A stretch of DNA of 64,000 nucleotides from Pseudomonadota bacterium (GTDB taxonomy: Bacteria > Bdellovibrionota > Bdellovibrionia > Bdellovibrionales > SG-bin7). This document shows positions 1 to 64,000 of this stretch, piece after piece (positions within the stretch are counted from its first letter, which is position 1; each line of letters starts with the position of its first letter). The notes beneath the pieces are model-generated. The model searched no databases. It was not told the DNA's origin and saw only the letters and a program-made list of their open reading frames with translations. The position numbers were made by a program, and so were the translations under genes. The DNA lies in assembly GCA_034439715.1 (NCBI GenBank), contig JAWXAY010000033.1, positions 15,647-79,646 of the forward strand. The letters run 5' to 3'.

Positions 1-226
1 AACCCTTAAGAAAATCGGACAGGTCCTTTTTCTGATAGTCGTTCGATTCTATTTGTTCCATTTCGACCTTTTTATCAGGTCGACCCTGCAATCCATTGGT
101 AATGCTCGCGAGTTGTTTTTCTATGGTGTTGCCCAAGATGCGAACCATTCCGATAGTGGCAACCCCCACTAGCGCCACTATAATTAGGTACTCGATAAGT
201 CCTTGGCCTTTATTATTTTTAAGCAT
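1..226 (-). CDS. flp: Flp family type IVb pilin (3' end truncated by window edge; absent from ORF track)
   Basis: Reverse complement reads MLKNNKGQGLIEYLIIVALVGVATIGMVRILGNTIEKQLASITNGLQG...; G|QGLIEY Flp motif followed by a hydrophobic helix; GGAG RBS at 232-235. Confidence 0.9.
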   Translation of the reverse strand, partial: MLKNNKGQGLIEYLIIVALVGVATIGMVRILGNTIEKQLASITNGLQGRPDKKVEMEQIESNDYQKKDLSDFLKG

Positions 227-326
227 AAGTGCTCCTTTTGGGAGACTCCATTGCAAGATGGGGCACACAAAGGAAAGGCACTATAGCAACAACAGAAGAA
301 TTACTTGGTTCGAAAACCGGACGTTA

Positions 327-713
327 TTACTTTTTCTTGGTTTTTTTAGCGATTTTTGCAGATTTGATAGGCTTTGAGGGTTTAGCGGCCTTTGCCACCT
401 TTGCTTCTTTTAAGGGTTTAGCTGTTGGAACCTTTACGGCCTTGGCTTGTTTAGCCACCTTTGCAGCGATGGCTTCTTGTTTCGCTTGGGCCTTGGCCTG
501 GATTTTAGCTTCTATTTTAAGATTTTTTCTTTGCATGAGGAGACTTTCGATAATGTCATATGCCTCTTTTTGTAGATCATTCTCGAAAATAAAACGATAA
601 AGTCCCTCAACTTCTTGGGATTGTCTAAATTTTCTGAGCGTTGTTGGAGCCTGTTCTGACGTCGAAAAACTAATGCTTGCTCCATCACCAGACAAAGTAA
701 CTTTTGCTGCCAT
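327..713 (-). CDS. Hypothetical protein with Lys/Ala/Pro-rich histone-H1-like C-terminal tail
   Basis: ~60-aa globular N-terminus, then xAK/xPK repeats (22 Lys in the last 66 aa); GGAGG RBS; TTGACT-N17-TAGAAA sigma70-like promoter upstream. Confidence 0.8.
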   Translation of the reverse strand: MAAKVTLSGDGASISFSTSEQAPTTLRKFRQSQEVEGLYRFIFENDLQKEAYDIIESLLMQRKNLKIEAKIQAKAQAKQEAIAAKVAKQAKAVKVPTAKPLKEAKVAKAAKPSKPIKSAKIAKKTKKK

Positions 714-855
714 AAAAGCCTCCCCAAAAAAAGATAGAATAAATCAATAGTCATTTTCTAGGCTAATTATTGCGTAAAGTCAATGACCCCCAGGTGTTGG
801 AAAAACGAACTGTTTAGACTAATAAAGTTAGGACGTATAAATGAAAGGCTGATTT

Positions 856-1728
856 TTGATAATACTGGATGGTAAAGAAGTTTCTCTTCGTTGTACGGAA
901 CTTACTAAGGCTCGCAGTAGTGAATTCCAGAGACAAAATGGGCGAGCGCCGGGCCTTGCGGTTATTCTGGTGGGAGGAGACTCAGCCAGCCAAGTTTATG
1001 TCAAAAATAAAATCAAATCCTGCGAAGCTAGTGGCATACTCTCGTTCCCCCATTATTTAAGGGCGGAGACAGAAAGTTCTGAGCTTGAAGACCTTATTGA
1101 GTCGCTAAATAATAAGTCTGAAGTGGATGGAATCTTGTTACAACTTCCGTTGCCGTCTCATCTAGACAAAGAATATTTTATCGAGCTAATTGCTCCCTTA
1201 AAAGACGTTGATGGGCTTGGCTACGACAGCTTGGGGCGGCTTTGGGCAGGTAGGCCTCGAGTCATCCCCTGTACACCTAAAGGCGTGATTAGAATTTTAA
1301 AACATTATAATTTGGATCTTGCTGGCAAGCGGGCAGTTGTCATCGGAAGAAGTGAAATAGTTGGCAAACCAATGGCGCAATTGTTATTGATGGAAAACGC
1401 CACTGTTACGATTTGTCATTCTAAAACTAAAGACATCAACGAGTATTCCAGACAAGCTGATATCGTTGTCGTGGCCGCGGGACGTCCGCGACTTTTCGGC
1501 AAAGAAAATTTTAAGAAAGATTCCATTGTAATTGATGTGGGAATTCACCGGATACCAGACGGCAATGGCACGAATACCAAACTTTGCGGTGATGTTCGAT
1601 TTGATGAGCTTGCGGGGCACTGCTTAGCGGCCACGCCCGTTCCTGGGGGAGTGGGACCAATGACAATAGCGATGTTGCTAGAAAATACCTTAGATCTAGC
1701 GACTACAAACAAAGTAGCGAAAAACTAA
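856..1728 (+). CDS. folD: Bifunctional methylenetetrahydrofolate dehydrogenase/cyclohydrolase
   Basis: YVKNKIKSC, VDGILLQLPLP, KDVDG, PCTPKG, GRSEIVGKP, TPVPGGVGPMT motifs. Confidence 0.97.
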   Translation: MIILDGKEVSLRCTELTKARSSEFQRQNGRAPGLAVILVGGDSASQVYVKNKIKSCEASGILSFPHYLRAETESSELEDLIESLNNKSEVDGILLQLPLPSHLDKEYFIELIAPLKDVDGLGYDSLGRLWAGRPRVIPCTPKGVIRILKHYNLDLAGKRAVVIGRSEIVGKPMAQLLLMENATVTICHSKTKDINEYSRQADIVVVAAGRPRLFGKENFKKDSIVIDVGIHRIPDGNGTNTKLCGDVRFDELAGHCLAATPVPGGVGPMTIAMLLENTLDLATTNKVAKN

Positions 1729-3623
1729 AAACCAAATTTTTTCGGATCTTCATTTATCATCATTGCCGAAATAAGCTTGGGAACATATTCGCGAGTCTCG
1801 CAAGACATCATGTGGAACTCATGTAAAAACCAATAATCGGGAGACTGTTCGCCCCACTTTTCTGCTAAATCCCACCAGTCGTCGCCCTTGCTTGTTTTGA
1901 GATTCCCAAATTTATTGTTGATTCGTTCGTGGGCTAAGTCGGGTTTTTTGACTAAAGGTTTATTTTTGAAGTTTTGCTTAAAGAACGCATCATACTTATC
2001 GACACTTACAATATTTCGAATATAGGAATAAATCCCACCCGCGCCATTGTTGTAGGCGGCAAAAGCAAGCTTGTAGTCGGCTTTAATAAAATATTTTAAT
2101 AGAAAATCAAAGTAATTTATTGCCGCTGTCGAGGCTTTCATAAAATCCCCTCGCTCATCGCGGGTGTCGGCCTCCCCGTTAACCAGTGCAAAAGTTTTTA
2201 GTCCACGTTCACGGCCAGTTGCTCGCATGAATTGCCAGGGTCCCACGGCACCAGAACTGCTGACTTCAATTATCGGAGTAGGCTTAAAAAAACGTGGCGA
2301 CTCGACGAGTGTCGTAAAAAAGAAGTTTGCCGGAACGTCCAAAGTTTCAAACTGATTTTTTATTTTTTCGAAGTATACTTTCGAAGCTTTAAAAAATCGA
2401 ACAAGAGACGGCTTATAGTTTATCTCGGCTGAATCTCTCCTAAAGCAGTGCGGAATCGAAATTTTATTTCCTTGCCAACGCTGTATCCATTTTTGTGTTA
2501 TTTGGTGGCCATAAGTTTCTTCAGGAGTAAAAGTCAGCGCCGAAGAATTTTTTATGGGAAACTCCAATGGAGGAAAGTCGCGACTGAATTGCTCATTAAT
2601 AAGAGAAGTCCTAGGTTTCTGTAAATTGATACTGATAAAAGCATTATTGTTAATGGCGGGTGCCATTCGGGGATTGACCGATAGATCGGGCTGCAGCAAA
2701 GGCTTTTTCGCTGGTTCTATATTTTTACCGTTAAAATCCACAAAAAGGTCAAAATAATTTTCGGTGTCGGGAATTTCAAATCTAATGGCGACTTGTCCGT
2801 TTTGGGTATTTCCAATGAGTTTTAAACTTTGAAAAGGCAAGAAGTGAGTGCCACAAGTGATATTTACTTGAGGCAGCGGCTGCCCCGTAAGGTCTGTGTT
2901 CTGCAGCTCTCCTTCAAGACAAATTTTTTGATTCGAGTTGATCGCGAGCTCTATTTTAAAGATTGACCTTCCCATAGAAATTTCAGAAGCAAATGCACTT
3001 ACTGCTGTAGAAGCTGTAAACTTCTCTATAAAAATCGGAAGCAACGGATGAGTCAGCAAAAACTTGTCAAGCAATTCTAATGTACTGGCTTGATTTAAAA
3101 AGAGTAAGCGTGCTTTAGCCGTGACGTTTCTCATGGTAAACGAGGTCGAAGCGCCGTCGGCTTTTAACACTCCCACATATGTTTGGCATTCAGTCGTAGA
3201 ACAGAAGACTTTTAGAGTGGATTGACTGTTTAATGCTTTGAGATCAACAACGACTTTATTTGAAGTCGGTGCCTCACCTGAAAAAATGAATTCATCATTA
3301 GGGTTTTCAAGACTTACCCTGATAGTCATATTTTCGGGGACCGCATCGGTGTCAGGTCCAATATCAACACTAACAACTCTCGAAGTGAGTATTTTATCTG
3401 ATACTGATTTAGGGTTCGAAGCTGCTTTTGCGGCAGAAAGTGCCTTGTCAGAACCGTTCGAGGCCCGGGTATAAACGCGAGAGTTTTTAGGAGAGGTACC
3501 ACCTGTTAGTTCCGTCGAGTCGAAAACTTCGGGATTAAAATCGCCAAATTCCGATTTTCCACATGAGCTTAAAATCAGCGCGGCCAAACTAGTAAAAATT
3601 AAATTTTTAAATAAATTCACCAC
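1725..3623 (-). CDS. Lipoprotein with C-terminal lytic transglycosylase (SLT/MltD-like) domain
   Basis: Lipobox LILSSC; LVES (catalytic Glu), GAVGPWQFMRATG, AAYNNG, ETREYVPK motifs; ~350-aa unassigned N-terminal region. Confidence 0.88.
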   Translation of the reverse strand: MVNLFKNLIFTSLAALILSSCGKSEFGDFNPEVFDSTELTGGTSPKNSRVYTRASNGSDKALSAAKAASNPKSVSDKILTSRVVSVDIGPDTDAVPENMTIRVSLENPNDEFIFSGEAPTSNKVVVDLKALNSQSTLKVFCSTTECQTYVGVLKADGASTSFTMRNVTAKARLLFLNQASTLELLDKFLLTHPLLPIFIEKFTASTAVSAFASEISMGRSIFKIELAINSNQKICLEGELQNTDLTGQPLPQVNITCGTHFLPFQSLKLIGNTQNGQVAIRFEIPDTENYFDLFVDFNGKNIEPAKKPLLQPDLSVNPRMAPAINNNAFISINLQKPRTSLINEQFSRDFPPLEFPIKNSSALTFTPEETYGHQITQKWIQRWQGNKISIPHCFRRDSAEINYKPSLVRFFKASKVYFEKIKNQFETLDVPANFFFTTLVESPRFFKPTPIIEVSSSGAVGPWQFMRATGRERGLKTFALVNGEADTRDERGDFMKASTAAINYFDFLLKYFIKADYKLAFAAYNNGAGGIYSYIRNIVSVDKYDAFFKQNFKNKPLVKKPDLAHERINNKFGNLKTSKGDDWWDLAEKWGEQSPDYWFLHEFHMMSCETREYVPKLISAMMINEDPKKFGF

Positions 3624-3852
3624 GAATTACCCCAAGGTTAATGGGATTAAGAGCAATCCCGAAGCCAGTAAAAACAGAGCGTAAGTCACTGAAATATCAA
3701 AAAAATTGACGATTCTCTTGTAAATCCTTCAATAATCAGGACGACAATTGTTTTTAAGCGAATTTCACCGGTTTATATTCGGGGCAACAGCTTGACTGAA
3801 ATCATGAGTCCTGTGACAGTAAAAGCCTGAAATTTTTACAAAAAGGCCTGCC

Positions 3853-4941
3853 GTGCTCAAGACTACTGCTTTAAAAGAAGAACACCAAAAAATGGGCGCC
3901 AAGATGGTAGAGTTTGCCGGCTGGCTCATGCCCATCCAATATGAAGGGGTTGGCCCCGAACATAAGAACACTCGTGAAAATATCGGGGTATTTGACGTTT
4001 CTCATATGGGCGAGATTTTAGTATCCGGTCCCCGAGCGCTCGAAACTTTGCAATGGACAACTACCAATGATGTCTCGAAGCTCCTAAAAGGTCAGGCGCA
4101 GTATTCACTTTTTCCAAACGCCAAAGGGGGCATTGTTGATGACCTCATTGTTTACTGCTTAGAGCCCGCTAATAGTTATCTCTTATGTGTTAATGCCTCT
4201 AATACCAACAAAGATTTCAAATTTCTTCTTGATAACAATCGCGGCGCAAAGCTTGAAAATCAGAGTGATCAGTGGGCTCAAGTCGCCTTACAGGGACCCA
4301 AAGCTTTACAACTTGCGAATGAGCTACTTGGTGAGGATTTTGCTATACTCCCGAGTTTCAATTTTAAAGAAGTAAAATTTAAGGGCAACACATGTTTTGT
4401 CGCGCGTACGGGGTATACTGGCGAAGATGGTGTTGAGATTTTCATTCCTTGGAAATTATCAATAGATTTTTGGCAAAAAACATTTGAGATGGGGACGAAA
4501 CTGGGTGCGAAGCCTGTGGGCTTGGCTGCGCGCGACACTTTGCGAGTAGAAATGAAGTATCCTCTATACGGTCAAGAAATCGACGACGACACTAATCCCT
4601 ATGAGGCTGGCTTGGGCTGGGTAGTAAAACCACAGGCTAAAGATTTTTTGGGCAAAGATAAAATGCTGTTAGGTAAAGAGGCAGGATTAAAACGAAAATT
4701 GATCGGTTTTAAACTTTTAGAGCGGGGAGTTCCACGCGGGGGTTACGCCTTGTTTTCATTTGACAATCGCGAAATCGGCAAGGTAACAAGTGGGACTATG
4801 TCGCCGTCTTTGGGTGAGGGAATTGGCGTTGGTTATGTTGATATTAATTACGCCAAAGAGGGCACAGAGATTTTATTGGATATTCGGGGCAAAAAATTTA
4901 AAGCGAGAGTTGTTAAAACCCCATTTGTGACGAAGAACTAA
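3853..4941 (+). CDS. gcvT: Glycine cleavage system aminomethyltransferase T
   Basis: MVEFAGWLMPIQY, FDVSHMG, RTGYTGEDG, GLAARDTLR motifs. Confidence 0.97.
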   Translation: MLKTTALKEEHQKMGAKMVEFAGWLMPIQYEGVGPEHKNTRENIGVFDVSHMGEILVSGPRALETLQWTTTNDVSKLLKGQAQYSLFPNAKGGIVDDLIVYCLEPANSYLLCVNASNTNKDFKFLLDNNRGAKLENQSDQWAQVALQGPKALQLANELLGEDFAILPSFNFKEVKFKGNTCFVARTGYTGEDGVEIFIPWKLSIDFWQKTFEMGTKLGAKPVGLAARDTLRVEMKYPLYGQEIDDDTNPYEAGLGWVVKPQAKDFLGKDKMLLGKEAGLKRKLIGFKLLERGVPRGGYALFSFDNREIGKVTSGTMSPSLGEGIGVGYVDINYAKEGTEILLDIRGKKFKARVVKTPFVTKN

Positions 4942-4953
4942 GGAGTCAAAGAG

Positions 4954-5340
4954 ATGGCATTTCAAGTTCCTGAGGAATTTTATTATACAAAAGATCATGA
5001 GTGGGCTCAAGTGGATGAGAATATTGTGACGGTGGGAGTTACTGATTATGCCCAGGATGCTTTGGGTGAAATAGTTTACGTTGAACTTCCTGAAGAAGGA
5101 CAAAAAGTAAGTCAAAATGAAAAATTTGGTGTTGTAGAGAGTGTTAAAAGTGTCAGTGAGCTTTACTCGCCAGTCTCTGGAACGGTTATTGAGATCAACA
5201 ATGCTCTCAACGACAATCCAGGAGTGATGAATGATGATCCTATGAATGAAGGTTGGCTAATTCGAATTGAAATGGACACCGAAAAAGAGTTGGCTGTCCT
5301 GATGAAAGCACCGGATTATCGTAAGCTGACAGAGAAATAA
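4954..5340 (+). CDS. gcvH: Glycine cleavage system protein H
   Basis: YTKDHEW, GVTDYAQDALG, VESVKSVSE (lipoyl-Lys), SPVSG. Confidence 0.97.
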   Translation: MAFQVPEEFYYTKDHEWAQVDENIVTVGVTDYAQDALGEIVYVELPEEGQKVSQNEKFGVVESVKSVSELYSPVSGTVIEINNALNDNPGVMNDDPMNEGWLIRIEMDTEKELAVLMKAPDYRKLTEK

Positions 5341-5348
5341 AACCTAAT

Positions 5349-5433
5349 GCCCGGGTGGTGGAATTGGCAGACACGCTAGACTTAGGATCTAGTGCCGCAA
5401 GGTGTGCAGGTTCAAGTCCTGTCCCGGGTACCA
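5349..5433 (+). tRNA. tRNA-Leu (anticodon TAG)
   Basis: Acceptor stem GCCCGGG/CCCGGGT, D-arm GGAATTGGCAGAC, anticodon stem CTAGA-CTTAGGA-TCTAG, long variable arm, GTTCAAGTC T-loop, encoded CCA. Confidence 0.97.
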
Positions 5434-5580
5434 CTTATCAAAGTTGGTCGAAAAAGCACCTCTAAAAAAATTTAAAACGATGGTTTTAGTATTAGAAGGC
5501 CTTCAAAAGTAACCAACCCATTAGGCAGGCAATCTATTAATCGACGCTTAATCGGGTATTGGGTGAGCGCTATTGATTTG

Positions 5581-6012
5581 TCAGCTTGCCAAATCTTTAA
5601 TTTTTAAGATCGGATCTAAATCTTCATCGATTGCTCTAAGAAGCTCTGCGAGTTTATCGAGAGATGGCAAAACTTTCCCCTGTTCATACCGTCCATAGGC
5701 ATTGGGTGACTTCGAATGTAGACGTTTAGCCACTTCCATTAGAGTAAGCCCGCTTATGGCCCGCTGTCGACGCAGTAAAAGCCCTATTAATAATCGCTGT
5801 TCATTGGCTGAAACACTAAAACTGAGATCACCCAAAGGCTCAATCACCACAGCGAACCCTTTCTCATCCACGACTGTCTCAATGGCGTCCTTTGCCATAA
5901 GATAGGCGTCTTTTTTACTTTTACCTTGAGTAAAAATTCCAATGGCAGGTATTTCAATGGCCCAAATTTTTTCTTTCGAACTCGGTTTTTTCAAAAATCC
6001 CTCTAATTTCAT
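5581..6012 (-). CDS. hicB: HicB-family antitoxin with C-terminal XRE HTH
   Basis: WAIEIPAIGIFTQGKSKKDAYLMAKDAI HicB-like N-terminus; LTLMEVAKRL...YGRYEQG HTH; 4-nt overlap with hicA. Confidence 0.85.
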   Translation of the reverse strand: MKLEGFLKKPSSKEKIWAIEIPAIGIFTQGKSKKDAYLMAKDAIETVVDEKGFAVVIEPLGDLSFSVSANEQRLLIGLLLRRQRAISGLTLMEVAKRLHSKSPNAYGRYEQGKVLPSLDKLAELLRAIDEDLDPILKIKDLAS

Positions 6013-6200
6013 TTTGAACCTCTTATTTTATTGTACTGTTCCACTTCTTTAAGAATTCCCTTTGCCGTGTATTCATTAATTTCTCTGTGTCTTGGCACAG
6101 CAACGGCATTAATACCGTCAGTCCATTTATCGTGTTTAGACCCTGTGATTTGCCACCAGCCCAGCTGCTTTAGTTTTCGTTCCAGATCTCGACGCTTCAC
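6009..6200 (-). CDS. hicA: HicA-family mRNA interferase toxin
   Basis: 63 aa, MKRRDLERKLKQLGW...GSKHDKW...VPRHREINEYTAKGIL with the conserved GSxH motif. Confidence 0.9.
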   Translation of the reverse strand: MKRRDLERKLKQLGWWQITGSKHDKWTDGINAVAVPRHREINEYTAKGILKEVEQYNKIRGSK

Positions 6201-6206
6201 AAATCC

Positions 6207-6230
6207 ATTTTACACATAAATGTGTAAAAT
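6207..6230. promoter_or_regulatory. Probable HicB operator (perfect inverted repeat)
   Basis: ATTTTACACAT-AA-ATGTGTAAAAT, 11-bp arms, immediately upstream of the hicA start. Confidence 0.7.
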
Positions 6231-6355
6231 AAGCAAGTGATATTTAGCGCAGGAATCATCTAGAGGAAGGAAGCTATAATAATCTCAAAATAAGATTTTT
6301 ACTTTTAAAGCAAACCCAGTCGATTTCCCGAATTCAATAGGTAAGTGCAACTCCA

Positions 6356-6363
6356 GCCGATAA
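6356..6363 (+). promoter_or_regulatory. FliA/sigma28-like -10 box upstream of pilin-like gene
   Basis: GCCGATAA exact -10 consensus 7 nt before ATG 6371; -35 poorly matched. Confidence 0.45.
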
Positions 6364-6370
6364 AGAGAGT

Positions 6371-7159
6371 ATGGCGTTAAAAAATCAGGGTTTTTCACTT
6401 GTAAGCGTAATGGTGGCCGCTGGCTTGGGTCTAATAGTAATGACGGCAGTTACTCAACAATTTGTTAACCAGATTCGCATGACTCATTACCTCGAAGCTA
6501 AAATGGAGGCGAATCAATTTAAACATGAGCTTACATTGATGCTAGAAAAAAAATAAATTGCGACGTTAGTTTTGGTGGTTTGAATTTGAGTTTCGTAAGT
6601 GGCGCCGGAGGAGACAATGCTAATATTACCTCTTTAATTAATACCCCCCCCAACAAATCCACTTAATGTTTTAAAAATAAGTTATGGAAACAACAATAGG
6701 CTTATCAATGTAACTGAAGTTAATCTTTTTAGACCGACTCTCAAGTTAAACGGAGCACCTAATGATGGCTTAGTACCTCCAGGCGAATACGAAATGAAAC
6801 TAAAGATGACCGTCCAAGAAAGAGGCGGAACGAATAGGAGTTTTCCAGTTGACGGACCGACAGTGGTATTGAGCGTTACAGGAACAATCGTTGATGTGGA
6901 TGCTTGCGTTCTCGCGACTGCGGTCGCTGAGATGTGTACCGCACTAGGCGGTACAATGAGCGGCGCTAATTGTACCTTGCCAACAGTTCCGCCGTTTGTG
7001 CCAATGTACCAATGCATATTTGGTGGAGGCTCCTGTTCGACATGTAGAGGTCAGGTCAGTACTACCCCAATATCTTGCATATATGGTAGAGACAGCAGTG
7101 GCCAGGGCACAGGGAGTTTTTGCTCAGGGCCCACCATTTCTTGCCCCAGAATAAACTAA
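6371..7159 (+). pseudogene. Type IV pilin-like (class III signal peptide) protein interrupted by two compensating homopolymer frameshifts; 262 aa if repaired
   Basis: QG|FSLVSVMVAAGLG N-terminus; A8 at 6546-6553 and C8 at 6644-6651; A9 plus C7 gives one open frame joining ORFs 6371-6556 and 6794-7159; Cys-rich C-terminus. Confidence 0.8.
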
Positions 7160-7496
7160 AGTTTTACGTAGAGCTCGACGTTTGCATAGGAACTAGCTAT
7201 CTGTCTAAAATAAAACGCTCATGTCGGTTAAATTTGCTTTGGTATGGCGACGAAGTCAGGAATGTCAGATACTCCGCCGGCATAGTTCCGCTGCTCATTG
7301 AAGGAAAAAACACTGGTTTGTTCATTAGTTTAGAATTCTTCAGATTAGCATTTCAAGATAGTAGGTAAATTATGTTTTTATAGGCTTTATTAGGTGAAAA
7401 CTGACTGCCTAGGACTCGGATCTCCCCATTTTTGATAACACCTGCCCCCCGAGCCAAAATTTTGGCCAAAAGCCCCGAAAAATCCTGCTAATTTAT

Positions 7497-7885
7497 TTAG
7501 TGAAACTCAAAGCCCATCTGCGGAGGGGCGCGGGCAGGGTGGAGTGCCGGCGGCGAGGTCTCAAGGCCCAAGTGCGTGAGTATCTTCTCGATGATTTTTT
7601 TTTCGAGAATGGCCGCAATAATCTTGGCGTCACCCCCGCAGTTGCCGCAAGTGGTGACATCGATCTGAAAGACCCGCTTCATGAGCCTACCCCAAGAGAT
7701 CTGTCTGGCCGAGGCGGGTGGTTTGGGTTCAGTTTTATCTAAAACGTCATTGGGAGTTTTATTTTTGACCACAATTTTGGGTCGAGCCTTCGAGTTCGGA
7801 GCAAATACTCCGTGGTAACGGATGATGTGCATGCGGGGCGGTGGCACAAGGCTAGCTAGTTTTTCGATAAAATCCTGTCGCCCCG
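7497..7885 (-). mobile_element. IS91/ISCR-family (Y2) transposase C-terminal remnant
   Basis: DFIEKLASLVPPPRMHIIRYHGVFAPNS, WGRLMKRVFQIDVTTCGNCGG, KILTHLGL, PARAPP; N-terminal HUH region absent. Confidence 0.85.
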
Positions 7886-7948
7886 ACCATGTACAAACTC
7901 CGGGTTTTATTAACAACAGGCCGTTGGAAACAGTTTCAGTAACTAAAT

Positions 7949-7978
7949 AAAAAAGGCCGAAGATTATTCGGCCTTTTT
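7949..7978 (-). terminator. Intrinsic terminator (probably bidirectional)
   Basis: AAAAAA-GGCCGAA-GATTA-TTCGGCC-TTTTT downstream of the 8000-8638 gene. Confidence 0.8.
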
Positions 7979-7999
7979 GAAAGATAATTTAAAACTATA

Positions 8000-8638
8000 T
8001 TAACGGGGAGTGAGTACGATGGTTGGCCCAATAAAAATATTTTTTGCCCGAATATTAGTTTCGCTATCACCCGTTAGACAAAGCTTAATAGTGTGAATTC
8101 CAGCAGACAGTGTTTTAGCAAATTGCACCTGCCTTCCGTAGGGTCCCACATAAACATAGTCCCAAGCTACTCGAGCATTATCCATTCTGACTTCAACCAT
8201 TGCCGCATTGCCAACTCGACCTGGTAAATCGATTATATTGCGTTCTTTCAAGGTAGTATAGCTATATTCCTCATTCGACGGATTCCAGTAGGTTAAGACT
8301 TGTGCATAATCTCCTAGACCAAACAGACCTGCCCGAACCCATAGTTTTCCGTCGTACGTGCCACCTTTAATGAACATACTGGTAGAGATGCAGCTATCGC
8401 CCAATTTATCTCCCGTCACTATTACGTATCCCTTATATGCTACTTGTTTATTATAGTTATTATAGCGACCACCACCAAGCGTAGCTGTATTGATGACGAC
8501 TACTGGAGGTTTGACTATTGGAGTATTGACTACTGGACGACTGACTACTGAGTCTTTAGGTGGTATTCCCATGGCATTTGAAGTGAGTGAATAAGCTACT
8601 ATAGAAAGATAAATTATACTTTTGATCCCTTTAAACAT
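8000..8638 (-). CDS. Secreted hypothetical protein (Pro/Val-rich linker, beta-rich domain)
   Basis: Signal peptide MFKGIKSIIYLSIVAYSLTSNA; GGAGGGG RBS; own promoter and terminator. Confidence 0.75.
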   Translation of the reverse strand: MFKGIKSIIYLSIVAYSLTSNAMGIPPKDSVVSRPVVNTPIVKPPVVVINTATLGGGRYNNYNKQVAYKGYVIVTGDKLGDSCISTSMFIKGGTYDGKLWVRAGLFGLGDYAQVLTYWNPSNEEYSYTTLKERNIIDLPGRVGNAAMVEVRMDNARVAWDYVYVGPYGRQVQFAKTLSAGIHTIKLCLTGDSETNIRAKNIFIGPTIVLTPR

Positions 8639-8736
8639 TTTCCCGCCCCTCCGGTTAATCAGGCTTCATTATTTATGCCTGCATGTGATTAAATACGAGA
8701 ATATAAACAAACTGGATTCCCGCTATGCAATTATGT

Positions 8737-8753
8737 CGCAATCGGGGTGCCAA
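8737..8753 (-). promoter_or_regulatory. Sigma54 (-24/-12) promoter
   Basis: TTGGCACCCCGATTGCG matches TGGCAC-N5-TTGC, ~100 nt upstream of ATG 8638. Confidence 0.7.
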
Positions 8754-9296
8754 TAAAATAGTTGTCTCAAATCAATAATATAGTTTTAAATCAGATGCTT
8801 GTATCGTTGATTCAAACTGAGAATTGACTAGTTTTTTTTACATCAGAGTGATCACTTTGACGGGAGAATATGTTTTATACACTGGTAGCAATGGTAGGCG
8901 GGAAGCCATATTGATCGAACAAGGGGTCGCGTCTCTATTCTGGTGGAAATTTTTTTGTTAAAAATTCCTTAGCAGATATGAACTGCAGAATTACGTCCGA
9001 TATGGCAAAGGAGTTTAATTCTATTGTAGAATATTACCTGAAGAATGAGTATCTGCAATGTACCGAATAAACAGTGAAAAGTACATTCGAGCCGAAAAAG
9101 TGGAATCTATGGATTATCCAAAAAATAGCCAGAGCTTAAAAAGTCTTCTTGCAAATTCACAATTCAAAGAAATGCTAAAGCTCGCCGCCGTGGTTTTTCA
9201 TTATGTTTTTAGAAATACTTAGTCCTAGGCCGGAATTCATGGCGGAGAAGTAGCACGACAAGTAGCATTTTTGCAACGTGATTACAATTTAACTTA

Positions 9297-10781
9297 CTAA
9301 TTGAAATAATATCTTGTCGATGGTCCCGCACCTTTGCAAATCAAGCGCCCTTCATTGACGAGCCTTTGTAATTTTCTGTTCACTGTGCGGTGGGGAATAT
9401 CCAAAAGTTTCGCAGCCACCGCCGCCGAAAATCCCTCACCCATAGGAAGTCGCTTTTTGAGTTGCTCGACAACGTCTAAAGACAGATCGCTTTGAGATTG
9501 AAGGGACACTTCAATGCCATACGGCTTAGTAATATACAATCGGTAGCCGCTAGGCTGGTGACGAACTTCGACCGGAATTTTTAATTTATTAAACCATTGT
9601 GAGAGGCGCGCCAGGGCAAAATATACTCTGTTGTTCGAAGACTGTGGATGAAAGTGTTCCTCCGGAAAAAGAAAATTGAAGAGAGTTTCAGTTCTAAATG
9701 GGACGTAAAAATCAGAAGCTAAGGTATGAAATAGCCTATGAAGGAGATGCCCCGTTTTTAACTTCTCGCCGGAGCGGAATTCGAGCCCGATATTAGCGTT
9801 GATTTTTTCTTTGGGAGAAATTTTGGCTTCCATGGGATTCCAAAGATAAGTTTCGGGTAAAACAATCTTATCGTTATATATTGCCTTAAGCCGCGTACGA
9901 AAGGCATCGAAGGGAGTGCCGAAATAAACCTTCATAAACAATTCATCATTTCTTGTAAATAGAGCTTCATAAAAATCGCACTCACGTACGGTCTTCCAAT
10001 GATCGAGTTCGACCGCATTTAATTTCACCTGCCGCAGTTTCAAGAGTGAGTTTTTGCCACCGGTCAAACCCATATTAGCAATAGTCAGCCATTTTTCGAC
10101 CACCAGCTGATTTTTGAGCGAAGCATTCTTTAGAAGGATGGCGGCGCTCTCGAGAAACTTGGCGCCCATTTGAAAATCGGACTGTTTAACCAGCGCTTGC
10201 CCTCTTAATTCTAAGCCTCTGCCCAATAAGAACTTGAAATTATTTTTTTTTGCATAGGCTTCAATATCATTTAAATTGCGAAAGGACTGTGTATATTTTT
10301 GCTCAGCTAAATAGGCTTCTACTAAATATACTTTGCCCATAAATCTTTCATAGACAGAAATCTGTGGGTTCTCAGAAAAACTCTGCAATAGTGGAATAGC
10401 CTTTGCGTATTCAAAGCGGTTGAAGAGCGTCAGAGCGTGGTAAAGCTCTACCATGGGGGCTGCTTTGACACTCACTTCTTTAAAAATGTTGAGAGCATCA
10501 TTGTAGGCTCCAATTTGATTGAGGGCTGAGCCGTACTCGGCGAGTTCAATATTGGTTGGACTGCGACCGAGGGTGTCCTCGGGGTACACCACCGGATCAA
10601 GTAGCGCTATGGCCTTTTTTGGCAAACCGCACCGATTCAAGATTTTCACAGTGAATCCCAGTAGGGAATCAGGAACATGCTTCGCTTTTAAATCGCGAAG
10701 GGTCTCTTTTACGCTCTTTGCATGACCCGATTTGATACTCGAATCGAGAGTTTCTAAAAGTGAGACGTTTATTCTTGCCAT
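9297..10781 (-). CDS. TPR-repeat protein with OmpR-like and C-terminal winged-helix DNA-binding domains (putative transcription regulator)
   Basis: Helical TPR-like repeats; LHRLFHTLASD...LFNFLF...NRVYFALARL wHTH-like segment; IPHRTVNRKLQRLVNEGRLICKGAGPSTRY terminal wHTH. Confidence 0.7.
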   Translation of the reverse strand: MARINVSLLETLDSSIKSGHAKSVKETLRDLKAKHVPDSLLGFTVKILNRCGLPKKAIALLDPVVYPEDTLGRSPTNIELAEYGSALNQIGAYNDALNIFKEVSVKAAPMVELYHALTLFNRFEYAKAIPLLQSFSENPQISVYERFMGKVYLVEAYLAEQKYTQSFRNLNDIEAYAKKNNFKFLLGRGLELRGQALVKQSDFQMGAKFLESAAILLKNASLKNQLVVEKWLTIANMGLTGGKNSLLKLRQVKLNAVELDHWKTVRECDFYEALFTRNDELFMKVYFGTPFDAFRTRLKAIYNDKIVLPETYLWNPMEAKISPKEKINANIGLEFRSGEKLKTGHLLHRLFHTLASDFYVPFRTETLFNFLFPEEHFHPQSSNNRVYFALARLSQWFNKLKIPVEVRHQPSGYRLYITKPYGIEVSLQSQSDLSLDVVEQLKKRLPMGEGFSAAVAAKLLDIPHRTVNRKLQRLVNEGRLICKGAGPSTRYYFN

Positions 10782-10791
10782 AGGTAAACTC

Positions 10792-10799
10792 TTATCGGC
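10792..10799 (-). promoter_or_regulatory. FliA/sigma28-like -10 box
   Basis: GCCGATAA 10 nt before ATG 10781; -35 region overlapped by inverted repeat GCGCCAAA-N15-TTTGGCGC (10804-10834). Confidence 0.45.
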
Positions 10800-10948
10800 A
10801 ATCGCGCCAAAACATAAGTTTAATTATTTGGCGCAATTTAGTATTCTGTTATCAGAAGAGACCAAGCATCTGCTTCTAGTGTATCTGGCTAGTAGCCTTT
10901 TACATGCCCTCCGGCCCTACTTCTCACACAAGTAGGGCCTCTTTTTTT

Positions 10949-12964
10949 CTACTTAAAGTAATTCTCTGCGAGATCCAATTCGGCGCTGGTCCCTAGAACG
11001 TATACGATATCGCCTGTCTCAAATACGAAGTCAGGATGGGGATGAGTCGTGCCAAGCACGGCCCTAAACACCGAAACCACACTGGCCCCCGTAATTTGCC
11101 TTAGGTTTAGCTCTAATAACGTTTTTCCGACCGCTTTATGTTCAGAACCCAAAGAGATAGGCCGCATATTACTGATCACTTGCCAACCCGGCAGATGAAT
11201 ATTAGCGCTCAGAGATTCCAAAGAATACTTGGCGTTTTCTTGAATCGATTTTCGAGTTTTCGTGTTGAGTTCATAAATTTTTGCAGGATCGGCCCCGTAC
11301 TCCGTTAACACTCGAGTCAGAATCTCGAGTGTGGTTTCGACTTCCCCCATCACGACGTCGGTTTTGCTCGAAAGTCTTAAATCGCTCAATTCTCGTAAGT
11401 ACTGAGCTCTCAAAATAATTCGAATATCAGGGCGCAGGCGATGAACCGCTGCTAAAGCAGACTCCATGATTTTAGATCCGGCTACAGTCAGAACCACAAG
11501 TCGAGCGGTCTCTATATTGGCTTTCCTTAAAATCTCAGCGCTGGCGGCGTCGCCAAAAAAAATGGGTTCCTCTTTGCGAAATCGATTTACGGTGTCGGCG
11601 TTCATTTCAATAATCTGGTAGGGGAGATTAAGAACTTTAAGAGAGCGGGCCAGATTTTGTCCGGCAATACCGAAACCAATTATAATCGTATGCCCTGACA
11701 TTCTCTCTTTGGGAGTATTGAAGCCTCCTCCTGCTGCCGCAAACCTCGAAATACTACTTCTGAGAGTTTCGGCAAACTTTGTAATTTGTTTGGGCAAGAA
11801 TTGCTGATATTGGGTTGCCAGTCCCACTCGTGGCGCTAGTCGCAAAAAGAAGGGAGTTGCAGCGAGGGACATTACAGACATTGTCAAAAAATATTGGCGT
11901 TCATTAGCACTTATGAGATTTAGCTTTAGTCCTTCTTCGACGAGAATAAATGAAAACTCACCTACCTGACACAATATAAGTCCGGTAATTAGCGCGAGAG
12001 AGCTGGGATTGCCTAAGAACCAAAGAGCAGAATAAATAACTAAAACCTTCACTAAAATCATCCCTAACGAAAGACTTACAACCGAACCAAACTTTTGCAC
12101 AATAAAACTTAAGTCCAAAAGCATACCGATAGAAACAAAAAATAGTCCCAAGAAGTTATCCCTCAGGGGAATAAAGTCGGATGTTGCCTGTTTTCCATAG
12201 GGAGATTCTGAGATCATCATGCCGGCAATAAAAGCGCCGAGAGTTAGTGAGAGGCCTAAGTAATTTATCAAATAGGCAGTGCCCGCACAAATAAACAATA
12301 TGCAAAAAAAGAAAATCTCACGGCTGCCAGTTCGTGCCACTCGATTAAGTAAACCGGGAACTAAGTATTTTGAAAAAACCCCAACAAGCAAAATAGTGCC
12401 GACGAGTCGTGTGGCAATGCTATATAGCTGACTGAGTAGGTTTGATTCTGTCACTGCAGTTTGGGCTAAAAAGGGCAAAATGAGAACCATTGGAATCACT
12501 GCTAAATCTTGAAAGAGCAAAATGGAAATACTAACTTGGCCGTAGTTAGTTTCGGTCTCACGATTGTCCTGCAATATTTTAAAAACCGTGGCTGTTGAAC
12601 TGAGGGCCACCAAAAATCCTATAAATAATGACTTTGGCCAAGTCATTTCTAAAAAAAGATGCAAGAGTCCCGAAATTATAACCACCGTACCCACTACTTG
12701 AGCAGTGCCATAAGCTAATAGCGCCCGACGACTTTCGGTAAGGCGTTTAAAAGAAAACTCGAGGCCAAGAGTAAACATCAAAAGAAAGGCCGCAATTTCG
12801 GTGACGTATTTTACATCTAATGAGGAATGGACTAGTTTCAAGCCGTGAGGGCCAGCAATAATTCCGGCCATAAGAAAGCCCACTATGGGAGGCAGTCTGA
12901 CCGAGTAAAACAAGGTGGCAACGACGGTGGCCACACCCAATACAATAATAAAATCAAGAAACAA
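10949..12964 (-). CDS. CPA2 monovalent cation/proton antiporter (KefB/KefC-like) with TrkA-N and TrkA-C domains
   Basis: Multiple TM helices, LSSTA, ILLFQDL, FFVSIGM; IIIGFGIAG and FGDA RCK motifs; C-terminal TrkA-C. Confidence 0.92.
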   Translation of the reverse strand: MFLDFIIVLGVATVVATLFYSVRLPPIVGFLMAGIIAGPHGLKLVHSSLDVKYVTEIAAFLLMFTLGLEFSFKRLTESRRALLAYGTAQVVGTVVIISGLLHLFLEMTWPKSLFIGFLVALSSTATVFKILQDNRETETNYGQVSISILLFQDLAVIPMVLILPFLAQTAVTESNLLSQLYSIATRLVGTILLVGVFSKYLVPGLLNRVARTGSREIFFFCILFICAGTAYLINYLGLSLTLGAFIAGMMISESPYGKQATSDFIPLRDNFLGLFFVSIGMLLDLSFIVQKFGSVVSLSLGMILVKVLVIYSALWFLGNPSSLALITGLILCQVGEFSFILVEEGLKLNLISANERQYFLTMSVMSLAATPFFLRLAPRVGLATQYQQFLPKQITKFAETLRSSISRFAAAGGGFNTPKERMSGHTIIIGFGIAGQNLARSLKVLNLPYQIIEMNADTVNRFRKEEPIFFGDAASAEILRKANIETARLVVLTVAGSKIMESALAAVHRLRPDIRIILRAQYLRELSDLRLSSKTDVVMGEVETTLEILTRVLTEYGADPAKIYELNTKTRKSIQENAKYSLESLSANIHLPGWQVISNMRPISLGSEHKAVGKTLLELNLRQITGASVVSVFRAVLGTTHPHPDFVFETGDIVYVLGTSAELDLAENYFK

Positions 12965-12975
12965 ATGGCCCCCTG

Positions 12976-13725
12976 TTAAATCGCTCTCGCAATGATGATA
13001 GTGTGAGTGCCCAAAAGATTTTCTTTCGACATTAAAAATTTAAAGAGGTCCTTATTAGCGGCGCGATTCTGGGGAGATTTTTCGCGGATAAAACAGGCGC
13101 GGTAAATCGAAAACCAAACGAAGGGATAAAAGAGATAATACCAAATCATCGAGCTTGTTTTATAGCGATGGGTGAGAATTTTCTCAATTCGAAGGTTTGA
13201 CTTTGCACACGCAAAATAAAGTTGATTAAAAGCGATAGGATTGATGTGCTCAAAGTACATGTTGGGACTTGTCACTGGGATAGGGCTTGAAGCCATGGTG
13301 TGAAAACCACTCCAAAAAAAATTCCAACGACTGCCGAGACTTAAAGTGTTGGGGGTCGTCAATACCAATTGACCATCTTTTTTAAGCACTCGCCTGGCCT
13401 CGCGCAAAAATGCAAAATGATTATCGATGTGTTCGATGCCTTCAACACACACTACATAAGAAAATTTCTCATCACTAAAGTCAAAGCGTTCAGTCATGTT
13501 GATCTTTTTATAATCGACTCCTGTGAGGCAATGGAGCGACTCATCAATTTCTCCAGCCACACCCTGAAAGCCAAGGGCTTGCAAATCGCGAATGAGATAA
13601 CCGGGGCCAGAAGGCAGATCTAGTACTTGGCCCTGGTTTTGAGTTTTAAGATAATCAATAACAATTTTATGTAGATAGGGATTGTGTCTAATAGGTTCGG
13701 AAAAGTTTTTTTCAATAAACGACAT
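12976..13725 (-). CDS. Class I SAM-dependent methyltransferase
   Basis: VLDLPSGPG motif I, EGIEHI, RVLKKDGQLVLTTPN. Confidence 0.88.
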   Translation of the reverse strand: MSFIEKNFSEPIRHNPYLHKIVIDYLKTQNQGQVLDLPSGPGYLIRDLQALGFQGVAGEIDESLHCLTGVDYKKINMTERFDFSDEKFSYVVCVEGIEHIDNHFAFLREARRVLKKDGQLVLTTPNTLSLGSRWNFFWSGFHTMASSPIPVTSPNMYFEHINPIAFNQLYFACAKSNLRIEKILTHRYKTSSMIWYYLFYPFVWFSIYRACFIREKSPQNRAANKDLFKFLMSKENLLGTHTIIIARAI

Positions 13726-14020
13726 TAATTTAAAATACTTTTAAACCGCCATTTTGTCTAGCACCAATCATGTAGTTCCGGTACCGACTGTATTGATTCC
13801 GCCGACCTCTAACGTAACACCCGAGGCAAGCCGCAATATTCCCGTTGTGAGGTTGTATTAGTTACCGACATTTAGCTAGTTAGACTTTAGTCAGGAGCGT
13901 ATCAATGTGAGAAAAAACCAAAGATTGGTCTAGCTTTCGCAATATGAGATGTCGACGCATCTCGCACTCAGACAAGCGTAAGTATTACTGACTCAATTTC
14001 AGAAACTGACCCGACTCTAC

Positions 14021-14048
14021 TAAAGTAGGTGTCCTGTAATTCCGATAA
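14021..14048 (+). promoter_or_regulatory. FliA/sigma28-like promoter of the giant gene
   Basis: TAAAGTAG...TCCGATAA (TAAA-N16, one nt longer than canonical), 9 nt before ATG 14058. Confidence 0.5.
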
Positions 14049-14057
14049 GTTGGGTAT

Positions 14058-17000
14058 ATGGGACGTCTCTGGACCGGGCTTTCAACTAGCCATTCATTCT
14101 ACTACTTGTTTCACTTTTCCTTGTTGCAGCCAATGCAGTTCGCGGCCTTCTTTTCTGTGGTTTTTCTGGCCAGCACTTTTCAAAACCAGGCACAAGCAGC
14201 TTGCGGCGGTACCGTGCGTACATGGGACTCAGGAGCAGGCAGCGCCAACTGGAGTGCCGCTGCCAATTGGTCGGCGGATGATATCCCCAATACCACCACT
14301 GAAGACGTGGTTATTGTTTCGGGAGCGCAAATCCCTAATTTTGATACCGCTTATTCAGTGGGTTGTCTCGAGATTCAATCAGGAACATTAACGGCTAACA
14401 GAAACAACAGAGTTCTTACTATCAATGGCGACTATTTTAGAAACCTCACCGCCAATTCATTTACTGTGGGTTCAGCTAGTTTTACTTTAAAAATGGGTGT
14501 ACCTGGCTCACCAGTACAAACTCTTGAGAATTACGACCTTCTAGAAATTTTAGAAATTGGCAATAACAACACCGTTACAAGTACGAAACCTTTTAGGATG
14601 AATACTCAGCTGCAATTCACAGCCGGTTGGACGGGTACCTTAAAACTCAATGGCGATTTAGATTATAGAGGGGGTGCTGTTACCATTCCCGCCGGAGGTA
14701 CAGTCATCATAGGTTCCGGTGTGACTTGGGCATCTACTGCTAATATTACTGTAGCGGGCACTTTAAAAATTATGCCAGGTGCCACTCTTAAATTTAATAC
14801 CGGCCGCACGCTTACTGTTAATAATAATGCCTCGCTAATTATAGCAGGCGCTTCAGGAAATTCGGGTAAAATTTCAGGACAAGATTTTAACGACAGTTGG
14901 ACCTTTAACATGAACGGCATCCTTAACGCCGACTACTTTCTGTTATCGCGCATGGCAGTTTCTGGATTGAATATTGGGGCCACTGGCATTGTGCAAAAAC
15001 TCGATAACGGAGAATTTCATTACCCACAATTAAATGGCGATGCCATAAGAGTCGCTAACGGCGCTACGTTGCCTGCGACTATGAATCAACTTGGCTTTTC
15101 AAATGATGCTAATTTGGCTGGGACAAAAAACTTTAACAGCGCCTATACCGGCACTGCTATTACTGTTAATAATTGGACAGGAAATGGTAATACCGCAAAT
15201 GAACGAGCCGATACCGGAAATAAAATTCTTTGGGGTGCGCAAGGGGGCACTAAATTATCTCTTGTGGATTTTTCAAACCCACCAGCAACTATCAATCAAG
15301 CGACCACAGTTACCGGCGGCACTTTTTCTTTTGCTCTCAATCAGGCATCGACTCTCACTAATATTACTAGCATTAAAATTTCAATGTTGGGTACGGCTAC
15401 AACTTCGGATATCGATTATATAACGGTATACGCAGATGCTGCAGGCAGTATGGATTGCGTACTCACTGTTGGTACTGACACTGTTATAGCGAATCAGGTT
15501 TCACTCAGCAGTTCACCCCTGAGCTATACAGTTGCTATTGCCTCGGGAGTTGTCACAACTTCTAGTGACACTGCTAAACACTGTATTCATGTGCAAGTTA
15601 GAACTACCGGCACCGCCCAAGATAATAAGACTATTCGTCTTGGCGTTCAGGGTACAAACGACGTGGTTAACAGTCAGGGCTATACCTTTTCAGATTCCGC
15701 AGCACCGCCTGTTTTGGCTTCTCCAGATATTGTTATAGTCGGTGATGTAATTAGAAAGTGGCAAGGAGACATAAGTACGGCTTGGAGCAATGCTGGAAAT
15801 TGGTCAGGTGGAGTGGTTCCGACCGGGACTCGTGACTGCCAAGTGGGAGTCGGTACTAACGTAGCCGTTCTCGATGCTACCGGAACTTGTCAGGTCGCTA
15901 ATTTTTTAACGGGGGGAACGCTCAACTTTAATGCCACAGGGCGAATCTTGAATCTTACTGGTGGAATAAATATTGACCCTGGTTTTATATTTCAAACTCC
16001 CACAAATGTTGGCACTCTCAATTTTAGTGGTGCTGTCGCTGAAGGCGTTTCGATTGCGACCCCAGTACCGGCCCATGTGACAATTAATAATACGGGAGCG
16101 GCAGGCAATGATTATGTAGAAATCAACGGCGATACTACTATCGGCGATGCCTCTGGCAATGGGGGGAATGTCACAGTCACTAATGGCACGCTTCGTGTAA
16201 ATGCTCCTTATACCTTGACGATCAAGGGCAATCTCACTTGCGCGGCACTTGCAGGAAACGGAATAGAAATCGCGGCCGGCGCTACTTTAAAGATGGGAAA
16301 CAATAGAACCATAACTATCAATAACGGCTGTACGTTTACGCTTGTGGGAAACATCAATCAAAATGTTGTGGTTACATCTGACAACATTGCAAACTCTTAC
16401 AATGTTATCGTCGCAGCGGGTGGTATTATAAGTGCGAATTATTACAAATTTGAAAACCTAGGTACGCTGGGATTAAATATTGCCGGTACGATCAATGCCA
16501 CCAACCATTTACAAAATGGTACATTTAGATATCCCAGAGGCAACAATGGAAAAATGTTAGACCTTGACGTGGCTGTTCCTACAAATTCAATGGACAATAT
16601 GACATTTACGTCGGGCGGGTCGTCAGCCACGGGCACCACTAATATTGATACGGCCACCAATGGTGCTGGCGGCACACTCACATTAAATAACTATACTGGT
16701 GATTTAGCGGGACCGTTTTTTGATAATGATCCCACCTATTTACTAGCTTGGTTGAACGCCACAAATACCATAGAAATCACACAAGAAGCGACTTCACCCG
16801 TCACGCTTAATGCGGGTTCTACTTATAATATGGGGCGCTTTGGTTTCAAACAAGCTATGGCAGGAGCGTCTTTTGTAAACACGGATATTACAAGCCTTCG
16901 CTTGACGTTAACTGGTACGGCTTCCAGTAATGATATTTCAGACGTCAAAATTTACTACGACGCTACTTGTGCTGGTGCCGGCGGTGTACTTGTTGATAGC

Positions 17001-20000
17001 GGAGCATTTTCGGGTAACCCGGCTTCTCGTGTATTTACTTTTACGGCGGGCGAAGCCACGGTCAATGCTGATACTTCAACCCCACCAAAAAAATGTCTTT
17101 ATGTTGAATATGTTATTGCTTCGGGAGCCACTGATGGCAACACCGCAGGGGTGGAGTTAGTTTTAACCACTGATTTTGCGAGCTCGGCGGGTTATGCGGT
17201 GGACTCAAATACTCTACCACCTCTTTTTCTGGGATCACCTGGTACAATTTCTGGAAGTTCCTCTGTAAATTGGGTGGGCGGTACAAGCACCAATTGGAAT
17301 TTAGCTGCCAATTGGAGTCCTGCTACCGTTCCTACCAGCGGCATCAGCTGTCGGATTGATAGCAGCGTTAGGAATCCTACCATTGACGTAACAAGCGGTA
17401 ATGCCACTTGCAAAACTGTCATCATCGGAAACGGCACGCTGAATATTTCTACGGGGTACAAACTTTCTGTCTATGGTGGTTATACCAATACTGGTACGTT
17501 AAACTTGGCGGGAACTGCCACTCTTGAATTTGCGGACGGGGGGGTTTTATCAAATCAAACAATTACAAGTAGTACGACCATTGGCAGTATTAGTTTTGCT
17601 AAAACTGCTGGTGGAAACGTCAACATCGGCTCAAGTGCTCTAACAGTTACATCGCTAGTAAATATGCAGGCTGGGCAAAACTTTGATTTTTTAATACCGA
17701 GTGGAAAAAATCTGACGTTTAGCGGAGGAGCCACTGTTAGTGCAGGAACCTTTACCATTGCCGCTGGTGGTACGCTGACCATGGGCAATGCCACGGCTTT
17801 TACGGTTGGTGCCAATGGAACTTTAATTATGATTGGTAGTTCCGGTGCCAACTTAGCCACTATGACGGGTGGAAGTAATAAATTTAACGCTGTTATCAAT
17901 GGAACAATCAAGGCGCAGTACTATAAGTTTGATCATCTATCATCAGCAGGAGTTAGTGTTGAAAGCGGTTCAACCATTGACGTCACTTACCATTTGCAAG
18001 ATGGTAGTTTTACATATCCTGTCGACGCTTCGACCACGATGCTCTTTTTAAAACGCCAAGTTCCAACTGATACAATGGACAACACCAAGTTTGATAAAGG
18101 CGGCTCCGCGGCAGCGACGCCAAAGAATATCAACACGACAGGTGCTGCGGCGGGTACTCTCACCATGAGTGGTTACTTAGGCGATATTGCTGGCGATGCC
18201 TTTGAAGTTGAAGGGTCTTATACAATTAGTTGGGGCGCAGGTGTAAATACCATAAATCTCACTCAAAGTGCTGCCACCGCACTTGGTTCAGTTACTGCTC
18301 CTTCGACAGCAAATTTGATGGGGCGTTTCGGCTTTAAACAAACTCTCGCGGGCGCGTCTTATAGCGATGCTGCACTTACAACTTTAAAACTAACCCTTAA
18401 AGGAACGGCCATAGCAGCAGATGTCAGTGAAGTTCGCATTTATTACGAGACAGATTGTAACAGCGCTGGTGGTACACTTATCGGTTCGGGTATATTTAGT
18501 GGATCGCCGGGTACCGCAACATTTAATCTTAACCCTACTGATGCGATTATTCCCTTCAATGCTACAACACCACCTACCGTTTGCATTTATGTCCAATACG
18601 ATATTCCATCTGGTGCCACAAACGGAAACACCGTAGGGGTCGAGGTTGCCATCAATAGTCATGTCACCAATGACCAGGCCTACGCCATTGCTGACGCTAC
18701 ACCAGTACCAGTCAATTTAGGCACGGCGATTGCCATAAGTGGTGCGATAAATACGACATGGAACGGATCGGTAAGTACCGCTTGGGGTACTGCCGGAAAC
18801 TGGTCTGCGGGAGTGCCTACATCGACAGTTAATTGTACAATTCCTACTGGTTTGACTGTCTGGCCAAACGTAGCAGCAGGAACAATCATTTGTAAGAGTG
18901 TAACTTTACAGGGCTCAATGACAATGTCAGCTGGAACTTGGGATGTGCACGGGGATTTTATTAATACGGGCACTTTTACAAACTCAGGTGGTGCTTTAAA
19001 CTTTCAAGGTACTGCTAATCAAAACTTTAGTAGCGGTAGCACTATATTTAATGTGACCTTTGGAAAAACGGCCGGAACCGTTGCCATTACTGGTGCAAGT
19101 GTACCTATTACATCGATCGATTTTACGGGAGGCTCGGCTTACACATTTAAAGTGAATTCTGGCAGAACGGTGACCTTTACAAATAACGTAACTGTTTTGA
19201 CTGGTAAGACATTTGATATTTCAGCGGGCACGGTAAGAATGTCTAACGGAAGAACTTTTACTATTAATAGTGGTGCGACGTTAAATATGATTGGAACTTC
19301 TGCAGTTTTAAATTCTGTCATGACTTCAACTGGTGGAGCCAACGCATTTAATGTGGTCATTGCGGGAACCATTGCAGCGAGATATTTTACTTTTGACCAC
19401 TTGGGCGTCGCAGGTGTGGCTATAAATGGAACCGCTACTATAAACGCGACCAATCAGTTGCAAGATTGTAATTTTACATATCCCGTAAACAACAATACCA
19501 AGTTTTTAACCCTAGCTATTCCCATTCCAGTTGCAACTTTGGACAATTGTAAATTTGATTTGGCGGGATCGGTAGCAACAGGAACAAAAACGATTGATGC
19601 CTCTGCAGTGACTGGTGGCGCCCCCAACCCAGACTTGACACTTAATAATTGGTCAGGCGACGCCGGAGGCACCAGCAGCAGTATCAATAGTGGTACCTAT
19701 ACGATCGCTTGGGCGCCGGGACTCAACACCATAAATATCACTCGTGAAGCTGCCAGCCCCACCACAGTGAACGCCGGCACTACATATAACATGGGCCGCT
19801 TTGGCTTCCAGCAAGTTTTAGCCGGTACCTATGCAGATACAGATATAACAACACTCAGGCTTTCAACCACTGGAACGGCTGTGGCCTCAGATATAAGTCA
19901 GGTCCGAGTCTATTACGATAGTGATTGTAACAACTCAGCCGGAACTCTTATTGGCACAGGAGCCTTTGCCGGTTCCCCATTAACTAAGACATTCACTTTC

Positions 20001-23000
20001 TTGGCGGGAGACGCGAGAATTCACTTTAGTGCAACATCCCCACCACTCCGTTGTATTTATGTTGAGATGGATGTTGCTCCGGGTGCCGTTAATGCTCGGA
20101 CCATAAGTGCAAAAATTGATGTCTCGGCTGATTTGGTAAATAGCCTCGGTTATGCTGTGGCGACGGCATTTCCTGTGGCACTTGCCACGACTCCCTCTAC
20201 AATTGTGGGCGCTTCAAATACCACATGGACTGGAACTACAAGTACAGCTTGGAATTTGGCGAGTAACTGGACAAGCGGAATTCCCGATTCCACAAAAACT
20301 TGCACTCTCGTCAACGTAGCGAACGATCCTATTATCAGTACAGCGACTCAAGCATGCAGAAACGTAAGTATAGGTAACGGGATCTTAACAATTAACACCG
20401 GTTCAACTCTTCAAGTTTATGGAAACTACGACAATACTTCGGGTTCAGTTACAATGAGCGGCACTGGTACTGTTCGCATGATGGACGGCGGAACCGGCAG
20501 CGCTCAGACTGTGGCGAGTACCGCCCAACCTATGAATAAATTAACATTTGATAAAACAACTGGCGGCTCAGTTCGTGTTAATTCTACTATGACAATTACT
20601 AATTTGACGATTCCTGCTGGGTCTAATTTCACTTTCCAAATTCCTGCGAGTACGACACTGACGTTAACAAATGGTCTCGCAATTCCTGCAGGGACCGTCG
20701 ACGTGCAAAATGGCGGAACTATATTGATGGCTAGCGGCACTACACTTAGTGTGACTGGCGGGACATTTAAAACTTCGGGTGTTAATGATACCTTTGTGCA
20801 AAGCTCAGCTAACAAAGGCAAAGTAAGTCGTGTTTCTGGTTCGTGGTCGTTTAACGCAACTTCTGGCACCGTCAATCTCACTGGGTTTTGGTTAGATTAT
20901 TTAGATGCGAACGGTATGCAGATAAATGGCTCCACCACACTTTCAAATTTGAGTGGCGGTCAGTTTACAAATCTTGCTACGAACGGTAGGGGTATGCAAG
21001 TAAACACGAGCGGTGCCGTACCGGCAACCGCCGCAAATGTGGGATTTGAGTGGGGCGCATTCAATGCGGCAAATTCAGGTCAAAGTTGTTTAGCGGGCAC
21101 TTATTATACCGTGTACGCAACGGCTTGTGGTGGAAATACAATTACGTTTACAGAATGGTGGGGTAATTGGTGGCCAGGACAACAATCATTAGTTGACTGT
21201 TCCCCCGACGATCATATTTGGGATTCGGCAGAAGGGGCTTCATGCACCATTAGCATGGCGTCGTCAGCTTCACCAGTTTCGCTATTGTCACTGGTTGCTA
21301 AACCGTACAATCATGCGGTGTCAATTGAATGGGTAACAGCTTCTGAACTTGATCACCAGGGATTTAATGTTTACCGCAGTCTCGACATGTCTAGCGGATT
21401 TATTCAAATCAATTCTGAGTTGGTGAGAAACATTATTTCGTCAACGTCGTATAAAGGAAAATACCGCTTTGTGGATCACGAGGTTGAAAACGGTACTCTC
21501 TATTACTATATCATCGAAGATGTGGCTTTTAATGGTGCTAAAGAGAAGCATGGACCCGTCAGTGCAAGACCCTTAATAATATTAACGGCTCCGCCGGCTG
21601 ATCCCAGTGACACTAACTCTGGAACAACAGATCCTAATCCGAACGCAGGTAACGATCCCTCGACCGGGCCTATCGCGACACCGGGAATGGTTGACCTCGG
21701 GAATGGCGTTCACATTTTAGCGCAAACTAAAAACTCTTTACGTATAGAAATCATTCCGCCGCCAGAGACTTGGGCTAATTCTACTTGGAATGCGACTTAT
21801 AAAACTCTTAAGGTCCCGGGATATTCGAACACGCTAACACCAGGATACCCAGAACTTGTGGATAGGACTATTTTAGTTGAGGTCAGTGATCAACATAGTA
21901 GTGCTTTGGTTATCAATTCGAGTTTGGTTGAGACCGTTCCTGTTGCCAAAAAAGTTCAACCAGCACCGAATTGGGTGGCCAATGGTGGTGGCATTCTGCA
22001 AGCTTCGTATGCCGAGAATGCGGTCGCTTATAGTGCCGCTGGGTATCAGCCGGCGACTTATTATTCTTTGGATAGCGCGCTTAAAACTATCGGTGGCAAA
22101 ACCTACTTAGCTCTAAATGTGTCACCATTTAAATACGATGCTGTTAATCAGCTTGTAAAAAATTCGAGCAAAATCGTACTTGATATTGCGCTTGATGGTG
22201 AACCTATATGGAATGGTCAGCCGCCTACCAGCGATCCGGCACTGTCGCCGTCAGCTGCAGATGGCGTGTTGCGAATTGGCTTTCGTAGCTCTGGACTTTA
22301 TGAATTAACTTACAATGATTTTGTCACAGCTAATGTAGATGGTCCATTCGCGGGACACGACTCCACTCAATTTCGCATGTATGTACGGGGAGAAGAAATA
22401 CCCATTAGTATAATATCGACCAACAGTACTTTTTCGAGTGGTGATAAAATAAGATATCACGTTGATCATTTGAGAAATTCCGAAGACGATGAAAATGAAG
22501 TCGTACTCAGCTCTTATAATGTTCAGAATAGTGCAAGTGCCCCCTTGCGAATGGATCACCGGAACGCTGAACCGACAAGTTTTGGTGCTTCACCTGAAGT
22601 GGGGTCTTATTATAAAGTAGCAGTGGAGCAGGATGTTGACTTCTATCTGGACTATCCATTAGGTCCTGATCAAGATCATTTTTTCTGGAAGCGCATTAAA
22701 GCTAACAGAAATGGTAATCGCAATCCCTATCCTACAGCGGCCAAAATGGACATACCCATTGATCTTACTCGTTTAGATCAAAATTCGACTAGAAAAGTTT
22801 ACCTGAGAGTTTATTTAAGAGCTCGAGCTAATATGACTACAAATGCGAGTCACCACTTGGGCCTGTATTTAAATAACATCACCTATATGGTCGATGAAAA
22901 AGTATTTACCGAAGACAAGCCGACAGTATTAACTTTTGAGTTGAATCCTAACTTCTTTTTTGACGGCATAAACACGATCAAACTTTTAGCTCTTGGAGAC

Positions 23001-24698
23001 ATGGTTCCCGAAAACAATTGGGACATTATAGACATTGATCGCGTTGAAGTCGAATTTGAAGGGTCCCGTTTAGCCATTGCAGACGTTGCCGAATTTACCA
23101 ACCGGTATAGAGACCAAGCCATTTCCGTGTTTGGCTTTTCGAGCACAAATGTTGTGGCCTATGATGTTTCCCAGCAGAATAAACGGGTATCGATTCTAGA
23201 TAATATTGCTTGGTCAGTGAGTGGCGGACTTAATGATGCCACCTTTGCCACAGTCAGTAATATTGAGGGCGACATGGGCACTCACTACGTTTTAATAAAA
23301 GACGGACAATATAAAAAGCCCACATCACTTTTACTACAAGAAGGCATTTATTTGCCTCTCAAATCTTCAGCGCAAGGAGCGGACTTAATTATTGTCGGTC
23401 CAAAATCTTTGCTAAGTTACACCGAAAAACTAGTCAGTGTTCGTGAAGGTGATGGTCTTCGTGTTGTTAGTGCGCCGCTGGAGCAAATCTATGCCGAATT
23501 TTCAGACGGTTTGAACACCAGTCGCGGTGTTAGAGATTTTATTCTCTACGCCTACAATAATTGGACATTTCCCAAACCTAAATACTTACTAATTATTGGT
23601 GATGCAACATATGATCCCTTGGATAAACTTGGTTATGGCCGCGCTGACAAAGATAGCATGACGCCATTGGCATTGGTCAGCGGAATCCATATTGACTTTG
23701 GCAGTGATAATTACTTTGTGGCGAATCCCGATGGTACAGACATTCCAATAATGTCTGTTGGACGAATTCCAACCTCTCAGCCAGATTTCTTAGAAGGCTA
23801 TATCAATAAAATACTAGCCTACGAAGTCGGAAGCTCAGCGCCATCCACTGGGTATAACTCGCACAATGCCGTTTTTATTAATGATAAGCCTTCATTTGGA
23901 GACAATTTCTCAAAAGGCGTTGATGAATTGTCCGCGGCGCTCTATTCATCAAGACCAGATTACACCTCAACAAAACTAAATCGTGAGTTATACACAGACG
24001 TCAATTTCAAACAAAAAATTATTGACGAATTTAATTCAGGTCCGTTTTTAATGACTTACCTTGGACACGGAGCTGAAGAACGCTGGATGTCCGATAGTTC
24101 TGGAAATCCTGTTTTTGGCAATACTGAGGCAAAGGCATTAACAAACGCGCGCCTACCAATTGTTCTCGCCCTGAACTGTTTGAATTCCTATTTTTACGAT
24201 CCAGATCCAGACCCTTCTTGGTCAGGACTGGGCGAAGAACTTATATTAAATGCCAATGGCGGTGCTATTGCATTTTGGGGATCTACAGCCATGACAACGC
24301 CTGGAACGCAAAAAAAGTTAGCTACGTCATTTATTAATGAATTCAGCGCTGAAACCACTTTGGCAGTTCACGATGTTCGCTTAGGCGACATCTTGAGCCG
24401 CGCCAAACAAGTGCTCGGTTCCGACGAAAACTCTAAGGATACTATCCGCAGCTGGGCCCTTTTAGGCGATCCTTCTATGAAGTTACCGAGTGATGTTTTT
24501 AAAGCTCAAAGCGTTGATCAATCCTCAACAAGAAAGAGTAAAGGCTTTTTATCTTGCGGTAGTATCGACATTGGCTCAAGTGGCGGTAGTGGTCCAAATT
24601 GGCCCGCGCTTTTTGAAATGCTATTGCTGGTAGGATTTATTATGTTGTTGAGGATTCGCTTGGTTCTAGTGCCCGCCAAACAACGAATCAAACGATAA
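14058..24698 (+). CDS. Giant (3546 aa) surface protein: five beta-rich adhesin-like repeats, PVxL Ig-like domain, C25 propeptide-like region, gingipain-like C25 cysteine peptidase, C-terminal TM anchor
   Basis: Signal peptide ending AQA; repeats start at W56, W568, W1072, W1568, W2057; C25 motifs KYLLIIGDA, SDNYF, VGRIP, TYLGHG (His3337), ALNC (Cys3374), ALLGDP; C-terminus SCGS-Gly-rich-TM-KQRIKR. Confidence 0.9.
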   Translation: MGRLWTGLSTSHSFYYLFHFSLLQPMQFAAFFSVVFLASTFQNQAQAACGGTVRTWDSGAGSANWSAAANWSADDIPNTTTEDVVIVSGAQIPNFDTAYSVGCLEIQSGTLTANRNNRVLTINGDYFRNLTANSFTVGSASFTLKMGVPGSPVQTLENYDLLEILEIGNNNTVTSTKPFRMNTQLQFTAGWTGTLKLNGDLDYRGGAVTIPAGGTVIIGSGVTWASTANITVAGTLKIMPGATLKFNTGRTLTVNNNASLIIAGASGNSGKISGQDFNDSWTFNMNGILNADYFLLSRMAVSGLNIGATGIVQKLDNGEFHYPQLNGDAIRVANGATLPATMNQLGFSNDANLAGTKNFNSAYTGTAITVNNWTGNGNTANERADTGNKILWGAQGGTKLSLVDFSNPPATINQATTVTGGTFSFALNQASTLTNITSIKISMLGTATTSDIDYITVYADAAGSMDCVLTVGTDTVIANQVSLSSSPLSYTVAIASGVVTTSSDTAKHCIHVQVRTTGTAQDNKTIRLGVQGTNDVVNSQGYTFSDSAAPPVLASPDIVIVGDVIRKWQGDISTAWSNAGNWSGGVVPTGTRDCQVGVGTNVAVLDATGTCQVANFLTGGTLNFNATGRILNLTGGINIDPGFIFQTPTNVGTLNFSGAVAEGVSIATPVPAHVTINNTGAAGNDYVEINGDTTIGDASGNGGNVTVTNGTLRVNAPYTLTIKGNLTCAALAGNGIEIAAGATLKMGNNRTITINNGCTFTLVGNINQNVVVTSDNIANSYNVIVAAGGIISANYYKFENLGTLGLNIAGTINATNHLQNGTFRYPRGNNGKMLDLDVAVPTNSMDNMTFTSGGSSATGTTNIDTATNGAGGTLTLNNYTGDLAGPFFDNDPTYLLAWLNATNTIEITQEATSPVTLNAGSTYNMGRFGFKQAMAGASFVNTDITSLRLTLTGTASSNDISDVKIYYDATCAGAGGVLVDSGAFSGNPASRVFTFTAGEATVNADTSTPPKKCLYVEYVIASGATDGNTAGVELVLTTDFASSAGYAVDSNTLPPLFLGSPGTISGSSSVNWVGGTSTNWNLAANWSPATVPTSGISCRIDSSVRNPTIDVTSGNATCKTVIIGNGTLNISTGYKLSVYGGYTNTGTLNLAGTATLEFADGGVLSNQTITSSTTIGSISFAKTAGGNVNIGSSALTVTSLVNMQAGQNFDFLIPSGKNLTFSGGATVSAGTFTIAAGGTLTMGNATAFTVGANGTLIMIGSSGANLATMTGGSNKFNAVINGTIKAQYYKFDHLSSAGVSVESGSTIDVTYHLQDGSFTYPVDASTTMLFLKRQVPTDTMDNTKFDKGGSAAATPKNINTTGAAAGTLTMSGYLGDIAGDAFEVEGSYTISWGAGVNTINLTQSAATALGSVTAPSTANLMGRFGFKQTLAGASYSDAALTTLKLTLKGTAIAADVSEVRIYYETDCNSAGGTLIGSGIFSGSPGTATFNLNPTDAIIPFNATTPPTVCIYVQYDIPSGATNGNTVGVEVAINSHVTNDQAYAIADATPVPVNLGTAIAISGAINTTWNGSVSTAWGTAGNWSAGVPTSTVNCTIPTGLTVWPNVAAGTIICKSVTLQGSMTMSAGTWDVHGDFINTGTFTNSGGALNFQGTANQNFSSGSTIFNVTFGKTAGTVAITGASVPITSIDFTGGSAYTFKVNSGRTVTFTNNVTVLTGKTFDISAGTVRMSNGRTFTINSGATLNMIGTSAVLNSVMTSTGGANAFNVVIAGTIAARYFTFDHLGVAGVAINGTATINATNQLQDCNFTYPVNNNTKFLTLAIPIPVATLDNCKFDLAGSVATGTKTIDASAVTGGAPNPDLTLNNWSGDAGGTSSSINSGTYTIAWAPGLNTINITREAASPTTVNAGTTYNMGRFGFQQVLAGTYADTDITTLRLSTTGTAVASDISQVRVYYDSDCNNSAGTLIGTGAFAGSPLTKTFTFLAGDARIHFSATSPPLRCIYVEMDVAPGAVNARTISAKIDVSADLVNSLGYAVATAFPVALATTPSTIVGASNTTWTGTTSTAWNLASNWTSGIPDSTKTCTLVNVANDPIISTATQACRNVSIGNGILTINTGSTLQVYGNYDNTSGSVTMSGTGTVRMMDGGTGSAQTVASTAQPMNKLTFDKTTGGSVRVNSTMTITNLTIPAGSNFTFQIPASTTLTLTNGLAIPAGTVDVQNGGTILMASGTTLSVTGGTFKTSGVNDTFVQSSANKGKVSRVSGSWSFNATSGTVNLTGFWLDYLDANGMQINGSTTLSNLSGGQFTNLATNGRGMQVNTSGAVPATAANVGFEWGAFNAANSGQSCLAGTYYTVYATACGGNTITFTEWWGNWWPGQQSLVDCSPDDHIWDSAEGASCTISMASSASPVSLLSLVAKPYNHAVSIEWVTASELDHQGFNVYRSLDMSSGFIQINSELVRNIISSTSYKGKYRFVDHEVENGTLYYYIIEDVAFNGAKEKHGPVSARPLIILTAPPADPSDTNSGTTDPNPNAGNDPSTGPIATPGMVDLGNGVHILAQTKNSLRIEIIPPPETWANSTWNATYKTLKVPGYSNTLTPGYPELVDRTILVEVSDQHSSALVINSSLVETVPVAKKVQPAPNWVANGGGILQASYAENAVAYSAAGYQPATYYSLDSALKTIGGKTYLALNVSPFKYDAVNQLVKNSSKIVLDIALDGEPIWNGQPPTSDPALSPSAADGVLRIGFRSSGLYELTYNDFVTANVDGPFAGHDSTQFRMYVRGEEIPISIISTNSTFSSGDKIRYHVDHLRNSEDDENEVVLSSYNVQNSASAPLRMDHRNAEPTSFGASPEVGSYYKVAVEQDVDFYLDYPLGPDQDHFFWKRIKANRNGNRNPYPTAAKMDIPIDLTRLDQNSTRKVYLRVYLRARANMTTNASHHLGLYLNNITYMVDEKVFTEDKPTVLTFELNPNFFFDGINTIKLLALGDMVPENNWDIIDIDRVEVEFEGSRLAIADVAEFTNRYRDQAISVFGFSSTNVVAYDVSQQNKRVSILDNIAWSVSGGLNDATFATVSNIEGDMGTHYVLIKDGQYKKPTSLLLQEGIYLPLKSSAQGADLIIVGPKSLLSYTEKLVSVREGDGLRVVSAPLEQIYAEFSDGLNTSRGVRDFILYAYNNWTFPKPKYLLIIGDATYDPLDKLGYGRADKDSMTPLALVSGIHIDFGSDNYFVANPDGTDIPIMSVGRIPTSQPDFLEGYINKILAYEVGSSAPSTGYNSHNAVFINDKPSFGDNFSKGVDELSAALYSSRPDYTSTKLNRELYTDVNFKQKIIDEFNSGPFLMTYLGHGAEERWMSDSSGNPVFGNTEAKALTNARLPIVLALNCLNSYFYDPDPDPSWSGLGEELILNANGGAIAFWGSTAMTTPGTQKKLATSFINEFSAETTLAVHDVRLGDILSRAKQVLGSDENSKDTIRSWALLGDPSMKLPSDVFKAQSVDQSSTRKSKGFLSCGSIDIGSSGGSGPNWPALFEMLLLVGFIMLLRIRLVLVPAKQRIKR

Positions 24699-25004
24699 AA
24701 CCACACCTGCACTAGCACCCACCCCTATACCATTAGCTAACATATCGTTGGATGAAAAATCGCTATCGGTAAGTTCCTTAATTGTCCCCACCGTAAGGGC
24801 CACAAGGCTACCGTATATTATAGATTTCCACTTTGAATATTTGGCTCGGCGAAAGGCATCGGTCGCGCTATAGGAAAGTCCAAAGCTTGCCAGCATATGG
24901 AGTTGTTTATCGGTGTTATTCCACGAGAATTTATCGTCGTTAGGGAGCGCCGCTAGAGAGGTGTTTGACACCATTAATATTAGCGCTAGAAGAATTTTTT
25001 TCAT
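24666..25004 (-). CDS. YfiM/DUF2279-like small exported membrane protein
   Basis: DKQLHMLAS, GTIKELTD, FSSNDMLANGIG motifs. Confidence 0.65.
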   Translation of the reverse strand: MKKILLALILMVSNTSLAALPNDDKFSWNNTDKQLHMLASFGLSYSATDAFRRAKYSKWKSIIYGSLVALTVGTIKELTDSDFSSNDMLANGIGVGASAGVVLSFDSLFGGH

Positions 25005-25067
25005 ACTTAAAAGTTTTCCAAATTCTAGAGATTAATGCAATTGAAATCTTAAGCGTTCTATGCGACC

Positions 25068-25697
25068 TTGCTCAACACCATGCCACTTGAAAAGCTTTTT
25101 CCGACTTACGTATACAACGAAAAATTGAAATCAAATGACTTAAATTTGCGAGGCGAGATTTTATCGGAGGCCTATAAGTTTAGGGATGACGACATAGAAG
25201 GCCATAAATGGTGCAAAAAAAACTATGTCGGTGGTTACACCTCATATGGTTCGCTCTGTAAACTTCATAAAATGTCGCCCACCTTTAACGAACTAAAAAA
25301 ACAAATTGATAAACATGTCAAAAAATATATCCAAGTTACTGAAATGGATCTTGAAGGCCACAAAATAGAAATGAACAGCTGCTGGGTTAGTATTATGCCT
25401 GCGCAGAGCCATCATAGCTTTCATATTCATCCACAGTCTTTTATTAGTGGCACCTACTATGTTTCAACTCCAAAAAATTCTTCGGTGATTAAGTTTGAAG
25501 ATCCTAGGCTTGCATTTTTTATGGGTTCACCATCCCGAAAATCAAAATGTCGGCGTGAAAATCAGCACTTCGTGGCTGTTGACCCTCGGGAGGGCAACGT
25601 GGTGCTTTTTGAAAGTTGGTTGAGGCACGAAGTACCCGCGAATACTAGCGAAACAGAACGGGTTAGCGTTAGTTTTAACTACAGTTGGAATTTCTAA
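25068..25697 (+). CDS. TIGR02466-family putative 2OG-Fe(II) oxygenase
   Basis: LFPT N-terminus, HSFHIHPQSFISGTYYV, FEDPR, LFESWLRHEV, RVSVSFN. Confidence 0.88.
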   Translation: MLNTMPLEKLFPTYVYNEKLKSNDLNLRGEILSEAYKFRDDDIEGHKWCKKNYVGGYTSYGSLCKLHKMSPTFNELKKQIDKHVKKYIQVTEMDLEGHKIEMNSCWVSIMPAQSHHSFHIHPQSFISGTYYVSTPKNSSVIKFEDPRLAFFMGSPSRKSKCRRENQHFVAVDPREGNVVLFESWLRHEVPANTSETERVSVSFNYSWNF

Positions 25698-26681
25698 TTA
25701 AACCAACACTCCATTTACTAAATCTTCTTCGTGCAGTCGCATAAGGTCTTTGGCGATGGGGCCAGGCCTTCCGTCTCCTAAAGCCTTACCATTTATTTGA
25801 ACGACCGGTAAAACTCCAATAGTTGTACCAAACATCATGGCCTCTTTACATTTCTCAGCTTGCTCGAGGGTGATGTCGCCTTCCTTGATGGCCTTGAGCT
25901 TGCCGGCATTTAGTAATTTCCAGGCGAGTTCCATCAGTCGCACCAGAGTGGTGCCCTTCAAAGTATATTTAAATGACGGAATTAAAAGTTCAGAGTCAAT
26001 TGTGACAAAGCCAATATTTTCAGTGGCGCCTTCGCCTAAAAATCCTCTTGGTGAAATATTAATCGAGAAGTCCCAGCCTTTATCTTCGGCCTCTTTCTTC
26101 ATAAGAACATTACTCAGATAGTTACAACTTTTAACAGTCGCCTGAAAGGAATCTTTCATAGGAATTTGACTTGCGCCGACTATCACTCCGTTCAGATATT
26201 TTGCGGGTTCCACGGGTTTGAGTCGTGTCACCACAATGTAGAGTTGCGGGGCTACGCTTTCGTAGGGCGATGGGCCAAATCCACCGGGCCCACGTGAAAC
26301 AAATACACGTAATCCATAATTACATTCTTTAGCGCGCTCTTTTGTACTTTCTTTGGCTACTCTTACCGTTTCAATTATTGTCCCTTGTAGTTCCAGACGA
26401 GAAAGTGGAAGCTTAAGCGCTACCTTTTCAGCGCTAGACTCAAGCCGATCCAGATGCTCTTTCAGAAGATAAATACGCCCTGCACTAACCTTTAAGGCCT
26501 CAAATATTCCATCCCCCCGGTGTACGAGATGATCATCGACTGGTACGCACATTAACATTGGGTCGGATGTAATTCCTCCAAGCCAAGAAGAATACATAGC
26601 AAAATAATTTTCATGAAAAATTTGCCTTTGTTGATCGAGTTTTTTTAAAAAGAAATCTCGTGTAATTATCTCTATGCTCAT
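25698..26681 (-). CDS. Class IV PLP aminotransferase (IlvE/PabC-like)
   Basis: DDHLVHRGDGIFEAL, HLDRLESSA, VKSCNYL (PLP Lys), EGATEN, LKGTT. Confidence 0.9.
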   Translation of the reverse strand: MSIEIITRDFFLKKLDQQRQIFHENYFAMYSSWLGGITSDPMLMCVPVDDHLVHRGDGIFEALKVSAGRIYLLKEHLDRLESSAEKVALKLPLSRLELQGTIIETVRVAKESTKERAKECNYGLRVFVSRGPGGFGPSPYESVAPQLYIVVTRLKPVEPAKYLNGVIVGASQIPMKDSFQATVKSCNYLSNVLMKKEAEDKGWDFSINISPRGFLGEGATENIGFVTIDSELLIPSFKYTLKGTTLVRLMELAWKLLNAGKLKAIKEGDITLEQAEKCKEAMMFGTTIGVLPVVQINGKALGDGRPGPIAKDLMRLHEEDLVNGVLV

Positions 26682-26772
26682 TTTTTCCTCATAATGCGAT
26701 GCTATTTATGTGACCTTTAGTAGAATGATAATTAAAAAGCTTTCTGTACACAACAAACAAATGGGAGTGAGT

Positions 26773-27177
26773 ATGCGACAAATATTAGGGGTAATTGCTT
26801 CGGTATTGTTGGCCACTAGTGGAGCTTCAGCAAGTCACAACAAACATGTAGGAGAGCCGATGGTTCTTGTTGCCAAAAACCTTATTGCTGAAGGTCAAGT
26901 AGTCATTGATGTGCGCCAAGAAGCCTGTGACGGCTATGTGAAAGGGGCTCACATCATCTCTATCGATGATTTCTCTGCTGCCACTGATGTCACAATGGCT
27001 AAAATTTTAAAATTGGTAAACGACGATAAAACCAAGTCTGTCGCAGTTTACTGTAAATCGGGAGTGCGTTCTAAAAAAGTTATGGGCATTTTAAAAGCTC
27101 AGGGATTTTCCAACTTGCATAACTTGGGTGGCGTGGGCGAATACTACGATCCTTCGACCATGCAGAAATGCGATTAA
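26773..27177 (+). CDS. Exported rhodanese-domain protein (start moved from 26710 to 26773)
   Basis: GGAG RBS, signal peptide MRQILGVIASVLLATSGASA; IDVR, YCKSGVRS active-site loop, HNLGG. Confidence 0.85.
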   Translation: MRQILGVIASVLLATSGASASHNKHVGEPMVLVAKNLIAEGQVVIDVRQEACDGYVKGAHIISIDDFSAATDVTMAKILKLVNDDKTKSVAVYCKSGVRSKKVMGILKAQGFSNLHNLGGVGEYYDPSTMQKCD

Positions 27178-28434
27178 TTAGGCTGCTTTTTTTATATTTG
27201 AGTTTAAATATGAGTTGCTAGAGGTCATGGTGGAGTTCAAATGGTTTTTAGCAACATAGGCCCGATAATTGTCTTGAACTTCATTTTTAATATGAAGCGA
27301 TTCTATGTTCTTCTTTTTTAAATTCTTTAATTGTGAATCGCTGACCTTGCAGCCACCTCTAAGATATTTTAAAAACTTTTGGTTGGAATGCAGATAGAGG
27401 TAGGCATCGAATTCGATTCTGGTTTCAGATGTGAGATTGTCGATTTTAATTTCAGACATGGTGGGATCAGGAGACGGGATAACCCGAATCATTGATTTTT
27501 CCATTTCAAAAAAAGCCATCATGACTTCTTTGCCCTTATGATTCCCGCGAGTGACATATTTAGCCTTATGACTGGTCCACGCCTTAAAATCTACCTCATC
27601 GACTTCTAGGTGAAGAGTTTTTGTTGAGAGACCATTGAATTGCACGTAAGAGCCCATGTCTCCCATTTTAGTTCTTAGGTTTTCTACCAACGCCGCGTCG
27701 ACTTCTTCGCGCCCGGCCATGACCATGACAAGGAGGCCCGAGACCGAGTCACTGGTAATTGGAATGACTGTCAATTTTTGGGTGTTGGTAATTGGCACGT
27801 GTTTTTCAATGGCGGCTTCACAAGCATTCTGAAAGGTTTTGCCAAGGTCTTGAAAAAGTACCTGTTCATTTTCCGTGTAGTTTCGGTTTTCGCTAAGCGA
27901 AATTTGACTCTGCTCCAGTAGCTTGGCATTTACATTTTTTTCGGCATTCTGGTCAATTTCAAATTTATGCGAAGTCACAACCATCGAAGTCTGATCGGGG
28001 CCTGTCAACTTTGCATTTACGCTGATGTTTTGTTTGACGTCCGTGTGTTCAGACTGAAGTTTAGAAAAAATCGTATGCCCGCTGATCGGAGGCATAATGC
28101 TCTCGCCCTGATGACTCCTTAGTCTGCGGATGGTTGTGTTGTCGGTGGTTTCTCCAAAGGCGACTACTGGCAGTTTTAATTTATTTTGTAAAGAGGCAGG
28201 ATAATTAACGACCTCATTATTTTCTCCGGTAAAGCTTACAAAAATGAAACGCGGGGGAAAAGCGCTGCAATATATTAGTAAATCACCAAAAGAGGAAAAA
28301 ACTTTGACTGTCCAGCCTCGTCTTTCAAGAAACCAAACTGTAGAAGATAGTGTGCGTGGATCTTCGGCGAAGAAAACCACATGAAATGATCCGATAGAAT
28401 TTAGCATCTCAAATCCAGGCTTTTGTTCTGACAC
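27178..28434 (-). CDS. Hypothetical signalling protein: degenerate receiver-like N-terminus and HD-GYP-associated-like C-terminal domain without an HD domain
   Basis: VFFAEDPRTLSSTVWFLERRGWTVKVFSS receiver-like start; FDAYLYLHSNQKFLKY...QLKNLKKKNIESLHI C-terminal segment. Confidence 0.55.
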   Translation of the reverse strand: MSEQKPGFEMLNSIGSFHVVFFAEDPRTLSSTVWFLERRGWTVKVFSSFGDLLIYCSAFPPRFIFVSFTGENNEVVNYPASLQNKLKLPVVAFGETTDNTTIRRLRSHQGESIMPPISGHTIFSKLQSEHTDVKQNISVNAKLTGPDQTSMVVTSHKFEIDQNAEKNVNAKLLEQSQISLSENRNYTENEQVLFQDLGKTFQNACEAAIEKHVPITNTQKLTVIPITSDSVSGLLVMVMAGREEVDAALVENLRTKMGDMGSYVQFNGLSTKTLHLEVDEVDFKAWTSHKAKYVTRGNHKGKEVMMAFFEMEKSMIRVIPSPDPTMSEIKIDNLTSETRIEFDAYLYLHSNQKFLKYLRGGCKVSDSQLKNLKKKNIESLHIKNEVQDNYRAYVAKNHLNSTMTSSNSYLNSNIKKAA

Positions 28435-28454
28435 CTGGCGTACCTCTTAGTCAC

Positions 28455-28481
28455 TTTTCGGCTTATTCTGTATAAAGTTTA
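28455..28481 (-). promoter_or_regulatory. FliA/sigma28-like promoter
   Basis: TAAA-N15-GCCGAAAA with canonical spacing, upstream of the 28434 start. Confidence 0.6.
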
Positions 28482-28540
28482 GGACTTTAGTCTTGCGGCT
28501 AGGCGCTACAGTTTATTTAAAAAGCACTGCGCTTGCATTC

Positions 28541-29260
28541 TCATTTTGAAGCGCGAACGGCAAATGTAGATTCCCTTTTTGAGCCAAAACCGGGTTTTTC
28601 AATTAGAGAAAAACCACTTTGAGATAGGGCTTTTTTCAACGAGCCATTTGAGGCATATGTTGCAAAAGAGCATGGTGTCCCCGCCATAGACTTTAAAAAG
28701 TTAACCAGCCATTCCTGTTGCCACAGCTCAGGGTTAGCCGACTTGCTATAGGGGTCAAATTGGATGACATGGTATTCTCCCAAATCGTTATAGGATAGAT
28801 CTAGCAAAGGGTCGGCAAAAAAAATCCAGTTATTTTGTTGATAGAGCTTAAGGGCAAAGTTCTTAAGAACTGAGCTCTGAACATTTAAGTGGGTCTCAAT
28901 ATGGGACAAGATTTCGTCGTAGGTTTTTGCAAACTCATTTGGTTTCGGGTCATTAACTAACCAACTTAAAAAAGAACTTTTTAGCTGGGTTGACTTTTCA
29001 AAAGACAAGAGTGCCACGCTCTCATTGCGACGAGCGGATTTTAATATCATTGCCAAGGAAATTAACTCGATATAACCAAGCCCGAGGCCCATAACACACA
29101 TTTTTAGCGGGTAGTTACGCTCAATGGCCAACTCCATATTTTTGCCATAAATATAGAGGGTCTCCGAAAAAGCTCCTTCGCGTGCATGCATCGTTTGCCC
29201 CGAAATCGGGTCATTAAGAGAAGTGCTGCCATCATTGGTCCTGACTAACGGATTAGACAT
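28541..29260 (-). CDS. Stand-alone MnmC methyltransferase domain (MnmD-like)
   Basis: TNDGSTSL, MHAREGAFSETLYIY, LGLGLG, DPYSKSANPELW, FATYAS, GFGSKRE; no FAD oxidase domain. Confidence 0.82.
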   Translation of the reverse strand: MSNPLVRTNDGSTSLNDPISGQTMHAREGAFSETLYIYGKNMELAIERNYPLKMCVMGLGLGYIELISLAMILKSARRNESVALLSFEKSTQLKSSFLSWLVNDPKPNEFAKTYDEILSHIETHLNVQSSVLKNFALKLYQQNNWIFFADPLLDLSYNDLGEYHVIQFDPYSKSANPELWQQEWLVNFLKSMAGTPCSFATYASNGSLKKALSQSGFSLIEKPGFGSKRESTFAVRASK

Positions 29261-29313
29261 GTTTAATGGTATTACTCCATTGACTCTCCTATGAAAACCT
29301 TTATTTAAAAGAG

Positions 29314-30282
29314 ATGATTCCCTATTTTTCTATTGGACAGTATTACCGCGCTAAGTTTGGCGAAAAAATGTATAAATTGCCTGTGAGCATTGTGGATACC
29401 TGCCCCAATCGCGAAGGTCTAAAGGGAATGAAACAGTGTATTTTTTGTGATGAGTGGGGTTCGTTTGCTTATCAAGATACCATGACCAGATCATTGGCAT
29501 TTCAAATAGAAAATCATCGCGAAAAGTTAAGCAAAAAACATGGAAACAGTAAATTCTTGGTCTACTTTCAGGCCTACACATCAACTTTTGCCAAGATTAG
29601 TTATCTGAGAGAGTGTTTTGACGAAGTCCTTAAGTATGATTTTGTTAAAGGTATAATTATTGGAACCCGCCCGGACTGTATCTCAAAGTCACTTATCGAA
29701 ATGTGGCACGAGTATTCTCTAAAAACCTATTTGGCTGTGGAGTTTGGCGTCCAGAGTTTTTTTGATGAAAGACTTAAGTGGCTTGAGCGCGGGCATCCGG
29801 CTCTAAGTATTTATAGGGCCATTGAAAACATCCGAAAAGTTTCAGATTTTGATCTAGGTGTGCATTTGATGTTTGGTTTACCAGGCGAGAGTTTAGCCGA
29901 AATTATTGAGAGCGCAAAAATTATAAATCGTCTTCCCATTAACAGTGTCAAACTTCATAACCTACACGTATTAAAGAGCACACCATTGGAACAGTTATAT
30001 TTAAAGGGTGAGTTTAAGCCCATTGAGCTTGAGGAATACACTTTAAAGGTCGCCGAGTTTTTGAGATATTTATCCCCGAGCGTGGCTGTTCATCGCCTAA
30101 GTGCTGTGGCTAGTCGCTGGGATGAATTGCTGGCGCCCGAGTGGACCAAGTATCATTTAAAAACTTATCAGCATATTGTTGAGTTCATGAATCGAGAAGG
30201 CTTTCAGCAAGGACAGAAATATCATCTGAACTCACGCGAATCTCATTTGAAACCTTTTGTGCTTCCGGTGCAATCTTTATAA
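29314..30282 (+). CDS. TIGR01212-family radical SAM protein
   Basis: TCPNREG...CIFC cluster motif, YFQAYTST, IGTRPDC, EFGVQS, RGH, KLHNLHVLK. Confidence 0.93.
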   Translation: MIPYFSIGQYYRAKFGEKMYKLPVSIVDTCPNREGLKGMKQCIFCDEWGSFAYQDTMTRSLAFQIENHREKLSKKHGNSKFLVYFQAYTSTFAKISYLRECFDEVLKYDFVKGIIIGTRPDCISKSLIEMWHEYSLKTYLAVEFGVQSFFDERLKWLERGHPALSIYRAIENIRKVSDFDLGVHLMFGLPGESLAEIIESAKIINRLPINSVKLHNLHVLKSTPLEQLYLKGEFKPIELEEYTLKVAEFLRYLSPSVAVHRLSAVASRWDELLAPEWTKYHLKTYQHIVEFMNREGFQQGQKYHLNSRESHLKPFVLPVQSL

Positions 30283-31243
30283 GTTCTCCGCGCCGGTACT
30301 CTGGCGGGGTGCCATCTCTTTTTAGCCAAGATAAAAATTCGCGATCAGGACTTCGGCAAACCATTTGTCTAAATTTACCCTTCTCGTTTTTTTGATCTCC
30401 AGTGAGTCTTGCAAACTGTGATATTGTATTTGGTGGAGGACTGCGGCTGGCCGCTAAAAAACTGTAGGTCAGAGTTTTATTTTTTATGGGCAAATGTTTT
30501 TCAAGGTCGCCAAACCATTTAGGTTGTTGCCAGAATACTCGGTGGTGACACCAATCGCTTTTCGTCGGCAAAAGGGGACAATCTTTCAAATGTGTGCAGG
30601 GCGCCCACAGATGAAACTTATTAAGGCGTAAGGTTTCACGCGTCGACAGTAAATTTCTACCGTTTATTCGATCTGAGGGCTCAACGATAAGTACATTATT
30701 AAATTTTTCCCAACCGTCTGGCAAGTGGCCAAGCTCTAGGAGTGCATAAGAAAGTATGAGTAACTTTTTTTCGGGATGTGAAACCTCACTTAATTTTAAA
30801 TCACTATGCCACGTCAGCTCAGCTGCCGGTAGTTCTGTTGCTTCTTTGGGGTAAAGCGATTGGAAGAGTGCGGGCGCATGTTTATAGCGCTCAATGCAAA
30901 TACCCGAGCTTAAATCAATTAAGCTGTCGTTCAGAGCGCACGGAAAGGTCCCAGGCCCACTTCCAAAATCTACAAAGGATTTAATGTCCTTAAAAAAACC
31001 CACTCGGTTTGCTTCGTAGATTGCTGAACAAGCGCGAATATAATTAAGCGGAAAAAAATAGGCAATATAAGCTGCAAGGGCAGCCGGTTGCTCCCACGGA
31101 GTGATTCCCACTCTGTGAATATAGTGGTCTGATAGAGCTAAAATCGCATTTGCCAACTGCTTTGGCTTGGCAAAAGTGAAACCCTGTTTATTTAATAGGA
31201 CCTCAAGACGATTATAGTAGTGTTCGGGAAATGAAAATTCCAT
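30185..31243 (-). CDS. Rsm22-like SAM-dependent methyltransferase
   Basis: AYIAYFFPLNY, DFGSGPG, IVEPS, APCTHLKDCPL, DWCH, FSFLA; 98-nt convergent overlap with the radical SAM gene. Confidence 0.8.
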   Translation of the reverse strand: MEFSFPEHYYNRLEVLLNKQGFTFAKPKQLANAILALSDHYIHRVGITPWEQPAALAAYIAYFFPLNYIRACSAIYEANRVGFFKDIKSFVDFGSGPGTFPCALNDSLIDLSSGICIERYKHAPALFQSLYPKEATELPAAELTWHSDLKLSEVSHPEKKLLILSYALLELGHLPDGWEKFNNVLIVEPSDRINGRNLLSTRETLRLNKFHLWAPCTHLKDCPLLPTKSDWCHHRVFWQQPKWFGDLEKHLPIKNKTLTYSFLAASRSPPPNTISQFARLTGDQKNEKGKFRQMVCRSPDREFLSWLKRDGTPPEYRRGELIKIAPEAQKVSNEIRVSSDDISVLAESLLDS

Positions 31244-31324
31244 GACTTATTATAGGCCTACCATATAGAATGCCACCATATAGAATTTTGGTAAGATTGC
31301 AATAGCAGAAGCAGAGGAGAAATT

Positions 31325-32170
31325 ATGTGGGGAATCATTGGCGGCACTGGCTTTGAAAAAATCGAGGGTTTTGAGATTATAGAGGATTTAAGTCCGGAGA
31401 CTCCTTTTGGACCGGCGTCCTCTTATTTTAAACGCGTGCGTATTGGCGGAACTGAGTGCCTTTATCTCTCTCGTCACGGAACCCATCATGAACAATTGCC
31501 CTCAGAAGTAAATTATCAGGCCAATATTTTTGCCTTAAAAAGATGGGGAGCCTCGCGAGTTCTAGCTTTTTCGGCAGTCGGAAGCCTTGAGGCAGCCTGT
31601 AAGCCAGGTGATATGGCGATAATTTCTCAGTATATTGACCGCACCAAAGGTGTACGTAAACACACTTATTGTGGCGAGGGGATTGTGGGCCATGTATCGC
31701 TCGCGTACCCTACTTGCTCCGCTTGGATGAAAGCCATTCAAGATTTAAAGAGCGAGTTTGATTTCCCTATCCATTTTGACAAAACATATTTGTGTATCGA
31801 AGGGCCTTACTTTTCTACTTTTGCCGAAAGTGTAAGTTACCAAAAAATGGGGGCGCATATTATTGGCATGACTCAGGTGCCTGAGATGAGTCTCGCACGC
31901 GAGGCGGGGCTTTGTTATTTGTCTTGCTGTTTTGTAACTGATTTTGACTGTTGGGATACTTCGATTGAACATGTTACTCAGCAAGAAATTATGCGCATCT
32001 TAAAACAGAATGCCAGTCGTGGTTTTTCTATTCTTGAAAGATTAGCTAGAACTACTGACGAGGATATTGATGACTGTAAATGTTCCGCCCAGGGATTAAA
32101 AAATGGCTTGATGTCGCCTTTGTCGTCGCTCACTGATTCCCAGAAAAAATGGATGTCTGTAATTTACTAA
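31325..32170 (+). CDS. mtnP: S-methyl-5'-thioadenosine phosphorylase
   Basis: GIIGGTG, TPFG, LSRHG, VNYQANI, SAVGSL, IEGPYFST, IGMT, TDFDCW. Confidence 0.9.
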   Translation: MWGIIGGTGFEKIEGFEIIEDLSPETPFGPASSYFKRVRIGGTECLYLSRHGTHHEQLPSEVNYQANIFALKRWGASRVLAFSAVGSLEAACKPGDMAIISQYIDRTKGVRKHTYCGEGIVGHVSLAYPTCSAWMKAIQDLKSEFDFPIHFDKTYLCIEGPYFSTFAESVSYQKMGAHIIGMTQVPEMSLAREAGLCYLSCCFVTDFDCWDTSIEHVTQQEIMRILKQNASRGFSILERLARTTDEDIDDCKCSAQGLKNGLMSPLSSLTDSQKKWMSVIY

Positions 32171-32434
32171 ATTTTTTGAGACTAGTCGGGGCCTTTTTTT
32201 CAGGTACTTTTCGTGGGCTTTGAACTGTGGTGCAATGTCCGCGCTCTTTCGACTAAAACCTAGACGCCACACTCCTCACTCTTCTCGTAAACGCATTACG
32301 ACTCAACTAATCGTCGTAGCATTTTGGCGTATCTTCGTCCTTCGGGCATCGCAGTTTTTACGCCAAATATTTAATACATTTAGATTTTGCTATCGTAGAT
32401 ATTTGACTGGCCTGTTCAAGTTCTAAATGCAACG

Positions 32435-32974
32435 ATGAAATCAAAACAATTGTCATTTTTCAAAAAACTAACACTTGAGCATGGTGGGACTTTGGGAAAG
32501 GGTAAACGCAAGGGTGCGAGACCGATCTCGACGAAACACCCCATTCACCTTGTTTATCGGGCTTCTAAAGCTAGAGCGAAGCTCTCTCTTCTAAATTTCT
32601 CTCGACGAATAGACAAAATTCTTTCTCAACAGGCTCAAAAGTTTGGCGTTTCGATTTACGAAAAGGCTAACTCTGGTAACCACCTTCACCTCTTAATTAG
32701 AGGTAAAAAGCGAGTGGGAATTCAAAAATTTTATATTTCTACGACAGCGCTTATAGCACGCCTCGTGACAGGTACAAAAAAAGGTAATAAGTTTGGGAAA
32801 TTCTGGGATCACTTAATATTTTCTAGGGTGCTCACCTCCTGGAGTCGTGAATTTTTGGATTTGAAGGATTACCTTGTACAAAACACACTAGAGACTTTAG
32901 GCCTTGTGCCCTTTAGGGCACGGCTGCGGCACGGAGCGCGGCATACGAACTTGGCGAGATCAAATTCAAGTTAA
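32435..32974 (+). mobile_element. HUH/Y1 tyrosine transposase (IS200-like or RAYT-like)
   Basis: IHLVYRA, NHLHLL (HUH), FW...FSR, DYLVQN (catalytic Tyr); hairpins on both sides. Confidence 0.8.
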
Positions 32975-33010
32975 TTAAGTTTTGGCCCATAGAACCATAA
33001 AATTGATGAT

Positions 33011-33042
33011 GAAAAGAAACCCTGAAAAGAAACCCTGAAAAG
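33011..33042 (+). repeat. 13-bp tandem direct repeat (about 2.5 copies)
   Basis: GAAAAGAAACCCT GAAAAGAAACCCT GAAAAG. Confidence 0.85.
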
Positions 33043-33266
33043 TTCAATATGCATTTTTTTCCACTTATCCCAAAGTGAGATTTTTTTGGACAGAGCAACT
33101 CCGACGAGTCAACACTGCCCAACTAACAGTCGCATGTAAGAATTTGGCTGGCGTGGTCTCCTAAAGTGCTTTAAACTGGGAATACAAATTGCAGCTTAGT
33201 AATGTGGAAATACGAATTAAAATGTGAAACCACGAATTGTAGTCTCAGAATGATTCGGATGTAAAA

Positions 33267-33656
33267 ATGAATAAATCGTTAAGAACAGGCACGCTTGCAA
33301 TTACTTTTTTGGTTTTGTTGGCATTTGGCTTTCAAAACTGTGCCGAAAAACCATTGGAAATAAACCTTCAAAACCAGGGTAGTAATGTCCCTCTTAAATT
33401 GCTTTCTGATTGTGACGTTATCCCTGGAAATACTTCCCAGCTTCCGTTTTCAAGCTGCGGTGTTTATGATGGTTCGAATCAGGTAGTTTGTTCCTGTAGC
33501 CATACTAGCCAACGCTTAATAGAAAATTTCTTTACTTCGAGCGGAGATAGAGAACATTGGCTCTCAGTTTACCCAAACAATACTATTTCTTATAATGGGC
33601 CGACTCAATACACAAACACCGGGCTATTCAAATTCATGGTTAAATACACCTATTGA
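33267..33656 (+). CDS. Small FQNC-type lipoprotein of unknown function
   Basis: LLAFGFQNC lipobox typical of Bdellovibrionales; four further Cys. Confidence 0.75.
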
Positions 33657-36502
33657 TAACTTTCCATTGGTTCACATGAGCAATTAAAATTTTTATCGCC
33701 GTAAGCATTGTCGACGCGTGAAACTGGTGGCCAGTATTTGTGCTCGCGTAGCCAGGGTTTCGGAAAAGCAGCCACCTCGCGAGAGTAGGGGCGATCCCAT
33801 GTCGAGCGCAACAATACACCACTCGTGTGGGGCGCATTCCTCAGGGGATTGTTATTGCGAGGCATTTGACCTGTCTCCACTAACTTAATTTCTTCATAAA
33901 TACTAATCAGTGCATCACAAAAACGATCAAGCTCTGGCAGCGACTCACTCTCCGTAGGTTCAATCATAAAAGTGCCGGGTACGGGAAACGACATAGTCGG
34001 GGCATGAAAGCCATAATCCATGAGACGCTTTGCCACGTCATCGACTGAAACATCAGTCGCGTTTTTAATGGGACGCAAATCAATAATACATTCGTGCGCA
34101 ACTAAACCATTCTTACCTTTGTATAACACCGGAAAATAGCGATCGAGTCGATTCGCCATGTAGTTGGCATTAAGAATGGCGATTTCAGTGGCCTCGCGCA
34201 GACCTTCGGAGCCCATCATTTGAATAAATGCCCATGATATTGGTAGAATTCCGGCACTGCCCCATGGCGCTGCTGACACTGCGGATGTTCCTGTCTTCGG
34301 GCCACACTCGGGCACCACAACGTGCGAAGGCAAAAAAGGCGTTAAATGTTTAGCCACACCGATTGGCCCCATGCCGGGTCCGCCTCCACCATGAGGAATG
34401 CAAAAAGTTTTATGGAGATTTAAGTGGGCGACGTCCGCACCAAATTCAGCCGGCCGACATAAACCCACAAGCGCGTTCATGTTAGCGCCATCCATATACA
34501 CTTGCCCGCCGTGATCATGTACGATTTTGCAAATGTCCTTTATGCTTTCTTCAAACACACCATGAGTAGAAGGATAAGTAATCATAAGTGCCGAAAGATT
34601 TTTTTGATTTTCTTTGGCTTTATTTTTTAAATCTGCCACATCTACATTTCCGCTCGCATCACAAGCTACCACCACGACTTTAAATCCAGCCAGTACCGCG
34701 CTGGCTGGATTAGTTCCATGAGCCGAACTAGGTATTAAACAAATGTTTCTATTTTTTTCTCCACGCGATAAGTGGTAAGCATTAATAATCAACAAGCCCG
34801 CATATTCGCCCTGCGAGCCGGCATTAGGTTGGAGCGACATAGCCGAGAATCCAGTAATGTCGGCGAGCCACTTTTCAAGTTCTAAAAAAAGCTGCCGGTA
34901 GCCCACGGTTTGTTCCTGAGGAGTAAAGGGATGTAGATTACAGAACTCAGGCCAAGTGACAGGGTACATCTCGCTCGTCGCGTTTAACTTCATGGTACAT
35001 GAACCCAACGGAATCATTGATGTTGTGAGTGAAAGGTCTTTGGCTTCAAGCCGGTGTATGTAGCGCAGCATTTCCGTTTCTGAGTGGTATTTATTAAAAA
35101 CATTTTGTTTTAAAAAGTCAGTTTTTCGGAGCAGATTTGGCCCCAAAGCAAGAGCACTCTCCACGAGAGATTTCTCGCTCACAGAATATTTTTTACCAAG
35201 CGAAAGTGCACTCAAGAGCAAGTTTAAATCACCCAAAGAAATAGATTCGTCAAAAGAAATCCCAAAACTATTTGGACTGACTTTTCGTAAGTTTATTTTT
35301 TGCGCCTCACACGCTTTTAAGATTTCAGATGTTTTTTCAGTTTCTACCGTTAGTGTATCGAAAAAAACGTCACCCTTAATTTTATAGCCAAGTTTTAGTA
35401 GTTCCGCGCGCACAAAAACTGTCATTCGGTGTACCCGTAATGCAATATTTTTTAAGCCTTGGGGGCCGTGGTAGACCGCATACATGCTGGCCATCACGGC
35501 GAGCAGAACTTGCGAGGTACAAATATTACTTGAAGCTTTTTCGCGACGGATGTGTTGTTCACGAGTTTGCAGGGCAAGTCTTAACGCCAGATGGCCTTCT
35601 GTATCTTTTGAAACCCCAATAAACCGACCGGGGACCAGGCGTTTAAACTCATCCCGAGTCGCTATAAATGCGGCGTGCGGGCCACCAAAACCCATGGGTA
35701 CGCCGAACCTTTGCGAACTGCCAATGGCGACATCGGCGCCCATTTCAGCAGGGGATTTGACCAATGTAATGGCTAAGAGGTCACAGTTCATAATTATCAT
35801 AGCACCTTGAGCCTTGGCTTTTTTCACACTATTTTCTAAATCTCTTATTTCACCATCCAAACTTGTCTGTTGTAAAAAGGCAGCAAAAAGAGGCTCGTTA
35901 AAGGCATAAGATTTTGGGTCATCTATAATGAGTTCTAAACCAAGAGGTGTTGCCCTCGTTTTTAAAACCTCAATGGTTTGTGGAAACGACCTGAGATCAA
36001 CAAACATTTTTTTTGAAGAATGGCTTTTTGCACTTTTCGCATTAAAACATAAAAACATAGCCTCTGCCGCGGCCGTGGCTTCATCTAACAGACTCGCGTT
36101 TGCAAGATCAAATCCGGTCAGTTCCATGATCATAGTTTGAAAATTCAAAAGTGCTTCCATGCGGCCTTGAGAAATCTCAGCTTGATAGGGCGTGTAAGCA
36201 GTATACCATCCCGGATTTTCGAGAATATTTCGTTGAATGACAGGGGGCGTGTGGGTGCCGTAATATCCCATTCCAATATAGGATTTAAAAACCTGATTCT
36301 TGCCAGCGATTTCTCGAGCTCGAATAAGAGAGTCGGATTCAGAAAGTCCTTGTCCTATTTGATACGGCTGCTGGGTTCTAATATTTGCCGGGACAGTTTT
36401 GTTGATCAGCTCATCGAGGCTAGTTAGACCCAAACTATCCAGCATTTTTTTTTGTTGTGCAGCATCGGGTCCGATATGGCGGCGTGCAAATGTAAAAGAC
36501 AT
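33650..36502 (-). CDS. gcvP: Glycine dehydrogenase (decarboxylating), P protein (start moved from 36526 to 36502)
   Basis: [65 protein letters not shown]; AAGGGG RBS. Confidence 0.97.
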
Positions 36503-36543
36503 AAAACCCCTTAACAGAATTAGCATAAAGCTTAGGGAGATGT

Positions 36544-37017
36544 CTATTGCCGGGCTTTTTGTTCTTTTACGATTTCAGTAAGGGCGGCGGAAGTCGGGCT
36601 CGAGTATTCCATGCCTTCCACAAACTTATGGTTTTCACGAGTATCAGCATCAAGCTTACCAATAATGACATTGGCCTTGCGCAATCTCTCAGCAAGACTA
36701 GTCAACATTGACCTCGCCCAATCAGGCAGTTCATCCAAAATAGTGTTATAGGCGGCTTCGTCGACCATTACGGCGCGCACTTCAGTTAACGCTTGGGCTG
36801 TTGCAGAGCGAGGCTGTTGGTCTAAAAGTGCAAACTCGCCAAGAGAGTGACCTTCTTCAACTACCGCGATTGAGAGCTTGTTTCCTTTAGGACCTTTTTT
36901 ATGGATCTCTACTCGGCCTTCTTGAATTACGTAAAACTGAAAACTTTTTTCGCCCTCGTTAAAAAGAATATCGCCAGCGTTAAAGCGTACGCCTTCCAAT
37001 TGTTGTTTTTCAAACAT
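36544..37017 (-). CDS. Cyclic-nucleotide-binding domain protein (no HTH)
   Basis: [23 protein letters not shown]. Confidence 0.88.
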
Positions 37018-37412
37018 TACTTAGTTGTCTTTTTGGCCTTTTTTTTTAGTTTGGCCCTGATTGTTTTTGAAAATTTCTGCTTATGCGTTGTGGCTTTCTT
37101 TTTTACAGTTTCGAAGTGCCCCTTAGCCTCTGATTTTGATTTTTGAAAGAAGCCAATAACACTGGCGATTTCCTTATCAAACTGCCCTTGCAATTTATTG
37201 ATTGTTTTTAGGACTTCATTATATCGACTCTCAAGCTGCTTAACTCGACCTCTATTCTTAGGGCTCAGCTTGGATTGAAAGTCCACTTTACGAACTTCAC
37301 TAGCCAGTCTAACAACTTCAGATTTTATTTTGTCCACGCTGTTAAGTTTAAGAATTTCGTCTTTAAGCTTTTTAATTTTGTTTTTGTCTAATTTAAAATC
37401 GCCGATCATCAC
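37017..37412 (-). CDS. Lys-rich helical hypothetical protein
   Basis: 131-aa ORF, AAGGGGG RBS, stop abuts the start of the next gene, basic C-terminus. Confidence 0.7.
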   Translation of the reverse strand: MMIGDFKLDKNKIKKLKDEILKLNSVDKIKSEVVRLASEVRKVDFQSKLSPKNRGRVKQLESRYNEVLKTINKLQGQFDKEIASVIGFFQKSKSEAKGHFETVKKKATTHKQKFSKTIRAKLKKKAKKTTK

Positions 37413-37743
37413 ATGAGCCCCCTTGTTTTAGGCCCAAGTATATTCATTTATTTGGCACTAAGCTAGCGCCAAATTGCGCACCATCGGTGCCATCTAACGG
37501 CGTTTTTTTGTAATAAGACCACCGATTGTGTCGTCTCTGTTTACAGTTTCTCAAGTAAATTCCTCGATTATACGCGCTTTGGTAAAAATCGCTAACTTCG
37601 AATTTACCAAACTGTGACCTAGCCATCAGTCTAAAACCCATCTAAAATTTAAGCACTTACAGCTTTCTATTTTCAAATTCAAGCCTCTACATTCAAAAGA
37701 AAAGGCCCTTTTTGTCACTTTGCCTTCACAAATGTCAAAAAAA

Positions 37744-37760
37744 TTGGCAGGGGGTTTGCT
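37744..37760 (+). promoter_or_regulatory. Sigma54-like promoter
   Basis: TTGGCAGGGGGTTTGCT with -24 GG and -12 GC correctly spaced, 96 nt before ATG 37857. Confidence 0.6.
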
Positions 37761-37856
37761 TATTTGAGCCTCGAACACGCTTTATAAAATTGGGCCTTGG
37801 CTTGGTGCTATGGTTCGAGAATTTAATTTAACAACATTTTTCATAAGGAGTAAAAT

Positions 37857-38912
37857 ATGAAAAAAATTATATCGTCGATTGCTGTCGTTGCAGTCGCCTT
37901 TAGTATGTCGGCACAAGCTGAACAGAAACAAGAAATGGAAACTATTAATATTGAGGGTTTAGATAGCAAGAATACGACTCTTACTAGCCTTGGTCAAACT
38001 GGAGTTAACCTTCTTGTCAACACTGGAAACTTAGTTATTGCTTTAAACAATAATATAAACGCACTTCCAGATGGTTTAGACAAAAAAGCTGATGATCTTC
38101 AGAAATGTATTGCTGAAAACTTTGAGAAGTTCGAAAAATATGATGGCGATAAACCGGTTACAGTTGCAATGTGTACTGTTGGTTCAGTCGTAGATGCAGT
38201 CGGTATTGTTATCGAAAAAACAACAGGCGCTGCTTTTCGTATAACTGCAGTTCCCGGAAAACTTTTGGCAGATGCTGGCAGTTCACTGCTTGCCGATGTG
38301 GCGGTAGTTGTTGATTCAATGAACGATAAAGATATGACTAAAATCCCTGGTATGTGGGCATATCAACTTGGTTACGTTATCGCTGCAGGTTCTGTTGGCG
38401 TTGTTGGCGAAATCACTGGCGAGATGATTCAATTTATTTCTGATAAAGGTCAGAAAACAGTTGAATTAGTAATCAATGGTGTTCGCACTGGAATCAAAGT
38501 TGCGCATAAAGGTGCCGTTATACTTGTGCACTACTCTATTAAAGCCGGTAAAGAAGTTGGCGAGCGCGTAGTTCTAGTTGTTGGCGACGCTTTAGTATCA
38601 GCTATTGACACTTACTCTACTCTTCAGTGTGGTCTTGCTACTGGTGCAAAAGCTGGCACTAACATCGTTCTTGATCTTTTCCGATCACAAGATACGATCG
38701 ATCAAAGAGAACGCGAAGAGCGTGGTAATGCTTGTGACTACAATCGCAATCTTGCTGCAGATGCAGGTCACATCGTATTAAAAATATTAACTATTTCTAT
38801 CCGAGCGTTCACAAACGAATCGTATGAAGAGTTTATGGCTAAAGGTGGAAAAAACAATTTCTGCCCCAACGGCTATAAAAGTGATCGCAAAGGTTTTCAA
38901 GTTTGCAAATAA
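37857..38912 (+). CDS. Secreted amphipathic-helical protein, paralog 1
   Basis: Signal peptide ending SAQA; AAGGAG RBS; shares many blocks with 42914-43816. Confidence 0.85.
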   Translation: MKKIISSIAVVAVAFSMSAQAEQKQEMETINIEGLDSKNTTLTSLGQTGVNLLVNTGNLVIALNNNINALPDGLDKKADDLQKCIAENFEKFEKYDGDKPVTVAMCTVGSVVDAVGIVIEKTTGAAFRITAVPGKLLADAGSSLLADVAVVVDSMNDKDMTKIPGMWAYQLGYVIAAGSVGVVGEITGEMIQFISDKGQKTVELVINGVRTGIKVAHKGAVILVHYSIKAGKEVGERVVLVVGDALVSAIDTYSTLQCGLATGAKAGTNIVLDLFRSQDTIDQREREERGNACDYNRNLAADAGHIVLKILTISIRAFTNESYEEFMAKGGKNNFCPNGYKSDRKGFQVCK

Positions 38913-38947
38913 ATTATTAATATAATTTATTTGTTAGTAATTAAACG

Positions 38948-38980
38948 CAGCCTCTTCGTTAGTGGAGAGGCTGTTTTTTT
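38948..38980 (+). terminator. Intrinsic terminator
   Basis: CAGCCTCT...AGAGGCTG followed by T7. Confidence 0.85.
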
Positions 38981-39006
38981 ATGAAGAGAAAAGTCAGGAG
39001 TAAATT

Positions 39007-39840
39007 ATGAAAACAAAAACCTTCCTAACCCTCTTGGTGTTCTCTGTGTTTTGTGTCAATGCATTTTGTGAAGAATCTGAAGTCTGTCCTAATCCTCAAG
39101 TTGAAAAATATAAATCTGTACAAAAAGAGTTTGATAACGTGGCCATGGATGATGCCATGCGAACTGGCGCCCGAGTCGTTGTCATGATCCCGGGTATAAT
39201 AAAGAAGAATTTTGATCTTGAAAACTTTAACGGCGATGTCTGGCAAGAAATCAAAGGTGGCTACGAATGTATGAAAGACACCCTGACTGGCGGCGCTGAA
39301 TGGTACAACACGGTTCAGAAAGCTACTTTTTGCCCCGTGTCCACATTAACTGGTGTAGTTGTTGATACCAGTGAAACAATAGTAAAAAGCGTGGCGCAAG
39401 TGCCACACGTCATAGGTGACCTAGCTGACTTAGGTGATAATCTCGCCCAAGCAGGTCTTGAAAAAACTTTAGAGCTTTCAAGAAACCCCGATTTCATTTT
39501 AGCCTTTGCAGGTATTCTTGGGACAATACCCATGGGTGTGATTGACCTCGCCTTTAAGGCAACGAGTTTAGTTACCCATTTTGTTGGAAACCTTGTGGAT
39601 ACCATTATTAATTATAATTTGGCAGGAGCTGCAATGTCGGCGGTGAGAATTGGCCAAGGGTTTTATTTATTGAATCCTGAGACGATAGTTGATAGCAGCA
39701 AAGAACTTGGCTGCCGGGTGGGGACAATTCCAGAGGTGATTTATTATTCATTGGGTGATAAAATTGAACCTAGACCGATAAAATCTTCGATTAAACCTTA
39801 TTGTGATGTACGCCGCGGCGATTGTACTGAGTACGATTAG
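39007..39840 (+). CDS. Secreted helical protein, paralog 2 (divergent)
   Basis: Signal peptide; AGGAG RBS; C-terminal KPYCDVRRGDC nearly identical to paralog 3. Confidence 0.8.
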   Translation: MKTKTFLTLLVFSVFCVNAFCEESEVCPNPQVEKYKSVQKEFDNVAMDDAMRTGARVVVMIPGIIKKNFDLENFNGDVWQEIKGGYECMKDTLTGGAEWYNTVQKATFCPVSTLTGVVVDTSETIVKSVAQVPHVIGDLADLGDNLAQAGLEKTLELSRNPDFILAFAGILGTIPMGVIDLAFKATSLVTHFVGNLVDTIINYNLAGAAMSAVRIGQGFYLLNPETIVDSSKELGCRVGTIPEVIYYSLGDKIEPRPIKSSIKPYCDVRRGDCTEYD

Positions 39841-39907
39841 CCTTAGCCAAAGGTCCAATTCGGCGTCACCATTTGTTAATTTTCTCGAGTCCGACTAAAA
39901 TGGGAGC

Positions 39908-41185
39908 ATGGCCAAAACCCCGCTACCCAAAAAACTAAATATTTGTTTTGTTGCTAAAAAGTTTCCGATACTTTCTCGGGTGGCGGATCATGGTTTTTTA
40001 TGGCCAATTGCTAAAGGCCTTACTCAGCTGGGACACAAAGTTACTATACTTTCTAGCCAAAATCCCCAAGGCAAAAAAGAATTTATCGAAGGCAACATTC
40101 GCGCGCTCTATTTAAAAGAAGCCACATTTTCAAGTTCGGCCTCTTTTAGTGATCTCGTTCACGCCAAATTTGTTGAGCTGCATAGCAAAGAGCCTTTTCA
40201 TATTCTACATTCACTTGATACGTCAGCCGCGAGTTTAGAAAAGTTAAAAAAACAGCTTAAGTTTGCCCTGGCCTTTGATGTGGAGGCCACTCAAATTGCT
40301 CAGGTGCTCGCAATTATCGGTATGGCCCAAGAAAACTTCGCTAGCATTATTAATACAGGCACTGCCGTATCCTATAAGTTTTTGAGAACTTATTTAGGAT
40401 CTGACAGAGTCCTGCTTAATTCTGCCGACGGTATGTTCGTCACGACTCCTCAGCAGCGGATTGTTCTAGAGCGCTACTATTTGTATCCCGACACTCGCAT
40501 TTATACCGTTCCTTATGGTGTAGAAATGAAAAACTTAGAGTTGAAGGCCAAATCAGAAGGGCTCATGAAAGAGGTGGGTTTGCCAGAGGGAACTCAAGTG
40601 GTGTTAACTATTACTGACATGACTGAACTCGAGGAGATCAGACATTTGCTCGTGGCTTTTCAAAAGGTAACAATTAAAAAGCCGAGTACTCGTTTAATTA
40701 TTATTGGCAATGGTCCGCTAAAAAAAGAAATAGAATATGAGATGCTAACCTTGGCACTAGGATCCCGAGTGATCTTTGCAGGTGCTGTTTCGGCAGATGT
40801 GATTTCAGACTATATTAGCCTGTGTGATGTTTATGTAAATTTAAGCGCCCGTACCAGCGGGTTCGAACCTACGATGCTCGAAGCAATGGCGCAAAAAAAG
40901 GTAATTGTAGGTTCTGAAGTCAGCCCCATTGCCAATATCGTAGAAGACGGACGTGATGGGTTTTTAATTAGACCTGCCGACACTCTAGCACTTTGCACAC
41001 TCTTAATAGATATTTTCGAGTTCCCACTTTTATCGCGTGAAATTGGCGAAAGTGCCCGCAAAAAAGTCGTAAACTTGTTTGATACCGAGAAAATGGTTAA
41101 TGAGACTACAGGGGCCTATTTTTCAATTTTGGAGCGAACAGGCTGGTATTCTAAATCTCAGACTAAGGACCTGCCCTTATTTTAA
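39908..41185 (+). CDS. Glycosyltransferase family 4
   Basis: GT-B features: IIGNGP, EPTMLEAMA, IVEDGRDGFL. Confidence 0.9.
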   Translation: MAKTPLPKKLNICFVAKKFPILSRVADHGFLWPIAKGLTQLGHKVTILSSQNPQGKKEFIEGNIRALYLKEATFSSSASFSDLVHAKFVELHSKEPFHILHSLDTSAASLEKLKKQLKFALAFDVEATQIAQVLAIIGMAQENFASIINTGTAVSYKFLRTYLGSDRVLLNSADGMFVTTPQQRIVLERYYLYPDTRIYTVPYGVEMKNLELKAKSEGLMKEVGLPEGTQVVLTITDMTELEEIRHLLVAFQKVTIKKPSTRLIIIGNGPLKKEIEYEMLTLALGSRVIFAGAVSADVISDYISLCDVYVNLSARTSGFEPTMLEAMAQKKVIVGSEVSPIANIVEDGRDGFLIRPADTLALCTLLIDIFEFPLLSREIGESARKKVVNLFDTEKMVNETTGAYFSILERTGWYSKSQTKDLPLF

Positions 41186-41324
41186 CTTCTGAGATATAAA
41201 ATATCCCATGACGCTAAACAGAATGGAAAATAATTAAAATAATTCCTTCCATGGCCTAAGGCCTCTAAGTATACTTATTAGTAGTTTCAATAGTTTATGC
41301 AATATTCAGCAGGGATTTAAGACC

Positions 41325-41612
41325 ATGACTAAAGCAGACTTAATAAACCTAATTTCTGAAAAAGCCAGTATCACGCGAGTAAAAGCCGAAACTGTGGTGA
41401 ACACTGTTTTTGATACAATTACTGAAGCTTTGGTGAAGGACGACCGCATCGAAATTCGTGGATTTGGCTCATTTGTCAATCGTGCTTACAATGCTCGCCA
41501 AGGACGAAATCCACGTACTGGTGAAGTTATTGATGTCGCACAAAAGCGACGACCATTTTTTAAAGTTGGCAAAGAGTTACGTGAAGAGATTAACAAAGGC
41601 CCCAAAAAATAA
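41325..41612 (+). CDS. HU/IHF-family DNA-binding protein
   Basis: MTKADLI, IEIRGFGSF, GRNPRTG, PFFKVGKELRE. Confidence 0.95.
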   Translation: MTKADLINLISEKASITRVKAETVVNTVFDTITEALVKDDRIEIRGFGSFVNRAYNARQGRNPRTGEVIDVAQKRRPFFKVGKELREEINKGPKK

Positions 41613-41627
41613 TAAGTAGAACAAATA

Positions 41628-42824
41628 TTAGTCGCGAAAAACTGGGATCTCACGAATATCTTTAATTCCAAAAAAAGCCATAAATAGTCGATCCACTCCT
41701 AATGCAATACCACCACTGGGAGGCATTCCTAGTCTTAAAGCTTCGATAAGACCGTCATCTACTGGAGGAACAAAACTTCCAAGGTCGCGTTTCTCTTTTT
41801 GCCAAGTTAAAAACCTTTTAGAGTTTTCTATTGGGTCATTGAGTTCGTCATAGGCGTTGGCAATTTCGAATCCTCTAAAATAGACTTCAAATCGATCGGC
41901 CCAACCCTTTTCATTTAGGCGAGCTAAGGCAGATTGTGACGGCGGAAAGTCTTTTAGAATGAGCGGAGTCACGAGCCCTAAGCGAGGCTCCACATGTTCA
42001 ATGAATAATCTGTGGAATAAATCATTCCAGGAGTCGCTGGGATCAAAATGTGTTCGTCTGTCTATCGCAAGCTTTTTGAGTTCCTCGCGTGAAGTCTGTG
42101 GAGTTAAATCGAAATTAAGGTATTCGCGAAATACCTCGGCCATGGATTTAAGTGTGATAGATCCATCAAAGCGGATTGCACCTTCGATGTTATCATTCAC
42201 ATACTTAAAAAGATCATAGACGTCTTTTTGTATGGCGTCGATTCCAGCAAAACTTCGGTACCACTCAAGCATTGTGAATTCAGCTGCGTGCTGAGGTGTA
42301 TTTTCTTCTTGCCGAAAGCAAGACCTAATTTCAAAAGCATTCTCAATGCCCAAAACTAACGCCCGCTTTAAATGAAACTCAGGGCTTGTAGGCAGACAGT
42401 AACCATTGCTGGTAAAGGGCCTTAAAAAAGTCTCTGAACCAGAAGAAGGCACCAGTGTCGGCGTTTGAATTTCTAAAAAGCCGCTTGTCTCAAAAAATTT
42501 TCTTAAGGATTTTAGAAACCCATTCCATTTGAGCAAATGGTTTTTCTCTTTATTTATTTGTTCGAGCGATTTTTGGCCAATATTTGGCGCCAGAAGTTGA
42601 ATGTGATGTTCTTTCATTAATACAATATCGCCGAGTACGAGAATATCCGATGCCTTGAATCCATGAGTTATAAATTCGCCTTGCTGGGTAAACTCACCTA
42701 AAATCCCATCGGCTATGGGGTCTGACCAGCGACTTTTAATAAGCTCATTTTTAATGTCATCTTTAAGGGCTTTTGGGTAAGGCCGCCACAATGATTTTAG
42801 ATAAATTTCTCGGGTCATATTCAT
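41628..42824 (-). CDS. epmA: EF-P lysyl (beta-lysine) ligase
   Basis: GFLEIQTP, TSPEFHLKR, FRQEE...HAAEFTMLEWY, RFEVYFRGFEIANAYDEL, PSGGIALGVDRL; no anticodon-binding domain. Confidence 0.9.
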   Translation of the reverse strand: MNMTREIYLKSLWRPYPKALKDDIKNELIKSRWSDPIADGILGEFTQQGEFITHGFKASDILVLGDIVLMKEHHIQLLAPNIGQKSLEQINKEKNHLLKWNGFLKSLRKFFETSGFLEIQTPTLVPSSGSETFLRPFTSNGYCLPTSPEFHLKRALVLGIENAFEIRSCFRQEENTPQHAAEFTMLEWYRSFAGIDAIQKDVYDLFKYVNDNIEGAIRFDGSITLKSMAEVFREYLNFDLTPQTSREELKKLAIDRRTHFDPSDSWNDLFHRLFIEHVEPRLGLVTPLILKDFPPSQSALARLNEKGWADRFEVYFRGFEIANAYDELNDPIENSKRFLTWQKEKRDLGSFVPPVDDGLIEALRLGMPPSGGIALGVDRLFMAFFGIKDIREIPVFRD

Positions 42825-42850
42825 CGGGTCATTTTCAACTTATGGGCCTC

Positions 42851-42884
42851 AAAAAAAACAGCCCCTTTATTTTCATAAAGGGGC
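42851..42884 (-). terminator. Intrinsic terminator of paralog 3
   Basis: GCCCCTTTAT-TTTC-ATAAAGGGGC stem with a U-run on the minus strand. Confidence 0.8.
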
Positions 42885-42913
42885 CTTGAATAAATACTAA
42901 ATAACAAATAATT

Positions 42914-43816
42914 TTATTTACCAGAATGATCTAAATCACAGCGGCCGTATCGAACATCGCAGTACGGTTTAACCGGAGTACCACCAGCCATCATGTCTTC
43001 AAAGGTCTCATTCATGATCACTCTAATTGGAAGTGACATAACACGAGCAAAAACCATTAAGAGTCCGTTTCCTGCAGCGCTAAGATCGCCATGTACTACA
43101 TCATGAAGAACCAAAACTACTGCCTTTGCAGCGCCATAAGCATCTTTACCAAGTACACTAACTCGGCCTATAACTGCGTCAGCTACGATAACAACTGCAT
43201 CAGAAGCATACTTGATACCAGTTCTTACACCGTCAACTACAAGCTCTACAGCTTTGCCAGCAACAGTTGAAACAGTATCTAATACCCAAGCTCCAGCTTG
43301 AGCAGCGCGACCAATTACTTGAGAAGCAACGCAAACACCAAGTTGAACTATAAAGAAACCAGGAATGTGGCTGTAAGCTTCCATCGCATCCCACGAGCGT
43401 TTGCTAGTATCTAACATGATGTTAGCAATATCTTTTGCAAACTTAGAGGGAACGGCAATTACTTCTTGAACGCCACTAACACCAGTTAAGATGATAGCAG
43501 TAACCATTTCAGTACCGATTAGAATGGGGCAAAGAACAGGAGCAGTAACACCTTCTCCGTCAACTTCGTCCATGCGATCGCTTAAACACTTAACAAGTTC
43601 AGTAGCATGTTCCGCAAGAGCGGGCATTGCTTTTAACGCAGCTTCGCTGAAAGAAACCACTAAGTTTCCAACATTAATAACGACGTTTACACCAGCGTGA
43701 ACAATTTCACCGGCTTTTTCTGTAGGAAGATTGTTGCCATCTCTATGGCCTGCATTAGCGGTCATCGATACAGCAACAGCTAATCCTGCCAATGAAGAAA
43801 TAATAGATTTTCTCAT
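42914..43816 (-). CDS. Secreted amphipathic-helical protein, paralog 3
   Basis: Signal peptide ending TANA; AAGGAG RBS; VELVVDGVRTGIK and KPYCDVRYGRC shared with paralogs. Confidence 0.85.
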   Translation of the reverse strand: MRKSIISSLAGLAVAVSMTANAGHRDGNNLPTEKAGEIVHAGVNVVINVGNLVVSFSEAALKAMPALAEHATELVKCLSDRMDEVDGEGVTAPVLCPILIGTEMVTAIILTGVSGVQEVIAVPSKFAKDIANIMLDTSKRSWDAMEAYSHIPGFFIVQLGVCVASQVIGRAAQAGAWVLDTVSTVAGKAVELVVDGVRTGIKYASDAVVIVADAVIGRVSVLGKDAYGAAKAVVLVLHDVVHGDLSAAGNGLLMVFARVMSLPIRVIMNETFEDMMAGGTPVKPYCDVRYGRCDLDHSGK

Positions 43817-43979
43817 AGGGTCTCCTTAAGGTTAGTAAAAATTTAAAGCCGAATGCTTTAAAACTCGTCATTCATAGTACTGCAGCGCCTCAATAGCAAG
43901 TTTTTTGGCAGGTATAAGCTAATTTTATGAGGTCTAATCCCATAAATTCGCATTGTTTACAGAAATATGAAAAAAATTC

Positions 43980-44387
43980 TTAAATCAAATGGCTCAAGAG
44001 ATGGGGCAATACCTTGCGGTTAGCGCCTGGTATCTCTAAGGAACTGAGTTCCTCTAACTCCACCCATTTTATCTCGCTGTGATGGATATTTTTTGGTTCG
44101 CCTTTCCAATACTTCACAACATAAAACAGCAAAAGAATTCCTGTTTCGCCATAAGAATGAGTGCCCGCATAAAGGATGTTTCCAATTTCGGCTTCGATTC
44201 CTAATTCTTCACGAAGTTCTCTGGCTAATGCGGCTTCGGGGCCTTCTCCTGTTTCAATTTTTCCCCCTGGGAATTCCCACTGGCCGGCGAGGTTTTTACC
44301 CTCAGGACGAAGACCTACGAGTACCTTTGACCCCTTCATTATTAATCCAGTAACGACAGGAATCCACAGCGGGCGTTTTGGTTTCAT
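43980..44387 (-). CDS. mutT: 8-oxo-dGTP diphosphatase (Nudix)
   Basis: WEFPGGKIETGEGPEAALARELREELGI Nudix box; PGAN. Confidence 0.88.
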   Translation of the reverse strand: MKPKRPLWIPVVTGLIMKGSKVLVGLRPEGKNLAGQWEFPGGKIETGEGPEAALARELREELGIEAEIGNILYAGTHSYGETGILLLFYVVKYWKGEPKNIHHSEIKWVELEELSSLEIPGANRKVLPHLLSHLI

Positions 44388-44426
44388 CCAAAAATTGTAA
44401 TCAATACCCTAAGCAATGTCATGATT

Positions 44427-45422
44427 TTAGGGTGAGCTAGCCTTTGACATATCAGAAAAAAAACCAGGCCCATTATAAATAAGTGCTGAATAAACTTGCA
44501 CTAGATTGGCACCGAGAGCTAAGCGTTCTTCAATGTCTTCATGTGAACTGATGCCACCGACGCTAATAAGGAGTTTTCCTGTTCGCTTAGAACCTAAGAA
44601 GTTGAGCGCTAGCTTAAGGCTATTGAGTGAAAGTTTGGCCAATGGCTTTCCTGAAACTCCGCCTTCTGTAGGAAATGGACAATCACTGTAACGCGAAAGG
44701 GTTGTATTGGACAAAATCCAACCATCAATTTCAAACTCAAGAGAAATATTAAGTGCCGCTTCGAGTTCTATTTGATTTAAGTCAGGGCTTAATTTCAAAA
44801 GAATTGGCCGCGAGAACCCGGCATTTTTTTGGCGATAAGCCTGTAGTGTTTTGTCTAGCAGTTGCTTAAGCGCGTCTTCTGATTGGAGGTCTCTCAGGCC
44901 TATCGTGTTAGGGCTACTAATATTAATCACAAAAACATCGGCCAAAGAGTTGAGGTGATTCATGACAGCCAAATAGTCATTATGAGCTTCATGATTTGGA
45001 GTAGACCTATTTTTGCCGACATTAATAAGTACGGGAGTAGGCCAAGGCTTTTTGATATTCGCTAAGGTCTTAAAAGTATGCTCCATGCCTAAAGAAGGAA
45101 AACCTAAGCGATTCCAAACCGCCAAATTTTTTATATCTCGAGCTAAAATTTTACCAGGATTTGGATTTTGTGGGAGTGGCGTCACTGTTCCTACCTCTAG
45201 AAAGCCCGCGCCGCAGGACCACCAGCCCTGAATACTGTCGCCACTTTTGTCTACGCCTCCTGCAATTCCCAAAGGATTTGGAAAGACGAGATCCTTCCAT
45301 ATGAGCGATCGCCACTTTTTGACTTTGGGACTTTTAAGTTTTCCGTAAATTTTTAAATAAATGTGTCCCAATGGGTGGGCCCATGAAACCGGTAAGTAGA
45401 GCCAGGGTTTTAACAGCGCCAT
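44427..45422 (-). CDS. pyrD: Dihydroorotate dehydrogenase (quinone)
   Basis: NPLGIAGGVDK, EVGTVTP, NRLGFP, NISSPNT, KLSPD, GGVSG, GVGGI-like ISVGGI, QVYSAL. Confidence 0.95.
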   Translation of the reverse strand: MALLKPWLYLPVSWAHPLGHIYLKIYGKLKSPKVKKWRSLIWKDLVFPNPLGIAGGVDKSGDSIQGWWSCGAGFLEVGTVTPLPQNPNPGKILARDIKNLAVWNRLGFPSLGMEHTFKTLANIKKPWPTPVLINVGKNRSTPNHEAHNDYLAVMNHLNSLADVFVINISSPNTIGLRDLQSEDALKQLLDKTLQAYRQKNAGFSRPILLKLSPDLNQIELEAALNISLEFEIDGWILSNTTLSRYSDCPFPTEGGVSGKPLAKLSLNSLKLALNFLGSKRTGKLLISVGGISSHEDIEERLALGANLVQVYSALIYNGPGFFSDMSKASSP

Positions 45423-46681
45423 TAGCGGGGGTATAAACCTCGCAAGAGCATTGCTGTCTCAAGGCGCTTCAACGAAACACACCAAGCCGCCGTTCTGAGA
45501 TCTAAATTATTTTCTTGCGCGTAAACCCAAACTTTATCAAAGGCTTTGGTGAGAGCGGTACGTAGCTTTCGATCGACTTCGTCCTCATCCCAAAAGTAGG
45601 CCGCAATGTCTTGGACCCATTCAAAATAGCTGACGATTACGCCACCACCGTTAGCTAAAATATCTGGAACAATAGTGACGCCCTTTTGATGAAGATATTC
45701 GCTAGCTTCAGAATTAGTCGGTCCGTTGGCTCCTTCGACGATAATCTTGGCGCGAATACGCTTCATATTTTCTGAAGTAATTGAATTTTCAAGGGCACAG
45801 GGAAGAAGCATGTCGACATCAAGTTCTAATAGTTCATTATTTTTTATTTTTTGGCAATTGGGGTAGTTTGCAAGAAGTTTATTTTGAGAAACATGATTTA
45901 CAAGATCGGGAACATCAAGGCCATCAGCCTTGTAAATTGCGCCGTTGGCATCGCTAACAGCAATCACTTTGGCACCCATAAAGTTAGCGGTAAGGGCGGC
46001 AAATCGACCGACGTTACCAAAGCCTTGAATGGCCATTGTTGTATGCTGAAAATTGAGACCTTTCTTTTTGGCAATCTCGTGGGCTAAATAAACCACGCCC
46101 TTGCCCGTGGCGCTCTCGCGACCCACAGAACCGCCAATCTCAACCGGCTTACCAGTAACAATCCCTGGCTGGGCGTAGCCGCACTCTTGTGAATAAGTAT
46201 CCATCATCCAAGCCATGATTCGAGGGCTTGTTCCGACATCGGGAGCTGGAATATCTTTAGTGGGACCAATAAAGGGACCAATTTCGGTTGTGTATCTGCG
46301 AGTGAGATTTTGCAATTCTGTTTTAGAGAGTTTAGTGGGATCAACGCAGACCCCACCTTTGGCTCCGCCGAGCGGCAGCTGAAGAAGAGAATTTTTAAAG
46401 GTCATGAGGGCAGCGAGGGCTGCGACTTCTCCGATGCAAACGTCTTGATGATAACGAATTCCGCCTTTAAAGGGGCCAAGTGTCATATTATGCTGAATGC
46501 GAAAACCTTGAAAAACTTTAACCGAGTAATCATCCATTCGAACCGGAACGCTGACACAAATAGCGCGCCGGGGAGTCTTAAGGCGTAGGAGGATGTTAGG
46601 ATCGACTTTAGCCAGTGTGCCGGCCGTATTTAGGTTTCTCAAAACGTTGTCGTACATCGGACCGGAAAACAACTCTTCCAC
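45422..46681 (-). CDS. gdhA: Glu/Leu/Phe/Val (glutamate) dehydrogenase
   Basis: GPFKGGIR, GGAKGG, DIPAPDV, GKPVEIGGS, QGFGNVG, EGANGP, NGGGVIVSYFEW. Confidence 0.93.
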   Translation of the reverse strand: MEELFSGPMYDNVLRNLNTAGTLAKVDPNILLRLKTPRRAICVSVPVRMDDYSVKVFQGFRIQHNMTLGPFKGGIRYHQDVCIGEVAALAALMTFKNSLLQLPLGGAKGGVCVDPTKLSKTELQNLTRRYTTEIGPFIGPTKDIPAPDVGTSPRIMAWMMDTYSQECGYAQPGIVTGKPVEIGGSVGRESATGKGVVYLAHEIAKKKGLNFQHTTMAIQGFGNVGRFAALTANFMGAKVIAVSDANGAIYKADGLDVPDLVNHVSQNKLLANYPNCQKIKNNELLELDVDMLLPCALENSITSENMKRIRAKIIVEGANGPTNSEASEYLHQKGVTIVPDILANGGGVIVSYFEWVQDIAAYFWDEDEVDRKLRTALTKAFDKVWVYAQENNLDLRTAAWCVSLKRLETAMLLRGLYPR

Positions 46682-46706
46682 GGCTCCCCCTTCAAATATA
46701 GTCTAA

Positions 46707-47603
46707 GTGCCAAATAAATTTAATCATCCTTTTTTTTTAAGTTTGCAAGTTCAAACAGGAGAATTAGACTACTACCTTATGGGGTTTTTTTTAGTCTTTG
46801 ATAAAAGTAAGGCGCTCATTAAGTATCACGGTCCCAGCGAAGCACTAAGTTCACTGGTAGACTCTATCCAACAATGCTTTGCCCAACGCGTTACTGATAT
46901 CACCGTTGAATTGCCAACAAAAGAAGCTGAGATTGGCGAACTTTTTGAAGTGCTTAGCAAACTTCATGGTGTATTACAAAAAAGATCAGAAAGATTAAAA
47001 TTAAAGCAGGACGTGGGTGGGGCGAAAACCCAACTAGTTGTGGATTTATTGGCGTTAGGGTGCGAAATAACTACCGACGAAGAAGTTCTTAAAGAGATTG
47101 AGGTGCAAAAACTTAGGCAAAAGCAAAGTTCAACAAAAGATCGCGCGCTCAAAATGCTCGAAGAAATCAAGTCAAATCAAAAAAAATTTAATGAGTTCGA
47201 TATCGATTTTACTAAACTCTACAAGGCGGCCGAGTTTCAAGCCTGGCCGGAGATTGAAGGCTATCTTGAAAAGGTCAGTGCGGCTCTTGAAACTGAACTT
47301 CGGCTTAAGGAGAAGCTTGAGCGCGAAAAAAAACTTTATGTCAGTCGAATCCACCACTTAAAAAAAGTGACAGAAGTAGATGCCGCAAGCGCCAAGGAGC
47401 TCGCAAAAATGCATCAGATAGAAATTGAGCTGGATTCTCTAAAGGCAGAACTTTCGGAGTTAACGAATCGACTGTTAGGCGCCCAAGATCAGGCAAAAAA
47501 AAGCGAGTTGTCCGCAAGGCATGAAGTTACTAGATGCCAGAAGGAATACGGTCCGGTCATTAACCGACTCAACTTAGAATTAGAAAGGCAAAAAAAGAAA
47601 TGA
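46707..47603 (+). CDS. Coiled-coil hypothetical protein (start uncertain, possibly 46779)
   Basis: Long E/K/L/Q-rich heptad region; 4-nt overlap with the next gene. Confidence 0.7.
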   Translation: MPNKFNHPFFLSLQVQTGELDYYLMGFFLVFDKSKALIKYHGPSEALSSLVDSIQQCFAQRVTDITVELPTKEAEIGELFEVLSKLHGVLQKRSERLKLKQDVGGAKTQLVVDLLALGCEITTDEEVLKEIEVQKLRQKQSSTKDRALKMLEEIKSNQKKFNEFDIDFTKLYKAAEFQAWPEIEGYLEKVSAALETELRLKEKLEREKKLYVSRIHHLKKVTEVDAASAKELAKMHQIEIELDSLKAELSELTNRLLGAQDQAKKSELSARHEVTRCQKEYGPVINRLNLELERQKKK

Positions 47604-48613
47604 TTGAAGTGGCCGCGGGAAATGTTTTGAAAAACCTCGAAAATATTACCGGCAAAAAAATCCTGATTGTCGGTGACGTGGGAGTTGATGAGTATGTTAT
47701 CGGAGATGTGAATCGAATTAGTCCCGAAGCTCCGGTGCCCGTGGTTGCGGTGACTGAGCAATACTCACGTCTGGGTTTATCCGCCAATGTGGCACAGAAT
47801 ATTGCTAGCTTAAAGAGTGAGTCGGTTTTACTTTCGATCACCGGTGACGATGAGACGGCAGAAAAGTTAAGGGGGCTCTTAAAAAAAGAAAAAGTAAATA
47901 GCGATTTTTTGATTAAGGACTCGAGTCGTCAGACAACCCGAAAACTAAGAGTTCTGGGTGTACTTGCTGGACATCATCATATTGTGAGAGTCGATTTTGA
48001 ACAAAGGCGATTTCTCTCACCCGAGGTCGAAAAAAAATACTTAAAACGAGCCCAAGAGGTTATTCCCGAAGTTGATGTGGTCATAATTCAGGATTATGCC
48101 AAAGGAGTCATTAGCGAAAGTATTTCGCAAAAGATCATTGAGCTTTCAAAAAAAAATAAGAAAAAAGTATTGGTTGATCCTCATCGATTAACACCCCTTC
48201 ATTTCTACAGCGGCGCGAATGTTTTTAAACCCAATTTTGCTGAGGCGCTGGCCTTGTCAAAAATAGATCAAGATGACCTGCATTTTAATAAAAATATTAT
48301 TAGAGACGTAGTAAAGGCCTTAGAAACAGAGGGTCAATTTGAAACTGTAATATTGACTCGAGGAAAAGAAGGCATGTCCTTTGTGCAAAAAGGGAAAATT
48401 GAAAATGTCCCGACCTTTGCTAAAGAAGTTTTTGATGTAACTGGCGCCGGCGACACCGTAATTGCAAGTCTGGGATTGGGCCTTGCTGCCGGCTTTAGCG
48501 TATTTGAGTCGTGTGTGTTGGCAAATGCGGCGGCGGGCGTTGTTGTCGGAAAAATCGGTTGCGTCCCTTGTTACTATGAAGAGGCAAAGGCGGCCCTCAA
48601 AGAACGATGCTAA
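47600..48613 (+). CDS. rfaE1: D-glycero-beta-D-manno-heptose-7-phosphate kinase (RfaE bifunctional domain I)
   Basis: VGDVGVDEY, RISPEAPVPV, QDYAKG, VDP, KPN, DVTGAGDT. Confidence 0.92.
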   Translation: MIEVAAGNVLKNLENITGKKILIVGDVGVDEYVIGDVNRISPEAPVPVVAVTEQYSRLGLSANVAQNIASLKSESVLLSITGDDETAEKLRGLLKKEKVNSDFLIKDSSRQTTRKLRVLGVLAGHHHIVRVDFEQRRFLSPEVEKKYLKRAQEVIPEVDVVIIQDYAKGVISESISQKIIELSKKNKKKVLVDPHRLTPLHFYSGANVFKPNFAEALALSKIDQDDLHFNKNIIRDVVKALETEGQFETVILTRGKEGMSFVQKGKIENVPTFAKEVFDVTGAGDTVIASLGLGLAAGFSVFESCVLANAAAGVVVGKIGCVPCYYEEAKAALKERC

Positions 48614-48706
48614 GGGTGGGTCGTGGCGCGTAAACTTATTACAGGGTTCAGAACCTCCTAATATCTCATTGATAAAGCAAAGTCTTTTAGGTAAAGCTTT
48701 GGGCTC

Positions 48707-49798
48707 ATGAATATCCCCCGTACTTCTCAAAACTTTTATTCGTTTACAATGAAAACTTTGCGTGAGTTTCTAGTCCAATTTGGAAAAGAAAAATTTCGAG
48801 CCGAGCAGCTTTTTCGCTGGGTTTATATCGAGGGTGTTACTGATTTTAATCTCATGACAAATCTCTCCAAGGCCTTTCGTGAAGAACTGACAAAAGTTAT
48901 ACATTTTGAGTTGCCTCAAGTAGTAAGCCATCTCAAAAGCGAAGACGGCACGCAAAAACTTTTACTGAATGTTGGCGACAAAAAAACCATAGAGGCCGTT
49001 TTGATTCCCTCAGATGGTCGCCTGACTTTATGTGTATCTTCAGAGGTGGGCTGCAATATGGCCTGTCAGTTTTGTTATACGGGCAAAATTAAGCTTAGTA
49101 AAAGACTTTCAGTTGACCAAATTGTGGGACAATATCTGCGAGCTCGAGAAGTATTGGCTCCTGAAGAGCGAATTTCAAATATTGTATTTATGGGAATGGG
49201 CGAGCCCCTCGATAATCCTCAGAATGTTTTTCCTGCGATTGAAATTCTACATGAAACTTTTGGTATTAACTTGTCGCTAAAAAAAATAACTGTCTCGACG
49301 TCAGGTTTAGTGCCACAAATGCCATTGATCACTGAGGCCGGAGTTAGGCTTGCAGTTAGCTTAAATGCCTCTAACGATGAAGTCCGTTCGCAAATAATGC
49401 CGATCAACAAAAAATACCCCATTAAGGAGCTGCTCGACGCTTGCCGCGAGCACTGTCGTGAAACTAAAGACAAAGTGACACTCGAATATGTGTTGCTAAA
49501 GGGAGTCACAGATTCTTTAGAGCATGCGCACGAACTTTATCATCTGACTAAATCGGTTCCGTGTAAAATAAATATTATTCCGTTTAATGAACACCCGGGA
49601 GCTGATTTCCTAAGGCCGTCAATGAATCAGGTTTATAAGTTTCAGCAGGAATTAATTAATCTAGGTGCTCACGTGCTGCTCCGAAAAACCATGGGTAGAG
49701 ATATTTTTGCAGCTTGCGGGCAACTGACCTCCTTTTATCAGGATCGGCCTGAAAAATTAAATGTCAAAAAACCAATCGAGGGGAATTTGCATGCCTAA
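48707..49798 (+). CDS. rlmN: 23S rRNA/tRNA adenine C2-methyltransferase
   Basis: CVSSEVGCNMACQFC, VFMGMGEP, TVSTSG, SLNAS, NIIPFN, AACGQL. Confidence 0.96.
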   Translation: MNIPRTSQNFYSFTMKTLREFLVQFGKEKFRAEQLFRWVYIEGVTDFNLMTNLSKAFREELTKVIHFELPQVVSHLKSEDGTQKLLLNVGDKKTIEAVLIPSDGRLTLCVSSEVGCNMACQFCYTGKIKLSKRLSVDQIVGQYLRAREVLAPEERISNIVFMGMGEPLDNPQNVFPAIEILHETFGINLSLKKITVSTSGLVPQMPLITEAGVRLAVSLNASNDEVRSQIMPINKKYPIKELLDACREHCRETKDKVTLEYVLLKGVTDSLEHAHELYHLTKSVPCKINIIPFNEHPGADFLRPSMNQVYKFQQELINLGAHVLLRKTMGRDIFAACGQLTSFYQDRPEKLNVKKPIEGNLHA

Positions 49799-50696
49799 CA
49801 TCGTAGTTATCGGAAGCCTTGCTTATGATTCCATTTATACCCCCTCCGGCGCCGCAGAGCGCGCCTTGGGTGGGTCCTCAAATTATTTTTCATTGGCGGC
49901 GAGCCTCTATACTAAAGTGCGCGTAGTAGGCGTTGTTGGAGAGGACTATTTAGCGACAGATTTAGAATTACTAACTCATAGAGGGGTTGATGTTTCAGGA
50001 GTTCAAAAACTTCCGGGCAAAACTTTTCATTGGGCCGGTAAGTATGAGGGCGACCTAAATGAGGCGCAGACTTTAGTGACAGAATTAAATGTGTTTGAAA
50101 CTTTTTCTCCAAAATTGCCCGAAAAATATAGAGACAGTGAGTATGTATTTTTGGCAAACATCGATCCTGATTTGCAAATGTCCGTTCTCGAACAAGTAAA
50201 AAAACCTCGTGTGATCGCTTGCGATACAATGAATTTTTGGATTAGCTCTAAATTAAATTCTCTCAAAAAAGTTATCGAGAAAGTGGATGTTTTACTTATT
50301 AATGAGGGCGAAGCAAAAATTTTGACTGGCGCCCCAAACGCTATTGCTGCGGCACCTCTTCTTAACAAAATGGGGCCAAAAGCTGTGGTGATTAAACGTG
50401 GGGAGTACGGATTTGCTCTTTATCATGATAGCCACTTTTTTATTTTACCGGCTTTTCCAATATCTAAAGTGATCGATCCGACGGGCGCCGGTGATACATT
50501 TGCTGGGGGATTTATGAGTTACTTAGCACAACATAGCGGAGACTTAAGTCGTGAGAGTCTACGAAACGCCTGCATACGGGGAAGCATGCTTGCCAGTTTT
50601 ACTGTCCAAGACTTTAGTATTAGAGCCCTTCTTAAACTGTCGGCAGCGGACGTTGAAAAGCGCCAAGCGGAGTATCGAAAAGTAATATCGCTGTAA
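49791..50696 (+). CDS. PfkB-family carbohydrate/nucleoside kinase (start moved from 49761 to 49791)
   Basis: VIGSLAYD, LGGS, KRGEYG, DPTGAGDTFAGG. Confidence 0.9.
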   Translation: MPNIVVIGSLAYDSIYTPSGAAERALGGSSNYFSLAASLYTKVRVVGVVGEDYLATDLELLTHRGVDVSGVQKLPGKTFHWAGKYEGDLNEAQTLVTELNVFETFSPKLPEKYRDSEYVFLANIDPDLQMSVLEQVKKPRVIACDTMNFWISSKLNSLKKVIEKVDVLLINEGEAKILTGAPNAIAAAPLLNKMGPKAVVIKRGEYGFALYHDSHFFILPAFPISKVIDPTGAGDTFAGGFMSYLAQHSGDLSRESLRNACIRGSMLASFTVQDFSIRALLKLSAADVEKRQAEYRKVISL

Positions 50697-50700
50697 TACT

Positions 50701-50734
50701 AGACCAAAGACCGTCTTTATTTTTGGTCTTTTTT
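50701..50734 (+). terminator. Intrinsic terminator
   Basis: AGACCAAA...TTTGGTCT followed by a T-run. Confidence 0.7.
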
Positions 50735-50762
50735 AGGGCTGGTACCTACCGAGAAAAATCCT

Positions 50763-50789
50763 TAATTAATTCCTATGAATTTCCGATAG
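50763..50789 (+). promoter_or_regulatory. FliA/sigma28-like promoter
   Basis: TAAT-N15-TCCGATAG, 9 nt before ATG 50799. Confidence 0.55.
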
Positions 50790-50798
50790 TTATGGTGG

Positions 50799-51548
50799 AT
50801 GAGTGAACAAAAAGGTGGCGGTAAGTTTGCGATGGGCATCGTGGATGCGCTGTTGGGTAAAGACCAACAGAAGGTCGGCGAACAGCTTCCGGATTTCAAA
50901 AGGTTAGAAACTCCCAAAGGAATTTTTTCGACGCCGGGCCATTTGCCAACAACTGAAGCCGCACTCGCGCAATCCGAAAACCTCAGAGTTGCCCAACAGA
51001 GATTGCTAGAACTCGAAGAAGAAATCGAACGACTGAGACGCGAAAACGAAAAACTAATTGCTGCTGGTCAGACGCTAAATCGTCGAATTGACGAAACTTC
51101 TTCAAAACTCGAAAGCACTACTCGTCGTCTTGGTGAAGATCGAGATTCTCATGAAGATGAAAAGCGGGTTTTGACTGAATCTATCAATGCGAAAGATCGC
51201 GAAATAGGCCGCGTCACAGGTAAAGTTGAAGAGTTAGAAATCCGCCTGAGCACAGACCTTAAAAAAATTCGAGTGAGAGAACGAGAGCTAGAAAATCGAT
51301 TAGAGATAATGAAAATGGAAAGCTCAGCGGTCATCCGTAATAAAGACGAGATTATATTGGATCTCAAGAGAGGTCTTGATCAATTGAACCTAGACATTGA
51401 AAATCAACGGAGTCGGGAGTCAGCAAGTTCGGATAAGCTAGAGAAGGAGCAAGAAAAAACTCGTAGGGCCGTCAAGGCTATGAGGCTGGCCCTTTCTCTT
51501 CTCGAGGATGAAGAACTCTCACAAACGCCACTTAAAAAGGTTAGATAA
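50799..51548 (+). CDS. Coiled-coil hypothetical protein
   Basis: Long E/R/L-rich heptads; heads a putative operon with the GGDEF gene. Confidence 0.75.
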   Translation: MSEQKGGGKFAMGIVDALLGKDQQKVGEQLPDFKRLETPKGIFSTPGHLPTTEAALAQSENLRVAQQRLLELEEEIERLRRENEKLIAAGQTLNRRIDETSSKLESTTRRLGEDRDSHEDEKRVLTESINAKDREIGRVTGKVEELEIRLSTDLKKIRVRERELENRLEIMKMESSAVIRNKDEIILDLKRGLDQLNLDIENQRSRESASSDKLEKEQEKTRRAVKAMRLALSLLEDEELSQTPLKKVR

Positions 51549-51554
51549 ATTCGC

Positions 51555-52568
51555 ATGAGTAATCTGTTAGAAAAAATTCTTAGCTTTGAAGATACTTTGA
51601 CCTTAGACAATTGGTCTGAATGTCTTTCCAGTTGCATGAGATCCTTTCGCGTTGAGCTCGATTGTGAAGACGCGTTTTGGCTTCATGGAAACTTTCTACA
51701 AAACTTAAAGGTAAAGGTTGAGCAAAAGACGATGTTACGAATTCCTCGAGCCAAACTGGGCGAGCCCATTCCCACATTGTTGTCGCTTGAGCCTTTAGCG
51801 CAAGACCAATTTTCGCAGTTGGCGATTGACCTCATTGAAGGCTCCCAGCTTGATATTTCCAAACTTACTAAACCAACTATTATTGCGACCACGCTCAATA
51901 ATTTTTTAATTTGGCCAGTTTATAATAGGCAGTGCGACTATAAGATTGGCGTGTTCATTTTTAGAAATCTGAAAAAGTGGGAAGCTTCGTGGATTCGTGA
52001 GGCCATAATCCCAATTGAAAAAGTTATCTCGCGAAATATAGACGAAGCTTTTCGCTTTATCAAAGCGCGAGAGTTAGCCTTTGTGGATGACTTGACGGGG
52101 CTTTACAACCAGAGGTATTTAGGGCGGGCGTTAGATCGAGAAATTGCCCAGTCTAAAAGACAAAAAATTCCCTTTTCTATTTTGTTTTTGGACGTTGATC
52201 ACTTCAAAATGGTCAATGACAAGTTTGGACATGTTATTGGGTCAAAAATTTTGGCGCAGTTGGGAAGTGTCCTGAAGACTCATGTGCGGGGAAGTGATGT
52301 AGGAATTCGATATGGCGGAGATGAATATCTGTTGCTGCTGACAGGAGCCAACGCTAAAAACGCAAGCATAGCGGCCGAGAGGATACGAAAAATAATTGCG
52401 GCTCAGGACTTCGAAATTGCAGGTAAGCCCTATAAGATAACTGCCAGCATTGGTGTGGCCGCCTTTCCAGAGCATGCAATGAATAAAGAAGAACTTATTA
52501 ACTTGGCCGACCAAGCAATGTACAACAGTAAAAATTCGGGAAGAAATAAAATTTACTTAGCTAGTTAG
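51555..52568 (+). CDS. Diguanylate cyclase (GGDEY) with GAF-like N-terminus
   Basis: DDLTGLYN, DVDHFKMVND, RGSD I-site, RYGGDEY, ADQAMY, GRN. Confidence 0.92.
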   Translation: MSNLLEKILSFEDTLTLDNWSECLSSCMRSFRVELDCEDAFWLHGNFLQNLKVKVEQKTMLRIPRAKLGEPIPTLLSLEPLAQDQFSQLAIDLIEGSQLDISKLTKPTIIATTLNNFLIWPVYNRQCDYKIGVFIFRNLKKWEASWIREAIIPIEKVISRNIDEAFRFIKARELAFVDDLTGLYNQRYLGRALDREIAQSKRQKIPFSILFLDVDHFKMVNDKFGHVIGSKILAQLGSVLKTHVRGSDVGIRYGGDEYLLLLTGANAKNASIAAERIRKIIAAQDFEIAGKPYKITASIGVAAFPEHAMNKEELINLADQAMYNSKNSGRNKIYLAS

Positions 52569-52579
52569 GATGACTGGTA

Positions 52580-53659
52580 ATGAAAAAAATTAAAATTGTC
52601 GTGAGTGACCTGCATCTCGGTAAGGGCCGTCTCCTTGAGGGGGGTGCTTTAAACTCTCTAGAAGAATTTTACTTTGCAGAAAAATTTTCTGAATTTTTGT
52701 CCTATTATACTTCGGGCGAGTACAAAGGATACCAGGTTGAGCTGGTTCTTAATGGCGACATTTTTAATTTTCTTCAAGTTGATTTTCGTGGACATTTTTT
52801 AACGGTTTTGACCGAGGGCGTTTGTGTGGCAATTTTGAAATCCATTGTCGGGGGGCACCCGCAATTCTTTAAGGCTCTCAGCGAATTCGCCGCTATAGAG
52901 GGCAATCAAATTACCTATGTGGTTGGCAATCATGATCAGGGAATGTTTTGGCCTGCTACCCGAGCTCATCTCGACCAGGTCGTTGGCAAAAAAGTTCGCT
53001 TCAGAAATCTCGTCTATTATTTTGATGGCGTGCATATTGAGCATGGTCATATGTACGAAGCAGCAAACCGACTTGAGACAAAAAGATTTTTTCTGAAAAA
53101 AAACCTACCAGAGCCAATTTTGAATCTGCCGCTGGGTTCCCATTTCTTTGTGGAGTTTGTTCTAAAGATCAAAGAAGTTTGGCCTTACGTCGATAAAATA
53201 AGACCCTTTCGAAATATGATCCGCTGGGCTATATTTACTGAACCTTGGCTTATGTTTTCGGGAACGCTCAAACTTATTTGGTACTTTCTCAAAGTGGCTC
53301 TAACCAATGATCCCCGTCGGCAGGTTTCTATAAAAAAAATCCTACACGTATTTTTAGAAAGCGCCGTATTTCCTGATTTAAGCGAAGCTGCAAATAAGAT
53401 CCTGCAGGACGAGCGTGTTCATACTGTGGTATTTGGTCACACTCACGTTTACCAGTATAGGCAGTGGGCCGACGACATGGAGTATTTCAATACGGGCACT
53501 TGGACCGAGCTAACTTCGCTCGACATGTCCTCCCTTGGCAAGATCACGAAACTTACTTACTGTCTTATAGAATACCCACAAGATGACGGCCGCCCACGGG
53601 GCCGGTTAAAGGAGTGGCGAGGCTATCATCGTATCGAAGAAGATGTAGCGATCGCGTAA
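52580..53659 (+). CDS. Calcineurin-like metallophosphoesterase
   Basis: SDLHLG, NGD, GNHD, HGH, GHTH, NTGTW. Confidence 0.88.
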   Translation: MKKIKIVVSDLHLGKGRLLEGGALNSLEEFYFAEKFSEFLSYYTSGEYKGYQVELVLNGDIFNFLQVDFRGHFLTVLTEGVCVAILKSIVGGHPQFFKALSEFAAIEGNQITYVVGNHDQGMFWPATRAHLDQVVGKKVRFRNLVYYFDGVHIEHGHMYEAANRLETKRFFLKKNLPEPILNLPLGSHFFVEFVLKIKEVWPYVDKIRPFRNMIRWAIFTEPWLMFSGTLKLIWYFLKVALTNDPRRQVSIKKILHVFLESAVFPDLSEAANKILQDERVHTVVFGHTHVYQYRQWADDMEYFNTGTWTELTSLDMSSLGKITKLTYCLIEYPQDDGRPRGRLKEWRGYHRIEEDVAIA

Positions 53660-53661
53660 GT

Positions 53662-54888
53662 ATGATATTTTTGACTGAATCCACAGTTAAGGCCACTCAA
53701 AGCGAAACCGAATTGGCGTTAGCAAGCGTTGAGAAGGTTTTATCGAGAATGGATTTGGGTTTTTTGAAAACACCCGAGCGCGCTCATTTGTGGAAATCCA
53801 GCCAGGAGCGAGCCACCCAATTAAGAAATACCTGTCAAACAATGATTGTTTTGGGAATTGGTGGGAGCGCGATGGGCGGACGCGCCATTCAAGAAATATT
53901 TGAAACAAGCCACTCAAAATTCAAAGTCGAGTTTATAGATAATATAGATAGCCATAGTTTTTGGAAAAAAATAGAATCGCTTAAAGATCTAGAGAAAACC
54001 CATTGGGTACTCGTGTCCAAGAGTGGAAATACACTTGAAACTCTGGCGATGGGGAATTATTTAAATCAGTTTTTAGCAGATAAAGGCATTGAAATTAAAA
54101 ATGTCTGTACTGTTGTTACAGAACCTAAAGAAAACATCCTCGCCAGATGGGCAAAAAAAAACCAGGTGCCAATGTTAGAAATTCCACTCGACGTGGGTGG
54201 GAGATTTTCGGTTTTGACTCCAGTGGGACTTCTGCCGGCAGCTTTTTTGGGAGCCGACCTTGAACAGATACGCCAGGGTGCGCTTTGGGCCGCTAGCGAA
54301 AAGGAGTTAGCCACAAACCTTGTAGCGCTCAGTATGGCAAGTTTTAGGCGCGAGGAGTGGATAACATGTTTTTGGAGCTACTGTGATAGTTTAAAAAGTT
54401 TCGGTTTTTGGGTGCAACAGTTGTGGGCCGAATCCCTCGCTAAAAAAACTACTAGAGAGAACAAGCCCGCGCCTCGTGCGAGTACACCTATCCCATTAAT
54501 TGGATCCCGTGATCAACACTCCGTCCTGCAGCAAATTGCTGAGGGGCACCGCGATAAATTTATTTGGTTTATTAGAGTCTCTGAAGGCGAAGATTACGGA
54601 GCAATTCTTAAAAAAGATATTTTTGGTGCTGACGTAAATTACGAAAATAAAAACCTAGGTCGAGTTTTTGCTGCCTTGGCAGTGTCAACTACCCAAGGCT
54701 TGAAGCAAGTAGGAGTAAACTCACTCACCCTACGTCTGGGACGGCTACAAGAAAAAGAGGTCGGTGCGCTTTTTATGATTTTTCAAGTGGTGGTGGCGGC
54801 CCTCGGTGAGTGTATGGATATCAACGCGTTTGATCAGCCCGGCGTCGAGCTAGGCAAGAGGCTGGCCAAAGAGATTCTTCAGAACTGA
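53662..54888 (+). CDS. pgi: Glucose-6-phosphate isomerase (start moved from 53614 to 53662)
   Basis: GIGGSAMG, SKSGNTLET, VGGRFSVLT, QQLWAESLAK, DQHS, FDQPGVELGK. Confidence 0.93.
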   Translation: MIFLTESTVKATQSETELALASVEKVLSRMDLGFLKTPERAHLWKSSQERATQLRNTCQTMIVLGIGGSAMGGRAIQEIFETSHSKFKVEFIDNIDSHSFWKKIESLKDLEKTHWVLVSKSGNTLETLAMGNYLNQFLADKGIEIKNVCTVVTEPKENILARWAKKNQVPMLEIPLDVGGRFSVLTPVGLLPAAFLGADLEQIRQGALWAASEKELATNLVALSMASFRREEWITCFWSYCDSLKSFGFWVQQLWAESLAKKTTRENKPAPRASTPIPLIGSRDQHSVLQQIAEGHRDKFIWFIRVSEGEDYGAILKKDIFGADVNYENKNLGRVFAALAVSTTQGLKQVGVNSLTLRLGRLQEKEVGALFMIFQVVVAALGECMDINAFDQPGVELGKRLAKEILQN

Positions 54889-54927
54889 ATTGTCTGAACC
54901 CTAAAAACCTTCATATAATTAAGCTAC

Positions 54928-55878
54928 ATGGCAAATAACAAAGATGAAACAGAAGAGCCAACCGCACCCGGTGAAAAGACGAGTGTTATATCTGGTGATA
55001 CATTTAAAGGTCGCCTGGCTGAAGCGGTTAAGGAGCCGCCATGTTTGGTGTTGTTAGTTGGCCCTACTAGATACATTGGTAAGCAATGGCCCATTACCGG
55101 CACTGATTTAATTATCGGCCGTGCCTCTCAGTCACAAATTTATATAGATGATCGAAGTGTTAGTAAATCCCACGCTAAAATTATACTGTCAGAACTTAAC
55201 GAAGTTTCAATTGTCGATTTAGAGTCCACAAATAAAACAGTTATCAATGGTCGGCCAGTGCCATCGCTAACACCTGTAAGACTACAAAACAATGACCAGC
55301 TCAAAACCGGAAATGTTATTTTTAAATTTCTGGAAAGAGGCAATATTGAAGCCATGACTTCAAAGGACATTCATGATCGTACGCAGCTCGATGGTCTGAC
55401 GAAAATTTTTAATAAGTCTTCATTGTTAGAGCATGGGATCGAGGCTTTTAAGAGGGCGCAGTTGATGCAGTTTCCGATAACAGTTATTAATTTTGACCTC
55501 GATCATTTTAAAAATGTAAACGATACTCACGGACACCTAGCTGGCGACTATGTTTTAAAAGAAATCGCTGAGCTGGTAAAAACAAAATTTATTCGTGGAG
55601 ATGATTTCTTTGCGCGCTTTGGCGGTGAGGAGTTTGTCATTATTCTCCATGGAAGTACAGCGGCGCAAGGGTTAGAGATTGCGGAGCGTATCAGACTCAA
55701 TATTCAAAAGCATCAATTTGTGTTTGAAGGAAATAAGTTACCCATTACTATTTCTGCGGGAGTGGCCGAGAAGAGTCCCTCGATGGCCGACTGGGATGAT
55801 CTCTATAAAAAGTCAGATATGGCCCTTTATCAGTCTAAAAATAGTGGCCGTAATAAGGTGACAAAAGGCACAACCTAA
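54928..55878 (+). CDS. dgcB: FHA-GGDEF diguanylate cyclase (DgcB-like)
   Basis: N-terminal EKTSVIS tail; FHA motifs IGR, SVSKSHA, DLESTNKT; RGDD I-site; RFGGEEF; adjacent to pgi. Confidence 0.8.
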   Translation: MANNKDETEEPTAPGEKTSVISGDTFKGRLAEAVKEPPCLVLLVGPTRYIGKQWPITGTDLIIGRASQSQIYIDDRSVSKSHAKIILSELNEVSIVDLESTNKTVINGRPVPSLTPVRLQNNDQLKTGNVIFKFLERGNIEAMTSKDIHDRTQLDGLTKIFNKSSLLEHGIEAFKRAQLMQFPITVINFDLDHFKNVNDTHGHLAGDYVLKEIAELVKTKFIRGDDFFARFGGEEFVIILHGSTAAQGLEIAERIRLNIQKHQFVFEGNKLPITISAGVAEKSPSMADWDDLYKKSDMALYQSKNSGRNKVTKGTT

Positions 55879-55883
55879 GACTT

Positions 55884-56411
55884 TTATTTTTCTCCCTTTC
55901 GCGATTTTGTAGGGCGAGAAATATTATTTTGGTAGGCAAATCCAGCAAAATGTTTTTTTGCTGCTTTGTTGTATGCCAGCGCGGCTTCGTCCTCGGAATT
56001 AAAATCTCCAAGACTGATAGAAATACCTTCAACACTAATCCCCGCGCGCCAAGTACCTTGTGCCTTGATATAAGAAACACCCTTAAAGCGTGATGAAGAG
56101 CCACTCCGTCGTTTAGGGAGGAGCTGTTGACGTTCTTGCAAAGTGCAAACAACCAGATTCTCTTTGCGATAATCTAAGCTATCGTTAAAGCGTCGGGGAT
56201 AAACTTGTTTTTGATTTTTAGGTTTCATCAAAAAACGCCCCAGAGTCATGGTCAGTACTTTTTTACCTTCGCGATAAGAGGTGACGACTCTGTTTCGACC
56301 AGTTGTGCCTTGAGTGACACGCCAAGAATATTCGCTGACTCTGTCCAGATCCTCGCTATCAATCTTTACCTTGTAATTAGGATGAGCCTTTAAATAACAC
56401 CATGCTTTCAT
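55884..56411 (-). CDS. AP2-domain protein with degenerate HNH-like domain
   Basis: SSRFKGVS...WRAGI...LGDFNSEDEAALAYNKAA AP2 domain; upstream VYPRRFNDSLDYRKENL lacks the catalytic His/Asn. Confidence 0.8.
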   Translation of the reverse strand: MKAWCYLKAHPNYKVKIDSEDLDRVSEYSWRVTQGTTGRNRVVTSYREGKKVLTMTLGRFLMKPKNQKQVYPRRFNDSLDYRKENLVVCTLQERQQLLPKRRSGSSSRFKGVSYIKAQGTWRAGISVEGISISLGDFNSEDEAALAYNKAAKKHFAGFAYQNNISRPTKSRKGEK

Positions 56412-56613
56412 GAGTAAATTTTAGCATAAAAGGTGTGACCTAACATTTTGTAACGCACGAAATTACGAAATCTTAGTTCATATTTTTGTGCCAATTTTGG
56501 TCCCTGGTGCACAATAACCAGGCATGGAGTTTGAAGTAATATCCAGCAAGGTGTTCGGGTGGGACCAAACGGCACCACCATTAATATCCTTTATCCCCAA
56601 GTTAAGGAGGCTC

Positions 56614-57294
56614 ATGAAAGCCAAAGAAAATAACGAAATTATTATTAACCAGAAGTCCAGCATCGGACGTCTATATATCGGTTCTGAGGAATCCGCTAAG
56701 GATGGCGTACTAATAGAACAGGTAAGAGGTGGCGACAAGCAGGCCTTCTCAGAACTTGTAAAGAAGTACCAGAGACAGGTATTACGCCTGGCTTTACGGC
56801 TCGTAGGAGAGCTAGAAACGGCGGAGGATGTGGCACAAGAAAGTTTTTTTAAGGCCTATCAAAAGCTCAATTTTTTTGAAGGCCGATCGGCATTTAAAAG
56901 CTGGTTATTTCAAATTACGGTAAATACAGCAAAAAATAAACTCCGTGGTAAACGCCGTGATTTTATTTCACTCGATAAAATTAATCTTGCGGTGAGCGCT
57001 CAGGCCGAGCTTAAACTCGAGACCACGGCCTTGAGCCTTCTCATTCAAAAAGCGGTGAGCGAGTTGCCAGAACGTCAACGTTTGGCTTTAGTTTTAAGAG
57101 TGTTCGAAGATCTAAGTTTTAAAGAAGTCGCCGAAGTTATGGAGTGCCCTTATGATACTGCGAAAGCCAACTATAGACATGCACTATTGAAATTAAAGAC
57201 TCAAATCGCGGACGAAGATTTGCTCAATTGCTTTGGTGACAGCGATATATTTGTATCAAATTCAACCGTACTATTAGAAGGAGTAGAAGCATGA
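56614..57294 (+). CDS. ECF RNA polymerase sigma factor (start moved from 56524 to 56614)
   Basis: AAGGAGG RBS; AEDVAQESF, FKSWLFQITVN, LPERQRLAL, LSFKEVAEVM. Confidence 0.9.
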   Translation: MKAKENNEIIINQKSSIGRLYIGSEESAKDGVLIEQVRGGDKQAFSELVKKYQRQVLRLALRLVGELETAEDVAQESFFKAYQKLNFFEGRSAFKSWLFQITVNTAKNKLRGKRRDFISLDKINLAVSAQAELKLETTALSLLIQKAVSELPERQRLALVLRVFEDLSFKEVAEVMECPYDTAKANYRHALLKLKTQIADEDLLNCFGDSDIFVSNSTVLLEGVEA

Positions 57295-57539
57295 ATACAA
57301 TAATCAAAAAAGCCCCGATAAATCCAAATTGGTGGCAAAAACTGGCGCTAACTTTGAAGTGGCATAAAAATTCGGGTGTCCCGCTTAGCGAAAAATATTG
57401 GCAAAATTTAAATGATAAGATCATGAGTCAAATTTATATTGATGACAAAAAGATTTCGAGTAATTTTGTCGATAAGAATATCGACAAGAAAAATTTGCCT
57501 GACAAAACCTTACCAGGTCAACTCAGCGTTGAAATTTAA
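57291..57539 (+). CDS. Small protein coupled to ECF sigma (possible anti-sigma)
   Basis: 4-nt overlap with the sigma gene, GGAG RBS, YWQNLNDKIM segment. Confidence 0.5.
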   Translation: MNTIIKKAPINPNWWQKLALTLKWHKNSGVPLSEKYWQNLNDKIMSQIYIDDKKISSNFVDKNIDKKNLPDKTLPGQLSVEI

Positions 57540-58272
57540 AAGTCGCGATGCAGGCCACTTCTTGAGGTGGCTCTTCGTGACCGGAGTGCACACTGTCAAA
57601 GTGTACAAGTTTTACTTGCGGCAACTCTCGTAAAACTTCGTTGAGATTGACGGGTTCGTTTTCAAAAAACCAAACTGAGCCATACTCTTTTAAATAATCT
57701 TCTAAGACCTCTCTTTTAAAAACAGCGTCAGGTCGGACCGTATTGGGCTTTAAGATGAGATTGGCGTGTTTAGCATCAAGCGGAAAATCGAGGTTTTTGA
57801 GGCTTTCCACTGTGCCTTTCCACATACTTTTGGTTTCGCGTGCGGTTAAATAGGCCACATCAACACCACACTTTACTAATTCCTGAACGAACTCTACGGC
57901 GCCCTCGGAGGGAATATCAAAATGTAGGTAAGTGTTCGAAAAAAAGTGTTTATGCCAGAATTTTTTAAGTTCATGAAAAAACTCATAAGAGCTGTCCATA
58001 AGGCCAACCCGTTCGAGGGCGTGTTCGATGTCCCAGTCGTCAGGATGATGAACATAGTTTTCAAGAATTTTTGATTCCTTGAAAAAGCGGCTCGCGATTT
58101 TGTCTGTAGCACCGAAATCTCTGAAAATTTGGGTCATACGTGGTGAGACTTCGAGAAGTGTGGAGTCTAAATCAAAAACAGCAGTTACTTTTTTAAGCCG
58201 CCCATTATACTGGCGGACTTCCTGTTTAATAGCGTCGAGGATTTGTTCTATTGTGCGTAAGTGTTGCGTCAT
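57523..58272 (-). CDS. HAD-superfamily hydrolase
   Basis: VFDLDSTL motif I, YLTAR, FFENE. Confidence 0.8.
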   Translation of the reverse strand: MTQHLRTIEQILDAIKQEVRQYNGRLKKVTAVFDLDSTLLEVSPRMTQIFRDFGATDKIASRFFKESKILENYVHHPDDWDIEHALERVGLMDSSYEFFHELKKFWHKHFFSNTYLHFDIPSEGAVEFVQELVKCGVDVAYLTARETKSMWKGTVESLKNLDFPLDAKHANLILKPNTVRPDAVFKREVLEDYLKEYGSVWFFENEPVNLNEVLRELPQVKLVHFDSVHSGHEEPPQEVACIATFKFQR

Positions 58273-58404
58273 AAATTGCTTAAGGTGCCAAGCCGTAAAA
58301 GAGAATTTAACAGATATGTTTCAATCCTTACAAAATCTCATATCACGGGCCGGTTGGCCACTATTTATTGGCCATGGAATTCTTTTCTGGTTATAAGGCA
58401 AGGA

Positions 58405-59301
58405 ATGAAAATCTTGTTTGTATTGCCCCTTCTTTTTTTGGCCTGTACTCGCGAAGAACCACCGCTAGGTTCCGAAAAAAACCCCGTAAAGTTGTTTTTC
58501 GTTCCTTCTATTGACACTAATCTCATTACTGAGAAGGCTCAAGATGTTAAGCGGTATCTAGAACAAGAAACTCCCTATAAATACAAAGTGTCGGTCCCTA
58601 ATAGCTACATTGCGGTCGTAGAGGCCTTTGGAACCAAACGCGCTGATGTTTCTACCCTAAATACCTTTTCTTATATCTTGGCTTACGAAAAATATGGCAC
58701 CCAGGCTCTTATTACCACTATTAGATTTGGTAAGCCCACTTATCAGGGACAAATTATTGCTAGAGCTGACAGCAAAGTCAAAACTATCAAAGACATTGCG
58801 GGTAAGAGATTTGCCTTTGTTGATCCCGCGTCGACTTCGGGCTACCTCTTACCAAAAAAACTTTTTATTGATAACCACATCAAGCCATCAGAAACAGTCT
58901 TTGCACAAAAACACGATAATGTTGTGACCATGGTATATAACAAACAAGTCGACGCGGGCGCTACTTACCATACACCTAGCGAAAACGGTAAAATCAATGA
59001 TGCGAGAAAGCTAGTAAAGACCCAGTTTCCCGATGTTGAAGAAAAAGTAAAAATTATTTACCTCACAGAACCCATTCCTAACGACCCCATAGTTTTTAGA
59101 AAAGATCTGCCAGAAGAAATGAAAAACATTATTGCCGATGCCTTTATTAAGTATGTGACTACGAGTTCTGGCAAAGACACCTTAAATGCCATTTTTAGTA
59201 TAACCGCACTCAAGAGATCGACTGATAAAGATTATGATGAGGTTCGAATTATGTTAAAGAAACTAGGCGAAACCGCTGAAGGTATGATAAAAAAGCAGTG
59301 A
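58405..59301 (+). CDS. phnD: Phosphate/phosphite/phosphonate ABC transporter substrate-binding lipoprotein (start moved from 58261 to 58405)
   Basis: Lipobox LFLAC; AFVDPASTSGYLLP, HDNV, VDAGAT, PIPND. Confidence 0.85.
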   Translation: MKILFVLPLLFLACTREEPPLGSEKNPVKLFFVPSIDTNLITEKAQDVKRYLEQETPYKYKVSVPNSYIAVVEAFGTKRADVSTLNTFSYILAYEKYGTQALITTIRFGKPTYQGQIIARADSKVKTIKDIAGKRFAFVDPASTSGYLLPKKLFIDNHIKPSETVFAQKHDNVVTMVYNKQVDAGATYHTPSENGKINDARKLVKTQFPDVEEKVKIIYLTEPIPNDPIVFRKDLPEEMKNIIADAFIKYVTTSSGKDTLNAIFSITALKRSTDKDYDEVRIMLKKLGETAEGMIKKQ

Positions 59302-60068
59302 TGAATCCACTGTTATCAATCAAGAATCTTAAAAAGACTTATCCCAATGGAGTGGAGGCACTTAAAGGTGTGTCGCTCAGCGTGCAGCCTGGTGAGTTTT
59401 TAGTGGTTATTGGTTTAAGTGGTTCGGGTAAATCCACTTTATTAAAATGCGTCAATCATCTCATTGACCCCAGCGCCGGTGAAATAATTTTTAATGGCAA
59501 AGACATCACTCATGCTAAAGGTGAAGAGGTTCAACAAATTCGTCAGCAAATGGCGATGATTTTTCAAAGTTTTAATTTGGTCGAGAGACATTCGGTAATT
59601 AGTAATGTGCTGATGGGCTCTCTTTCGCGTACTCCAATCTTAAAAAGTATTTTAGGTTTTTTTTCGACGGCAGAAAAAGCTAAAGCTATGGATTACCTAA
59701 AGTTAGTGGGAATTGACGATCAGGCCTATTATCGTGCCGGACAACTTTCTGGTGGTCAGAAGCAGCGGGTAGCGGTGGCGCGGGCACTTATGCAAAATCC
59801 GAAAATACTTTTGGCAGACGAACCGGTGGCAAGTCTCGACCCAGCTACCTGCCATGTCGTGATGGACTATTTAAAAAAGATAAATAAGGAGTTGGGGTTG
59901 ACGATTATTTGCAATCTACATTTTTTGAGCCTGGTCAGACAGTACGCTACTCGAGTAGTCGCTTTAAAAAATGGAAGTCTGGTTTATGAAGGGTCGCCGC
60001 AAGAAATAGACGAAAAATGGTTTGAAAAAATTTACGGCGAAGGGGCAAAGCAAGTTCATGTTCGGTAA
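59298..60068 (+). CDS. phnC: Phosphonate ABC transporter ATP-binding protein
   Basis: GLSGSGKST, LSGGQKQRVAVARAL, LADEPVASLDP, NLH. Confidence 0.9.
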   Translation: MMNPLLSIKNLKKTYPNGVEALKGVSLSVQPGEFLVVIGLSGSGKSTLLKCVNHLIDPSAGEIIFNGKDITHAKGEEVQQIRQQMAMIFQSFNLVERHSVISNVLMGSLSRTPILKSILGFFSTAEKAKAMDYLKLVGIDDQAYYRAGQLSGGQKQRVAVARALMQNPKILLADEPVASLDPATCHVVMDYLKKINKELGLTIICNLHFLSLVRQYATRVVALKNGSLVYEGSPQEIDEKWFEKIYGEGAKQVHVR

Positions 60069-61098
60069 AAATAGCTATCTTTACAAAGCCACTCTATTTG
60101 ATGCCATTGTCTTTGCCTATCTGAGTACGTTGCTTTTATTTGGGATTTTTTCTCCCTCAGAAGAAAACCTTCTGGATCTGAAAACAAACTTTCAAATAGA
60201 GTTCGCTCTTTTACTTCTCGGCCTTTTTACAAGTCTTACGCTCGCAAAGTTTAAAATTAAAACTTTGGGTATCGCTATTTTTGAGCCTCCTCATAAAAAA
60301 ACGCAAGGTTTGGCTGTCCCATTTTACAAAACGTTTTGGGGTGTTGTATTGCTCACTGCCTTTTCGGTGACTTGTTACGTGGGTATTAGAGTCACTGAAT
60401 TTAGTTTCTATGAGTTAACTAACCGCGAAGGTTTTGGAGGAGCCGTCAGGCTGATTAAAGGGATTTTTAGTCCAAATTTTAAAGTTTTGCCTCGCGCTAT
60501 TTTAGAAATTATTGAGACTGTTTACATCGCGTTTGTGGCGACCGTCTTGGCTGTGCCGCTGGCGTTTATACTTAGTTTTTTCTGCGCCAAGAATATGATG
60601 AGTGGCTCTGTGGGCACAAAATTCGTTTATACGCTCTTGCGTGGATTTTTTAATATTCTGCGTTCGGTAGAACCCATCATTTGGGCAATAATTTTTTCCG
60701 TTTGGGTGGGAATTGGGCCTTTTGCCGGGATGTTGGCTCTGATGCTTCACACGGTGGCGAGTTTGGCCAAACAATACTCAGAACAAATTGAGTGTATTGA
60801 CGACGGCCCGGTCGAGGGAATTCAAGCCACAGGGGCATCGTTTATTCAAGTGCTGTGGTTTGCGGTGGTACCACAGATCACGCTTCCCTATGTTGCCTTT
60901 ACGATTTTTCGCTGGGACATTAATGTGCGAATGGCTACGATTATTGGCCTCGTCGGCGGAGGCGGCATCGGTGACATGCTCATTCAATATCAAGGACAAG
61001 CGATGTGGGAAGAGGTGGGGTGTATTGCACTAGTTATAGTTTCAGTCGTTTGGATCATGGATACCGCATCCGCTTATATTCGCGACGCAATTAAGTAA
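60058..61098 (+). CDS. phnE: Phosphonate ABC transporter permease with N-terminal membrane extension (start moved from 60022 to 60058)
   Basis: RSVEPIIWA, GPFAG, IDDGPVE, RWDINVR, GLVGGGGIG. Confidence 0.88.
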   Translation: MFGKNSYLYKATLFDAIVFAYLSTLLLFGIFSPSEENLLDLKTNFQIEFALLLLGLFTSLTLAKFKIKTLGIAIFEPPHKKTQGLAVPFYKTFWGVVLLTAFSVTCYVGIRVTEFSFYELTNREGFGGAVRLIKGIFSPNFKVLPRAILEIIETVYIAFVATVLAVPLAFILSFFCAKNMMSGSVGTKFVYTLLRGFFNILRSVEPIIWAIIFSVWVGIGPFAGMLALMLHTVASLAKQYSEQIECIDDGPVEGIQATGASFIQVLWFAVVPQITLPYVAFTIFRWDINVRMATIIGLVGGGGIGDMLIQYQGQAMWEEVGCIALVIVSVVWIMDTASAYIRDAIK

Positions 61099-61223
61099 TT
61101 CACGTAGGCGCCATGCCGCAAAATGAGATTTCTCATTTTGGATCTGGCACCCTTAGCTCTTGTAAAAAACTTCGACAAAATTCATTAACTAATTATCATT
61201 TACCAAGAATGCGCCATGTCTAC

Positions 61224-61250
61224 TAAAGTCCAGCATTGAACTACCGATAG
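61224..61250 (+). promoter_or_regulatory. FliA/sigma28-like promoter
   Basis: TAAA-N15-ACCGATAG upstream of 61282. Confidence 0.65.
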
Positions 61251-61281
61251 GTCTAGAGACGAGGAATAAAGGGGAATTTCT

Positions 61282-62088
61282 ATGCAGACTGAGTTCTACA
61301 TCTTTGTAAATGGTAAACAGATGGGTCCCTACCCGATGGGCGATGTCGTGAAAATGATTGAGTCCCGACAAGTGGATCCCAGCGACTATATTTATGTGGA
61401 AGAAAAATCCGACTGGGTTTTTCTGATGGACTTTGAACCTTTAAAAAATAAAGGGACCGGCTTAGGTAGCAAAAAACCCAACACCAAACCAAAATCTGAG
61501 ACACTCATACAGAGCGAAGCGACGGACCCACACGAATGGTATATTCTAAAAGGGGAAAACCGCACAGGTCCCTTTGCATTAATTGATTTGGTAAAAATGT
61601 TGCAAGAGAAAAGTCTGTACGAATACGAATATATTTGGCAACCAGGAATGGAAAGCTGGCAAAGAGTAGCCGAGGTCAGTGATTTTAAACCAGACAAAAT
61701 TCGCGATTTAAAACGTTCCAAAGATTCTTCACTAACAGAAGTGTTCTTTAGACGTAGACATGCCCGAGCCCCGTTTGGAGGCTCTATTGTTGTCCATGAC
61801 AATCAAAAAGTCTGGAAAGGGCAGGGATTTGAAATCAGTTCGGGCGGTGCCGGAATCATTATGGAGCATTCGATGATTGTTCCAAGTCAAGTTCTCTATC
61901 TTCATTTCAAGCCAGAGGATGCCGTGCCACCGTTCAACGCCGTAGTCGAAGTTGTCAGCAAAAGATTTTTAAAGAGCGTAAAACACAAAGATCAAACCAT
62001 TCATTACGGAGTTAAGTTTACAAGTATTGGAGAAAAAGCCTTAGGTCATTTAAACGACTTTACGCAAAAAGGAAGAAGGGCTTCTTAG
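61282..62088 (+). CDS. Tandem GYF_2 (DUF4339) plus PilZ domain protein
   Basis: Two GPY/GPF...W repeats; RRRHAR and EISSGG PilZ c-di-GMP motifs. Confidence 0.85.
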   Translation: MQTEFYIFVNGKQMGPYPMGDVVKMIESRQVDPSDYIYVEEKSDWVFLMDFEPLKNKGTGLGSKKPNTKPKSETLIQSEATDPHEWYILKGENRTGPFALIDLVKMLQEKSLYEYEYIWQPGMESWQRVAEVSDFKPDKIRDLKRSKDSSLTEVFFRRRHARAPFGGSIVVHDNQKVWKGQGFEISSGGAGIIMEHSMIVPSQVLYLHFKPEDAVPPFNAVVEVVSKRFLKSVKHKDQTIHYGVKFTSIGEKALGHLNDFTQKGRRAS

Positions 62089-62201
62089 TTTTTAAAATTT
62101 AAGTCTGTAGCGAGAATTGCTCACGTCTGTTGGATGTACTCTCCGAGCCTAAAATAATATTTTTTAGCAACCTGCGATATATGGGTTGGGAGTGTACACA
62201 A

Positions 62202-63164
62202 GTGAAACGATTATTAATTAGTGCAACTATTCTAGCTTTTTTAGCACTGCAGATGTCCTGCGCTGCTCAAAAATTTGGTTTAGCGCCTGAAGCTGACAAG
62301 TATAATGCGACAGTCACTTGGAACAACAAAATCGATATTCTTTGGATCATCGATAACACACCTTCAATGCAACAACATCAAACAATTTTAGCCAACCAGA
62401 TCGGCGCTTTTGCTGACGGTCTTAGCACGCGCAATTTAGATTTTCATTTAGGGGTTACAACTTCTAATATCTCTACTGACGGTGAGCGCGGTAAGCTCAT
62501 CGGCAACCCCAAAGTATTGACTGGCTCAACTCCCAATTTTCGCAATCAGTTTGTAAGCCGGGTAGTGCTACCTGAGGTCGATCATTATGAACAAGGTTTG
62601 GGCGCCATGAAAAAGGCCATAGAGATTGGTTCCAACGACAATGCTGGATTTTTTAGAGCTGACGCATTTTTAGTGGTGGTGGTGTTTTCGAATGAGGATG
62701 ACCACAGTGAGGGAAATGCTCAAGACTATATTAATTTTTTAGAAAGCTACAAAAAACCCACCCAGTTTGGTGAGAGAATGTGGACCTTTCACACCTTAGC
62801 GGTTATGGGAACTGCGGGCGAAGGCTGTTCTACCAACGGTCAATTTACAGAGCCTGGCTACGAATACATGGGCATGACCAACTTTTCGGGTGGCATTAAA
62901 ACTAGCATTTGTGTATCCGACTTCAAACAAGCACTTTCAGGAATCGAAAAGAAATTATGGGATTCAACCGCCAAGTTTATTTTGGATCGAATTCCAGTGG
63001 TAGAATCAATCGAAGTTCGAATTAATGGGGAATTAGTTCCTAATGACGCTGTCAACGGTTGGACTTATCACGAAGAAGATAACTCAATTCGGCTTCATGG
63101 CACAAGTGTGGCCCGAATCGATTCTAGTTTAACAATTAATTATAATCCGACTACGGCCAAATAA
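62202..63164 (+). CDS. VWA-domain lipoprotein (start moved from 62130 to GTG 62202)
   Basis: Lipobox QMSC; IDILWIIDNTPSM MIDAS-like motif, EQGL, FSNEDD, SICVSDF. Confidence 0.8.
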   Translation: MKRLLISATILAFLALQMSCAAQKFGLAPEADKYNATVTWNNKIDILWIIDNTPSMQQHQTILANQIGAFADGLSTRNLDFHLGVTTSNISTDGERGKLIGNPKVLTGSTPNFRNQFVSRVVLPEVDHYEQGLGAMKKAIEIGSNDNAGFFRADAFLVVVVFSNEDDHSEGNAQDYINFLESYKKPTQFGERMWTFHTLAVMGTAGEGCSTNGQFTEPGYEYMGMTNFSGGIKTSICVSDFKQALSGIEKKLWDSTAKFILDRIPVVESIEVRINGELVPNDAVNGWTYHEEDNSIRLHGTSVARIDSSLTINYNPTTAK

Positions 63165-63173
63165 GGGGGACCC

Positions 63174-63917
63174 ATGTTAGAAGGTATCAAGGAATTTATT
63201 AAGATATTAGACGATGGCGGAGTAACATCGTACCTCATAGTTTTGATGGGAGTACTCGCACTAGGCATTATGTTAGAACGAGTTCGCGCTCTCTATTTTA
63301 CCTATGCAATTAACGCCCAAGAGTTTATGACTCATGTAAAGGCGTTAGTTCAAAACGATCAATTAGAAGAAGCAATTACACATTGCTCGGGCAAAGAAGA
63401 AATCCCTCTTGTGGCGGTAGTAAAAAGAATCTTAGAACGATCTGATCGTGACGATGAGTCAATTGAAAAGGGCCAAGAAATCGCCATTGCCGAAGTTATG
63501 CCTCAGATTGGAAAAAGGCTTGGTTATCTCTCGATGATTGCCAACGTCTCCACACTTTTAGGTTTGTTGGGAACGATTCAAGGAATGATTATGGCTTTCT
63601 CCGCTGTCTCAGCAGCTGATCCCACCCAAAAACAAAGAATTCTTTCCGAAGGTATTTCGATGGCCATGTATACAACCGCCTTCGGACTGTGCGTGGCTAT
63701 TCCCGTGATGGTGGTCTACTCATTCTTGTTTGCAAAACAGAACAGACACTTTGAAGAAATCATTGAGAATTCTTCAAAAGTTGTGGACTGGCTTTCGACG
63801 AGACACTATCAGCCCTTCCACATTAATAATGTATTTCCGGCGAAAGCTGCACCTCAAGACAAAAATGGCAAAGGCGGACCGGCAGTACCTCCTTCTACAA
63901 AACAGAAAGTGGCATAA
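63174..63917 (+). CDS. MotA/TolQ/ExbB proton channel protein
   Basis: TLLGLLGTIQGMI, GISMAMYTTAFGL. Confidence 0.92.
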   Translation: MLEGIKEFIKILDDGGVTSYLIVLMGVLALGIMLERVRALYFTYAINAQEFMTHVKALVQNDQLEEAITHCSGKEEIPLVAVVKRILERSDRDDESIEKGQEIAIAEVMPQIGKRLGYLSMIANVSTLLGLLGTIQGMIMAFSAVSAADPTQKQRILSEGISMAMYTTAFGLCVAIPVMVVYSFLFAKQNRHFEEIIENSSKVVDWLSTRHYQPFHINNVFPAKAAPQDKNGKGGPAVPPSTKQKVA

Positions 63918-63926
63918 GGAAAAACA

Positions 63927-64000
63927 ATGGCAAAGAACCTAAGTCTCTTTAAAGCTGAGGAAGAATCGATAGAACTCGATATGGCACCATTGTTGTCACT
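63927..64000 (+). CDS. ExbD/TolR-family protein (5' fragment, truncated by window edge)
   Basis: AAGGA RBS; MAKNLSLFKAEEESIELDMAPLLS matches the ExbD xPxxD-proximal motif. Confidence 0.7.
   Translation, partial: MAKNLSLFKAEEESIELDMAPLLS

Follow-up and report, generated by a model that had tools for sequence, protein, structure and literature searches.

A pilin-like gene interrupted at two homopolymer tracts in an uncultured Bdellovibrionota bacterium, and poly-C polymorphism of a cadherin-like lipoprotein gene in the same population

A pilin-like gene of an uncultured Bdellovibrionota bacterium is broken into three open segments, and both breaks fall exactly at homopolymers, a run of eight A and a run of eight C. 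The gene lies at positions 6371 to 7159 of the 64-kb stretch of DNA analysed here (hereafter the window). The same A8/C8 state was found in every public contig that covers both tracts, and we lean towards the view that slippage inactivated the gene and that it is silent throughout the populations sampled, either as a young pseudogene or as a deeply parked mutable locus. Elsewhere in the same genome, a poly-C tract in a gene for a cadherin-like lipoprotein exists in two lengths among samples, which is direct evidence of homopolymer ON/OFF polymorphism in a relative of Bdellovibrio.

The 5′ segment (6371 to 6556, plus strand) opens with an ATG in frame 0 and runs for 61 codons to a TAA stop (6554 to 6556). 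Its product has a prepilin-type N-terminus (KNQG/FSLVSVMVAAGLGLIV...) and most of a long N-terminal helix. The A8 tract (6546 to 6553, plus strand) is one A below an in-frame length (A9 or A6), and reads GA_A AAA AAA TAA in frame 0, that is, a heptamer A_AAA_AAA with the stop directly 3′ of it. The middle segment (6553 to 6645, plus strand) consists of 31 codons that are open in the −1 frame only (INCDVSFGGLNLSFVSGAGGDNANITSLINT), frame 0 containing six stops over the same stretch. The C8 tract (6644 to 6651, plus strand) is one C above the in-frame length C7, although C4 and C10 would also fit. It is the sole run of G or C of at least 8 within the 64-kb window and one of 18 genome-wide, and in its C7 state it gives a Pro-Pro insertion relative to the homologues. 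The 3′ segment (6644 to 7159, plus strand) is again in frame 0, with 171 codons and a stop at 7157 to 7159, and encodes the remainder of a conserved pilin-like head (to about residue 180) followed by a Cys-rich C-terminal domain ending in CPRIN. The 5′ and 3′ segments therefore share one frame and only the middle segment is shifted. The positions of both runs, the frame shift between them and the resumed frame to 7159 agree with the original prediction, and the three product sizes it had listed were all reproduced by a simulation of tract lengths: A9/C7 gives 262 aa, A8 with any C length gives 61 aa, and A9/C8 gives 98 aa. In the simulation the frame was restored whenever A6 or A9 was paired with C4, C7 or C10. 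A search of the locus for further decay (extra stops, indels or start loss) found none, the start being kept and all 31 + 171 downstream codons being open.

Two other ways of reading the locus were rejected. A compensated frameshift, with the whole gene in frame 0, is ruled out by the six stops in the middle segment and by homology in the −1 frame. Translation restart for the 3′ part would have to use position 6794, the first start in that frame, and would yield a product without the N-terminal export and assembly helix.

Public annotation of the gene does not reflect this structure. The exact 61-aa product is called on contigs in many public assemblies. In place of the 3′ part, the JGI, ENA and Logan contigs carry a call for a 111-aa ORF on the opposite strand (6682 to 7017, minus strand), which is probably a false call, and NCBI calls a 121-aa fragment (6794 to 7159, plus strand). 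With its 3′ part called as either the antisense ORF or the fragment, the locus is mis-annotated everywhere.

Homologues were sought by a six-frame search over 60 related genomes and by a search of 5.8 billion proteins. A handful of intact homologues were recovered, 51-57% identical and 228-284 aa long, which are uninterrupted through the region matching the −1-frame segment. In an alignment of seven sequences the −1-frame segment is colinear with the intact homologues and holds the invariant residues C64, F68 and G70; P97, L98 and Y105, just past the C run in the resumed frame, are invariant too. Because the intact homologues read through the middle segment, the three segments are, judged by this alignment, one former gene. 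At the site of the A8 tract the orthologues have GGA GAT GCT GCA or GGA AAT GAT GCG, compared with GAA AAA AAA (A)TA here, and at the site of the C8 tract they have TCT GGG ACA, compared with AAT ACC CCC CC here. Neither tract was found in the orthologues, which are plain single ORFs. With ordinary codons at both sites in the orthologues, both tracts are lineage-specific, and there is no conserved two-tract design; on this point the original prediction was not supported.

The family is small, with 12 cluster representatives at E < 1e-30 among 1.84 billion, and a family search of genome contigs with a four-sequence alignment returned two loci, both in Bdellovibrionota MAGs. The neighbourhood of the orthologues consists of different genes in each genome. 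The C-terminal domains also vary among family members, one protein from another metagenome (P0002) having a dermatopontin-like domain (PF14704). Another homologue from a different metagenome (P0013, 146 aa) stops abruptly within the conserved head (...MPVCTF), which could reflect a further truncated copy or the end of a contig.

The description of the gene as pilin-like was supported by a candidate prepilin N-terminal methylation motif and by an orthologue that models as a long helix and a β-sheet. The match of the window protein to the Pfam N_methyl family (PF07963) scores 20.4 bits, compared with a cut-off of 21.2. The same family matches 9 of 17 family members (best E-value 1e-6), several of the 17 being N-terminally truncated, and the NCBIfam prepilin matches are weak only. 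The glutamate at position +5 after the cleavage site is absent from the window protein, which has GFSLVSV, and each of the five homologues whose N-terminus is complete has S or G at +5. This glutamate is also missing from some minor pilins, for example those of the GspK type. An AlphaFold2 model of a 57% identical orthologue (L046) has a mean pLDDT of 81, and of about 90 over residues 20-170, with a helix at residues 10-59 followed by a four-stranded sheet and with low confidence in the Cys-rich C-terminal domain. Mapped onto this model, the A run comes where the long helix ends and the C run in a loop before the next helix, both tracts occupying loops in the modelled pilin fold. Foldseek comparison of the model with the PDB gave no match with E < 0.4, and a profile search of PDB sequences gave a weak match only, to the N-terminal helix of geopilin. 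The genome encodes two Peptidase_A24 (prepilin peptidase) matches above the cut-off. Taken together, the broken gene likely encoded a modular, minor-pilin-like protein of the pilin superfamily.

Two intact pilin-like genes are located in tandem on another contig of the genome (C16, locus L019; 3454-4437 and 4492-5370, both minus strand), encoding 327 and 292 aa, and both carry a canonical GFSLIEV. The C-terminal domain of the 292-aa paralogue is approximately 50% identical to that of the broken gene and also ends in CPRIN, and the N-terminal modules of the two differ. At the sequence level, this suggests domain shuffling among pilin-like scaffolds.

The pilin-like gene lies in an accessory stretch bordered by a tRNA-Leu gene (5349 to 5433, plus strand). 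Directly upstream of it and divergently oriented is a hicAB pair on the minus strand, with a hicB-like antitoxin gene (5581-6012; HTH_31/HTH_3) and a hicA-like toxin gene (6009-6200; HicA_toxin). Downstream is a Y2-type transposase remnant (7497 to 7916, minus strand; PF04986) in which only the last ~30 profile positions match (152-179 of 183). The region from 5349 to 7916 looks like a small decayed accessory islet beside a tRNA gene. This setting of tRNA, toxin-antitoxin and transposase genes, the variable neighbours of the orthologues and the presence of an intact paralogue of the C-terminal domain suggest that the gene is dispensable. Promoter and terminator scans around the gene found nothing above the shuffled expectation.

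The genome is a metagenome bin of 111 contigs (3.26-Mb, 42% GC). We looked up the locus in public assemblies through two proteins, the 61-aa product (exact matches) and the product of the hicB-like gene beside it, the latter route being blind to tract state. Ten contigs cover both tracts, from at least five samples and three assemblers: one from ENA (ERZ505514), five from JGI (3300020213, 3300020596, 3300020219, 3300015360 and 3300020195) and four from Logan (SRR6448211, SRR6448213, SRR6448209 and SRR6448204), of which pairs of JGI and Logan contigs may stem from the same reads. All ten have A8/C8 and match the window at 100% identity over 1.2-6.2 kb. A census of JGI metagenome contigs for the exact DNA pattern returned one record only, which was already known. 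The ends of contigs from differing samples and assemblers coincide at 5390/5392, 6530, 6867/6871 and 7449; 6867/6871 is the start of the variable C-terminal domain and 6530 precedes the A run by 15 nt. These shared ends could be due to low coverage or strain variants.

We also asked how homopolymers behave across the genome. Frameshift-like signatures occur at 1.2% of A/T8 runs and 1.7% of A/T9+ runs, compared with 1.1% of A/T3-5 runs, and many other A/T8-9 runs in the window sit inside long open frames, so that the earlier observation of other A8-A9 runs staying in frame holds both in the window and genome-wide. The flagged A/T8+ sites that were inspected (14 of ~30) were ordinary gene junctions (e.g. 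ATG-AAAAAAAA), except for one putative transposase of the IS3 type. None of the other 13 showed a clear frame break at its A/T run; the transposase is split at A9G in the classic orfA/orfB arrangement (contig C37, minus strand, reverse-complement offsets 5854-5863). About ten runs of G/C8-10 are in frame within long ORFs, and many of the ORFs with G/C runs look like housekeeping genes by eye (PBP4, triose-phosphate isomerase, DnaE, IleRS, IF-3 and DnaJ-like). The break in the pilin-like gene is real and systematic homopolymer error is excluded. At the consensus level the assemblies are uniformly A8/C8.

The number of G/C8+ runs genome-wide (18) is close to the ~19 predicted by our own estimate from counts and GC content, with a slight excess of G/C runs of at least 9. 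A genome-wide contingency design was therefore not supported, the number of such runs being near the base-composition prediction and many of them lying in housekeeping-looking ORFs. MutS and MutL are intact, and together with the tolerance of long G/C runs in essential genes this indicates that slippage is not extreme in this genome. Two of the longer runs stand just before a start codon: a G11 run (contig C26, 6181-6191) occupies the ribosome-binding-site position before the ATG of a secreted TGase_elicitor-like protein of 501 aa, and a G9 run (contig C70, 46827-46835) lies exactly at the ribosome-binding-site position before an ATG. The C26 run showed no polymorphism, being G11 too in the one other assembly retrieved.

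Slipped-strand variation, which the original prediction had invoked for the pilin-like gene, is real at poly-C in this population, at a different gene. A tract on the minus strand of contig C29 (plus coordinates 114149-114156; loci L039-L043 and L049) lies in a gene for a lipoprotein with Cadherin_4/Cadherin_5/Big_9 repeats. With C7 the product is 705 aa and with C8 it is 568 aa, the C8 break falling inside a repeat unit. The C7 allele is present in SRR6448211, JGI 3300020213 and ERZ505514, an agreement of three assemblers on probably one sample, and the C8 allele in JGI 3300020057, JGI 3300020596, SRR6448212, GCA_964459655.1 and GCA_034439715.1. Five contigs span the tract, and their flanking DNA matches without a difference over 5-7.7 kb. 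As the two alleles occur in otherwise identical contigs, poly-C slippage occurs in this clonal population, and the detection of this difference means that an assembly look-up can reveal tract variation.

At the pilin-like gene no such variation was found. Tract-length polymorphism was absent from the ten contigs, all of which are A8/C8 as consensus sequences, and the products of nine simulated tract variants (A6, A7, A9, A10; C4, C6, C7, C8, C10) were absent from 15 billion proteins. The 98-aa variant used as a query recovered only the 61-aa product, in a one-member cluster, and the protein collection searched contained no full-length relative above 57% identity. Two scope conditions apply to these results: consensus assemblies are blind to a minority of ON cells, and the samples apparently represent one clonal population (0 SNPs), so that little evolutionary time was sampled.

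The locus combines features of two kinds. In common with contingency loci, it has a repeat tract within the ORF at which a change of ±1 toggles between full-length and truncated products. In common with pseudogenes, it has lost the frame that intact orthologues keep, and this state is present in all assemblies. The expectation for a plain pseudogene was uniform A8/C8 with further decay; the uniformity is there at the consensus level, but the decay is not. We favour, as somewhat the better bet, inactivation by slippage. An accessory type-IV-pilin-like gene of 262 aa when intact would have been broken by two replication slips, in which A9 lost one A and C7 gained one C; the direction of both slips (A9 to A8 and C7 to C8) is inferred. 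Translation from the A8/C8 allele would end after 61 residues, so that only a stub of the N-terminal helix could be made, and the full-length protein is presumably not produced in a meaningful amount. As A8/C8 is the consensus in every sample assembled, the gene would be silent across the sampled population. It may be a young pseudogene in which the two sites most liable to mutate were hit first, or else a mutable locus resting in a double-OFF state beyond rescue by a single slip. Certain features sit less comfortably with inactivation. The sole lesions are the two tract shifts, as would be expected of a gene that is still used or has just been lost, and the most parsimonious ancestor, A9/C7, would already have had two long mutable runs in its first third. 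Two runs early in a gene for a surface protein are a typical layout for a contingency locus.

Some of these features also speak for an active switch. In that case both runs would slip to and fro at useful rates, and the ON state (A9/C7) would be favoured in certain settings, for instance when the prey changes or a pilus-specific phage attacks, with the sampled mats favouring OFF. The original prediction was of such a two-tract AND-gate; the part of it that stands is that the breaks lie exactly at homopolymers, and the part that lacks support is the switching, which was not seen in any of the ten contigs. We consider an active switch possible but doubtful. It would account for two long homopolymers in the 5′ third of a surface-protein gene, at modelled loop positions, and for the lack of any lesion besides the tracts, and it gains plausibility from the poly-C polymorphism that toggles the cadherin-like surface protein in the same clonal population and from known ORFs that switch through two homopolymers, such as N. 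meningitidis oatC (PMC2413038). However, no tract variant was present in the contigs or protein collections, whereas the cadherin-like gene varies among the same samples, and the orthologues lack the tracts. A return from double-OFF to ON would need two independent slips with no selectable intermediate. Intact mismatch repair and the absence of a genome-wide contingency design also count against it.

A second alternative is that the fixed A8/C8 allele is the working one, some full-length protein being made by a −1 shift at the A run and a +1 shift at the C run, through slippage of the ribosome or through an RNA polymerase that adds an A or drops a C. The slippery sequences are in the right frames, A_AAA_AAA in frame 0 followed by TAA, and CCC_CCC_C in the −1 frame. 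The A run fits the X_XXY_YYZ heptamer perfectly and has a stop directly after it; the product of a −1 slip there would be precisely the A9 protein, and that of a +1 slip on CCC_C precisely the C7 protein. RNA polymerase tends to slip on runs of at least eight A, and tRNA-Pro tends to shift by +1 at CCC-C sites. The allele is fixed with both downstream frames intact, and the IS3-type transposase on C37 is split at A9G, a type of site at which programmed −1 frameshifting is known from other systems. We nevertheless regard recoding as very unlikely. Stable RNA structure was not found 3′ of either tract, where folding was weaker than in shuffled sequences (z-scores of +1.1 and +0.9). A Shine-Dalgarno-like stimulator at a useful distance was likewise not found, the sole GGAGGA lying ~30 nt before the C run, nor was a slow codon after the C run. 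The arrangement is not conserved, the orthologues being single ORFs that lack the tracts, and the yield of two successive inefficient events would be very small. A programmed recoding mechanism is unlikely, and transcriptional slippage or low-level leakiness at the tracts is conceivable. It is harder still to credit that A8/C8 is functional in the sense that a −1 and a +1 recoding event, separated by 90 nt, maintain very low, stochastic levels of a pilus-tip-like protein with no change in the DNA. Least probable of all is that the true genome has A9/C7 and an intact gene and that A8/C8 is an error of sequencing or assembly. In favour of an error, both breaks lie at homopolymers with zero net change in length in a bin of 111 contigs, but three assemblers and at least five samples gave A8/C8, the same data sets separate C7 from C8 elsewhere consistently across assemblers, frameshift signatures are not in excess at long runs genome-wide and about ten G/C8-10 runs are in frame.

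For the pilin-like gene, which we think slippage inactivated, the outcome is a corrected record: the break is real, and the public annotation consists of a 61-aa stub and spurious ORFs. The C7/C8 difference between samples on C29 matters more, as it turns a cadherin-like surface lipoprotein on or off. Our literature searches turned up no paper that connects Bdellovibrio with homopolymer phase variation. If surface proteins of predators were phase-varied, this would bear on prey attachment, phage escape and the heterogeneity of clonal predator populations, and the pilin-like gene would be a second candidate.

Several known systems resemble the pilin-like gene in part. The pilC gene of Neisseria gonorrhoeae is described as phase-varied by a poly-G tract within the ORF (Jonsson et al. 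1991, as cited in PMC3031610). In both cases the ORF of a surface protein associated with pili has an early homopolymer, and a slip of ±1 in it truncates the product. However, pilC has one tract and its switching has been measured in culture, whereas the pilin-like gene has two tracts and no switching was observed; PilC is also a large non-pilin tip adhesin, and the product here would be a small pilin-like protein. In N. meningitidis oatC, two homopolymeric tracts in one ORF mediate ON:OFF switching (PMC2413038). The pilin-like gene likewise has two separate homopolymers, each able to break the frame, but oatC encodes a capsule O-acetyltransferase for which both ON and OFF isolates are documented, whereas here only a double-OFF allele was found.

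Poly-G/C contingency genes are also known from Campylobacter (PMC8355987). The likeness there is in G/C runs of ~8 or more in genes for surface structures and in tract polymorphism within a clonal population, which here was seen at the C29 gene. Campylobacter lacks MutS/MutL-type repair and its runs of this kind are concentrated in contingency genes. The genome analysed here, in contrast, has MutS and MutL and many long G/C runs in frame in housekeeping-looking ORFs. Helicobacter pylori futC combines a poly-C tract with a −1 translational frameshift cassette (A_AAA_AAG), a Shine-Dalgarno-like stimulator and a stem-loop. The pilin-like gene also has a poly-C run and an A-rich −1 slippery heptamer, so that DNA or ribosomal slippage could set its frame, but it has neither the stimulator nor the stem-loop. 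In insect endosymbionts, frameshifts at poly(A) tracts are reportedly rescued by transcriptional slippage, as Tamas et al. are said to have described in 2008. Those cases are similar in having fixed A-run frameshifts in otherwise intact genes, but their tracts are usually 9-10 or longer, in very AT-rich and repair-poor genomes, and one event suffices, whereas here a second, opposite event at the C run would be needed. Two-homopolymer and poly-G/C systems are therefore of a kind already known from pilC, oatC and Campylobacter, and what is new is the host lineage only, for which the clearest support comes from the cadherin-like gene rather than from the pilin-like gene.

Follow-up and report, generated by a model that had tools for sequence, protein, structure and literature searches.

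The window analysed here, a stretch of 64,000 nucleotides of Bdellovibrionota DNA from an uncultured relative of Bdellovibrio in a microbial mat, contains one uninterrupted open reading frame (ORF) of 3,546 aa, with its stop codon within the coordinates given in Table 1. The original prediction had described it as a single ORF and had proposed that reads be used to look for a chimera, and on both points the gene proved sound. In two runs, a single contig of 27,307 nt spans positions 13500-25200 with 0 differences, and the contigs of two more runs tile the region, again with 0 differences; contigs this concordant from independent metagenome assemblies rule out a chimeric assembly. The gene is present in one copy, and a six-frame search of the genome with Peptidase_C25 returned the same single hit only.

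A sigma-28 (FliA)-like promoter had been predicted upstream of the gene, and we found the motif TAAA-N16-TCCGATAA, also written TAAAGTAG-N-TCCGATAA, 10 nt 5' of the ATG. Since only 10 nt separate motif and start codon, a leaderless or very short-leader mRNA is predicted. A CCGATAA-type -10 element lies directly 5' of the ORF in three orthologous loci (L008, L009 and L021) and, in a weaker form, in a fourth (L007). Throughout the genome, the pattern TAAA-N14-17-CCGATA occurs 71 times, often 7-10 nt 5' of the start codons of secreted proteins. Among the sequencing runs searched, no RNA run containing the gene turned up.

The predicted protein begins with what reads as an export signal, namely, a pre-signal extension (MGRLWTGLSTSHSFYY), a hydrophobic core and the sequence AQA|AC. 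The two closest homologues share the extension, whereas the A-A-C-G-G-T junction is kept by most family members. Either SPase I would cut after Ala47, or the site would be a lipobox-like QAAC with Cys49.

Table 1. Features of the giant gene and of the cassette found elsewhere in the genome. Positions refer to the window unless a locus is named.
Feature	Coordinates	Strand	Evidence
Giant C25-module gene, predicted surface protein	14058..24698	+	ORF reading; identical contigs across independent runs; single copy
Sigma-28 (FliA)-like promoter motif	14021..14048	+	Sequence reading; orthologous loci
Predicted N-terminal export signal	14058..14201	+	Translation; homologue conservation
Four full ~500-aa repeats, R1-R4	14208..20210	+	Anchors; BLASTP; AF2 model of R3
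R1	14208-15743	+	
R2	15744-17255	+	
R3	17256-18743	+	
R4	18744-20210	+	
Fifth, truncated repeat (R5; beta-helix part only) and Cys-rich junction	20211..21242	+	Repeat comparison
Ig/FN3-like beta-sandwich, first module domain	21276..21566	+	AF2 strands; conservation; tblastn
Pro/Thr/Asn/Asp-rich linker, predicted disordered	21567..21677	+	AF2 pLDDT; sequence
Gingipain-type prodomain fold	21690..22193	+	Profile versus PDB; Foldseek
PorU-type beta-sandwich domains, interval between prodomain and catalytic domain	22269..23372	+	Profile alignment to 6za2; pLDDT mostly >90
C25 catalytic domain (clan CD fold)	23385..24485	+	Pfam; dyad alignment; Foldseek
His3337	24066-24068	+	
Cys3374	24177-24179	+	
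C-terminal tail (polar Gly/Ser linker, hydrophobic helix, basic end)	24486..24695	+	Alignments; AF2 helix
Cys3500 in the Gly/Ser linker	24555-24557	+	
Hydrophobic helix with Glu3520	24600-24677	+	
Cassette in the host genome (G000)	contig C75 = L083 5024-12827	-	All cassette parts found
Precursor ORF	L083 9722-9910	-	Conserved

Domain architecture of the giant protein

The stalk that follows the signal consists of repeats whose anchors, W-x-G-x2-ST-x-W-x4-NWS, begin at aa 56, 568, 1072, 1568 and 2057. Five long beta-rich repeats had been predicted. Four of them are full, with pairwise identities of 24-43% and BLASTP E values from 1e-26 to 1e-124, whereas the fifth ends after ~330 aa, without the C-terminal sandwich. 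For each full repeat, the predicted fold is a right-handed beta-helix-like body, in which a pair of Cys is conserved, with a beta-sandwich of ~150 aa behind it, a succession that recalls beta-helix fibrillar adhesins and phage tailspikes. The AF2 model of R3 is all-beta (pLDDT 92.7), and Foldseek matched it to the beta-helices of phage tailspikes and, over ~190 columns with prob 1.0, to the N-terminal carbohydrate-binding domain of Bacteroides GH33 sialidases, all of these being weak fold matches (E at least 1e-3, TM about 0.2). Profile searches of the protein assigned no Pfam or NCBIfam family to the repeats; a weak match to Pfam BNR_assoc_N was obtained on the giant protein, and the G8 domain that had been suggested was not found by Pfam. 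Relatives of the giant carry 2 or 4 full repeats.

Behind the stalk comes a module of ~1,100 aa, of which five successive parts could be distinguished. First, an Ig/FN3-like beta-sandwich (PVSLLSLVA...GFNVYRS, aa 2407-2503) is modelled with confidence and has its AF2 strands at model residues 12-108; across 52 sequences of several phyla, conservation of the motif residues W, T, E, G and R is at least 90%, and tblastn matches in other phyla start at aa ~2400-2407. Second, a Pro/Thr/Asn-rich linker (aa 2504-2540) has pLDDT values below 50 at model residues 120-136. Third, the segment that includes KVPGY...PGYPEL adopts, in the model, the fold of a gingipain prodomain. As a single sequence it scores 16.6-20.4 bits with Propeptide_C25, below the Pfam cut-off of 22, but the family profile matches the prodomains of RgpB (E 3.1e-11) and Kgp (E 3.6e-12) in the PDB, and Foldseek agrees (4ief_C, E 4.7e-9, TM 0.65; 5mun, E 3.6e-8). 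Fourth, the prodomain does not directly precede the catalytic domain, as ~400 aa (aa 2713-3109) of PorU-type sandwiches lie between them. Fifth, the C25 catalytic domain itself matches Peptidase_C25 (PF01364) at aa 3111-3476, with E 5.8e-64 and 217.1 bits (cut-off, 23), and covers positions 2-374 of the 374 in the profile.

The PVSLLSLVA domain, the linker, the resemblance to a C25 propeptide, the complete catalytic domain and its dyad, His3337 (YLGHG) and Cys3374 (ALNC), had all been read from the translation beforehand, and these assignments, including the residue numbering, hold. His3337 and Cys3374 align with His211 and Cys244 of RgpB, and neither varies among 14 Bdellovibrionota giants or among 52 modules taken from several phyla. 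The AF2 model of the module has a pLDDT of 87 and a pTM of 0.79; its catalytic domain matched RgpB (TM 0.69, E 5e-17) as well as separase, CHAT and caspase-11. Judged by its sequence, the C25 module is complete and apparently active.

Relationship of the module to PorU and the gingipains

What is known of C25 peptidases comes almost entirely from Bacteroidota, in which gingipains are virulence proteases and PorU is the T9SS (type IX secretion system) sortase. Both sequence and model place the module closer to PorU than to the gingipains, which makes 'gingipain' too narrow a name. PorU (6za2) ranks first in the sequence search (E 2e-11), in the profile search (E 3e-61, chain residues 25-792) and in the fold comparison (E 4e-25), and the likeness extends through beta-sandwich domains and C25 domain, His/Cys dyad included, over ~770-870 positions. 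Likewise, latent PorU is the best PDB match of the modelled module, with 872 columns, followed by the catalytic domains of RgpB and Kgp and by prodomains. The giant nevertheless differs from PorU in its host (Bdellovibrionota versus Bacteroidota), in the 2,400-aa stalk and the gingipain-type prodomain fold placed in front, and in its Cys/TM/basic tail. With the PorU equivalog model, NF033707, it scores 167.2 bits against a cut-off of 420, over positions 289-737 of 1095 only.

The label 'gingipain-like' of the original prediction remains apt for the prodomain fold, though not for the module as a whole. With RgpB and Kgp (1cvr, 4ief, 4rbm, 5mun) the giant shares the catalytic fold (TM 0.6-0.7), the dyad and an upstream prodomain fold, and RgpA and Kgp, like the giant, carry adhesin-type domains on the same polypeptide. 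In the giant, however, the adhesin part comes first, at the N-terminal side, which is the opposite order; the PorU-type domains split the prodomain fold from the catalytic domain, and the IgSF and CTD ending of gingipains is missing, together with T9SS hallmarks. In gingipains, Arg/Lys specificity stems from an acidic S1 residue, Asp163 in RgpB. The column opposite this Asp is variable and holds no Asp in the giant but a Ser, as in PorU, according to a profile alignment that is uncertain in this loop. As for the T9SS, no CTD family matched the whole protein or its last 74 aa, and a search of the genome for the translocon component SprA, run without a positive control, gave no hit. We are thus dealing with a complete and conserved PorU-like module that lacks the type IX hallmarks tested (no CTD; SprA undetected) and that ends giant, presumably surface-exposed proteins.

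The module belongs to a family of more than 2,000 sequence clusters from many phyla, in which it always occupies the extreme C-terminus of a giant cargo, one per cargo; giants of Acidobacteriota, Chloroflexota, Planctomycetota and Omnitrophota end in this same module. The Bdellovibrionota giants form one clade across metagenome-assembled genomes. This large family is uncharacterised, and no description of it was found in the literature searched, where we obtained nothing relevant on C25 peptidases in Bdellovibrio, on C25 together with SPASM, PqqD or HprK, or on PorU-like proteins outside Bacteroidota.

A co-inherited peptide-maturation cassette

Genes of a peptide-maturation cassette accompany the giants. 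They encode a 62-aa precursor, a PqqD protein, a radical SAM/SPASM enzyme, an HprK-like kinase, an SpI-like peptidase, an NTP-transferase and an ABC exporter. In the precursor (~62 aa), the leader carries the motif YxxPxV, and the core (YGAGCNG...GGRK...SCNSLKLHS) has two Cys and ends in Ser. Cassette genes adjoin the giant gene, on either side, in 13 of 26 Bdellovibrionota loci, and they also adjoin C25 giants of Omnitrophota, Verrucomicrobiota, Acidobacteriota and Chloroflexota. In the genome studied here the giant (contig C33) and the cassette (contig C75) each lie tens of kb from a contig end and are unlinked, as they also are in the closest relative; their coupling in this genome therefore rests on co-occurrence. 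The region upstream of the cassette has no sigma-28-like motif by a strict pattern.

Across 301 genomes of the phylum, giants were found in 28 and the HprK-like gene in 31, with both present in 26, an overlap for which Fisher's test gives p 3e-30, uncorrected for phylogeny or shared ancestry. The two genomes with a giant only are both fragmented. Giant and cassette are both present in a single-contig genome (G235) and in one of three contigs (G133). Giant and HprK-like gene lie at most 13 kb apart on one contig in 17 of the 26 genomes that have both. The distribution of the phylum's small C25 proteins does not follow that of the cassette. Because the giants form one clade, through which adjacency to the cassette is scattered, the coupling looks ancestral. 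Moreover, Acidobacterial giants have an N-terminal domain homologous to the SpI/S24-like protein of the cassette, a fusion that connects the two parts of the system. The near-perfect co-occurrence of giants and cassette points to a dedicated peptide partner. Two observations pull the other way. First, ~47 of 54 C25-giant loci sampled in other phyla have no cassette in the flanks fetched, which means that the module does not always need the peptide. Second, the cassette has a leader peptidase of its own, which leaves no evident need for another protease.

Among described systems, the one closest to the cassette is a pathway of Bacillota, that of the linear polyphosphorylated peptides (LPP; Popov et al., Nat Commun 2026, PMC13381572). 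The two have in common an SpI-like leader peptidase, a discrete PqqD-type RRE and an HprK-like kinase, along with an NTP-transferase, an exporter and a precursor whose leader has the motif YxxPx[VIL] (PMC13381572). In contrast, the radical SAM/SPASM enzyme and the two-Cys core of our cassette are features absent from that paper, the exporter is of ABC-2 type rather than MsbA-like, and co-inheritance with a giant C25 protein has no counterpart in the LPP report (PMC13381572).

Functional implications and alternative readings

Based on these results, we propose that the gene belongs to a two-part system that is widespread but uncharacterised, and that it represents the form found in Bdellovibrionota. 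The first part would be the giant, exported by Sec, with a stalk of beta-helix and carbohydrate-binding-like repeats that may bind glycans on a target surface. At the base of the stalk would sit the latent-looking C25 module, in which a gingipain-type prodomain fold precedes the PorU-type body, and a short TM helix would hold the C-terminus at the membrane, its basic end in the cytoplasm. The second part would be the cassette, whose precursor of ~62 aa is, by homology, expected to be cross-linked by the radical SAM/SPASM enzyme, modified by the HprK-like kinase and the NTP-transferase, trimmed by the SpI-like peptidase and exported by the ABC transporter. The TM tail would place the C25 domain at the very membrane face to which the exporter delivers the modified peptide, which could then be the substrate of the C25 domain, either cleaved or ligated. 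To this reading as a whole, namely, a catalytically active membrane-proximal C25 domain, an exported peptide as its dedicated partner and a glycan-binding stalk, we assign a probability of about one half. Counted against it is the difficulty of bringing a TM-anchored protein of 3,500 aa across the outer membrane. For Bdellovibrionota, the near-obligate co-inheritance with the cassette yields a hypothesis that can be taken to the bench, that is, that a cysteine protease or transpeptidase of the surface has the modified peptide as its substrate or partner. Should this hold, it would tie RiPP chemistry to the architecture of the cell surface, widen sortase-like attachment beyond the known systems, and offer a candidate surface organelle for Bdellovibrio-like bacteria that is missing from the model species.

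The original prediction had proposed a different role, in which a tethered gingipain-like protease of general specificity, on an adhesin stalk, recognises prey or digests the surface proteins of prey or of other cells during the attack phase. As an alternative it had named an adhesin that cleaves itself and is released, which may apply as well. Part of that view stands, as the gene does encode a giant repeat protein, predicted to be secreted, with a C-terminal, seemingly membrane-proximal C25 module; its gingipain identity, as said above, is too narrow, and its role in predation has no direct support. The invariant dyad, the presence of a prodomain and the adhesin-like stalk with CBM-like sandwiches would all suit such a protease. 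The host order includes Bdellovibrio-like genomes, and sigma-28-type promoters, such as the motif upstream of the giant, are the type that attack-phase genes use in B. bacteriovorus. Against predation, the module is PorU-like across its whole length and recurs in phyla not known as predatory. One genus of the same order, represented by eight genomes of 3.3-4.0 Mb, six of them single-contig, has no C25 protein at all, and no named cultured predator is among the top genome hits for the giant. Near-perfect co-inheritance with a cassette is not expected of a general digestive enzyme, and the lack of an acidic residue opposite the gingipain S1 Asp adds a weak argument, given the uncertain alignment. 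We consider a prey-directed protease rather unlikely, and the giant probably works with the modified peptide instead of being simply a prey-digesting enzyme.

The kinship with PorU, a sortase and C-terminal signal peptidase, suggests another possibility, that is, that the module acts in cis. It would cleave its own chain in the linker or at the prodomain boundary and transfer the stalk onto an amine of the modified peptide, once its leader is trimmed off, or of an envelope glycan, leaving behind module and TM tail as a spent anchor. The position of the module, always at the C-terminus and one per cargo, is in line with this idea, as are the conserved disordered linker upstream of it and the SpI-like trimming, which would expose a new N-terminal amine on the co-inherited peptide. 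PorU, however, acts in trans on T9SS cargo that carries a CTD, and the giant has none; its score with the NCBIfam PorU model is far below the cut-off, many family members from other phyla lack a neighbouring cassette, and the proposal is wholly inferential. We deem such a cis-acting sortase unlikely. Its more specific version, independent of the T9SS, in which a self-cut upstream of the module is followed by ligation of the 2,500-aa glycan-binding stalk to the free amine of the cassette peptide, which would be ribosomally made, cross-linked by the radical SAM enzyme and phosphorylated, or the reverse, is less likely still. Were ligation to the peptide to take place, giant surface fibres in many phyla would have an anchor or adaptor made of a genetically encoded peptide.

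Two further readings concern the C-terminal tail. Its Gly/Ser linker holds the invariant Cys3500, its hydrophobic helix of ~17 residues, which is also seen in the AF2 model, includes the near-invariant Glu3520, and its end is basic (KQRIKR). Alignments of 16 and 26 tails showed it to be common to all Bdellovibrionota members and missing from members in other phyla. Within the genome, an HMM of the tail matched the giant only (next best E 0.06). A multi-client sorting signal was rejected, since the giant alone was picked out both by this HMM and by a generic TM-plus-basic scan of every ORF end in the genome.

According to the first of these readings, the C25 domain serves autocatalytic maturation or release alone, by removal of the prodomain or of the Cys/TM tail, with no substrate in trans, and the association with the cassette reflects co-regulation or shared surface biology. 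The prodomain fold lies between stalk and catalytic domain, so activation in the gingipain manner would free the stalk; a Gly-rich linker of small residues, with its invariant Cys, directly follows the C25 domain, and the tail is unique to the giant within the genome. Yet members in other phyla keep the dyad without the tail, and strong retention of an unlinked cassette argues for a functional tie, which makes self-processing as the only role improbable.

The second reading takes the tail for a signal of the MYXO-CTERM class, for which Haft described four Cys-containing tripartite C-terminal sorting signals. A CPBP-type protease would cleave within the membrane after a modified Cys, the protein would be lipid-anchored outside after type II secretion, and C25 would act as a surface protease. 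The tripartite layout, namely, a Gly-rich motif with invariant Cys, a hydrophobic segment and a terminal basic cluster, is indeed shared, and the genome has exactly one CPBP protein to go with its one such tail. However, no NCBIfam CTERM model matched the last 51 or 74 aa even at E<=10, the tail has one client in the genome and is always carried by the C25 giant, and no CPBP gene is conserved beside the giants. We rejected a CPBP 'myxosortase' as processor of the tail, and hold the whole reading to be very improbable, because CPBP is not co-distributed with the giants, its orthologues being detectable in only 6 of the 28 giant-bearing genomes, and because in another genome (G066) the CPBP gene adjoins a C25 gene whose product is small and tail-less. 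The tail of the giants also departs from the MYXO-CTERM class in carrying its near-invariant Glu inside the hydrophobic segment.

An intact gene for a repeat stalk and a PorU-like module

The giant gene, with neighbours encoding a methyltransferase, a Na+/H+ exchanger, a 2OG-Fe(II) oxygenase and an aminotransferase, is flanked by housekeeping genes on either side and thus stands alone. It consists of one uninterrupted frame of 3,546 codons, as predicted from the DNA, with no ORF of comparable size on its opposite strand; GC content is ~45% in this region versus 42% genome-wide (3.26 Mb, 111 contigs), and no compositional break was seen at the gene. The source genome is a MAG originating from microbial-mat metagenomes, and the 3' part of the gene was found in 11 metagenome runs; the gene was present in no RNA run. 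A single 27,307-nt contig covers window positions 13500-25200 with 0 differences in 2 runs, and 2 further runs tile the same interval with 0 differences and even depth, which rules out a chimeric assembly, a concern of the original prediction. What that prediction observed is confirmed, and its interpretation is partly supported, as detailed below.

Repeat anchors (W-x-G-x2-ST-x-W-x4-NWS) begin at aa 56, 568, 1072, 1568 and 2057, and an AlphaFold2 model built from an alignment of 31 repeats is all-beta (pLDDT 92.7). Of the five long beta-rich repeats proposed, R1-R4 are full units of ~500 aa, and R5 ends after its initial ~330 aa. Foldseek relatives of this model are weak: the initial ~340 aa resemble phage tailspike beta-helices, and the carbohydrate-binding domain found at the N-terminus of Bacteroides GH33 sialidases is matched over ~190 columns (prob 1.0, TM ~0.2), in agreement with a faint Pfam BNR_assoc_N match. 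The HMM search gave no Pfam family above threshold on any repeat, including G8, which had been suggested. Since relatives have either two or four full repeats, stalk length is variable.

The C-terminal module was modelled over aa 2396-3546 with 52 homologues in the alignment (pLDDT 87.2, pTM 0.79), recovering the expected PVSLLSLVA...GFNVYRS domain and linker, the latter disordered in the model (see table). Peptidase_C25 aligned over the full profile length (Pfam, E 5.8e-64), as anticipated for a complete catalytic domain. The correctly numbered His3337 and Cys3374 align with RgpB His211 and Cys244, and are invariant both in 14 full-length relatives and in 52 modules from Bdellovibrionota, Acidobacteriota, Chloroflexota, Planctomycetota, Omnitrophota and others. 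The proposed resemblance to the C25 propeptide, although below threshold in Pfam, proved real with the family profile (RgpB and Kgp prodomains, E 3e-11 and 4e-12) and with a fold search matching gingipain prodomains (E 5e-9).

The closest solved protein to the module is PorU (6za2), not a gingipain. First, by single sequence, PorU is matched at E 2e-11 and RgpB at 8e-6. Second, with the family profile, the values are 3e-61 for PorU (chain residues 25-792), 2e-39 for RgpB and 1e-21 for Kgp. Third, by fold (Foldseek), they are 4e-25 over 872 columns, 5e-17 (TM 0.69) and 1.5e-13 (TM 0.61), respectively. The NCBIfam PorU model matches partially (167 bits versus a cut-off of 420). Therefore, the gingipain label holds for the prodomain fold but not for the body, and the module is a mosaic in which a PorU-type body comes after a prodomain fold of gingipain type. 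A Ser lies opposite RgpB S1 Asp163 in both the giant and PorU, in a loop where the profile alignment is unreliable. In contrast to the C25 systems of Bacteroidota, no T9SS hallmark was detected among those tested; the giant combines a C25 module of the PorU/gingipain family with an architecture and a genetic partnership that are both new.

Features of the giant gene, its product, and related loci
Feature	Position	Strand	Remark
Giant gene	window 14058-24698	+	3,546 aa
Sigma-28-like motif	window 14021-14048		predicted promoter
Pre-signal extension	window 14058-14132		MGRxWxGLxTSxxFY, common to two closest homologues
Ig/FN3-like sandwich	aa 2407-2503		PVSLLSLVA...GFNVYRS; model
P/T/N/D linker	aa 2504-2540		disordered; model
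Gingipain prodomain fold	aa ~2545-2712		model
PorU-type beta-sandwich domains	aa ~2738-3105		model
C25 catalytic domain	aa 3110-3476		model
Gly/Ser linker	after C25 catalytic domain		disordered, with Cys3500; model
C-terminal helix	aa 3515-3545		model
Cassette of source genome (contig C75)	L083:5024-12827	-	
Cassette precursor ORF	L083:9722-9910	-	62 aa, two Cys; unannotated, within 207-nt gap
CPBP/Rce1-like intramembrane protease gene (genome G066, contig C1)	L085:2579-3331	+	
Small secreted C25 protein (G066, C1)	L085:4708-6348	-	546 aa, tail-less; ~1.4 kb from CPBP/Rce1-like gene

Distribution and the peptide-maturation cassette

Full-length relatives, aligning over aa ~15-3546 at 33-64% identity, were found in MAGs labelled Oligoflexia, Bdellovibrionia, Pseudobdellovibrionaceae, Bacteriovoracaceae and Halobacteriovorax, and the top matches among species-representative genomes are all MAGs. 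The module alone, from aa ~2400, terminates large proteins in many other phyla: among 1.84 billion cluster representatives, 2,267 relatives were found at E<=1e-30, almost always with the module C-terminal, in proteins of 1,000-5,800 aa. Within the phylum, a C25 domain is present in 99 of 301 genomes, small C25 proteins (520-700 aa) in ~70, and a giant, counted as a frame of at least 1,400 aa, in 28; no C25 domain occurs in one genus of the same order, represented by eight genomes of 3.3-4.0 Mb, of which six are single contigs. Bdellovibrionota modules form one clade in the module tree (100% support), where the sister of the window's module is 'Proteobacteria bacterium SG_bin7'. Two sequences titled candidate division WWE3 (L008) and Clostridia (L044) fall within the Bdellovibrionota and Blastocatellia clades, respectively, and are probably mis-binned contigs.

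When the flanks of 26 related loci were clustered, a gene set emerged that adjoins the giant gene, on either side, in 13 of them. Its enzymes are an HprK/ScmC-like P-loop kinase, a radical SAM/SPASM enzyme, a PF14907 nucleotidyltransferase and a small S24/S26 (archaeal SpI-like) peptidase; a PqqD-type peptide chaperone and an ABC ATPase paired with an ABC-2 permease complete the set. The kinase gene occurs in 31 of the 301 genomes, and together with the giant in 26 (Fisher p 3e-30, uncorrected for phylogeny), at most 13 kb apart on one contig in 17 of these; the two genomes with a giant but without the kinase gene are 77% and 90% complete. Small C25 proteins are distributed independently of the cassette. 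The same cassette flanks C25 giants of Omnitrophota, Verrucomicrobiota, Pyrinomonadaceae and Chloroflexota. In acidobacterial giants, an N-terminal domain is a homologue of the cassette's small peptidase, a fusion-type link between giant and cassette. Four DUF11-repeat C25 giants of Acidobacteriota (P0024, P0025, P0027, P0029) open with such an S24/S26-like domain, with a GxSMxP motif. The related LPP pathway of Bacillota has neither a radical SAM enzyme nor any C25 partner (Popov et al., Nat Commun 2026, PMC13381572).

In the source genome the full cassette is unlinked to the giant gene; genes for a methyltransferase and a GT4 glycosyltransferase come after it. Its precursor ORF, between the radical SAM and peptidase genes, reads MKNSKK...KPYSSPKVTTESLMIYGAGCNGMSMAGGRKAAVADSCNSLKLHS. 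Members of this precursor family have a YxxPx[IV] leader, a pair of invariant Cys, a C-terminal Ser and, within the phylum, GGRK; the family is conserved across 13 Bdellovibrionota loci, and several other phyla have recognisable versions of it.

N-terminus and predicted promoter

The giant begins with MGRLWTGLSTSHSFYY...MQFAAFFSVVFLASTFQNQAQA then |ACGG, and the A-A-C-G-G-T junction is preserved across most of the family; processing may occur either by SPase I after AQA or at a lipobox-like QAAC. A 25-residue extension precedes the hydrophobic core and is kept in the two closest homologues; it is reminiscent of extended signal peptides in very large secreted proteins, or its preservation could be due to a nucleotide-level element.

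A motif for the sigma28-like promoter of the original prediction was found: TAAAGTAG-N-TCCGATAA agrees with the sigma-28 consensus but for one extra spacer base, ending 10 nt before the ATG, and a CCGATAA-type -10 element lies directly upstream of the orthologous ORFs in L008, L009 and L021, less clearly in L007. TAAA-N14-17-CCGATA occurs 71 times in the source genome versus ~25 by rough expectation (among them the window's site and sites on C10, C16, C53, C62, C88 and C104), frequently ending 7-10 nt upstream of start codons of signal-peptide (secreted) proteins. This recurrence and spacing support the predicted promoter, with the upstream ATG as a putative leaderless start, and suggest a large sigma-28-type regulon whose mRNAs are leaderless or nearly so. 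In B. bacteriovorus, promoters of this type are characteristic of attack-phase genes, an analogy rather than evidence for the source organism.

C-terminal tail and candidate mechanism

All 26 Bdellovibrionota members share one tail layout. A Gly-rich stretch leads to an invariant Cys; next come 10-20 polar residues and a hydrophobic segment of ~17 residues, in which a Glu is near-invariant, and a basic cluster closes the tail. With a probability of about 0.5, we propose that the giant would be exported by Sec as a fibre, whose stalk would bind glycans and whose tail would hold an active C25 enzyme at the membrane. The cassette's ABC exporter would deliver a modified peptide through that same membrane, as the dedicated partner of this enzyme, whose chemistry may be hydrolysis or PorU-like transpeptidation. 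That the giant is instead a general protease digesting prey seems unlikely; a sortase acting in cis to transfer the stalk is somewhat less probable still, and self-processing as its only role is improbable.

We give very little credence to a lipoprotein sorted by a myxosortase-type route. The tail does have the layout of the tripartite, Cys-containing sorting signals on which CPBP 'myxosortases' act, but no curated sorting-signal model matches it, and a tail HMM run against all ORF ends of the source genome found only the giant, in concordance with a generic scan. Moreover, orthologues of this genome's sole CPBP protein are detectable in just 6 of 28 giant-bearing genomes, and the C25 protein encoded beside a CPBP gene is small and tail-less. 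On these three grounds, the tail is treated as a predicted membrane anchor at the C-terminus, whose conserved Cys would lie next to the membrane. The CPBP/Rce1-like and small C25 gene arrangement of G066 is repeated in another genome (G133, contig C3).

Members from outside Bdellovibrionota end directly after the catalytic domain or with different endings. Chloroflexota proteins (L057, L059, L062, L065, L072, L076; Anaerolineae, Caldilineae) share a short terminal motif, roughly (F/Y)(L/V)P(L/I/T)xx(R/K), e.g. LFVPLINR, MFLPIAQR and LFLPTVER, which may be a lineage-specific C-terminal signal. In giants of Omnitrophota/Planctomycetota (L030, L031, L033, L039), a basic amphipathic helix, e.g. 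FWERFREAVSAMFGGLFRRK, replaces the Cys/TM tail, and thus the ending of the C25 module differs phylum by phylum.

Follow-up and report, generated by a model that had tools for sequence, protein, structure and literature searches.

We identified a two-gene module, located within a 64,000-nucleotide window of an uncultured Bdellovibrionales genome, that with a probability of roughly 0.8 performs the final two reactions of mnm5(s2)U34 synthesis in the tRNAs reading the NNA/NNG codons of split codon boxes. The module combines a radical SAM enzyme of the MnmL (YtqA/YhcC) family with a stand-alone MnmC2-like methyltransferase, and the evidence comes from the identities of the two proteins, their catalytic and cofactor residues, the predicted fold, the upstream pathway in the same genome, the searches in which MnmC1 and MnmM were not found, the linkage of the two genes, and their joint loss. 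In the proposed pathway, MnmE-MnmG and MnmA, which are encoded elsewhere in the genome, would make cmnm5s2U34. MnmL would strip the carboxymethyl group without needing O2 to give nm5s2U34, thereby substituting for the FAD oxidase domain MnmC1, and the MnmC2-type enzyme would methylate the free amine in a SAM-dependent reaction to give mnm5s2U34. By analogy with MnmC1, the MnmL reaction would probably involve abstraction of a glycyl hydrogen by the 5'-deoxyadenosyl radical, formation of an imine, and hydrolysis. The actual substrates and products are inferred from work in Escherichia coli, Bacillus subtilis, and Aquifex.

The mnmC2-like gene (28541..29260, minus strand) encodes a 239-aa protein, a predicted nm5(s2)U34 to mnm5(s2)U34 methylase, and mnmL (29314..30282, plus strand) encodes a 322-aa protein, a predicted cmnm5(s2)U34 to nm5(s2)U34 demodifying enzyme. 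The two genes are transcribed divergently from an AT-rich spacer of 53 bp (29261..29313). The original prediction had described an MnmC methyltransferase domain lacking the oxidase domain and sharing a 53-bp spacer with a divergent TIGR01212 radical SAM gene; both ORFs were recovered at exactly those coordinates, and the domain content was as predicted. The promoters of both genes presumably lie in the spacer, where a scan for the sigma-70 consensus gave no match, and the head-to-head layout would presumably allow joint regulation. The gap between the matched regions was similarly short in orthologous pairs (mostly 34-160 bp), and an Rfam search over positions 26000-33000 returned no element. 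A terminator-like hairpin followed by a T-run (30295..30313, plus strand), which is only a pattern match from a consensus scan, begins 13 nt past the mnmL stop codon; it lies within the 3' end of a converging Rsm22-like gene, and such sites were no commoner than in shuffled sequence. The end of mnmL overlaps this convergent gene by 98 nt. A frameshift was rejected as the source of the overlap on two grounds: the alignment of the C-terminus runs through to the end of the orthologous proteins, and two relatives show the same convergent overlap (4 and 56 nt).

With regard to the radical SAM protein, the 322-aa sequence scored 272.7 bits against TIGR01212 (MnmL/YtqA, IPR005911; cut-off, 180) and covered model positions 2-301 of 302, and both PF04055 and PF16199 (Radical_SAM_C) were matched over their cut-offs. 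The [4Fe-4S] cysteine motif CPNRxGxxGxxxCxFC was examined, and the cysteine triad C30/C42/C45 (Cx11Cx2C) was invariant in nine Bdellovibrionales sequences and in E. coli YhcC, with which the window protein shares 33% identity over 286 aa (E=7e-59). In E. coli YhcC, K21 and R279 are conserved basic residues of the proposed tRNA cleft. K18 of the window protein aligns with K21 and is invariant, and the position of R279 is occupied by H281 here and by Lys in most relatives, so that it is basic rather than identical. The conversion of cmnm5s2U-tRNA to nm5s2U-tRNA has been demonstrated in vitro for E. coli YhcC and genetically for MnmL of B. subtilis and Streptococcus mutans.

The 239-aa protein passed the Pfam model PF05430 (54.3 bits; gathering cut-off, 22), and a domain search of this ORF found no FAD/DAO (MnmC1) domain. 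Against the NCBIfam model NF033855 (MnmC2), the protein scored 84.3 bits and failed the 136-bit equivalog cut-off. All of the MnmL-adjacent copies in the phylum sample likewise scored approximately 50-98 bits, which, by the rule of this model, marks their clade as a divergent relative and not an equivalog. Under cut-off-based annotation, such a partner methylase would receive only a generic methyltransferase name. A profile built from the protein and its orthologues matched Aquifex MnmC2 (3VYW) with an E value of 1.2e-21. The AlphaFold model of the methyltransferase (pLDDT, 92.6; pTM, 0.91) was compared with the PDB by Foldseek, and ranks 1-9 were all MnmC2 or MnmC structures, namely those of Aquifex (3VYW) and of E. 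coli and Yersinia MnmC (3AWI, 2QY6, 3SGL, 3PVC, and 3PS9), with E values from 4e-11 to 2e-08 and a TM score of 0.70 for Aquifex MnmC2. Beyond rank 9, the matches were generic class I methyltransferases with E values of 3e-06 or weaker.

The catalytic and AdoMet-binding residues of MnmC2, including the motif IV Asp (Aquifex D193), the motif VI Tyr (Aquifex Y225), and the AdoMet contacts, have been defined previously (PMC3527978), and the motifs used as yardsticks were motif IV DxF (E. coli D178, Aquifex D193), motif I (GX)GXGXN, and the motif II Glu-Lys pair. D169, N176, E178, E88/K89, and Y202 of the window protein align with Aquifex D193, N200, E202, E133/K134, and Y225, respectively. Across 13 sequences, neither the motif IV catalytic Asp (D169, in DPY) nor Y202 of motif VI varied, and the D-to-W spacing (11 residues) equals that in Aquifex MnmC2. 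The protein has the AdoMet-binding residues E88/K89, N176, and E178. Its motif I is GLGLGYI, in which the final Asn is replaced by Ile, and the Asn is kept in some relatives. In the phylogenetic tree, the window methyltransferase belonged to a separate clade on a long stem (1.59 substitutions per site), apart from the MnmC2-only and fused clades, and this long branch may reflect a shifted specificity of the predicted methylase. The tree does not resolve how the five MnmC2-like clades branch from one another, so the number of origins of the mnmL linkage cannot be read from it.

The genome encodes the upstream enzymes, with MnmE and MnmG adjacent on one contig (C65) and MnmA on another (C2), all over their cut-offs. 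In the search for the MnmC1 oxidase of bifunctional MnmC (TIGR03197; NF002480/NF002481), the best match scored only 57-63 bits (cut-off, 174), and none passed. Three DAO proteins were considered as MnmC1 candidates and rejected, none being specifically MnmC1-like: the 569-aa protein on C50, which gave this best match, is a generic DAO resembling sarcosine/N-methyltryptophan oxidases and carries a 145-aa N-terminal extension; that on C80 is an L-2-hydroxyglutarate oxidase over its own cut-off; and that on C72 is a DAO-Rieske fusion. The search for MnmM (YtqB; PF06962) at E<=0.01 also returned no match, and the B. subtilis and Lactococcus lactis controls both matched; the assembly is 95.7% complete, so a missing MnmC1 or MnmM could be unassembled. 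The original prediction had named a full mnmC, a separate oxidase, and an mnmM gene as what should be looked for elsewhere in the genome, and these searches agree with it. The substrate tRNAs Glu-UUC, Lys-UUU, Gln-UUG, Arg-UCU, Gly-UCC, and Leu-UAA are all present. Wobble mnm5s2U supports the correct reading of split-box codons, among them those for Glu, Lys, and Gln. For these three amino acids, the genome has U34 tRNAs only and no C34 isoacceptors; therefore, the modification should matter for this genome.

To assess conservation, we compared the locus across three samples. Both genes were present in 24 order-level relatives, and in 20 of these they were neighbours (19 divergent). Among public Bdellovibrionales loci found by a scan with the MnmL alignment, the pair lay within 400 bp in 70 of 78 informative cases, 69 of them divergent, and loci of Bdellovibrio bacteriovorus were among the orthologous divergent pairs. 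A sample of 121 genomes from the phylum contained an adjacent divergent pair in 35 of the 47 genomes having both genes, including two lineages outside the order. This pairing is far above chance, and it was retained among relatives in the order whose proteins are approximately 50% (MnmL) and 35-47% (MnmC2-like) identical to those of the window. Furthermore, neither gene was matched in five reduced genomes from three genera and three families (G006, G010, G020, G021, and G029), four of which were covered by the NF033855 re-check, and MnmG was kept in all of them, indicating at least three joint losses that spared MnmG. Within the phylum sample, 25 genomes had an MnmC2 or MnmC over the cut-off, and MnmL was found in none of them; a true fused MnmC1, which occurs in other families of the phylum, was present in four of them that were tested. 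A search for fused forms with a single protein found none, and a search with a profile, which was weak owing to its word filter and lower length limit of 544 aa, found only TGT-MnmC2 fusions and one DAO fusion, with no MnmL fusions. The phylogenetic co-occurrence proposed as a check in the original prediction was thus observed, both as conserved pairing and as joint loss; together with the upstream genes present and the MnmC1 and MnmM not found, it supports the original proposal that the radical SAM enzyme replaces the oxidase and pairs with an MnmC-type methylase.

One rival reading follows the published model for MnmC2-only organisms (PMC3527978), in which MnmEG would use ammonium to produce nm5s2U directly and the MnmC2-type enzyme would methylate it; MnmL would then be employed elsewhere, and its adjacency would reflect a loose co-regulation of RNA-modification genes. 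One family of the phylum (f20) fits such a shortcut, as MnmC2 was found in 22 of its 22 genomes with no match to MnmL, and MnmC1 was also missing in the one genome tested; MnmC2 is therefore not strictly dependent on MnmL. However, the adjacency kept over such deep divergence of the methylase, the repeated joint loss with MnmG retained, and the complementary distribution of MnmL and fused MnmC in the phylum all argue against this reading for the window genome, and the in vivo signal of an ammonium route in E. coli proved to be YhcC activity. We consider it very unlikely. It is likewise very unlikely that the product itself is different, with the MnmC2-like enzyme methylating another amine or another tRNA or rRNA position after the radical SAM enzyme has readied the substrate. 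The sub-threshold NF033855 score, the long stem of a clade apart from the MnmC2-only and fused clades, and the replaced Asn of motif I would be consistent with this, as would the PF05430 domains fused to TGT elsewhere, which show that the fold has been reused around position 34. Nevertheless, the AdoMet contacts E88/K89, N176, and E178 and the catalytic Asp and Tyr are kept, the closest structures are solely MnmC2 or MnmC, and the other candidates for the mnm5s2U steps were not found in the genome by the MnmC1 and MnmM searches. Moreover, TIGR01212 members from two distant groups, those of B. subtilis and E. coli, both demodify cmnm5s2U, and no residues tell the two groups apart.

The genome also encodes a second MnmC2-like paralogue of 276 aa (contig C100), which could be the real nm5s2U methyltransferase, leaving the window gene another role. 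The NF033855 scores of the two proteins are alike (76 bits for the paralogue and 84 for the window gene), and in a family that has MnmL (f22), the copies placed in the tree all fell into the clade of the paralogue. However, clear orthologues of the paralogue were present in only 2 of 30 order-level relatives (a total of four matches, including two weak ones), it was missing from the three genomes of the same family, and it never lay beside mnmL; the clade that tracks MnmL is that of the window gene, which makes the paralogue a highly improbable candidate. A bolder proposal concerns the MnmL-linked methylases of Bdellovibrionota, which form long-branched, sub-threshold clades of their own: these might have evolved jointly with MnmL to form a dedicated complex or a hand-off pair, or might have shifted in specificity toward a product other than plain mnm5s2U. 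We regard this as a long shot; if true, wobble decoding in an aerobic predator would hinge entirely on a radical SAM reaction that is sensitive to oxygen. A point against the two-step module is that genomes with MnmL only are mostly those of anaerobes, and Bdellovibrio is aerobic, although aerobic B. subtilis likewise depends on MnmL.

The two-step module therefore remains the preferred reading, and the locus would represent a clean natural example in which the MnmC1 oxidase domain has been replaced by MnmL and an MnmC2-type methylase has been retained. What is new here is the supporting comparative evidence, namely the very strong conservation of the divergent arrangement throughout Bdellovibrionales, the repeated joint loss in reduced genomes, and the strict complementarity of MnmL and cut-off-passing MnmC2/MnmC within one phylum. 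This evidence and the point on annotation leave the published picture unchanged.

The MnmL/MnmC2 route itself is already known, having been predicted in 2023 and shown in E. coli in 2026. Jaroch et al. (bioRxiv 10.1101/2023.12.21.572861; later J Bacteriol) predicted the combination from YtqA-MnmC2 fusion proteins, and their Data S5 places the YtqA homologue of B. bacteriovorus HD100 (Q6MLM2) beside an "MnmC-like methyltransferase" (Q6MLM1), a pair that the main text does not discuss. The two families, the proposed division of labour, and the bacterial order are the same as in the window, and the HD100 genes are neighbours as they are here; the fusions join both activities in one protein, whereas the window genes are separate and divergently transcribed. 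Boswinkle et al. (bioRxiv 10.64898/2026.05.18.725915) reported that, under anaerobic conditions, E. coli YhcC (MnmL) makes nm5s2U and the MnmC2 domain methylates it. E. coli and the pathway proposed here have in common that a radical SAM enzyme demodifies cmnm5s2U before an MnmC2-type enzyme methylates the product, and YhcC and the window MnmL also share the cysteine motif and the conserved Lys. In contrast to the window genome, MnmC1 is present in E. coli as well, YhcC is used there only when oxygen is lacking, no linkage exists between yhcC and mnmC, and MnmC2 forms part of a fused protein; with no MnmC1 found in the window genome, MnmL would be the sole route. Aquifex aeolicus MnmC2 (DUF752, PDB 3VYW; PMC3527978), the best profile and structure match, is likewise a stand-alone nm5U methyltransferase without an oxidase domain and has the catalytic Asp, the motif VI Tyr, and the AdoMet contacts aligned with E88/K89, N176, and E178 in common with the window protein. 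The two proteins differ in that they share only approximately 20% identity, with a central segment of the window protein (approximately residues 92-158) that cannot be aligned, and in that motif I of the window protein ends in Ile rather than Asn and its motif IV is DPY rather than DAF. In B. subtilis, which uses MnmL (YtqA) and MnmM (YtqB), the methyltransferase comes from an unrelated family (PF06962, not found here), and the genes are arranged as an operon, not divergently. Nevertheless, the same radical SAM family performs the demodification there, and its gene is likewise clustered with that of the methyltransferase acting next.

The window holds an MnmC2-like methyltransferase gene (28541-29260, minus strand; 239 aa in the ORF listing) and, divergent from it, the radical SAM gene mnmL (29314-30282, plus strand; 322 aa in the ORF listing), with 53 bp of AT-rich DNA between the two ATG codons. 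The original prediction, in which an oxidase-free MnmC methyltransferase shared a 53-bp spacer with a TIGR01212 neighbor, described the locus and its ORFs correctly in every detail. By analogy with characterized enzymes, the pair probably (probability of about 0.8) completes mnm5s2U34 synthesis through MnmL and then the MnmC2-type methylase. MnmEG and MnmA would make cmnm5s2U34, MnmL would take off the carboxymethyl group to give nm5s2U34, and the MnmC2-type enzyme would methylate nm5s2U34 to mnm5s2U34. We infer these substrates and products from E. coli YhcC, B. subtilis and S. mutans MnmL, and Aquifex and E. coli MnmC2. The predicted mixed route, in which the radical SAM enzyme replaces the oxidase and an MnmC-type methylase is kept, is supported by the gene identities, residues, context, and distribution that we observed.

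The 322-aa protein matched TIGR01212, currently named "tRNA modification radical SAM protein MnmL/YtqA" in NCBIfam, with 272.7 bits (cut-off 180), and also matched PF04055 and PF16199. C30, C42, and C45 (CPNRxGLKGMxxCxFC) were invariant across nine Bdellovibrionales sequences and E. coli YhcC, with which window MnmL shared 33% identity over 286 residues (E = 7e-59). Boswinkle et al. (bioRxiv 10.64898/2026.05.18.725915) name two conserved residues in the cleft of YhcC, K21 and R279; K18 of window MnmL aligned with K21, and the R279 counterpart was His in window MnmL and Lys in most relatives.

The 239-aa protein matched Pfam PF05430 with 54.3 bits (cut-off 22) and, along almost its entire sequence, NCBIfam NF033855 "MnmC2" with 84.3 bits, under the 136-bit equivalog cut-off; no oxidase domain was found in it by Pfam/NCBIfam domain search. 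The top match of a profile built from this protein and 12 relatives was Aquifex aeolicus MnmC2 (PDB 3VYW; E = 1.2e-21), followed by MnmC structures. With residue roles taken from the 3VYW description in PMC3527978, the catalytic Asp of motif IV was present as D169 (DPY here versus DAF), the adenine-holding Asn and Glu as N176 and E178 at an unchanged distance from the Trp, the motif II Glu-Lys as E88/K89, and the motif VI stacking Tyr as Y202; the last Asn of motif I was replaced (GLGLGYI). A Foldseek search with the AlphaFold model (pLDDT 92.6, pTM 0.91) returned solely MnmC2/MnmC structures at ranks 1-9, with 3VYW first (E = 4e-11, TM 0.70), and generic class I methyltransferases ranked after these with E values no better than 3e-06.

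The rest of the pathway was sought in the genome assembly (3.26 Mb, 111 contigs, 95.7% complete), in which the window lies on contig C33. MnmE (C65:18720-20051) and MnmG (C65:20087-21928) were side by side, MnmA was on C2, and all exceeded their curated cut-offs. The prediction presupposed that no MnmC oxidase or mnmM gene lies elsewhere, and neither was found in this 95.7% complete genome: the top TIGR03197 (MnmC1) match scored 57-63 bits (cut-off 174), and PF06962 (MnmM) had zero matches, with B. subtilis and L. lactis controls matching. That top weak match, a 569-aa DAO-family oxidase outside the window (C50:8389-9129 region; L009:976-2685, minus strand), was rejected as MnmC1 on its score and because it resembles N-methyltryptophan and pipecolate oxidases equally well or better. 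It carries an N-terminal extension of ~145 aa. ARAGORN found one gene each for tRNA-Glu(UUC), Lys(UUU), Gln(UUG), Arg(UCU), Gly(UCC), and Leu(UAA). Among the 42 tRNAs that it found in the whole genome, C34 isoacceptors of Glu, Lys, and Gln (anticodons CUC, CUU, and CUG) were absent. Therefore, the decoding of GAG, AAG, and CAG should rest on a modified wobble uridine; the expected substrate tRNAs are present and must decode A- and G-ending codons alike.

The pairing was also conserved. Both genes were present in 24 of 30 order-level relatives and adjacent in 20 of these 24 (19 divergent and one tandem). Of the four exceptions, two had the genes on different contigs. One relative (G013) had MnmL only, with no partner match, and neither gene was matched in five small genomes of 1.6-2.2 Mb (G006, G010, G020, G021, and G029), four of which were re-checked with the NF033855 profile. 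These five genomes belong to three genera, each from a different family; the sister genera retain the pair, and all five genomes retain MnmG, indicating at least three joint losses. Among the best 80 public loci for window MnmL (48-55% identity), an MnmC2-like gene lay within 3 kb upstream of mnmL in 74 and within 400 bp in 70 (69 divergent, one tandem), and two of the six loci without it stop at a contig edge. All but one of the 80 were labelled Bdellovibrio, Pseudobdellovibrionaceae, or "Bdellovibrionales bacterium". A locus labelled "MAG: Streptomyces griseus" (L079; CALQIT020000109.1) bears a typical Bdellovibrionales pair, and the public record is probably misbinned or mislabelled.

Across a phylum sample of 121 genomes, each at least 90% complete, MnmL was found in 57, 47 of which also had a sub-threshold MnmC2-like gene. 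The divergent adjacent pair occurred in 35 genomes (22/22 of the order, 8/10 of family f15, and 5/5 of one f17 genus). None of the 25 genomes carrying a cut-off-passing MnmC2 had MnmL; in the four of these examined for MnmC1, it was over cut-off within the same 590-650-aa ORF, as in a true fused MnmC. Family f20 had stand-alone MnmC2 in 22/22 genomes (105-143 bits; e.g. G037:C1:1701291-1701917) with no MnmL match in the 22 and no MnmC1 in G037, the sole genome tested, in agreement with Bacteriovorax and Halobacteriovorax in the tables of Jaroch et al. (bioRxiv 10.1101/2023.12.21.572861). Families f14 and f18 had MnmL, mostly without MnmC2. The phylum is thus a mosaic of published solutions, in which MnmL and MnmC1 replace each other.

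Nm5s2U could instead arise by an ammonium shortcut, with another role for MnmL. This explanation is weakened by the linkage and joint loss of the genes and by the finding that the E. coli "ammonium route" signal is YhcC activity (bioRxiv 10.64898/2026.05.18.725915); the in vivo ammonium route, which could have supplied f20 with nm5s2U, is now in doubt. A shift in specificity of the divergent MnmL-linked methyltransferase clade is a less likely alternative. When 50 PF05430 domains from the phylum were placed in a maximum-likelihood tree together with E. coli MnmC, the window protein fell within a 17-member clade (100/100), every member of which was MnmL-adjacent but one, whose genes sit on separate contigs, and the MnmL-adjacent f15 proteins formed a second clade (100/100). 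Both clades were long-stemmed, consistent with their low NF033855 scores.

The true methylase might also be the genome's second MnmC2-like protein, a 276-aa paralogue encoded outside the window (C100:73149-73976, L002:1342-2172, minus strand; NF033855 76 bits), divergent from a neighboring RlmI-like 23S rRNA m5C methyltransferase gene. It fell in another clade (100/99), apart from the MnmL-linked one, with every f22 copy placed and PF05430 domains from ~670-aa open frames, the size of TGT fusions; one candidate substrate is the aminomethyl group of preQ1-34. This alternative is disfavored by its sporadic distribution: clear orthologues were found in 2/30 relatives (four matches in all), never adjoining mnmL. 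Hence it is the window gene that partners MnmL in this lineage.

Downstream, a gene for a 352-aa Rsm22-like methyltransferase (PF09243; 30185-31243, minus strand) is convergent with mnmL, and the two coding regions share 98 nt; in two same-family relatives the genes likewise converge, sharing 4 and 56 nt. The coding 3' end of the Rsm22-like gene contains a terminator-like hairpin (30295-30313) for mnmL. The methylthioadenosine phosphorylase (MTAP) gene at 31325-32170 (plus strand), 1 kb downstream of mnmL, has a counterpart no more than a few kb from mnmL in eight related loci. MTAP-family enzymes can clear 5'-deoxyadenosine, an inhibitory by-product of radical SAM enzymes, and the connection is a loose one. 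On the other side, the mnmC2-like gene is followed, 106 nt downstream, by a co-oriented 418-aa ORF (27178-28434, minus strand). This ORF had no Pfam or NCBIfam match, is kept at the same position in two same-family relatives (~42% identity), and its C-terminal half resembles longer proteins of other Bdellovibrio loci. The regions 25068-27177 and 32435-32974 encode a TIGR02466-family 2OG-Fe(II) oxygenase, a class IV aminotransferase, a single-domain rhodanese, and a weak IS200-like Y1 transposase ORF, none of them evidently connected to the pair; no rhodanese counterpart was found in the related loci examined.

The MnmL/MnmC2 route proposed for the window pair is already known. Jaroch et al. 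(bioRxiv 10.1101/2023.12.21.572861) reported >70 YtqA/MnmC2 fusion proteins, suggesting that cmnm5s2U is converted by the MnmL/MnmC2 combination, and Boswinkle et al. (bioRxiv 10.64898/2026.05.18.725915) identified E. coli YhcC as an MnmL, the product of which the MnmC2 domain methylates in the absence of MnmC1 activity. The substrates and products proposed here draw on in vitro and in vivo work on E. coli YhcC, genetics of B. subtilis and S. mutans MnmL, and biochemistry and structures of Aquifex and E. coli MnmC2. Our analysis adds comparative support within one phylum, namely conservation, co-loss, and complementarity, and an annotation point, that the partner methylase scores under the NCBIfam MnmC2 equivalog threshold. 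In the supplementary tables of Jaroch et al. (bioRxiv 10.1101/2023.12.21.572861), B. bacteriovorus HD100 is entered as "MnmC2 only" (WP_011164438.1) and has the YtqA homologue WP_011164437.1, and their Data S5 gives Q6MLM1 ("MnmC-like methyltransferase, tRNA modification") as a neighbor of Q6MLM2. Thus, HD100 has the same neighbor pair as the window, an MnmC-like methyltransferase and a YtqA homologue.

Follow-up and report, generated by a model that had tools for sequence, protein, structure and literature searches.

The window, by which we mean the whole 64-kb stretch of DNA analyzed, carries three open reading frames of interest: P1 (37857..38912, + strand, 351 aa), P2 (39007..39840, + strand, 277 aa) and P3 (42914..43816, − strand, 300 aa), with the boundaries and strands assigned to them in an initial sequence-only reading. 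By inspection, all three proteins carry the signal peptides that this reading had ascribed to them and, like all of their homologues, show the features of Sec-exported substrates of signal peptidase I, with the typical n-h-c layout of a signal peptide (within residues 1-21 of P1 and 1-22 of P3), where M(R/K)K is followed by 12-15 hydrophobic residues and an AxA or VxA end (A-N-A, A-Q-A or V-N-A). The lipobox [LVI][ASTVI][GAS]C was not found at the end of these signal peptides: those of P1 and P3 contain no Cys, and in P2 both candidate Cys residues have Phe at position −1 and the homologue P0014 has no Cys there. The richness in Val, Ala and Gly that had been pointed out for the bodies of the three proteins is confirmed by their composition.

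The three proteins had been taken for paralogues, which holds for P1 and P3 and is not demonstrable for P2. P1 and P3 align significantly by BLASTP with compositional adjustment on (E=3e-23, 30% identity over 226 aa) and share every motif that had been listed for the pair, albeit at spacings slightly different from those first written down; on this comparison we assign them as paralogues in an undescribed protein family, type A, in which P3 falls in the core clade and P1 in a P1 clade. The sole BLASTP match of P2 to P3 is a 12-residue C-terminal motif, none is found to P1, and profile-profile comparison with P1/P3 gives only E=1.4e-3 to 4.4e-4 at a probability of 17-34% over the Cys-loop region. 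P2, adjoining P1, represents a second, faster-evolving family, type B, which has in common with P1/P3 the C-terminal motif, a Cys pair and this weak profile match, and which is probably a very distant relative of type A. The type-A family is small and well delimited: an exhaustive profile search of 1.84 billion (1.84e9) proteins yielded six representatives, and type A is confined to a single family of uncultured Bdellovibrionales, where four of four genomes carry it, as against 0 of 57 genomes from sister families in the order. Searches of Pfam, NCBIfam and the PDB returned no relative, in line with the initial impression that no known family is represented, and profile searches of the PDB gave chance matches only (E>=0.9).

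Both families feature a conserved Cys pair, which likely forms a periplasmic disulfide: C77/C96 in P3, identified by orthologue comparison as the invariant pair of type A, C84/C106 in P1 and C88/C109 in P2. P1 contains further Cys residues at C258/C293, in a clade-specific insertion, and a terminal pair, C336/C350, that is not conserved, and P2 has a probable second pair, C27/C236. The motif KPYCDVRxGxC does stand at the ends of both P2 (KPYCDVRRGDC; 39793-39825, + strand) and P3 (KPYCDVRYGRC; 42938..42970, − strand, residues 283-293), and these are its only occurrences genome-wide; relatives carry a looser form of it, Y-x-D-x-R-(x)-G, in their C-terminal tails. The disulfide C-terminal cap initially proposed to unite the three proteins is, on the other hand, not a family feature, being missing from most P3 and P1 orthologues. 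The terminal Cys pair of P1 that had been regarded as its equivalent exists, but its spacing differs (13 versus 6 intervening residues) and the P1 orthologues lack it.

Beyond the Cys pair, both families are dominated by amphipathic α-helix, as judged from their periodicity. In type A, the Sec signal peptide and the one invariant Cys pair are followed by a region of approximately 150 residues built from amphipathic 11-residue repeats that stay in phase, and which in P3 comprise 14 hendecads with hydrophobic a/d/e/h positions (residues 121-274; 42995..43456, − strand). The hendecad period of 3.69, with a power of about 140 where the 95th percentile of shuffled sequences is about 55, is found in every member of the P3 clade. 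When the 2601 ORFs of the genome are ranked by helical periodicity over 150 residues, P3 comes first and P1 twelfth, both at a period of 3.67, and P2 seventh at a period of 3.6, a result that bears out the early description of these proteins as amphipathic-helical. The all-helical assignment rests on this periodicity, since both AlphaFold2 models obtained are unusable (pLDDT 42 and 39, pTM 0.25-0.33): they place beta strands at residues ~43-57 and 92-123 with low confidence, are too poor for fold comparison with apolipoproteins or with the elongated helical bundle and hydrophobic beta-tongue or head domain of ClyA-type toxins, and retrieve nothing from the PDB with Foldseek at E<0.001 (TM scores 0.1-0.2).

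Mature P3 has a GRAVY of about +0.5 (+0.49 over residues 26-300 and +0.46 from residue 23), which ranks 165 of 2601 amid multi-pass membrane proteins, and contains a single 19-residue window at or above 1.8 and no clear transmembrane segments. Across the P3 clade, values run from +0.3 to +0.5, and Val, Ala, Gly, Ile and Leu together make up about 50% of the residues. GRAVY is near 0 in the P1 clade and in type B, which could be ordinary soluble helical bundles. Export, amphipathic helices and unusual hydrophobicity together make some membrane or lipid association of P1-P3 plausible. An a/d/e/h hendecad core, however, also marks straight helical bundles and right-handed coiled coils, and P1-P3 might instead be soluble periplasmic bundles with a chaperone-like, stress-buffering or ligand/metal-binding role, whose hydrophobic faces are buried within the bundle or a homo-oligomer. 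A disulfide and a signal peptide suit a periplasmic resident, high expression would suit a chaperone or buffer, and the GRAVY values near 0 outside the P3 clade agree with solubility. We nevertheless consider such an arrangement unlikely, as the hydrophobicity and aliphatic content of the P3 clade lie beyond the usual soluble range, the phase coherence of the approximately 14 P3 repeats is maintained despite conserved Pro and Gly, which would be unusual for a bundle with loops, and no periplasmic chaperone family is matched by the P1-P3 family.

The initial suggestion of membrane insertion or apolipoprotein-like behavior stands in part: the proteins are exported and hydrophobic, and the tandem 11/22-residue amphipathic repeats typical of apolipoproteins are present in P3 well above shuffled sequences. 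As in apolipoproteins, perilipins and similar 11-mer-repeat lipid-surface proteins, P3 features an in-phase amphipathic helix at 3.67 residues per turn over about 150 residues, and P1-P3 share with these proteins occasional Pro or Gly, secretion by a signal peptide and the lack of an enzymatic motif. The likeness does not extend to sequence, as no match to the Pfam Apolipoprotein profile (PF01442) was obtained for P1-P3 or for 15 family members (E<=10). Furthermore, the P1-P3 family is much more hydrophobic, carries the conserved N-terminal Cys-loop module, and is bacterial and limited to one lineage. In class A helices, Lys/Arg residues lie at the interface and Asp/Glu at the center of a wide polar face; this charge distribution is not found in the helices of the family, whose polar face is narrow and weakly charged: even the polar columns of the P3 hendecads are only about 50-65% polar, with few charged residues. 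The majority of family members are acidic or close to neutral. The absence of a strongly charged polar face, such as class A lipid-surface helices have, speaks against membrane association.

A hydrophobic stretch of about 30 residues is conserved after the Cys loop, around residues 90-122, where the family-average Kyte-Doolittle value reaches 1.94 at residues 100-121 (1.59 in the P1 clade). Together with the stretch IPGFFIVQLGVCVASQVIG, which has zero charged residues, and an overall GRAVY within the membrane-protein range, this could point to integral proteins of the inner membrane whose signal peptide is cleaved off, with residues ~90-122 and ~150-170 spanning the membrane as helices or folding into a re-entrant hairpin. 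Such a topology appears very improbable: a single segment rises above a transmembrane-like cutoff, by a narrow margin in the P1 clade, conserved Glu or Asp residues lie inside the hydrophobic stretches, and the dominant signal is amphipathic periodicity rather than uniform hydrophobicity.

Upstream of P1, 96 nt 5' of its start codon, lies a sigma-54-type −24/−12 element, TGGCAG-GGGGT-TTGCT (TGGCAGGGGGTTTGCT; 37745..37760, + strand), which is the only exact match to TGGCA-N6-TTGCW in the window. Its GG and GC are correctly spaced and conserved at orthologues, in support of the sigma54-like promoter that had been proposed here, and in other genomes the same element precedes homologues of P1, of P3 and of type B, at a distance of 110-130 nt. 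The genome encodes rpoN and 15 activator genes, and 25 of 57 sigma-54 sites genome-wide fall between genes, a distribution that favors a genuine regulon. We predict that P1 is transcribed from this sigma-54 promoter, with its canonical TGGCA-N6-TTGC core and conservation across orthologues. The same cannot be said of P3 in the window, since in the degenerate element 5' of it (TGcCAAAAAACTTGCT; 43895..43910, − strand) the essential −24 GG reads GC; the corresponding element of P3 orthologues is canonical in SG_bin7 and L006, departs from the consensus in G003 at one position outside the GG, and is absent in the closest relative.

The strong ribosome-binding sites and individual terminators attributed to P1 and P3 are likewise recovered, as strong Shine-Dalgarno sites and hairpin/T-run terminators. 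That of P1 (38947..38983, + strand; hairpin 38947-38974) ends 24 nt before the P2 start and that of P3 (42860..42885, − strand) lies downstream of the gene. A similar hairpin separates the counterparts of this gene pair both in SG_bin7 and in the closest relative. As there is no room for a P2 promoter downstream of the P1 hairpin, its expression probably depends on read-through and is lower. By codon adaptation index, P1 and P3 rank third and seventh of 2587 genes, with GroEL at rank 6, and the codon usage of P2 is average. This suggests that P1 and P3 are very abundant proteins, a soft indication of expression because the genome's range is narrow (median 0.705, top 0.795). High abundance would in turn suggest a structural envelope role at least as readily as an effector role.

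P3 lies in conserved synteny, and its divergence of about 50% is similar to that of EpmA and DHODH. Values of dN/dS of 0.16 for P3 and 0.30 for P1 indicate purifying selection, and the synonymous divergence of both genes is below that of neighboring genes. From these comparisons, P3 behaves as a vertically inherited single-copy core gene of the lineage, evolving at a rate close to that of neighboring housekeeping genes. The content of the P1/P2 slot varies between relatives, and one relative carries P3 alone.

The latter observations bear on the proposal, made in the sequence-only reading, that P1-P3 are secreted α-helical pore-forming or membrane-disrupting effectors directed against prey or competitor membranes. 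The proteins would then be exported as soluble disulfide-locked bundles, and the stretch at ~90-122 and the helices following it would insert in the target membrane. Signal peptides, amphipathic helices and the conserved hydrophobic stretch after the Cys loop are consistent with this mechanism, as are the shifting content of the P1/P2 slot, often seen in effector loci, and the placement of the lineage within an order of predatory bacteria. Like the ClyA/Hbl/Nhe/AhlABC toxins, P1-P3 are helical proteins of ~300-390 aa with one markedly hydrophobic stretch and clustered paralogues, the two to three related genes per locus recalling the tripartite systems of the ClyA family. However, the HlyE and Hbl/Nhe Pfam profiles gave no match to P1-P3 (E<=1) or to 15 family members (E<=10), no toxin family of any kind was matched by any of the 15 members at E<=10, and no PDB chain was retrieved. 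The colicin pore-forming domain is built from ten bundled helices that bury a hydrophobic hairpin; its Pfam profile (PF01024) likewise matched neither P1-P3 nor the 15 family members. The hydrophobic stretch of ClyA is found in the middle of the protein, whereas that of the P1-P3 family is in the N-terminal third. P3 is, moreover, a core gene with housekeeping-like evolution, found on its own in one genome, its GRAVY is far above what would be expected of a water-soluble pore-former precursor, no dedicated secretion or immunity genes lie near P1-P3, and nothing links the proteins to prey. We thus regard an effector role as improbable, although pore formers of this kind would be founders of a new toxin family. 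The accompanying idea of hetero-oligomers finds nothing that points to it, and a three-part complex is not required since one relative has P3 alone.

We tentatively favor, at a probability of roughly 40%, a model where P1-P3 are abundant, membrane-associated envelope proteins of the producer itself. Export would be followed by disulfide formation, upon which the broad Val/Ala/Ile face would be embedded in, or rest on, a leaflet of one of the producer's membranes; candidate sites are the outer membrane, the flagellar sheath and the periplasmic side of the inner membrane. Acting as abundant structural, coating or stabilizing proteins rather than enzymes, they would comprise P3 as a constant core component and P1 and P2 as accessory variants in a variable slot, whose production a sigma-54 activator would switch on when needed; P2, reached by read-through of the P1 terminator, would be the less abundant of the two. 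The common C-terminal Y-x-D-x-R-(x)-G tail may serve as a short recognition motif for a shared partner. A more far-reaching and doubtful extension of this model is that the proteins define a new class of bacterial membrane coat, exported and very abundant, whose members, stapled by a disulfide, would lie with their approximately 150 residues of in-phase hendecad helix in the plane of a leaflet outside the cytoplasm, at one of the sites just named. They would be functional analogues, in a lineage of predatory bacteria, of apolipoproteins or perilipins, and their interchangeable sigma-54-controlled variants (P1 and type B) would tune membrane properties. Should P1-P3 be among the most abundant exported proteins of the lineage, they would constitute a major unrecognized component of its envelope, with an architecture that is without a described counterpart in the bacterial periplasm or outer membranes. 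This would bear on how membranes are built or remodeled in Bdellovibrio-like bacteria, and would show cleanly, in nature, a long amphipathic helix of hendecads in proteins other than the lipid-binding ones of eukaryotes. The locus itself was found in microbial-mat metagenome DNA runs only.

All three predicted secreted proteins of the sequence-only reading are encoded as described, P1 at 37857-38912 on the forward strand (351 aa), P2 at 39007-39840 on the same strand (277 aa) and P3 at 42914-43816 on the reverse strand (300 aa), and each begins with a signal peptide in which a basic N-terminus leads into a hydrophobic core, followed by a cleavage site of the AxA or VxA type; none of the three carries a lipobox. 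Their proposed paralogy holds in part: P1 and P3 show clear homology in BLASTP (30% identity across 226 residues, E=3e-23), and because this E-value was obtained with compositional adjustment, a likeness due to Val/Ala/Gly composition alone is ruled out, whereas P2 aligns with P3 only over a 12-residue C-terminal motif (E=1e-4) and nowhere with P1. No further paralogues were found in the window's own genome. Alignments of the P1/P3 family, referred to as type A and comprising a P1 clade and a P3 clade, feature a conserved signal peptide, a G-V-N-x-x-[VI]-N-x-G-N-L-V block, an invariant cysteine pair (C77/C96 in P3, C84/C106 in P1), which is a candidate periplasmic disulfide, an A-V-P motif, an L-G motif that in P1 and P3 follows I-P-G, a strongly conserved V-E-L-x-V-x-G-V-R-T-G-I-K block and a T-L-P-x-R motif close to the C-terminus, while the P1 clade carries a ~40-residue insertion with a second Cys pair. 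The C-terminal disulfide cap initially seen as shared is not a family feature, as it is found only in the window's P3, in P0004, the closest relative of P3, and in P2, and the terminal Cys pair of P1, taken to be equivalent, has a different spacing and is absent from P1 orthologues.

The amphipathic-helical character of the proteins is borne out and proves extreme. Every P3-clade protein displays a sharp hydrophobicity peak with a period of 3.69 residues over ~155 residues, at a power of ~120-150 relative to ~55 for the 95th percentile of shuffles, and an autocorrelation that is positive at lags 11, 22 and 33 and approximately zero at lag 14; when residues 121-274 of P3 are written in rows of 11, they give 14 hendecads in phase, whose a/d/e/h (plus k) columns are hydrophobic. 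In a genome-wide ranking of 2601 crude ORFs of the window's own genome by a 150-residue periodicity statistic, P3 comes 1st and P1 12th at a period of 3.67, and P2 comes 7th at a period of 3.6; P2 has the type-A amphipathic architecture despite its marginal sequence similarity. Conservation did not differ significantly between core and polar hendecad positions. As judged from sequence, P1 and P3 are predicted exported proteins with a conserved Cys pair and extreme hendecad amphipathicity, P3 being in addition very hydrophobic: the GRAVY of its mature form is +0.49 over residues 26-300 and +0.46 from residue 23, which places it at rank 165 of 2601, next to multi-pass membrane proteins. The remaining P3-clade members lie at +0.3 to +0.5, with the exception of P0015, the orthologue from the relative's genome G001 (+0.08), and the P1 clade and type B, the family of P2, lie near 0. 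A true integral membrane protein would fit the high GRAVY and the neighbours in the ranking, but a single 19-residue window of P3, inside residues 90-122, reaches 1.8, which argues for hydrophobicity distributed over amphipathic helices that have a wide apolar face, and against its concentration in classical transmembrane segments, and we consider this alternative very unlikely. A soluble periplasmic helical bundle or chaperone, to be viewed against GRAVY values near 0 in the P1 clade and type B and mostly +0.3 to +0.5 in the P3 clade, is unlikely.

AlphaFold2 models were too poor to use, at pLDDT 42 and pTM 0.25 for P3 (12 sequences) and pLDDT 39 and pTM 0.33 for P1 (15 sequences), and Foldseek matches of the latter model (CorA, F-BAR, ferritin and GPCRs, at TM 0.1-0.2) were discarded as noise. 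The architecture of the P1/P3 family works like that of apolipoproteins and perilipins, the 11-mer-repeat lipid-surface proteins; the family has neither a profile match to them nor the class A charge pattern. A pore-former or membrane disruptor aimed at prey or competitors, in line with the original proposal of secreted membrane-inserting effectors for prey membrane remodelling, might employ such helices, but the family shows no sequence match to pore-formers of either the ClyA/Hbl or the colicin kind, and we regard this explanation as rather unlikely.

Type-B proteins have in common a signal peptide, a Cys near the mature N-terminus and amphipathic periodicity, and their Cys pair occupies the same relative position as that of type A. 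Profile-profile comparison of the two types aligns the Cys pairs, though with no more than E=4.4e-4 and a probability of 34% (E=1.4e-3 with two sequences). Furthermore, a Y-x-D-[VAIT]-R-(x)-G motif recurs in the otherwise unalignable C-terminal tails of four P3-clade proteins, three type-B proteins and one P1 orthologue. Its KPYCDVRxGxC form in P2 and P3 is found nowhere else in the whole genome, and a general sorting tag was rejected on this count. The two coding copies differ at most synonymous positions, so that recent gene conversion was rejected as the source of the motif and the match is taken to be kept by selection. Distant homology of P2 to P1 and P3 appears marginally favoured, and a functional link through the common tail seems to have a somewhat better chance.

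Among 5.8 billion proteins, word-indexed searches recovered eight relatives for P3, two for P1 and one for P2, and HMMER, run exhaustively with a profile against 1.84 billion cluster representatives, matched only six. The P1/P3 profile matches all four genomes of the window's taxonomic family (three genera) and no genome among 57 that represent 12 sister families in the order; type B is likewise confined to the window's taxonomic family in genome searches, a weak match in another family's genome sitting inside a histidine kinase and being dismissed as chance. The named relatives comprise an uncultured Bdellovibrionales MAG and 'Proteobacteria bacterium SG_bin7'. The window's organism is present in microbial-mat metagenomes, and the runs containing the P1-P3 locus are DNA runs from microbial mats only. 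Pfam and NCBIfam scans of P1-P3 gave scattered chance matches without a recurring family, as did Pfam at a relaxed cutoff (E<=10) with each of the 15 family members, three PDB profile searches returned no match, and a literature search on the P1/P3 family found nothing. The statement that no known family is recognizable is upheld at permissive thresholds across all members; the P1/P3 family is truly unannotated and lineage-restricted, and we would class it as a new family of exported proteins built from amphipathic helices.

Across the family, synteny is conserved in the order GDH, DHODH, NUDIX, P3 and EpmA, then, further along, HU, a GT4 glycosyltransferase, a variable slot, (DUF4286), a Lys-rich protein, (a cNMP-binding protein) and GcvP. 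Between genera, P3 orthologues are ~50% identical, GT4 (67%) and GDH (74%) being higher, and because P3 divergence resembles that of EpmA (48-50%) and DHODH (53%), we take P3 to be a core gene passed on vertically. Between the GT4 and Lys-rich genes, the slot holds P1 plus P2 in the window, a P1 orthologue in inverted orientation together with a type-B gene at the relative's locus L006, two type-B paralogues in SG_bin7 (P0018 and P0019, mutual E=3e-12), and, in the genome G003, a divergent type-A gene (P0021; hhalign probability 96% and E=3e-9) next to a type-B gene, an HNH gene and a further pair of secreted paralogues; in G001 it is empty. The HNH gene and unrelated secreted paralogues of the G003 slot suggest that the slot is a hotspot where secreted-protein genes are gained and lost. 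We favour, with a probability of about 0.4, a model in which the proteins would serve as structural or coating components bound to a membrane leaflet of the producing cell's own envelope, with P3 as the constant member and P1 and type B as swappable accessories.

Within the G003 locus (G003:C9:106800-112500), positions 307-3425 hold the HNH-endonuclease-like gene (360 aa) flanked by the two secreted paralogues (319 and 272 aa), which are unrelated to P1-P3. In relatives, a DUF4286 gene separates the Lys-rich gene from the P1 slot (L006, 11152-11502; L007, 18562-18906); in the window, the corresponding stretch (37413-37856) is a non-coding gap of 445 nt, and no DUF4286 remnant is detectable anywhere in its 64 kb. 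At 36544-37412 on the reverse strand, a Lys-rich 131-aa protein, probably a coiled-coil, overlaps a 157-aa cNMP-binding-domain protein by one base; the Lys-rich gene adjoins GcvP in all relatives examined, and its cNMP-binding partner is kept in G001 and the closest relative. The GT4-family gene (39908-41185, forward strand) lies 67 nt downstream of P2 on the same strand and borders the slot in every relative. In the closest relative (L016, 3969-4637), the P2 orthologue is without the C-terminal Cys motif and is followed, with a TAAATG stop/start overlap, by an extra signal-peptide ORF that is not in the window.

The sigma54-like promoter attributed to P1 is found as TGGCAGGGGGTTTGCT at 37745-37760, 96 nt upstream of the gene, and is the sole exact match to TGGCA-N6-TTGCW in the window, where chance alone predicts 0.39. 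The same element also occurs at -110 to -130 of P1 orthologues in three other assemblies, of P1-slot genes in SG_bin7 and the closest relative, and of P3 orthologues in SG_bin7, L006 and, with one mismatch outside the GG, G003, and at -42 of the L006 type-B gene. The window's own genome carries one rpoN and 15 sigma-54 activator genes, and 25 of its 57 exact sites fall in non-coding DNA, a strong enrichment, with sites preceding a flagellar rod gene, fliF and fliR; together with the activator genes, these proportions point to what appears to be a large sigma-54 regulon in the lineage. Conservation of the element upstream of orthologues, the presence of rpoN and activators, and the intergenic sites make predicted sigma-54 control of P1 well supported, and such control appears ancestral for the whole gene set. 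In the window's own P3 the element reads TGcCA, with loss of the essential GG, and it is absent altogether in the closest relative; P3 has probably switched to another promoter in the window's genus. The flagellar genes under common sigma-54 control are all that suggests the flagellar membrane sheath as the site, a speculative sub-case of the envelope-coat model. Other genes behind these sites (examples of which are C29:104331, C69:28849, C69:14461 and C108:7969) encode multicopper-oxidase-like, CsbD-like and many unannotated signal-peptide proteins. In the DNA upstream of the sigma-54 promoters, a common binding site for an activator was sought, but nothing beyond short AT-rich words such as AAATGTC recurs, which is unconvincing. 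Among the three closest relatives, the 96-nt P1 leader (37761-37856), with its GGGCCTTGGCTTGGTGC block, shows good conservation; a structured leader was rejected, the RNAalifold hairpin being weak (9 pairs, -5 kcal/mol), and Rfam gave no match above threshold.

Strong Shine-Dalgarno sequences and terminators formed of a hairpin plus T-run were confirmed for both P1 and P3. With RpoB/C, EF-Tu, EF-G, DnaK, GroEL, AtpD and several ribosomal proteins as reference set, P1 ranks 3rd and P3 7th in CAI among 2587 ORFs (GroEL, 6th), evidence that is only suggestive because the CAI spread in this genome is narrow; P2 is average (rank 1158 of 2587). By effective number of codons P3 ranks 30th and P1 54th of 2601, the top 14 entries of that list being contig-edge artefacts. 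Relative to the closest relative, pS is 0.56 for P3 and 0.50 for P1, against 0.72-0.81 for neighbouring genes, which is consistent with codon selection, and dN/dS is 0.16 and 0.30, respectively. Codon usage, strong ribosome-binding sites and private terminators together point to abundant proteins, and P1 and P3 are probably abundant and are under purifying selection. P2 starts 24 nt after the P1 terminator, which leaves no space for a promoter, so that it is probably produced at low level via read-through; a hairpin also lies between the equivalent gene pairs of SG_bin7 and the closest relative.
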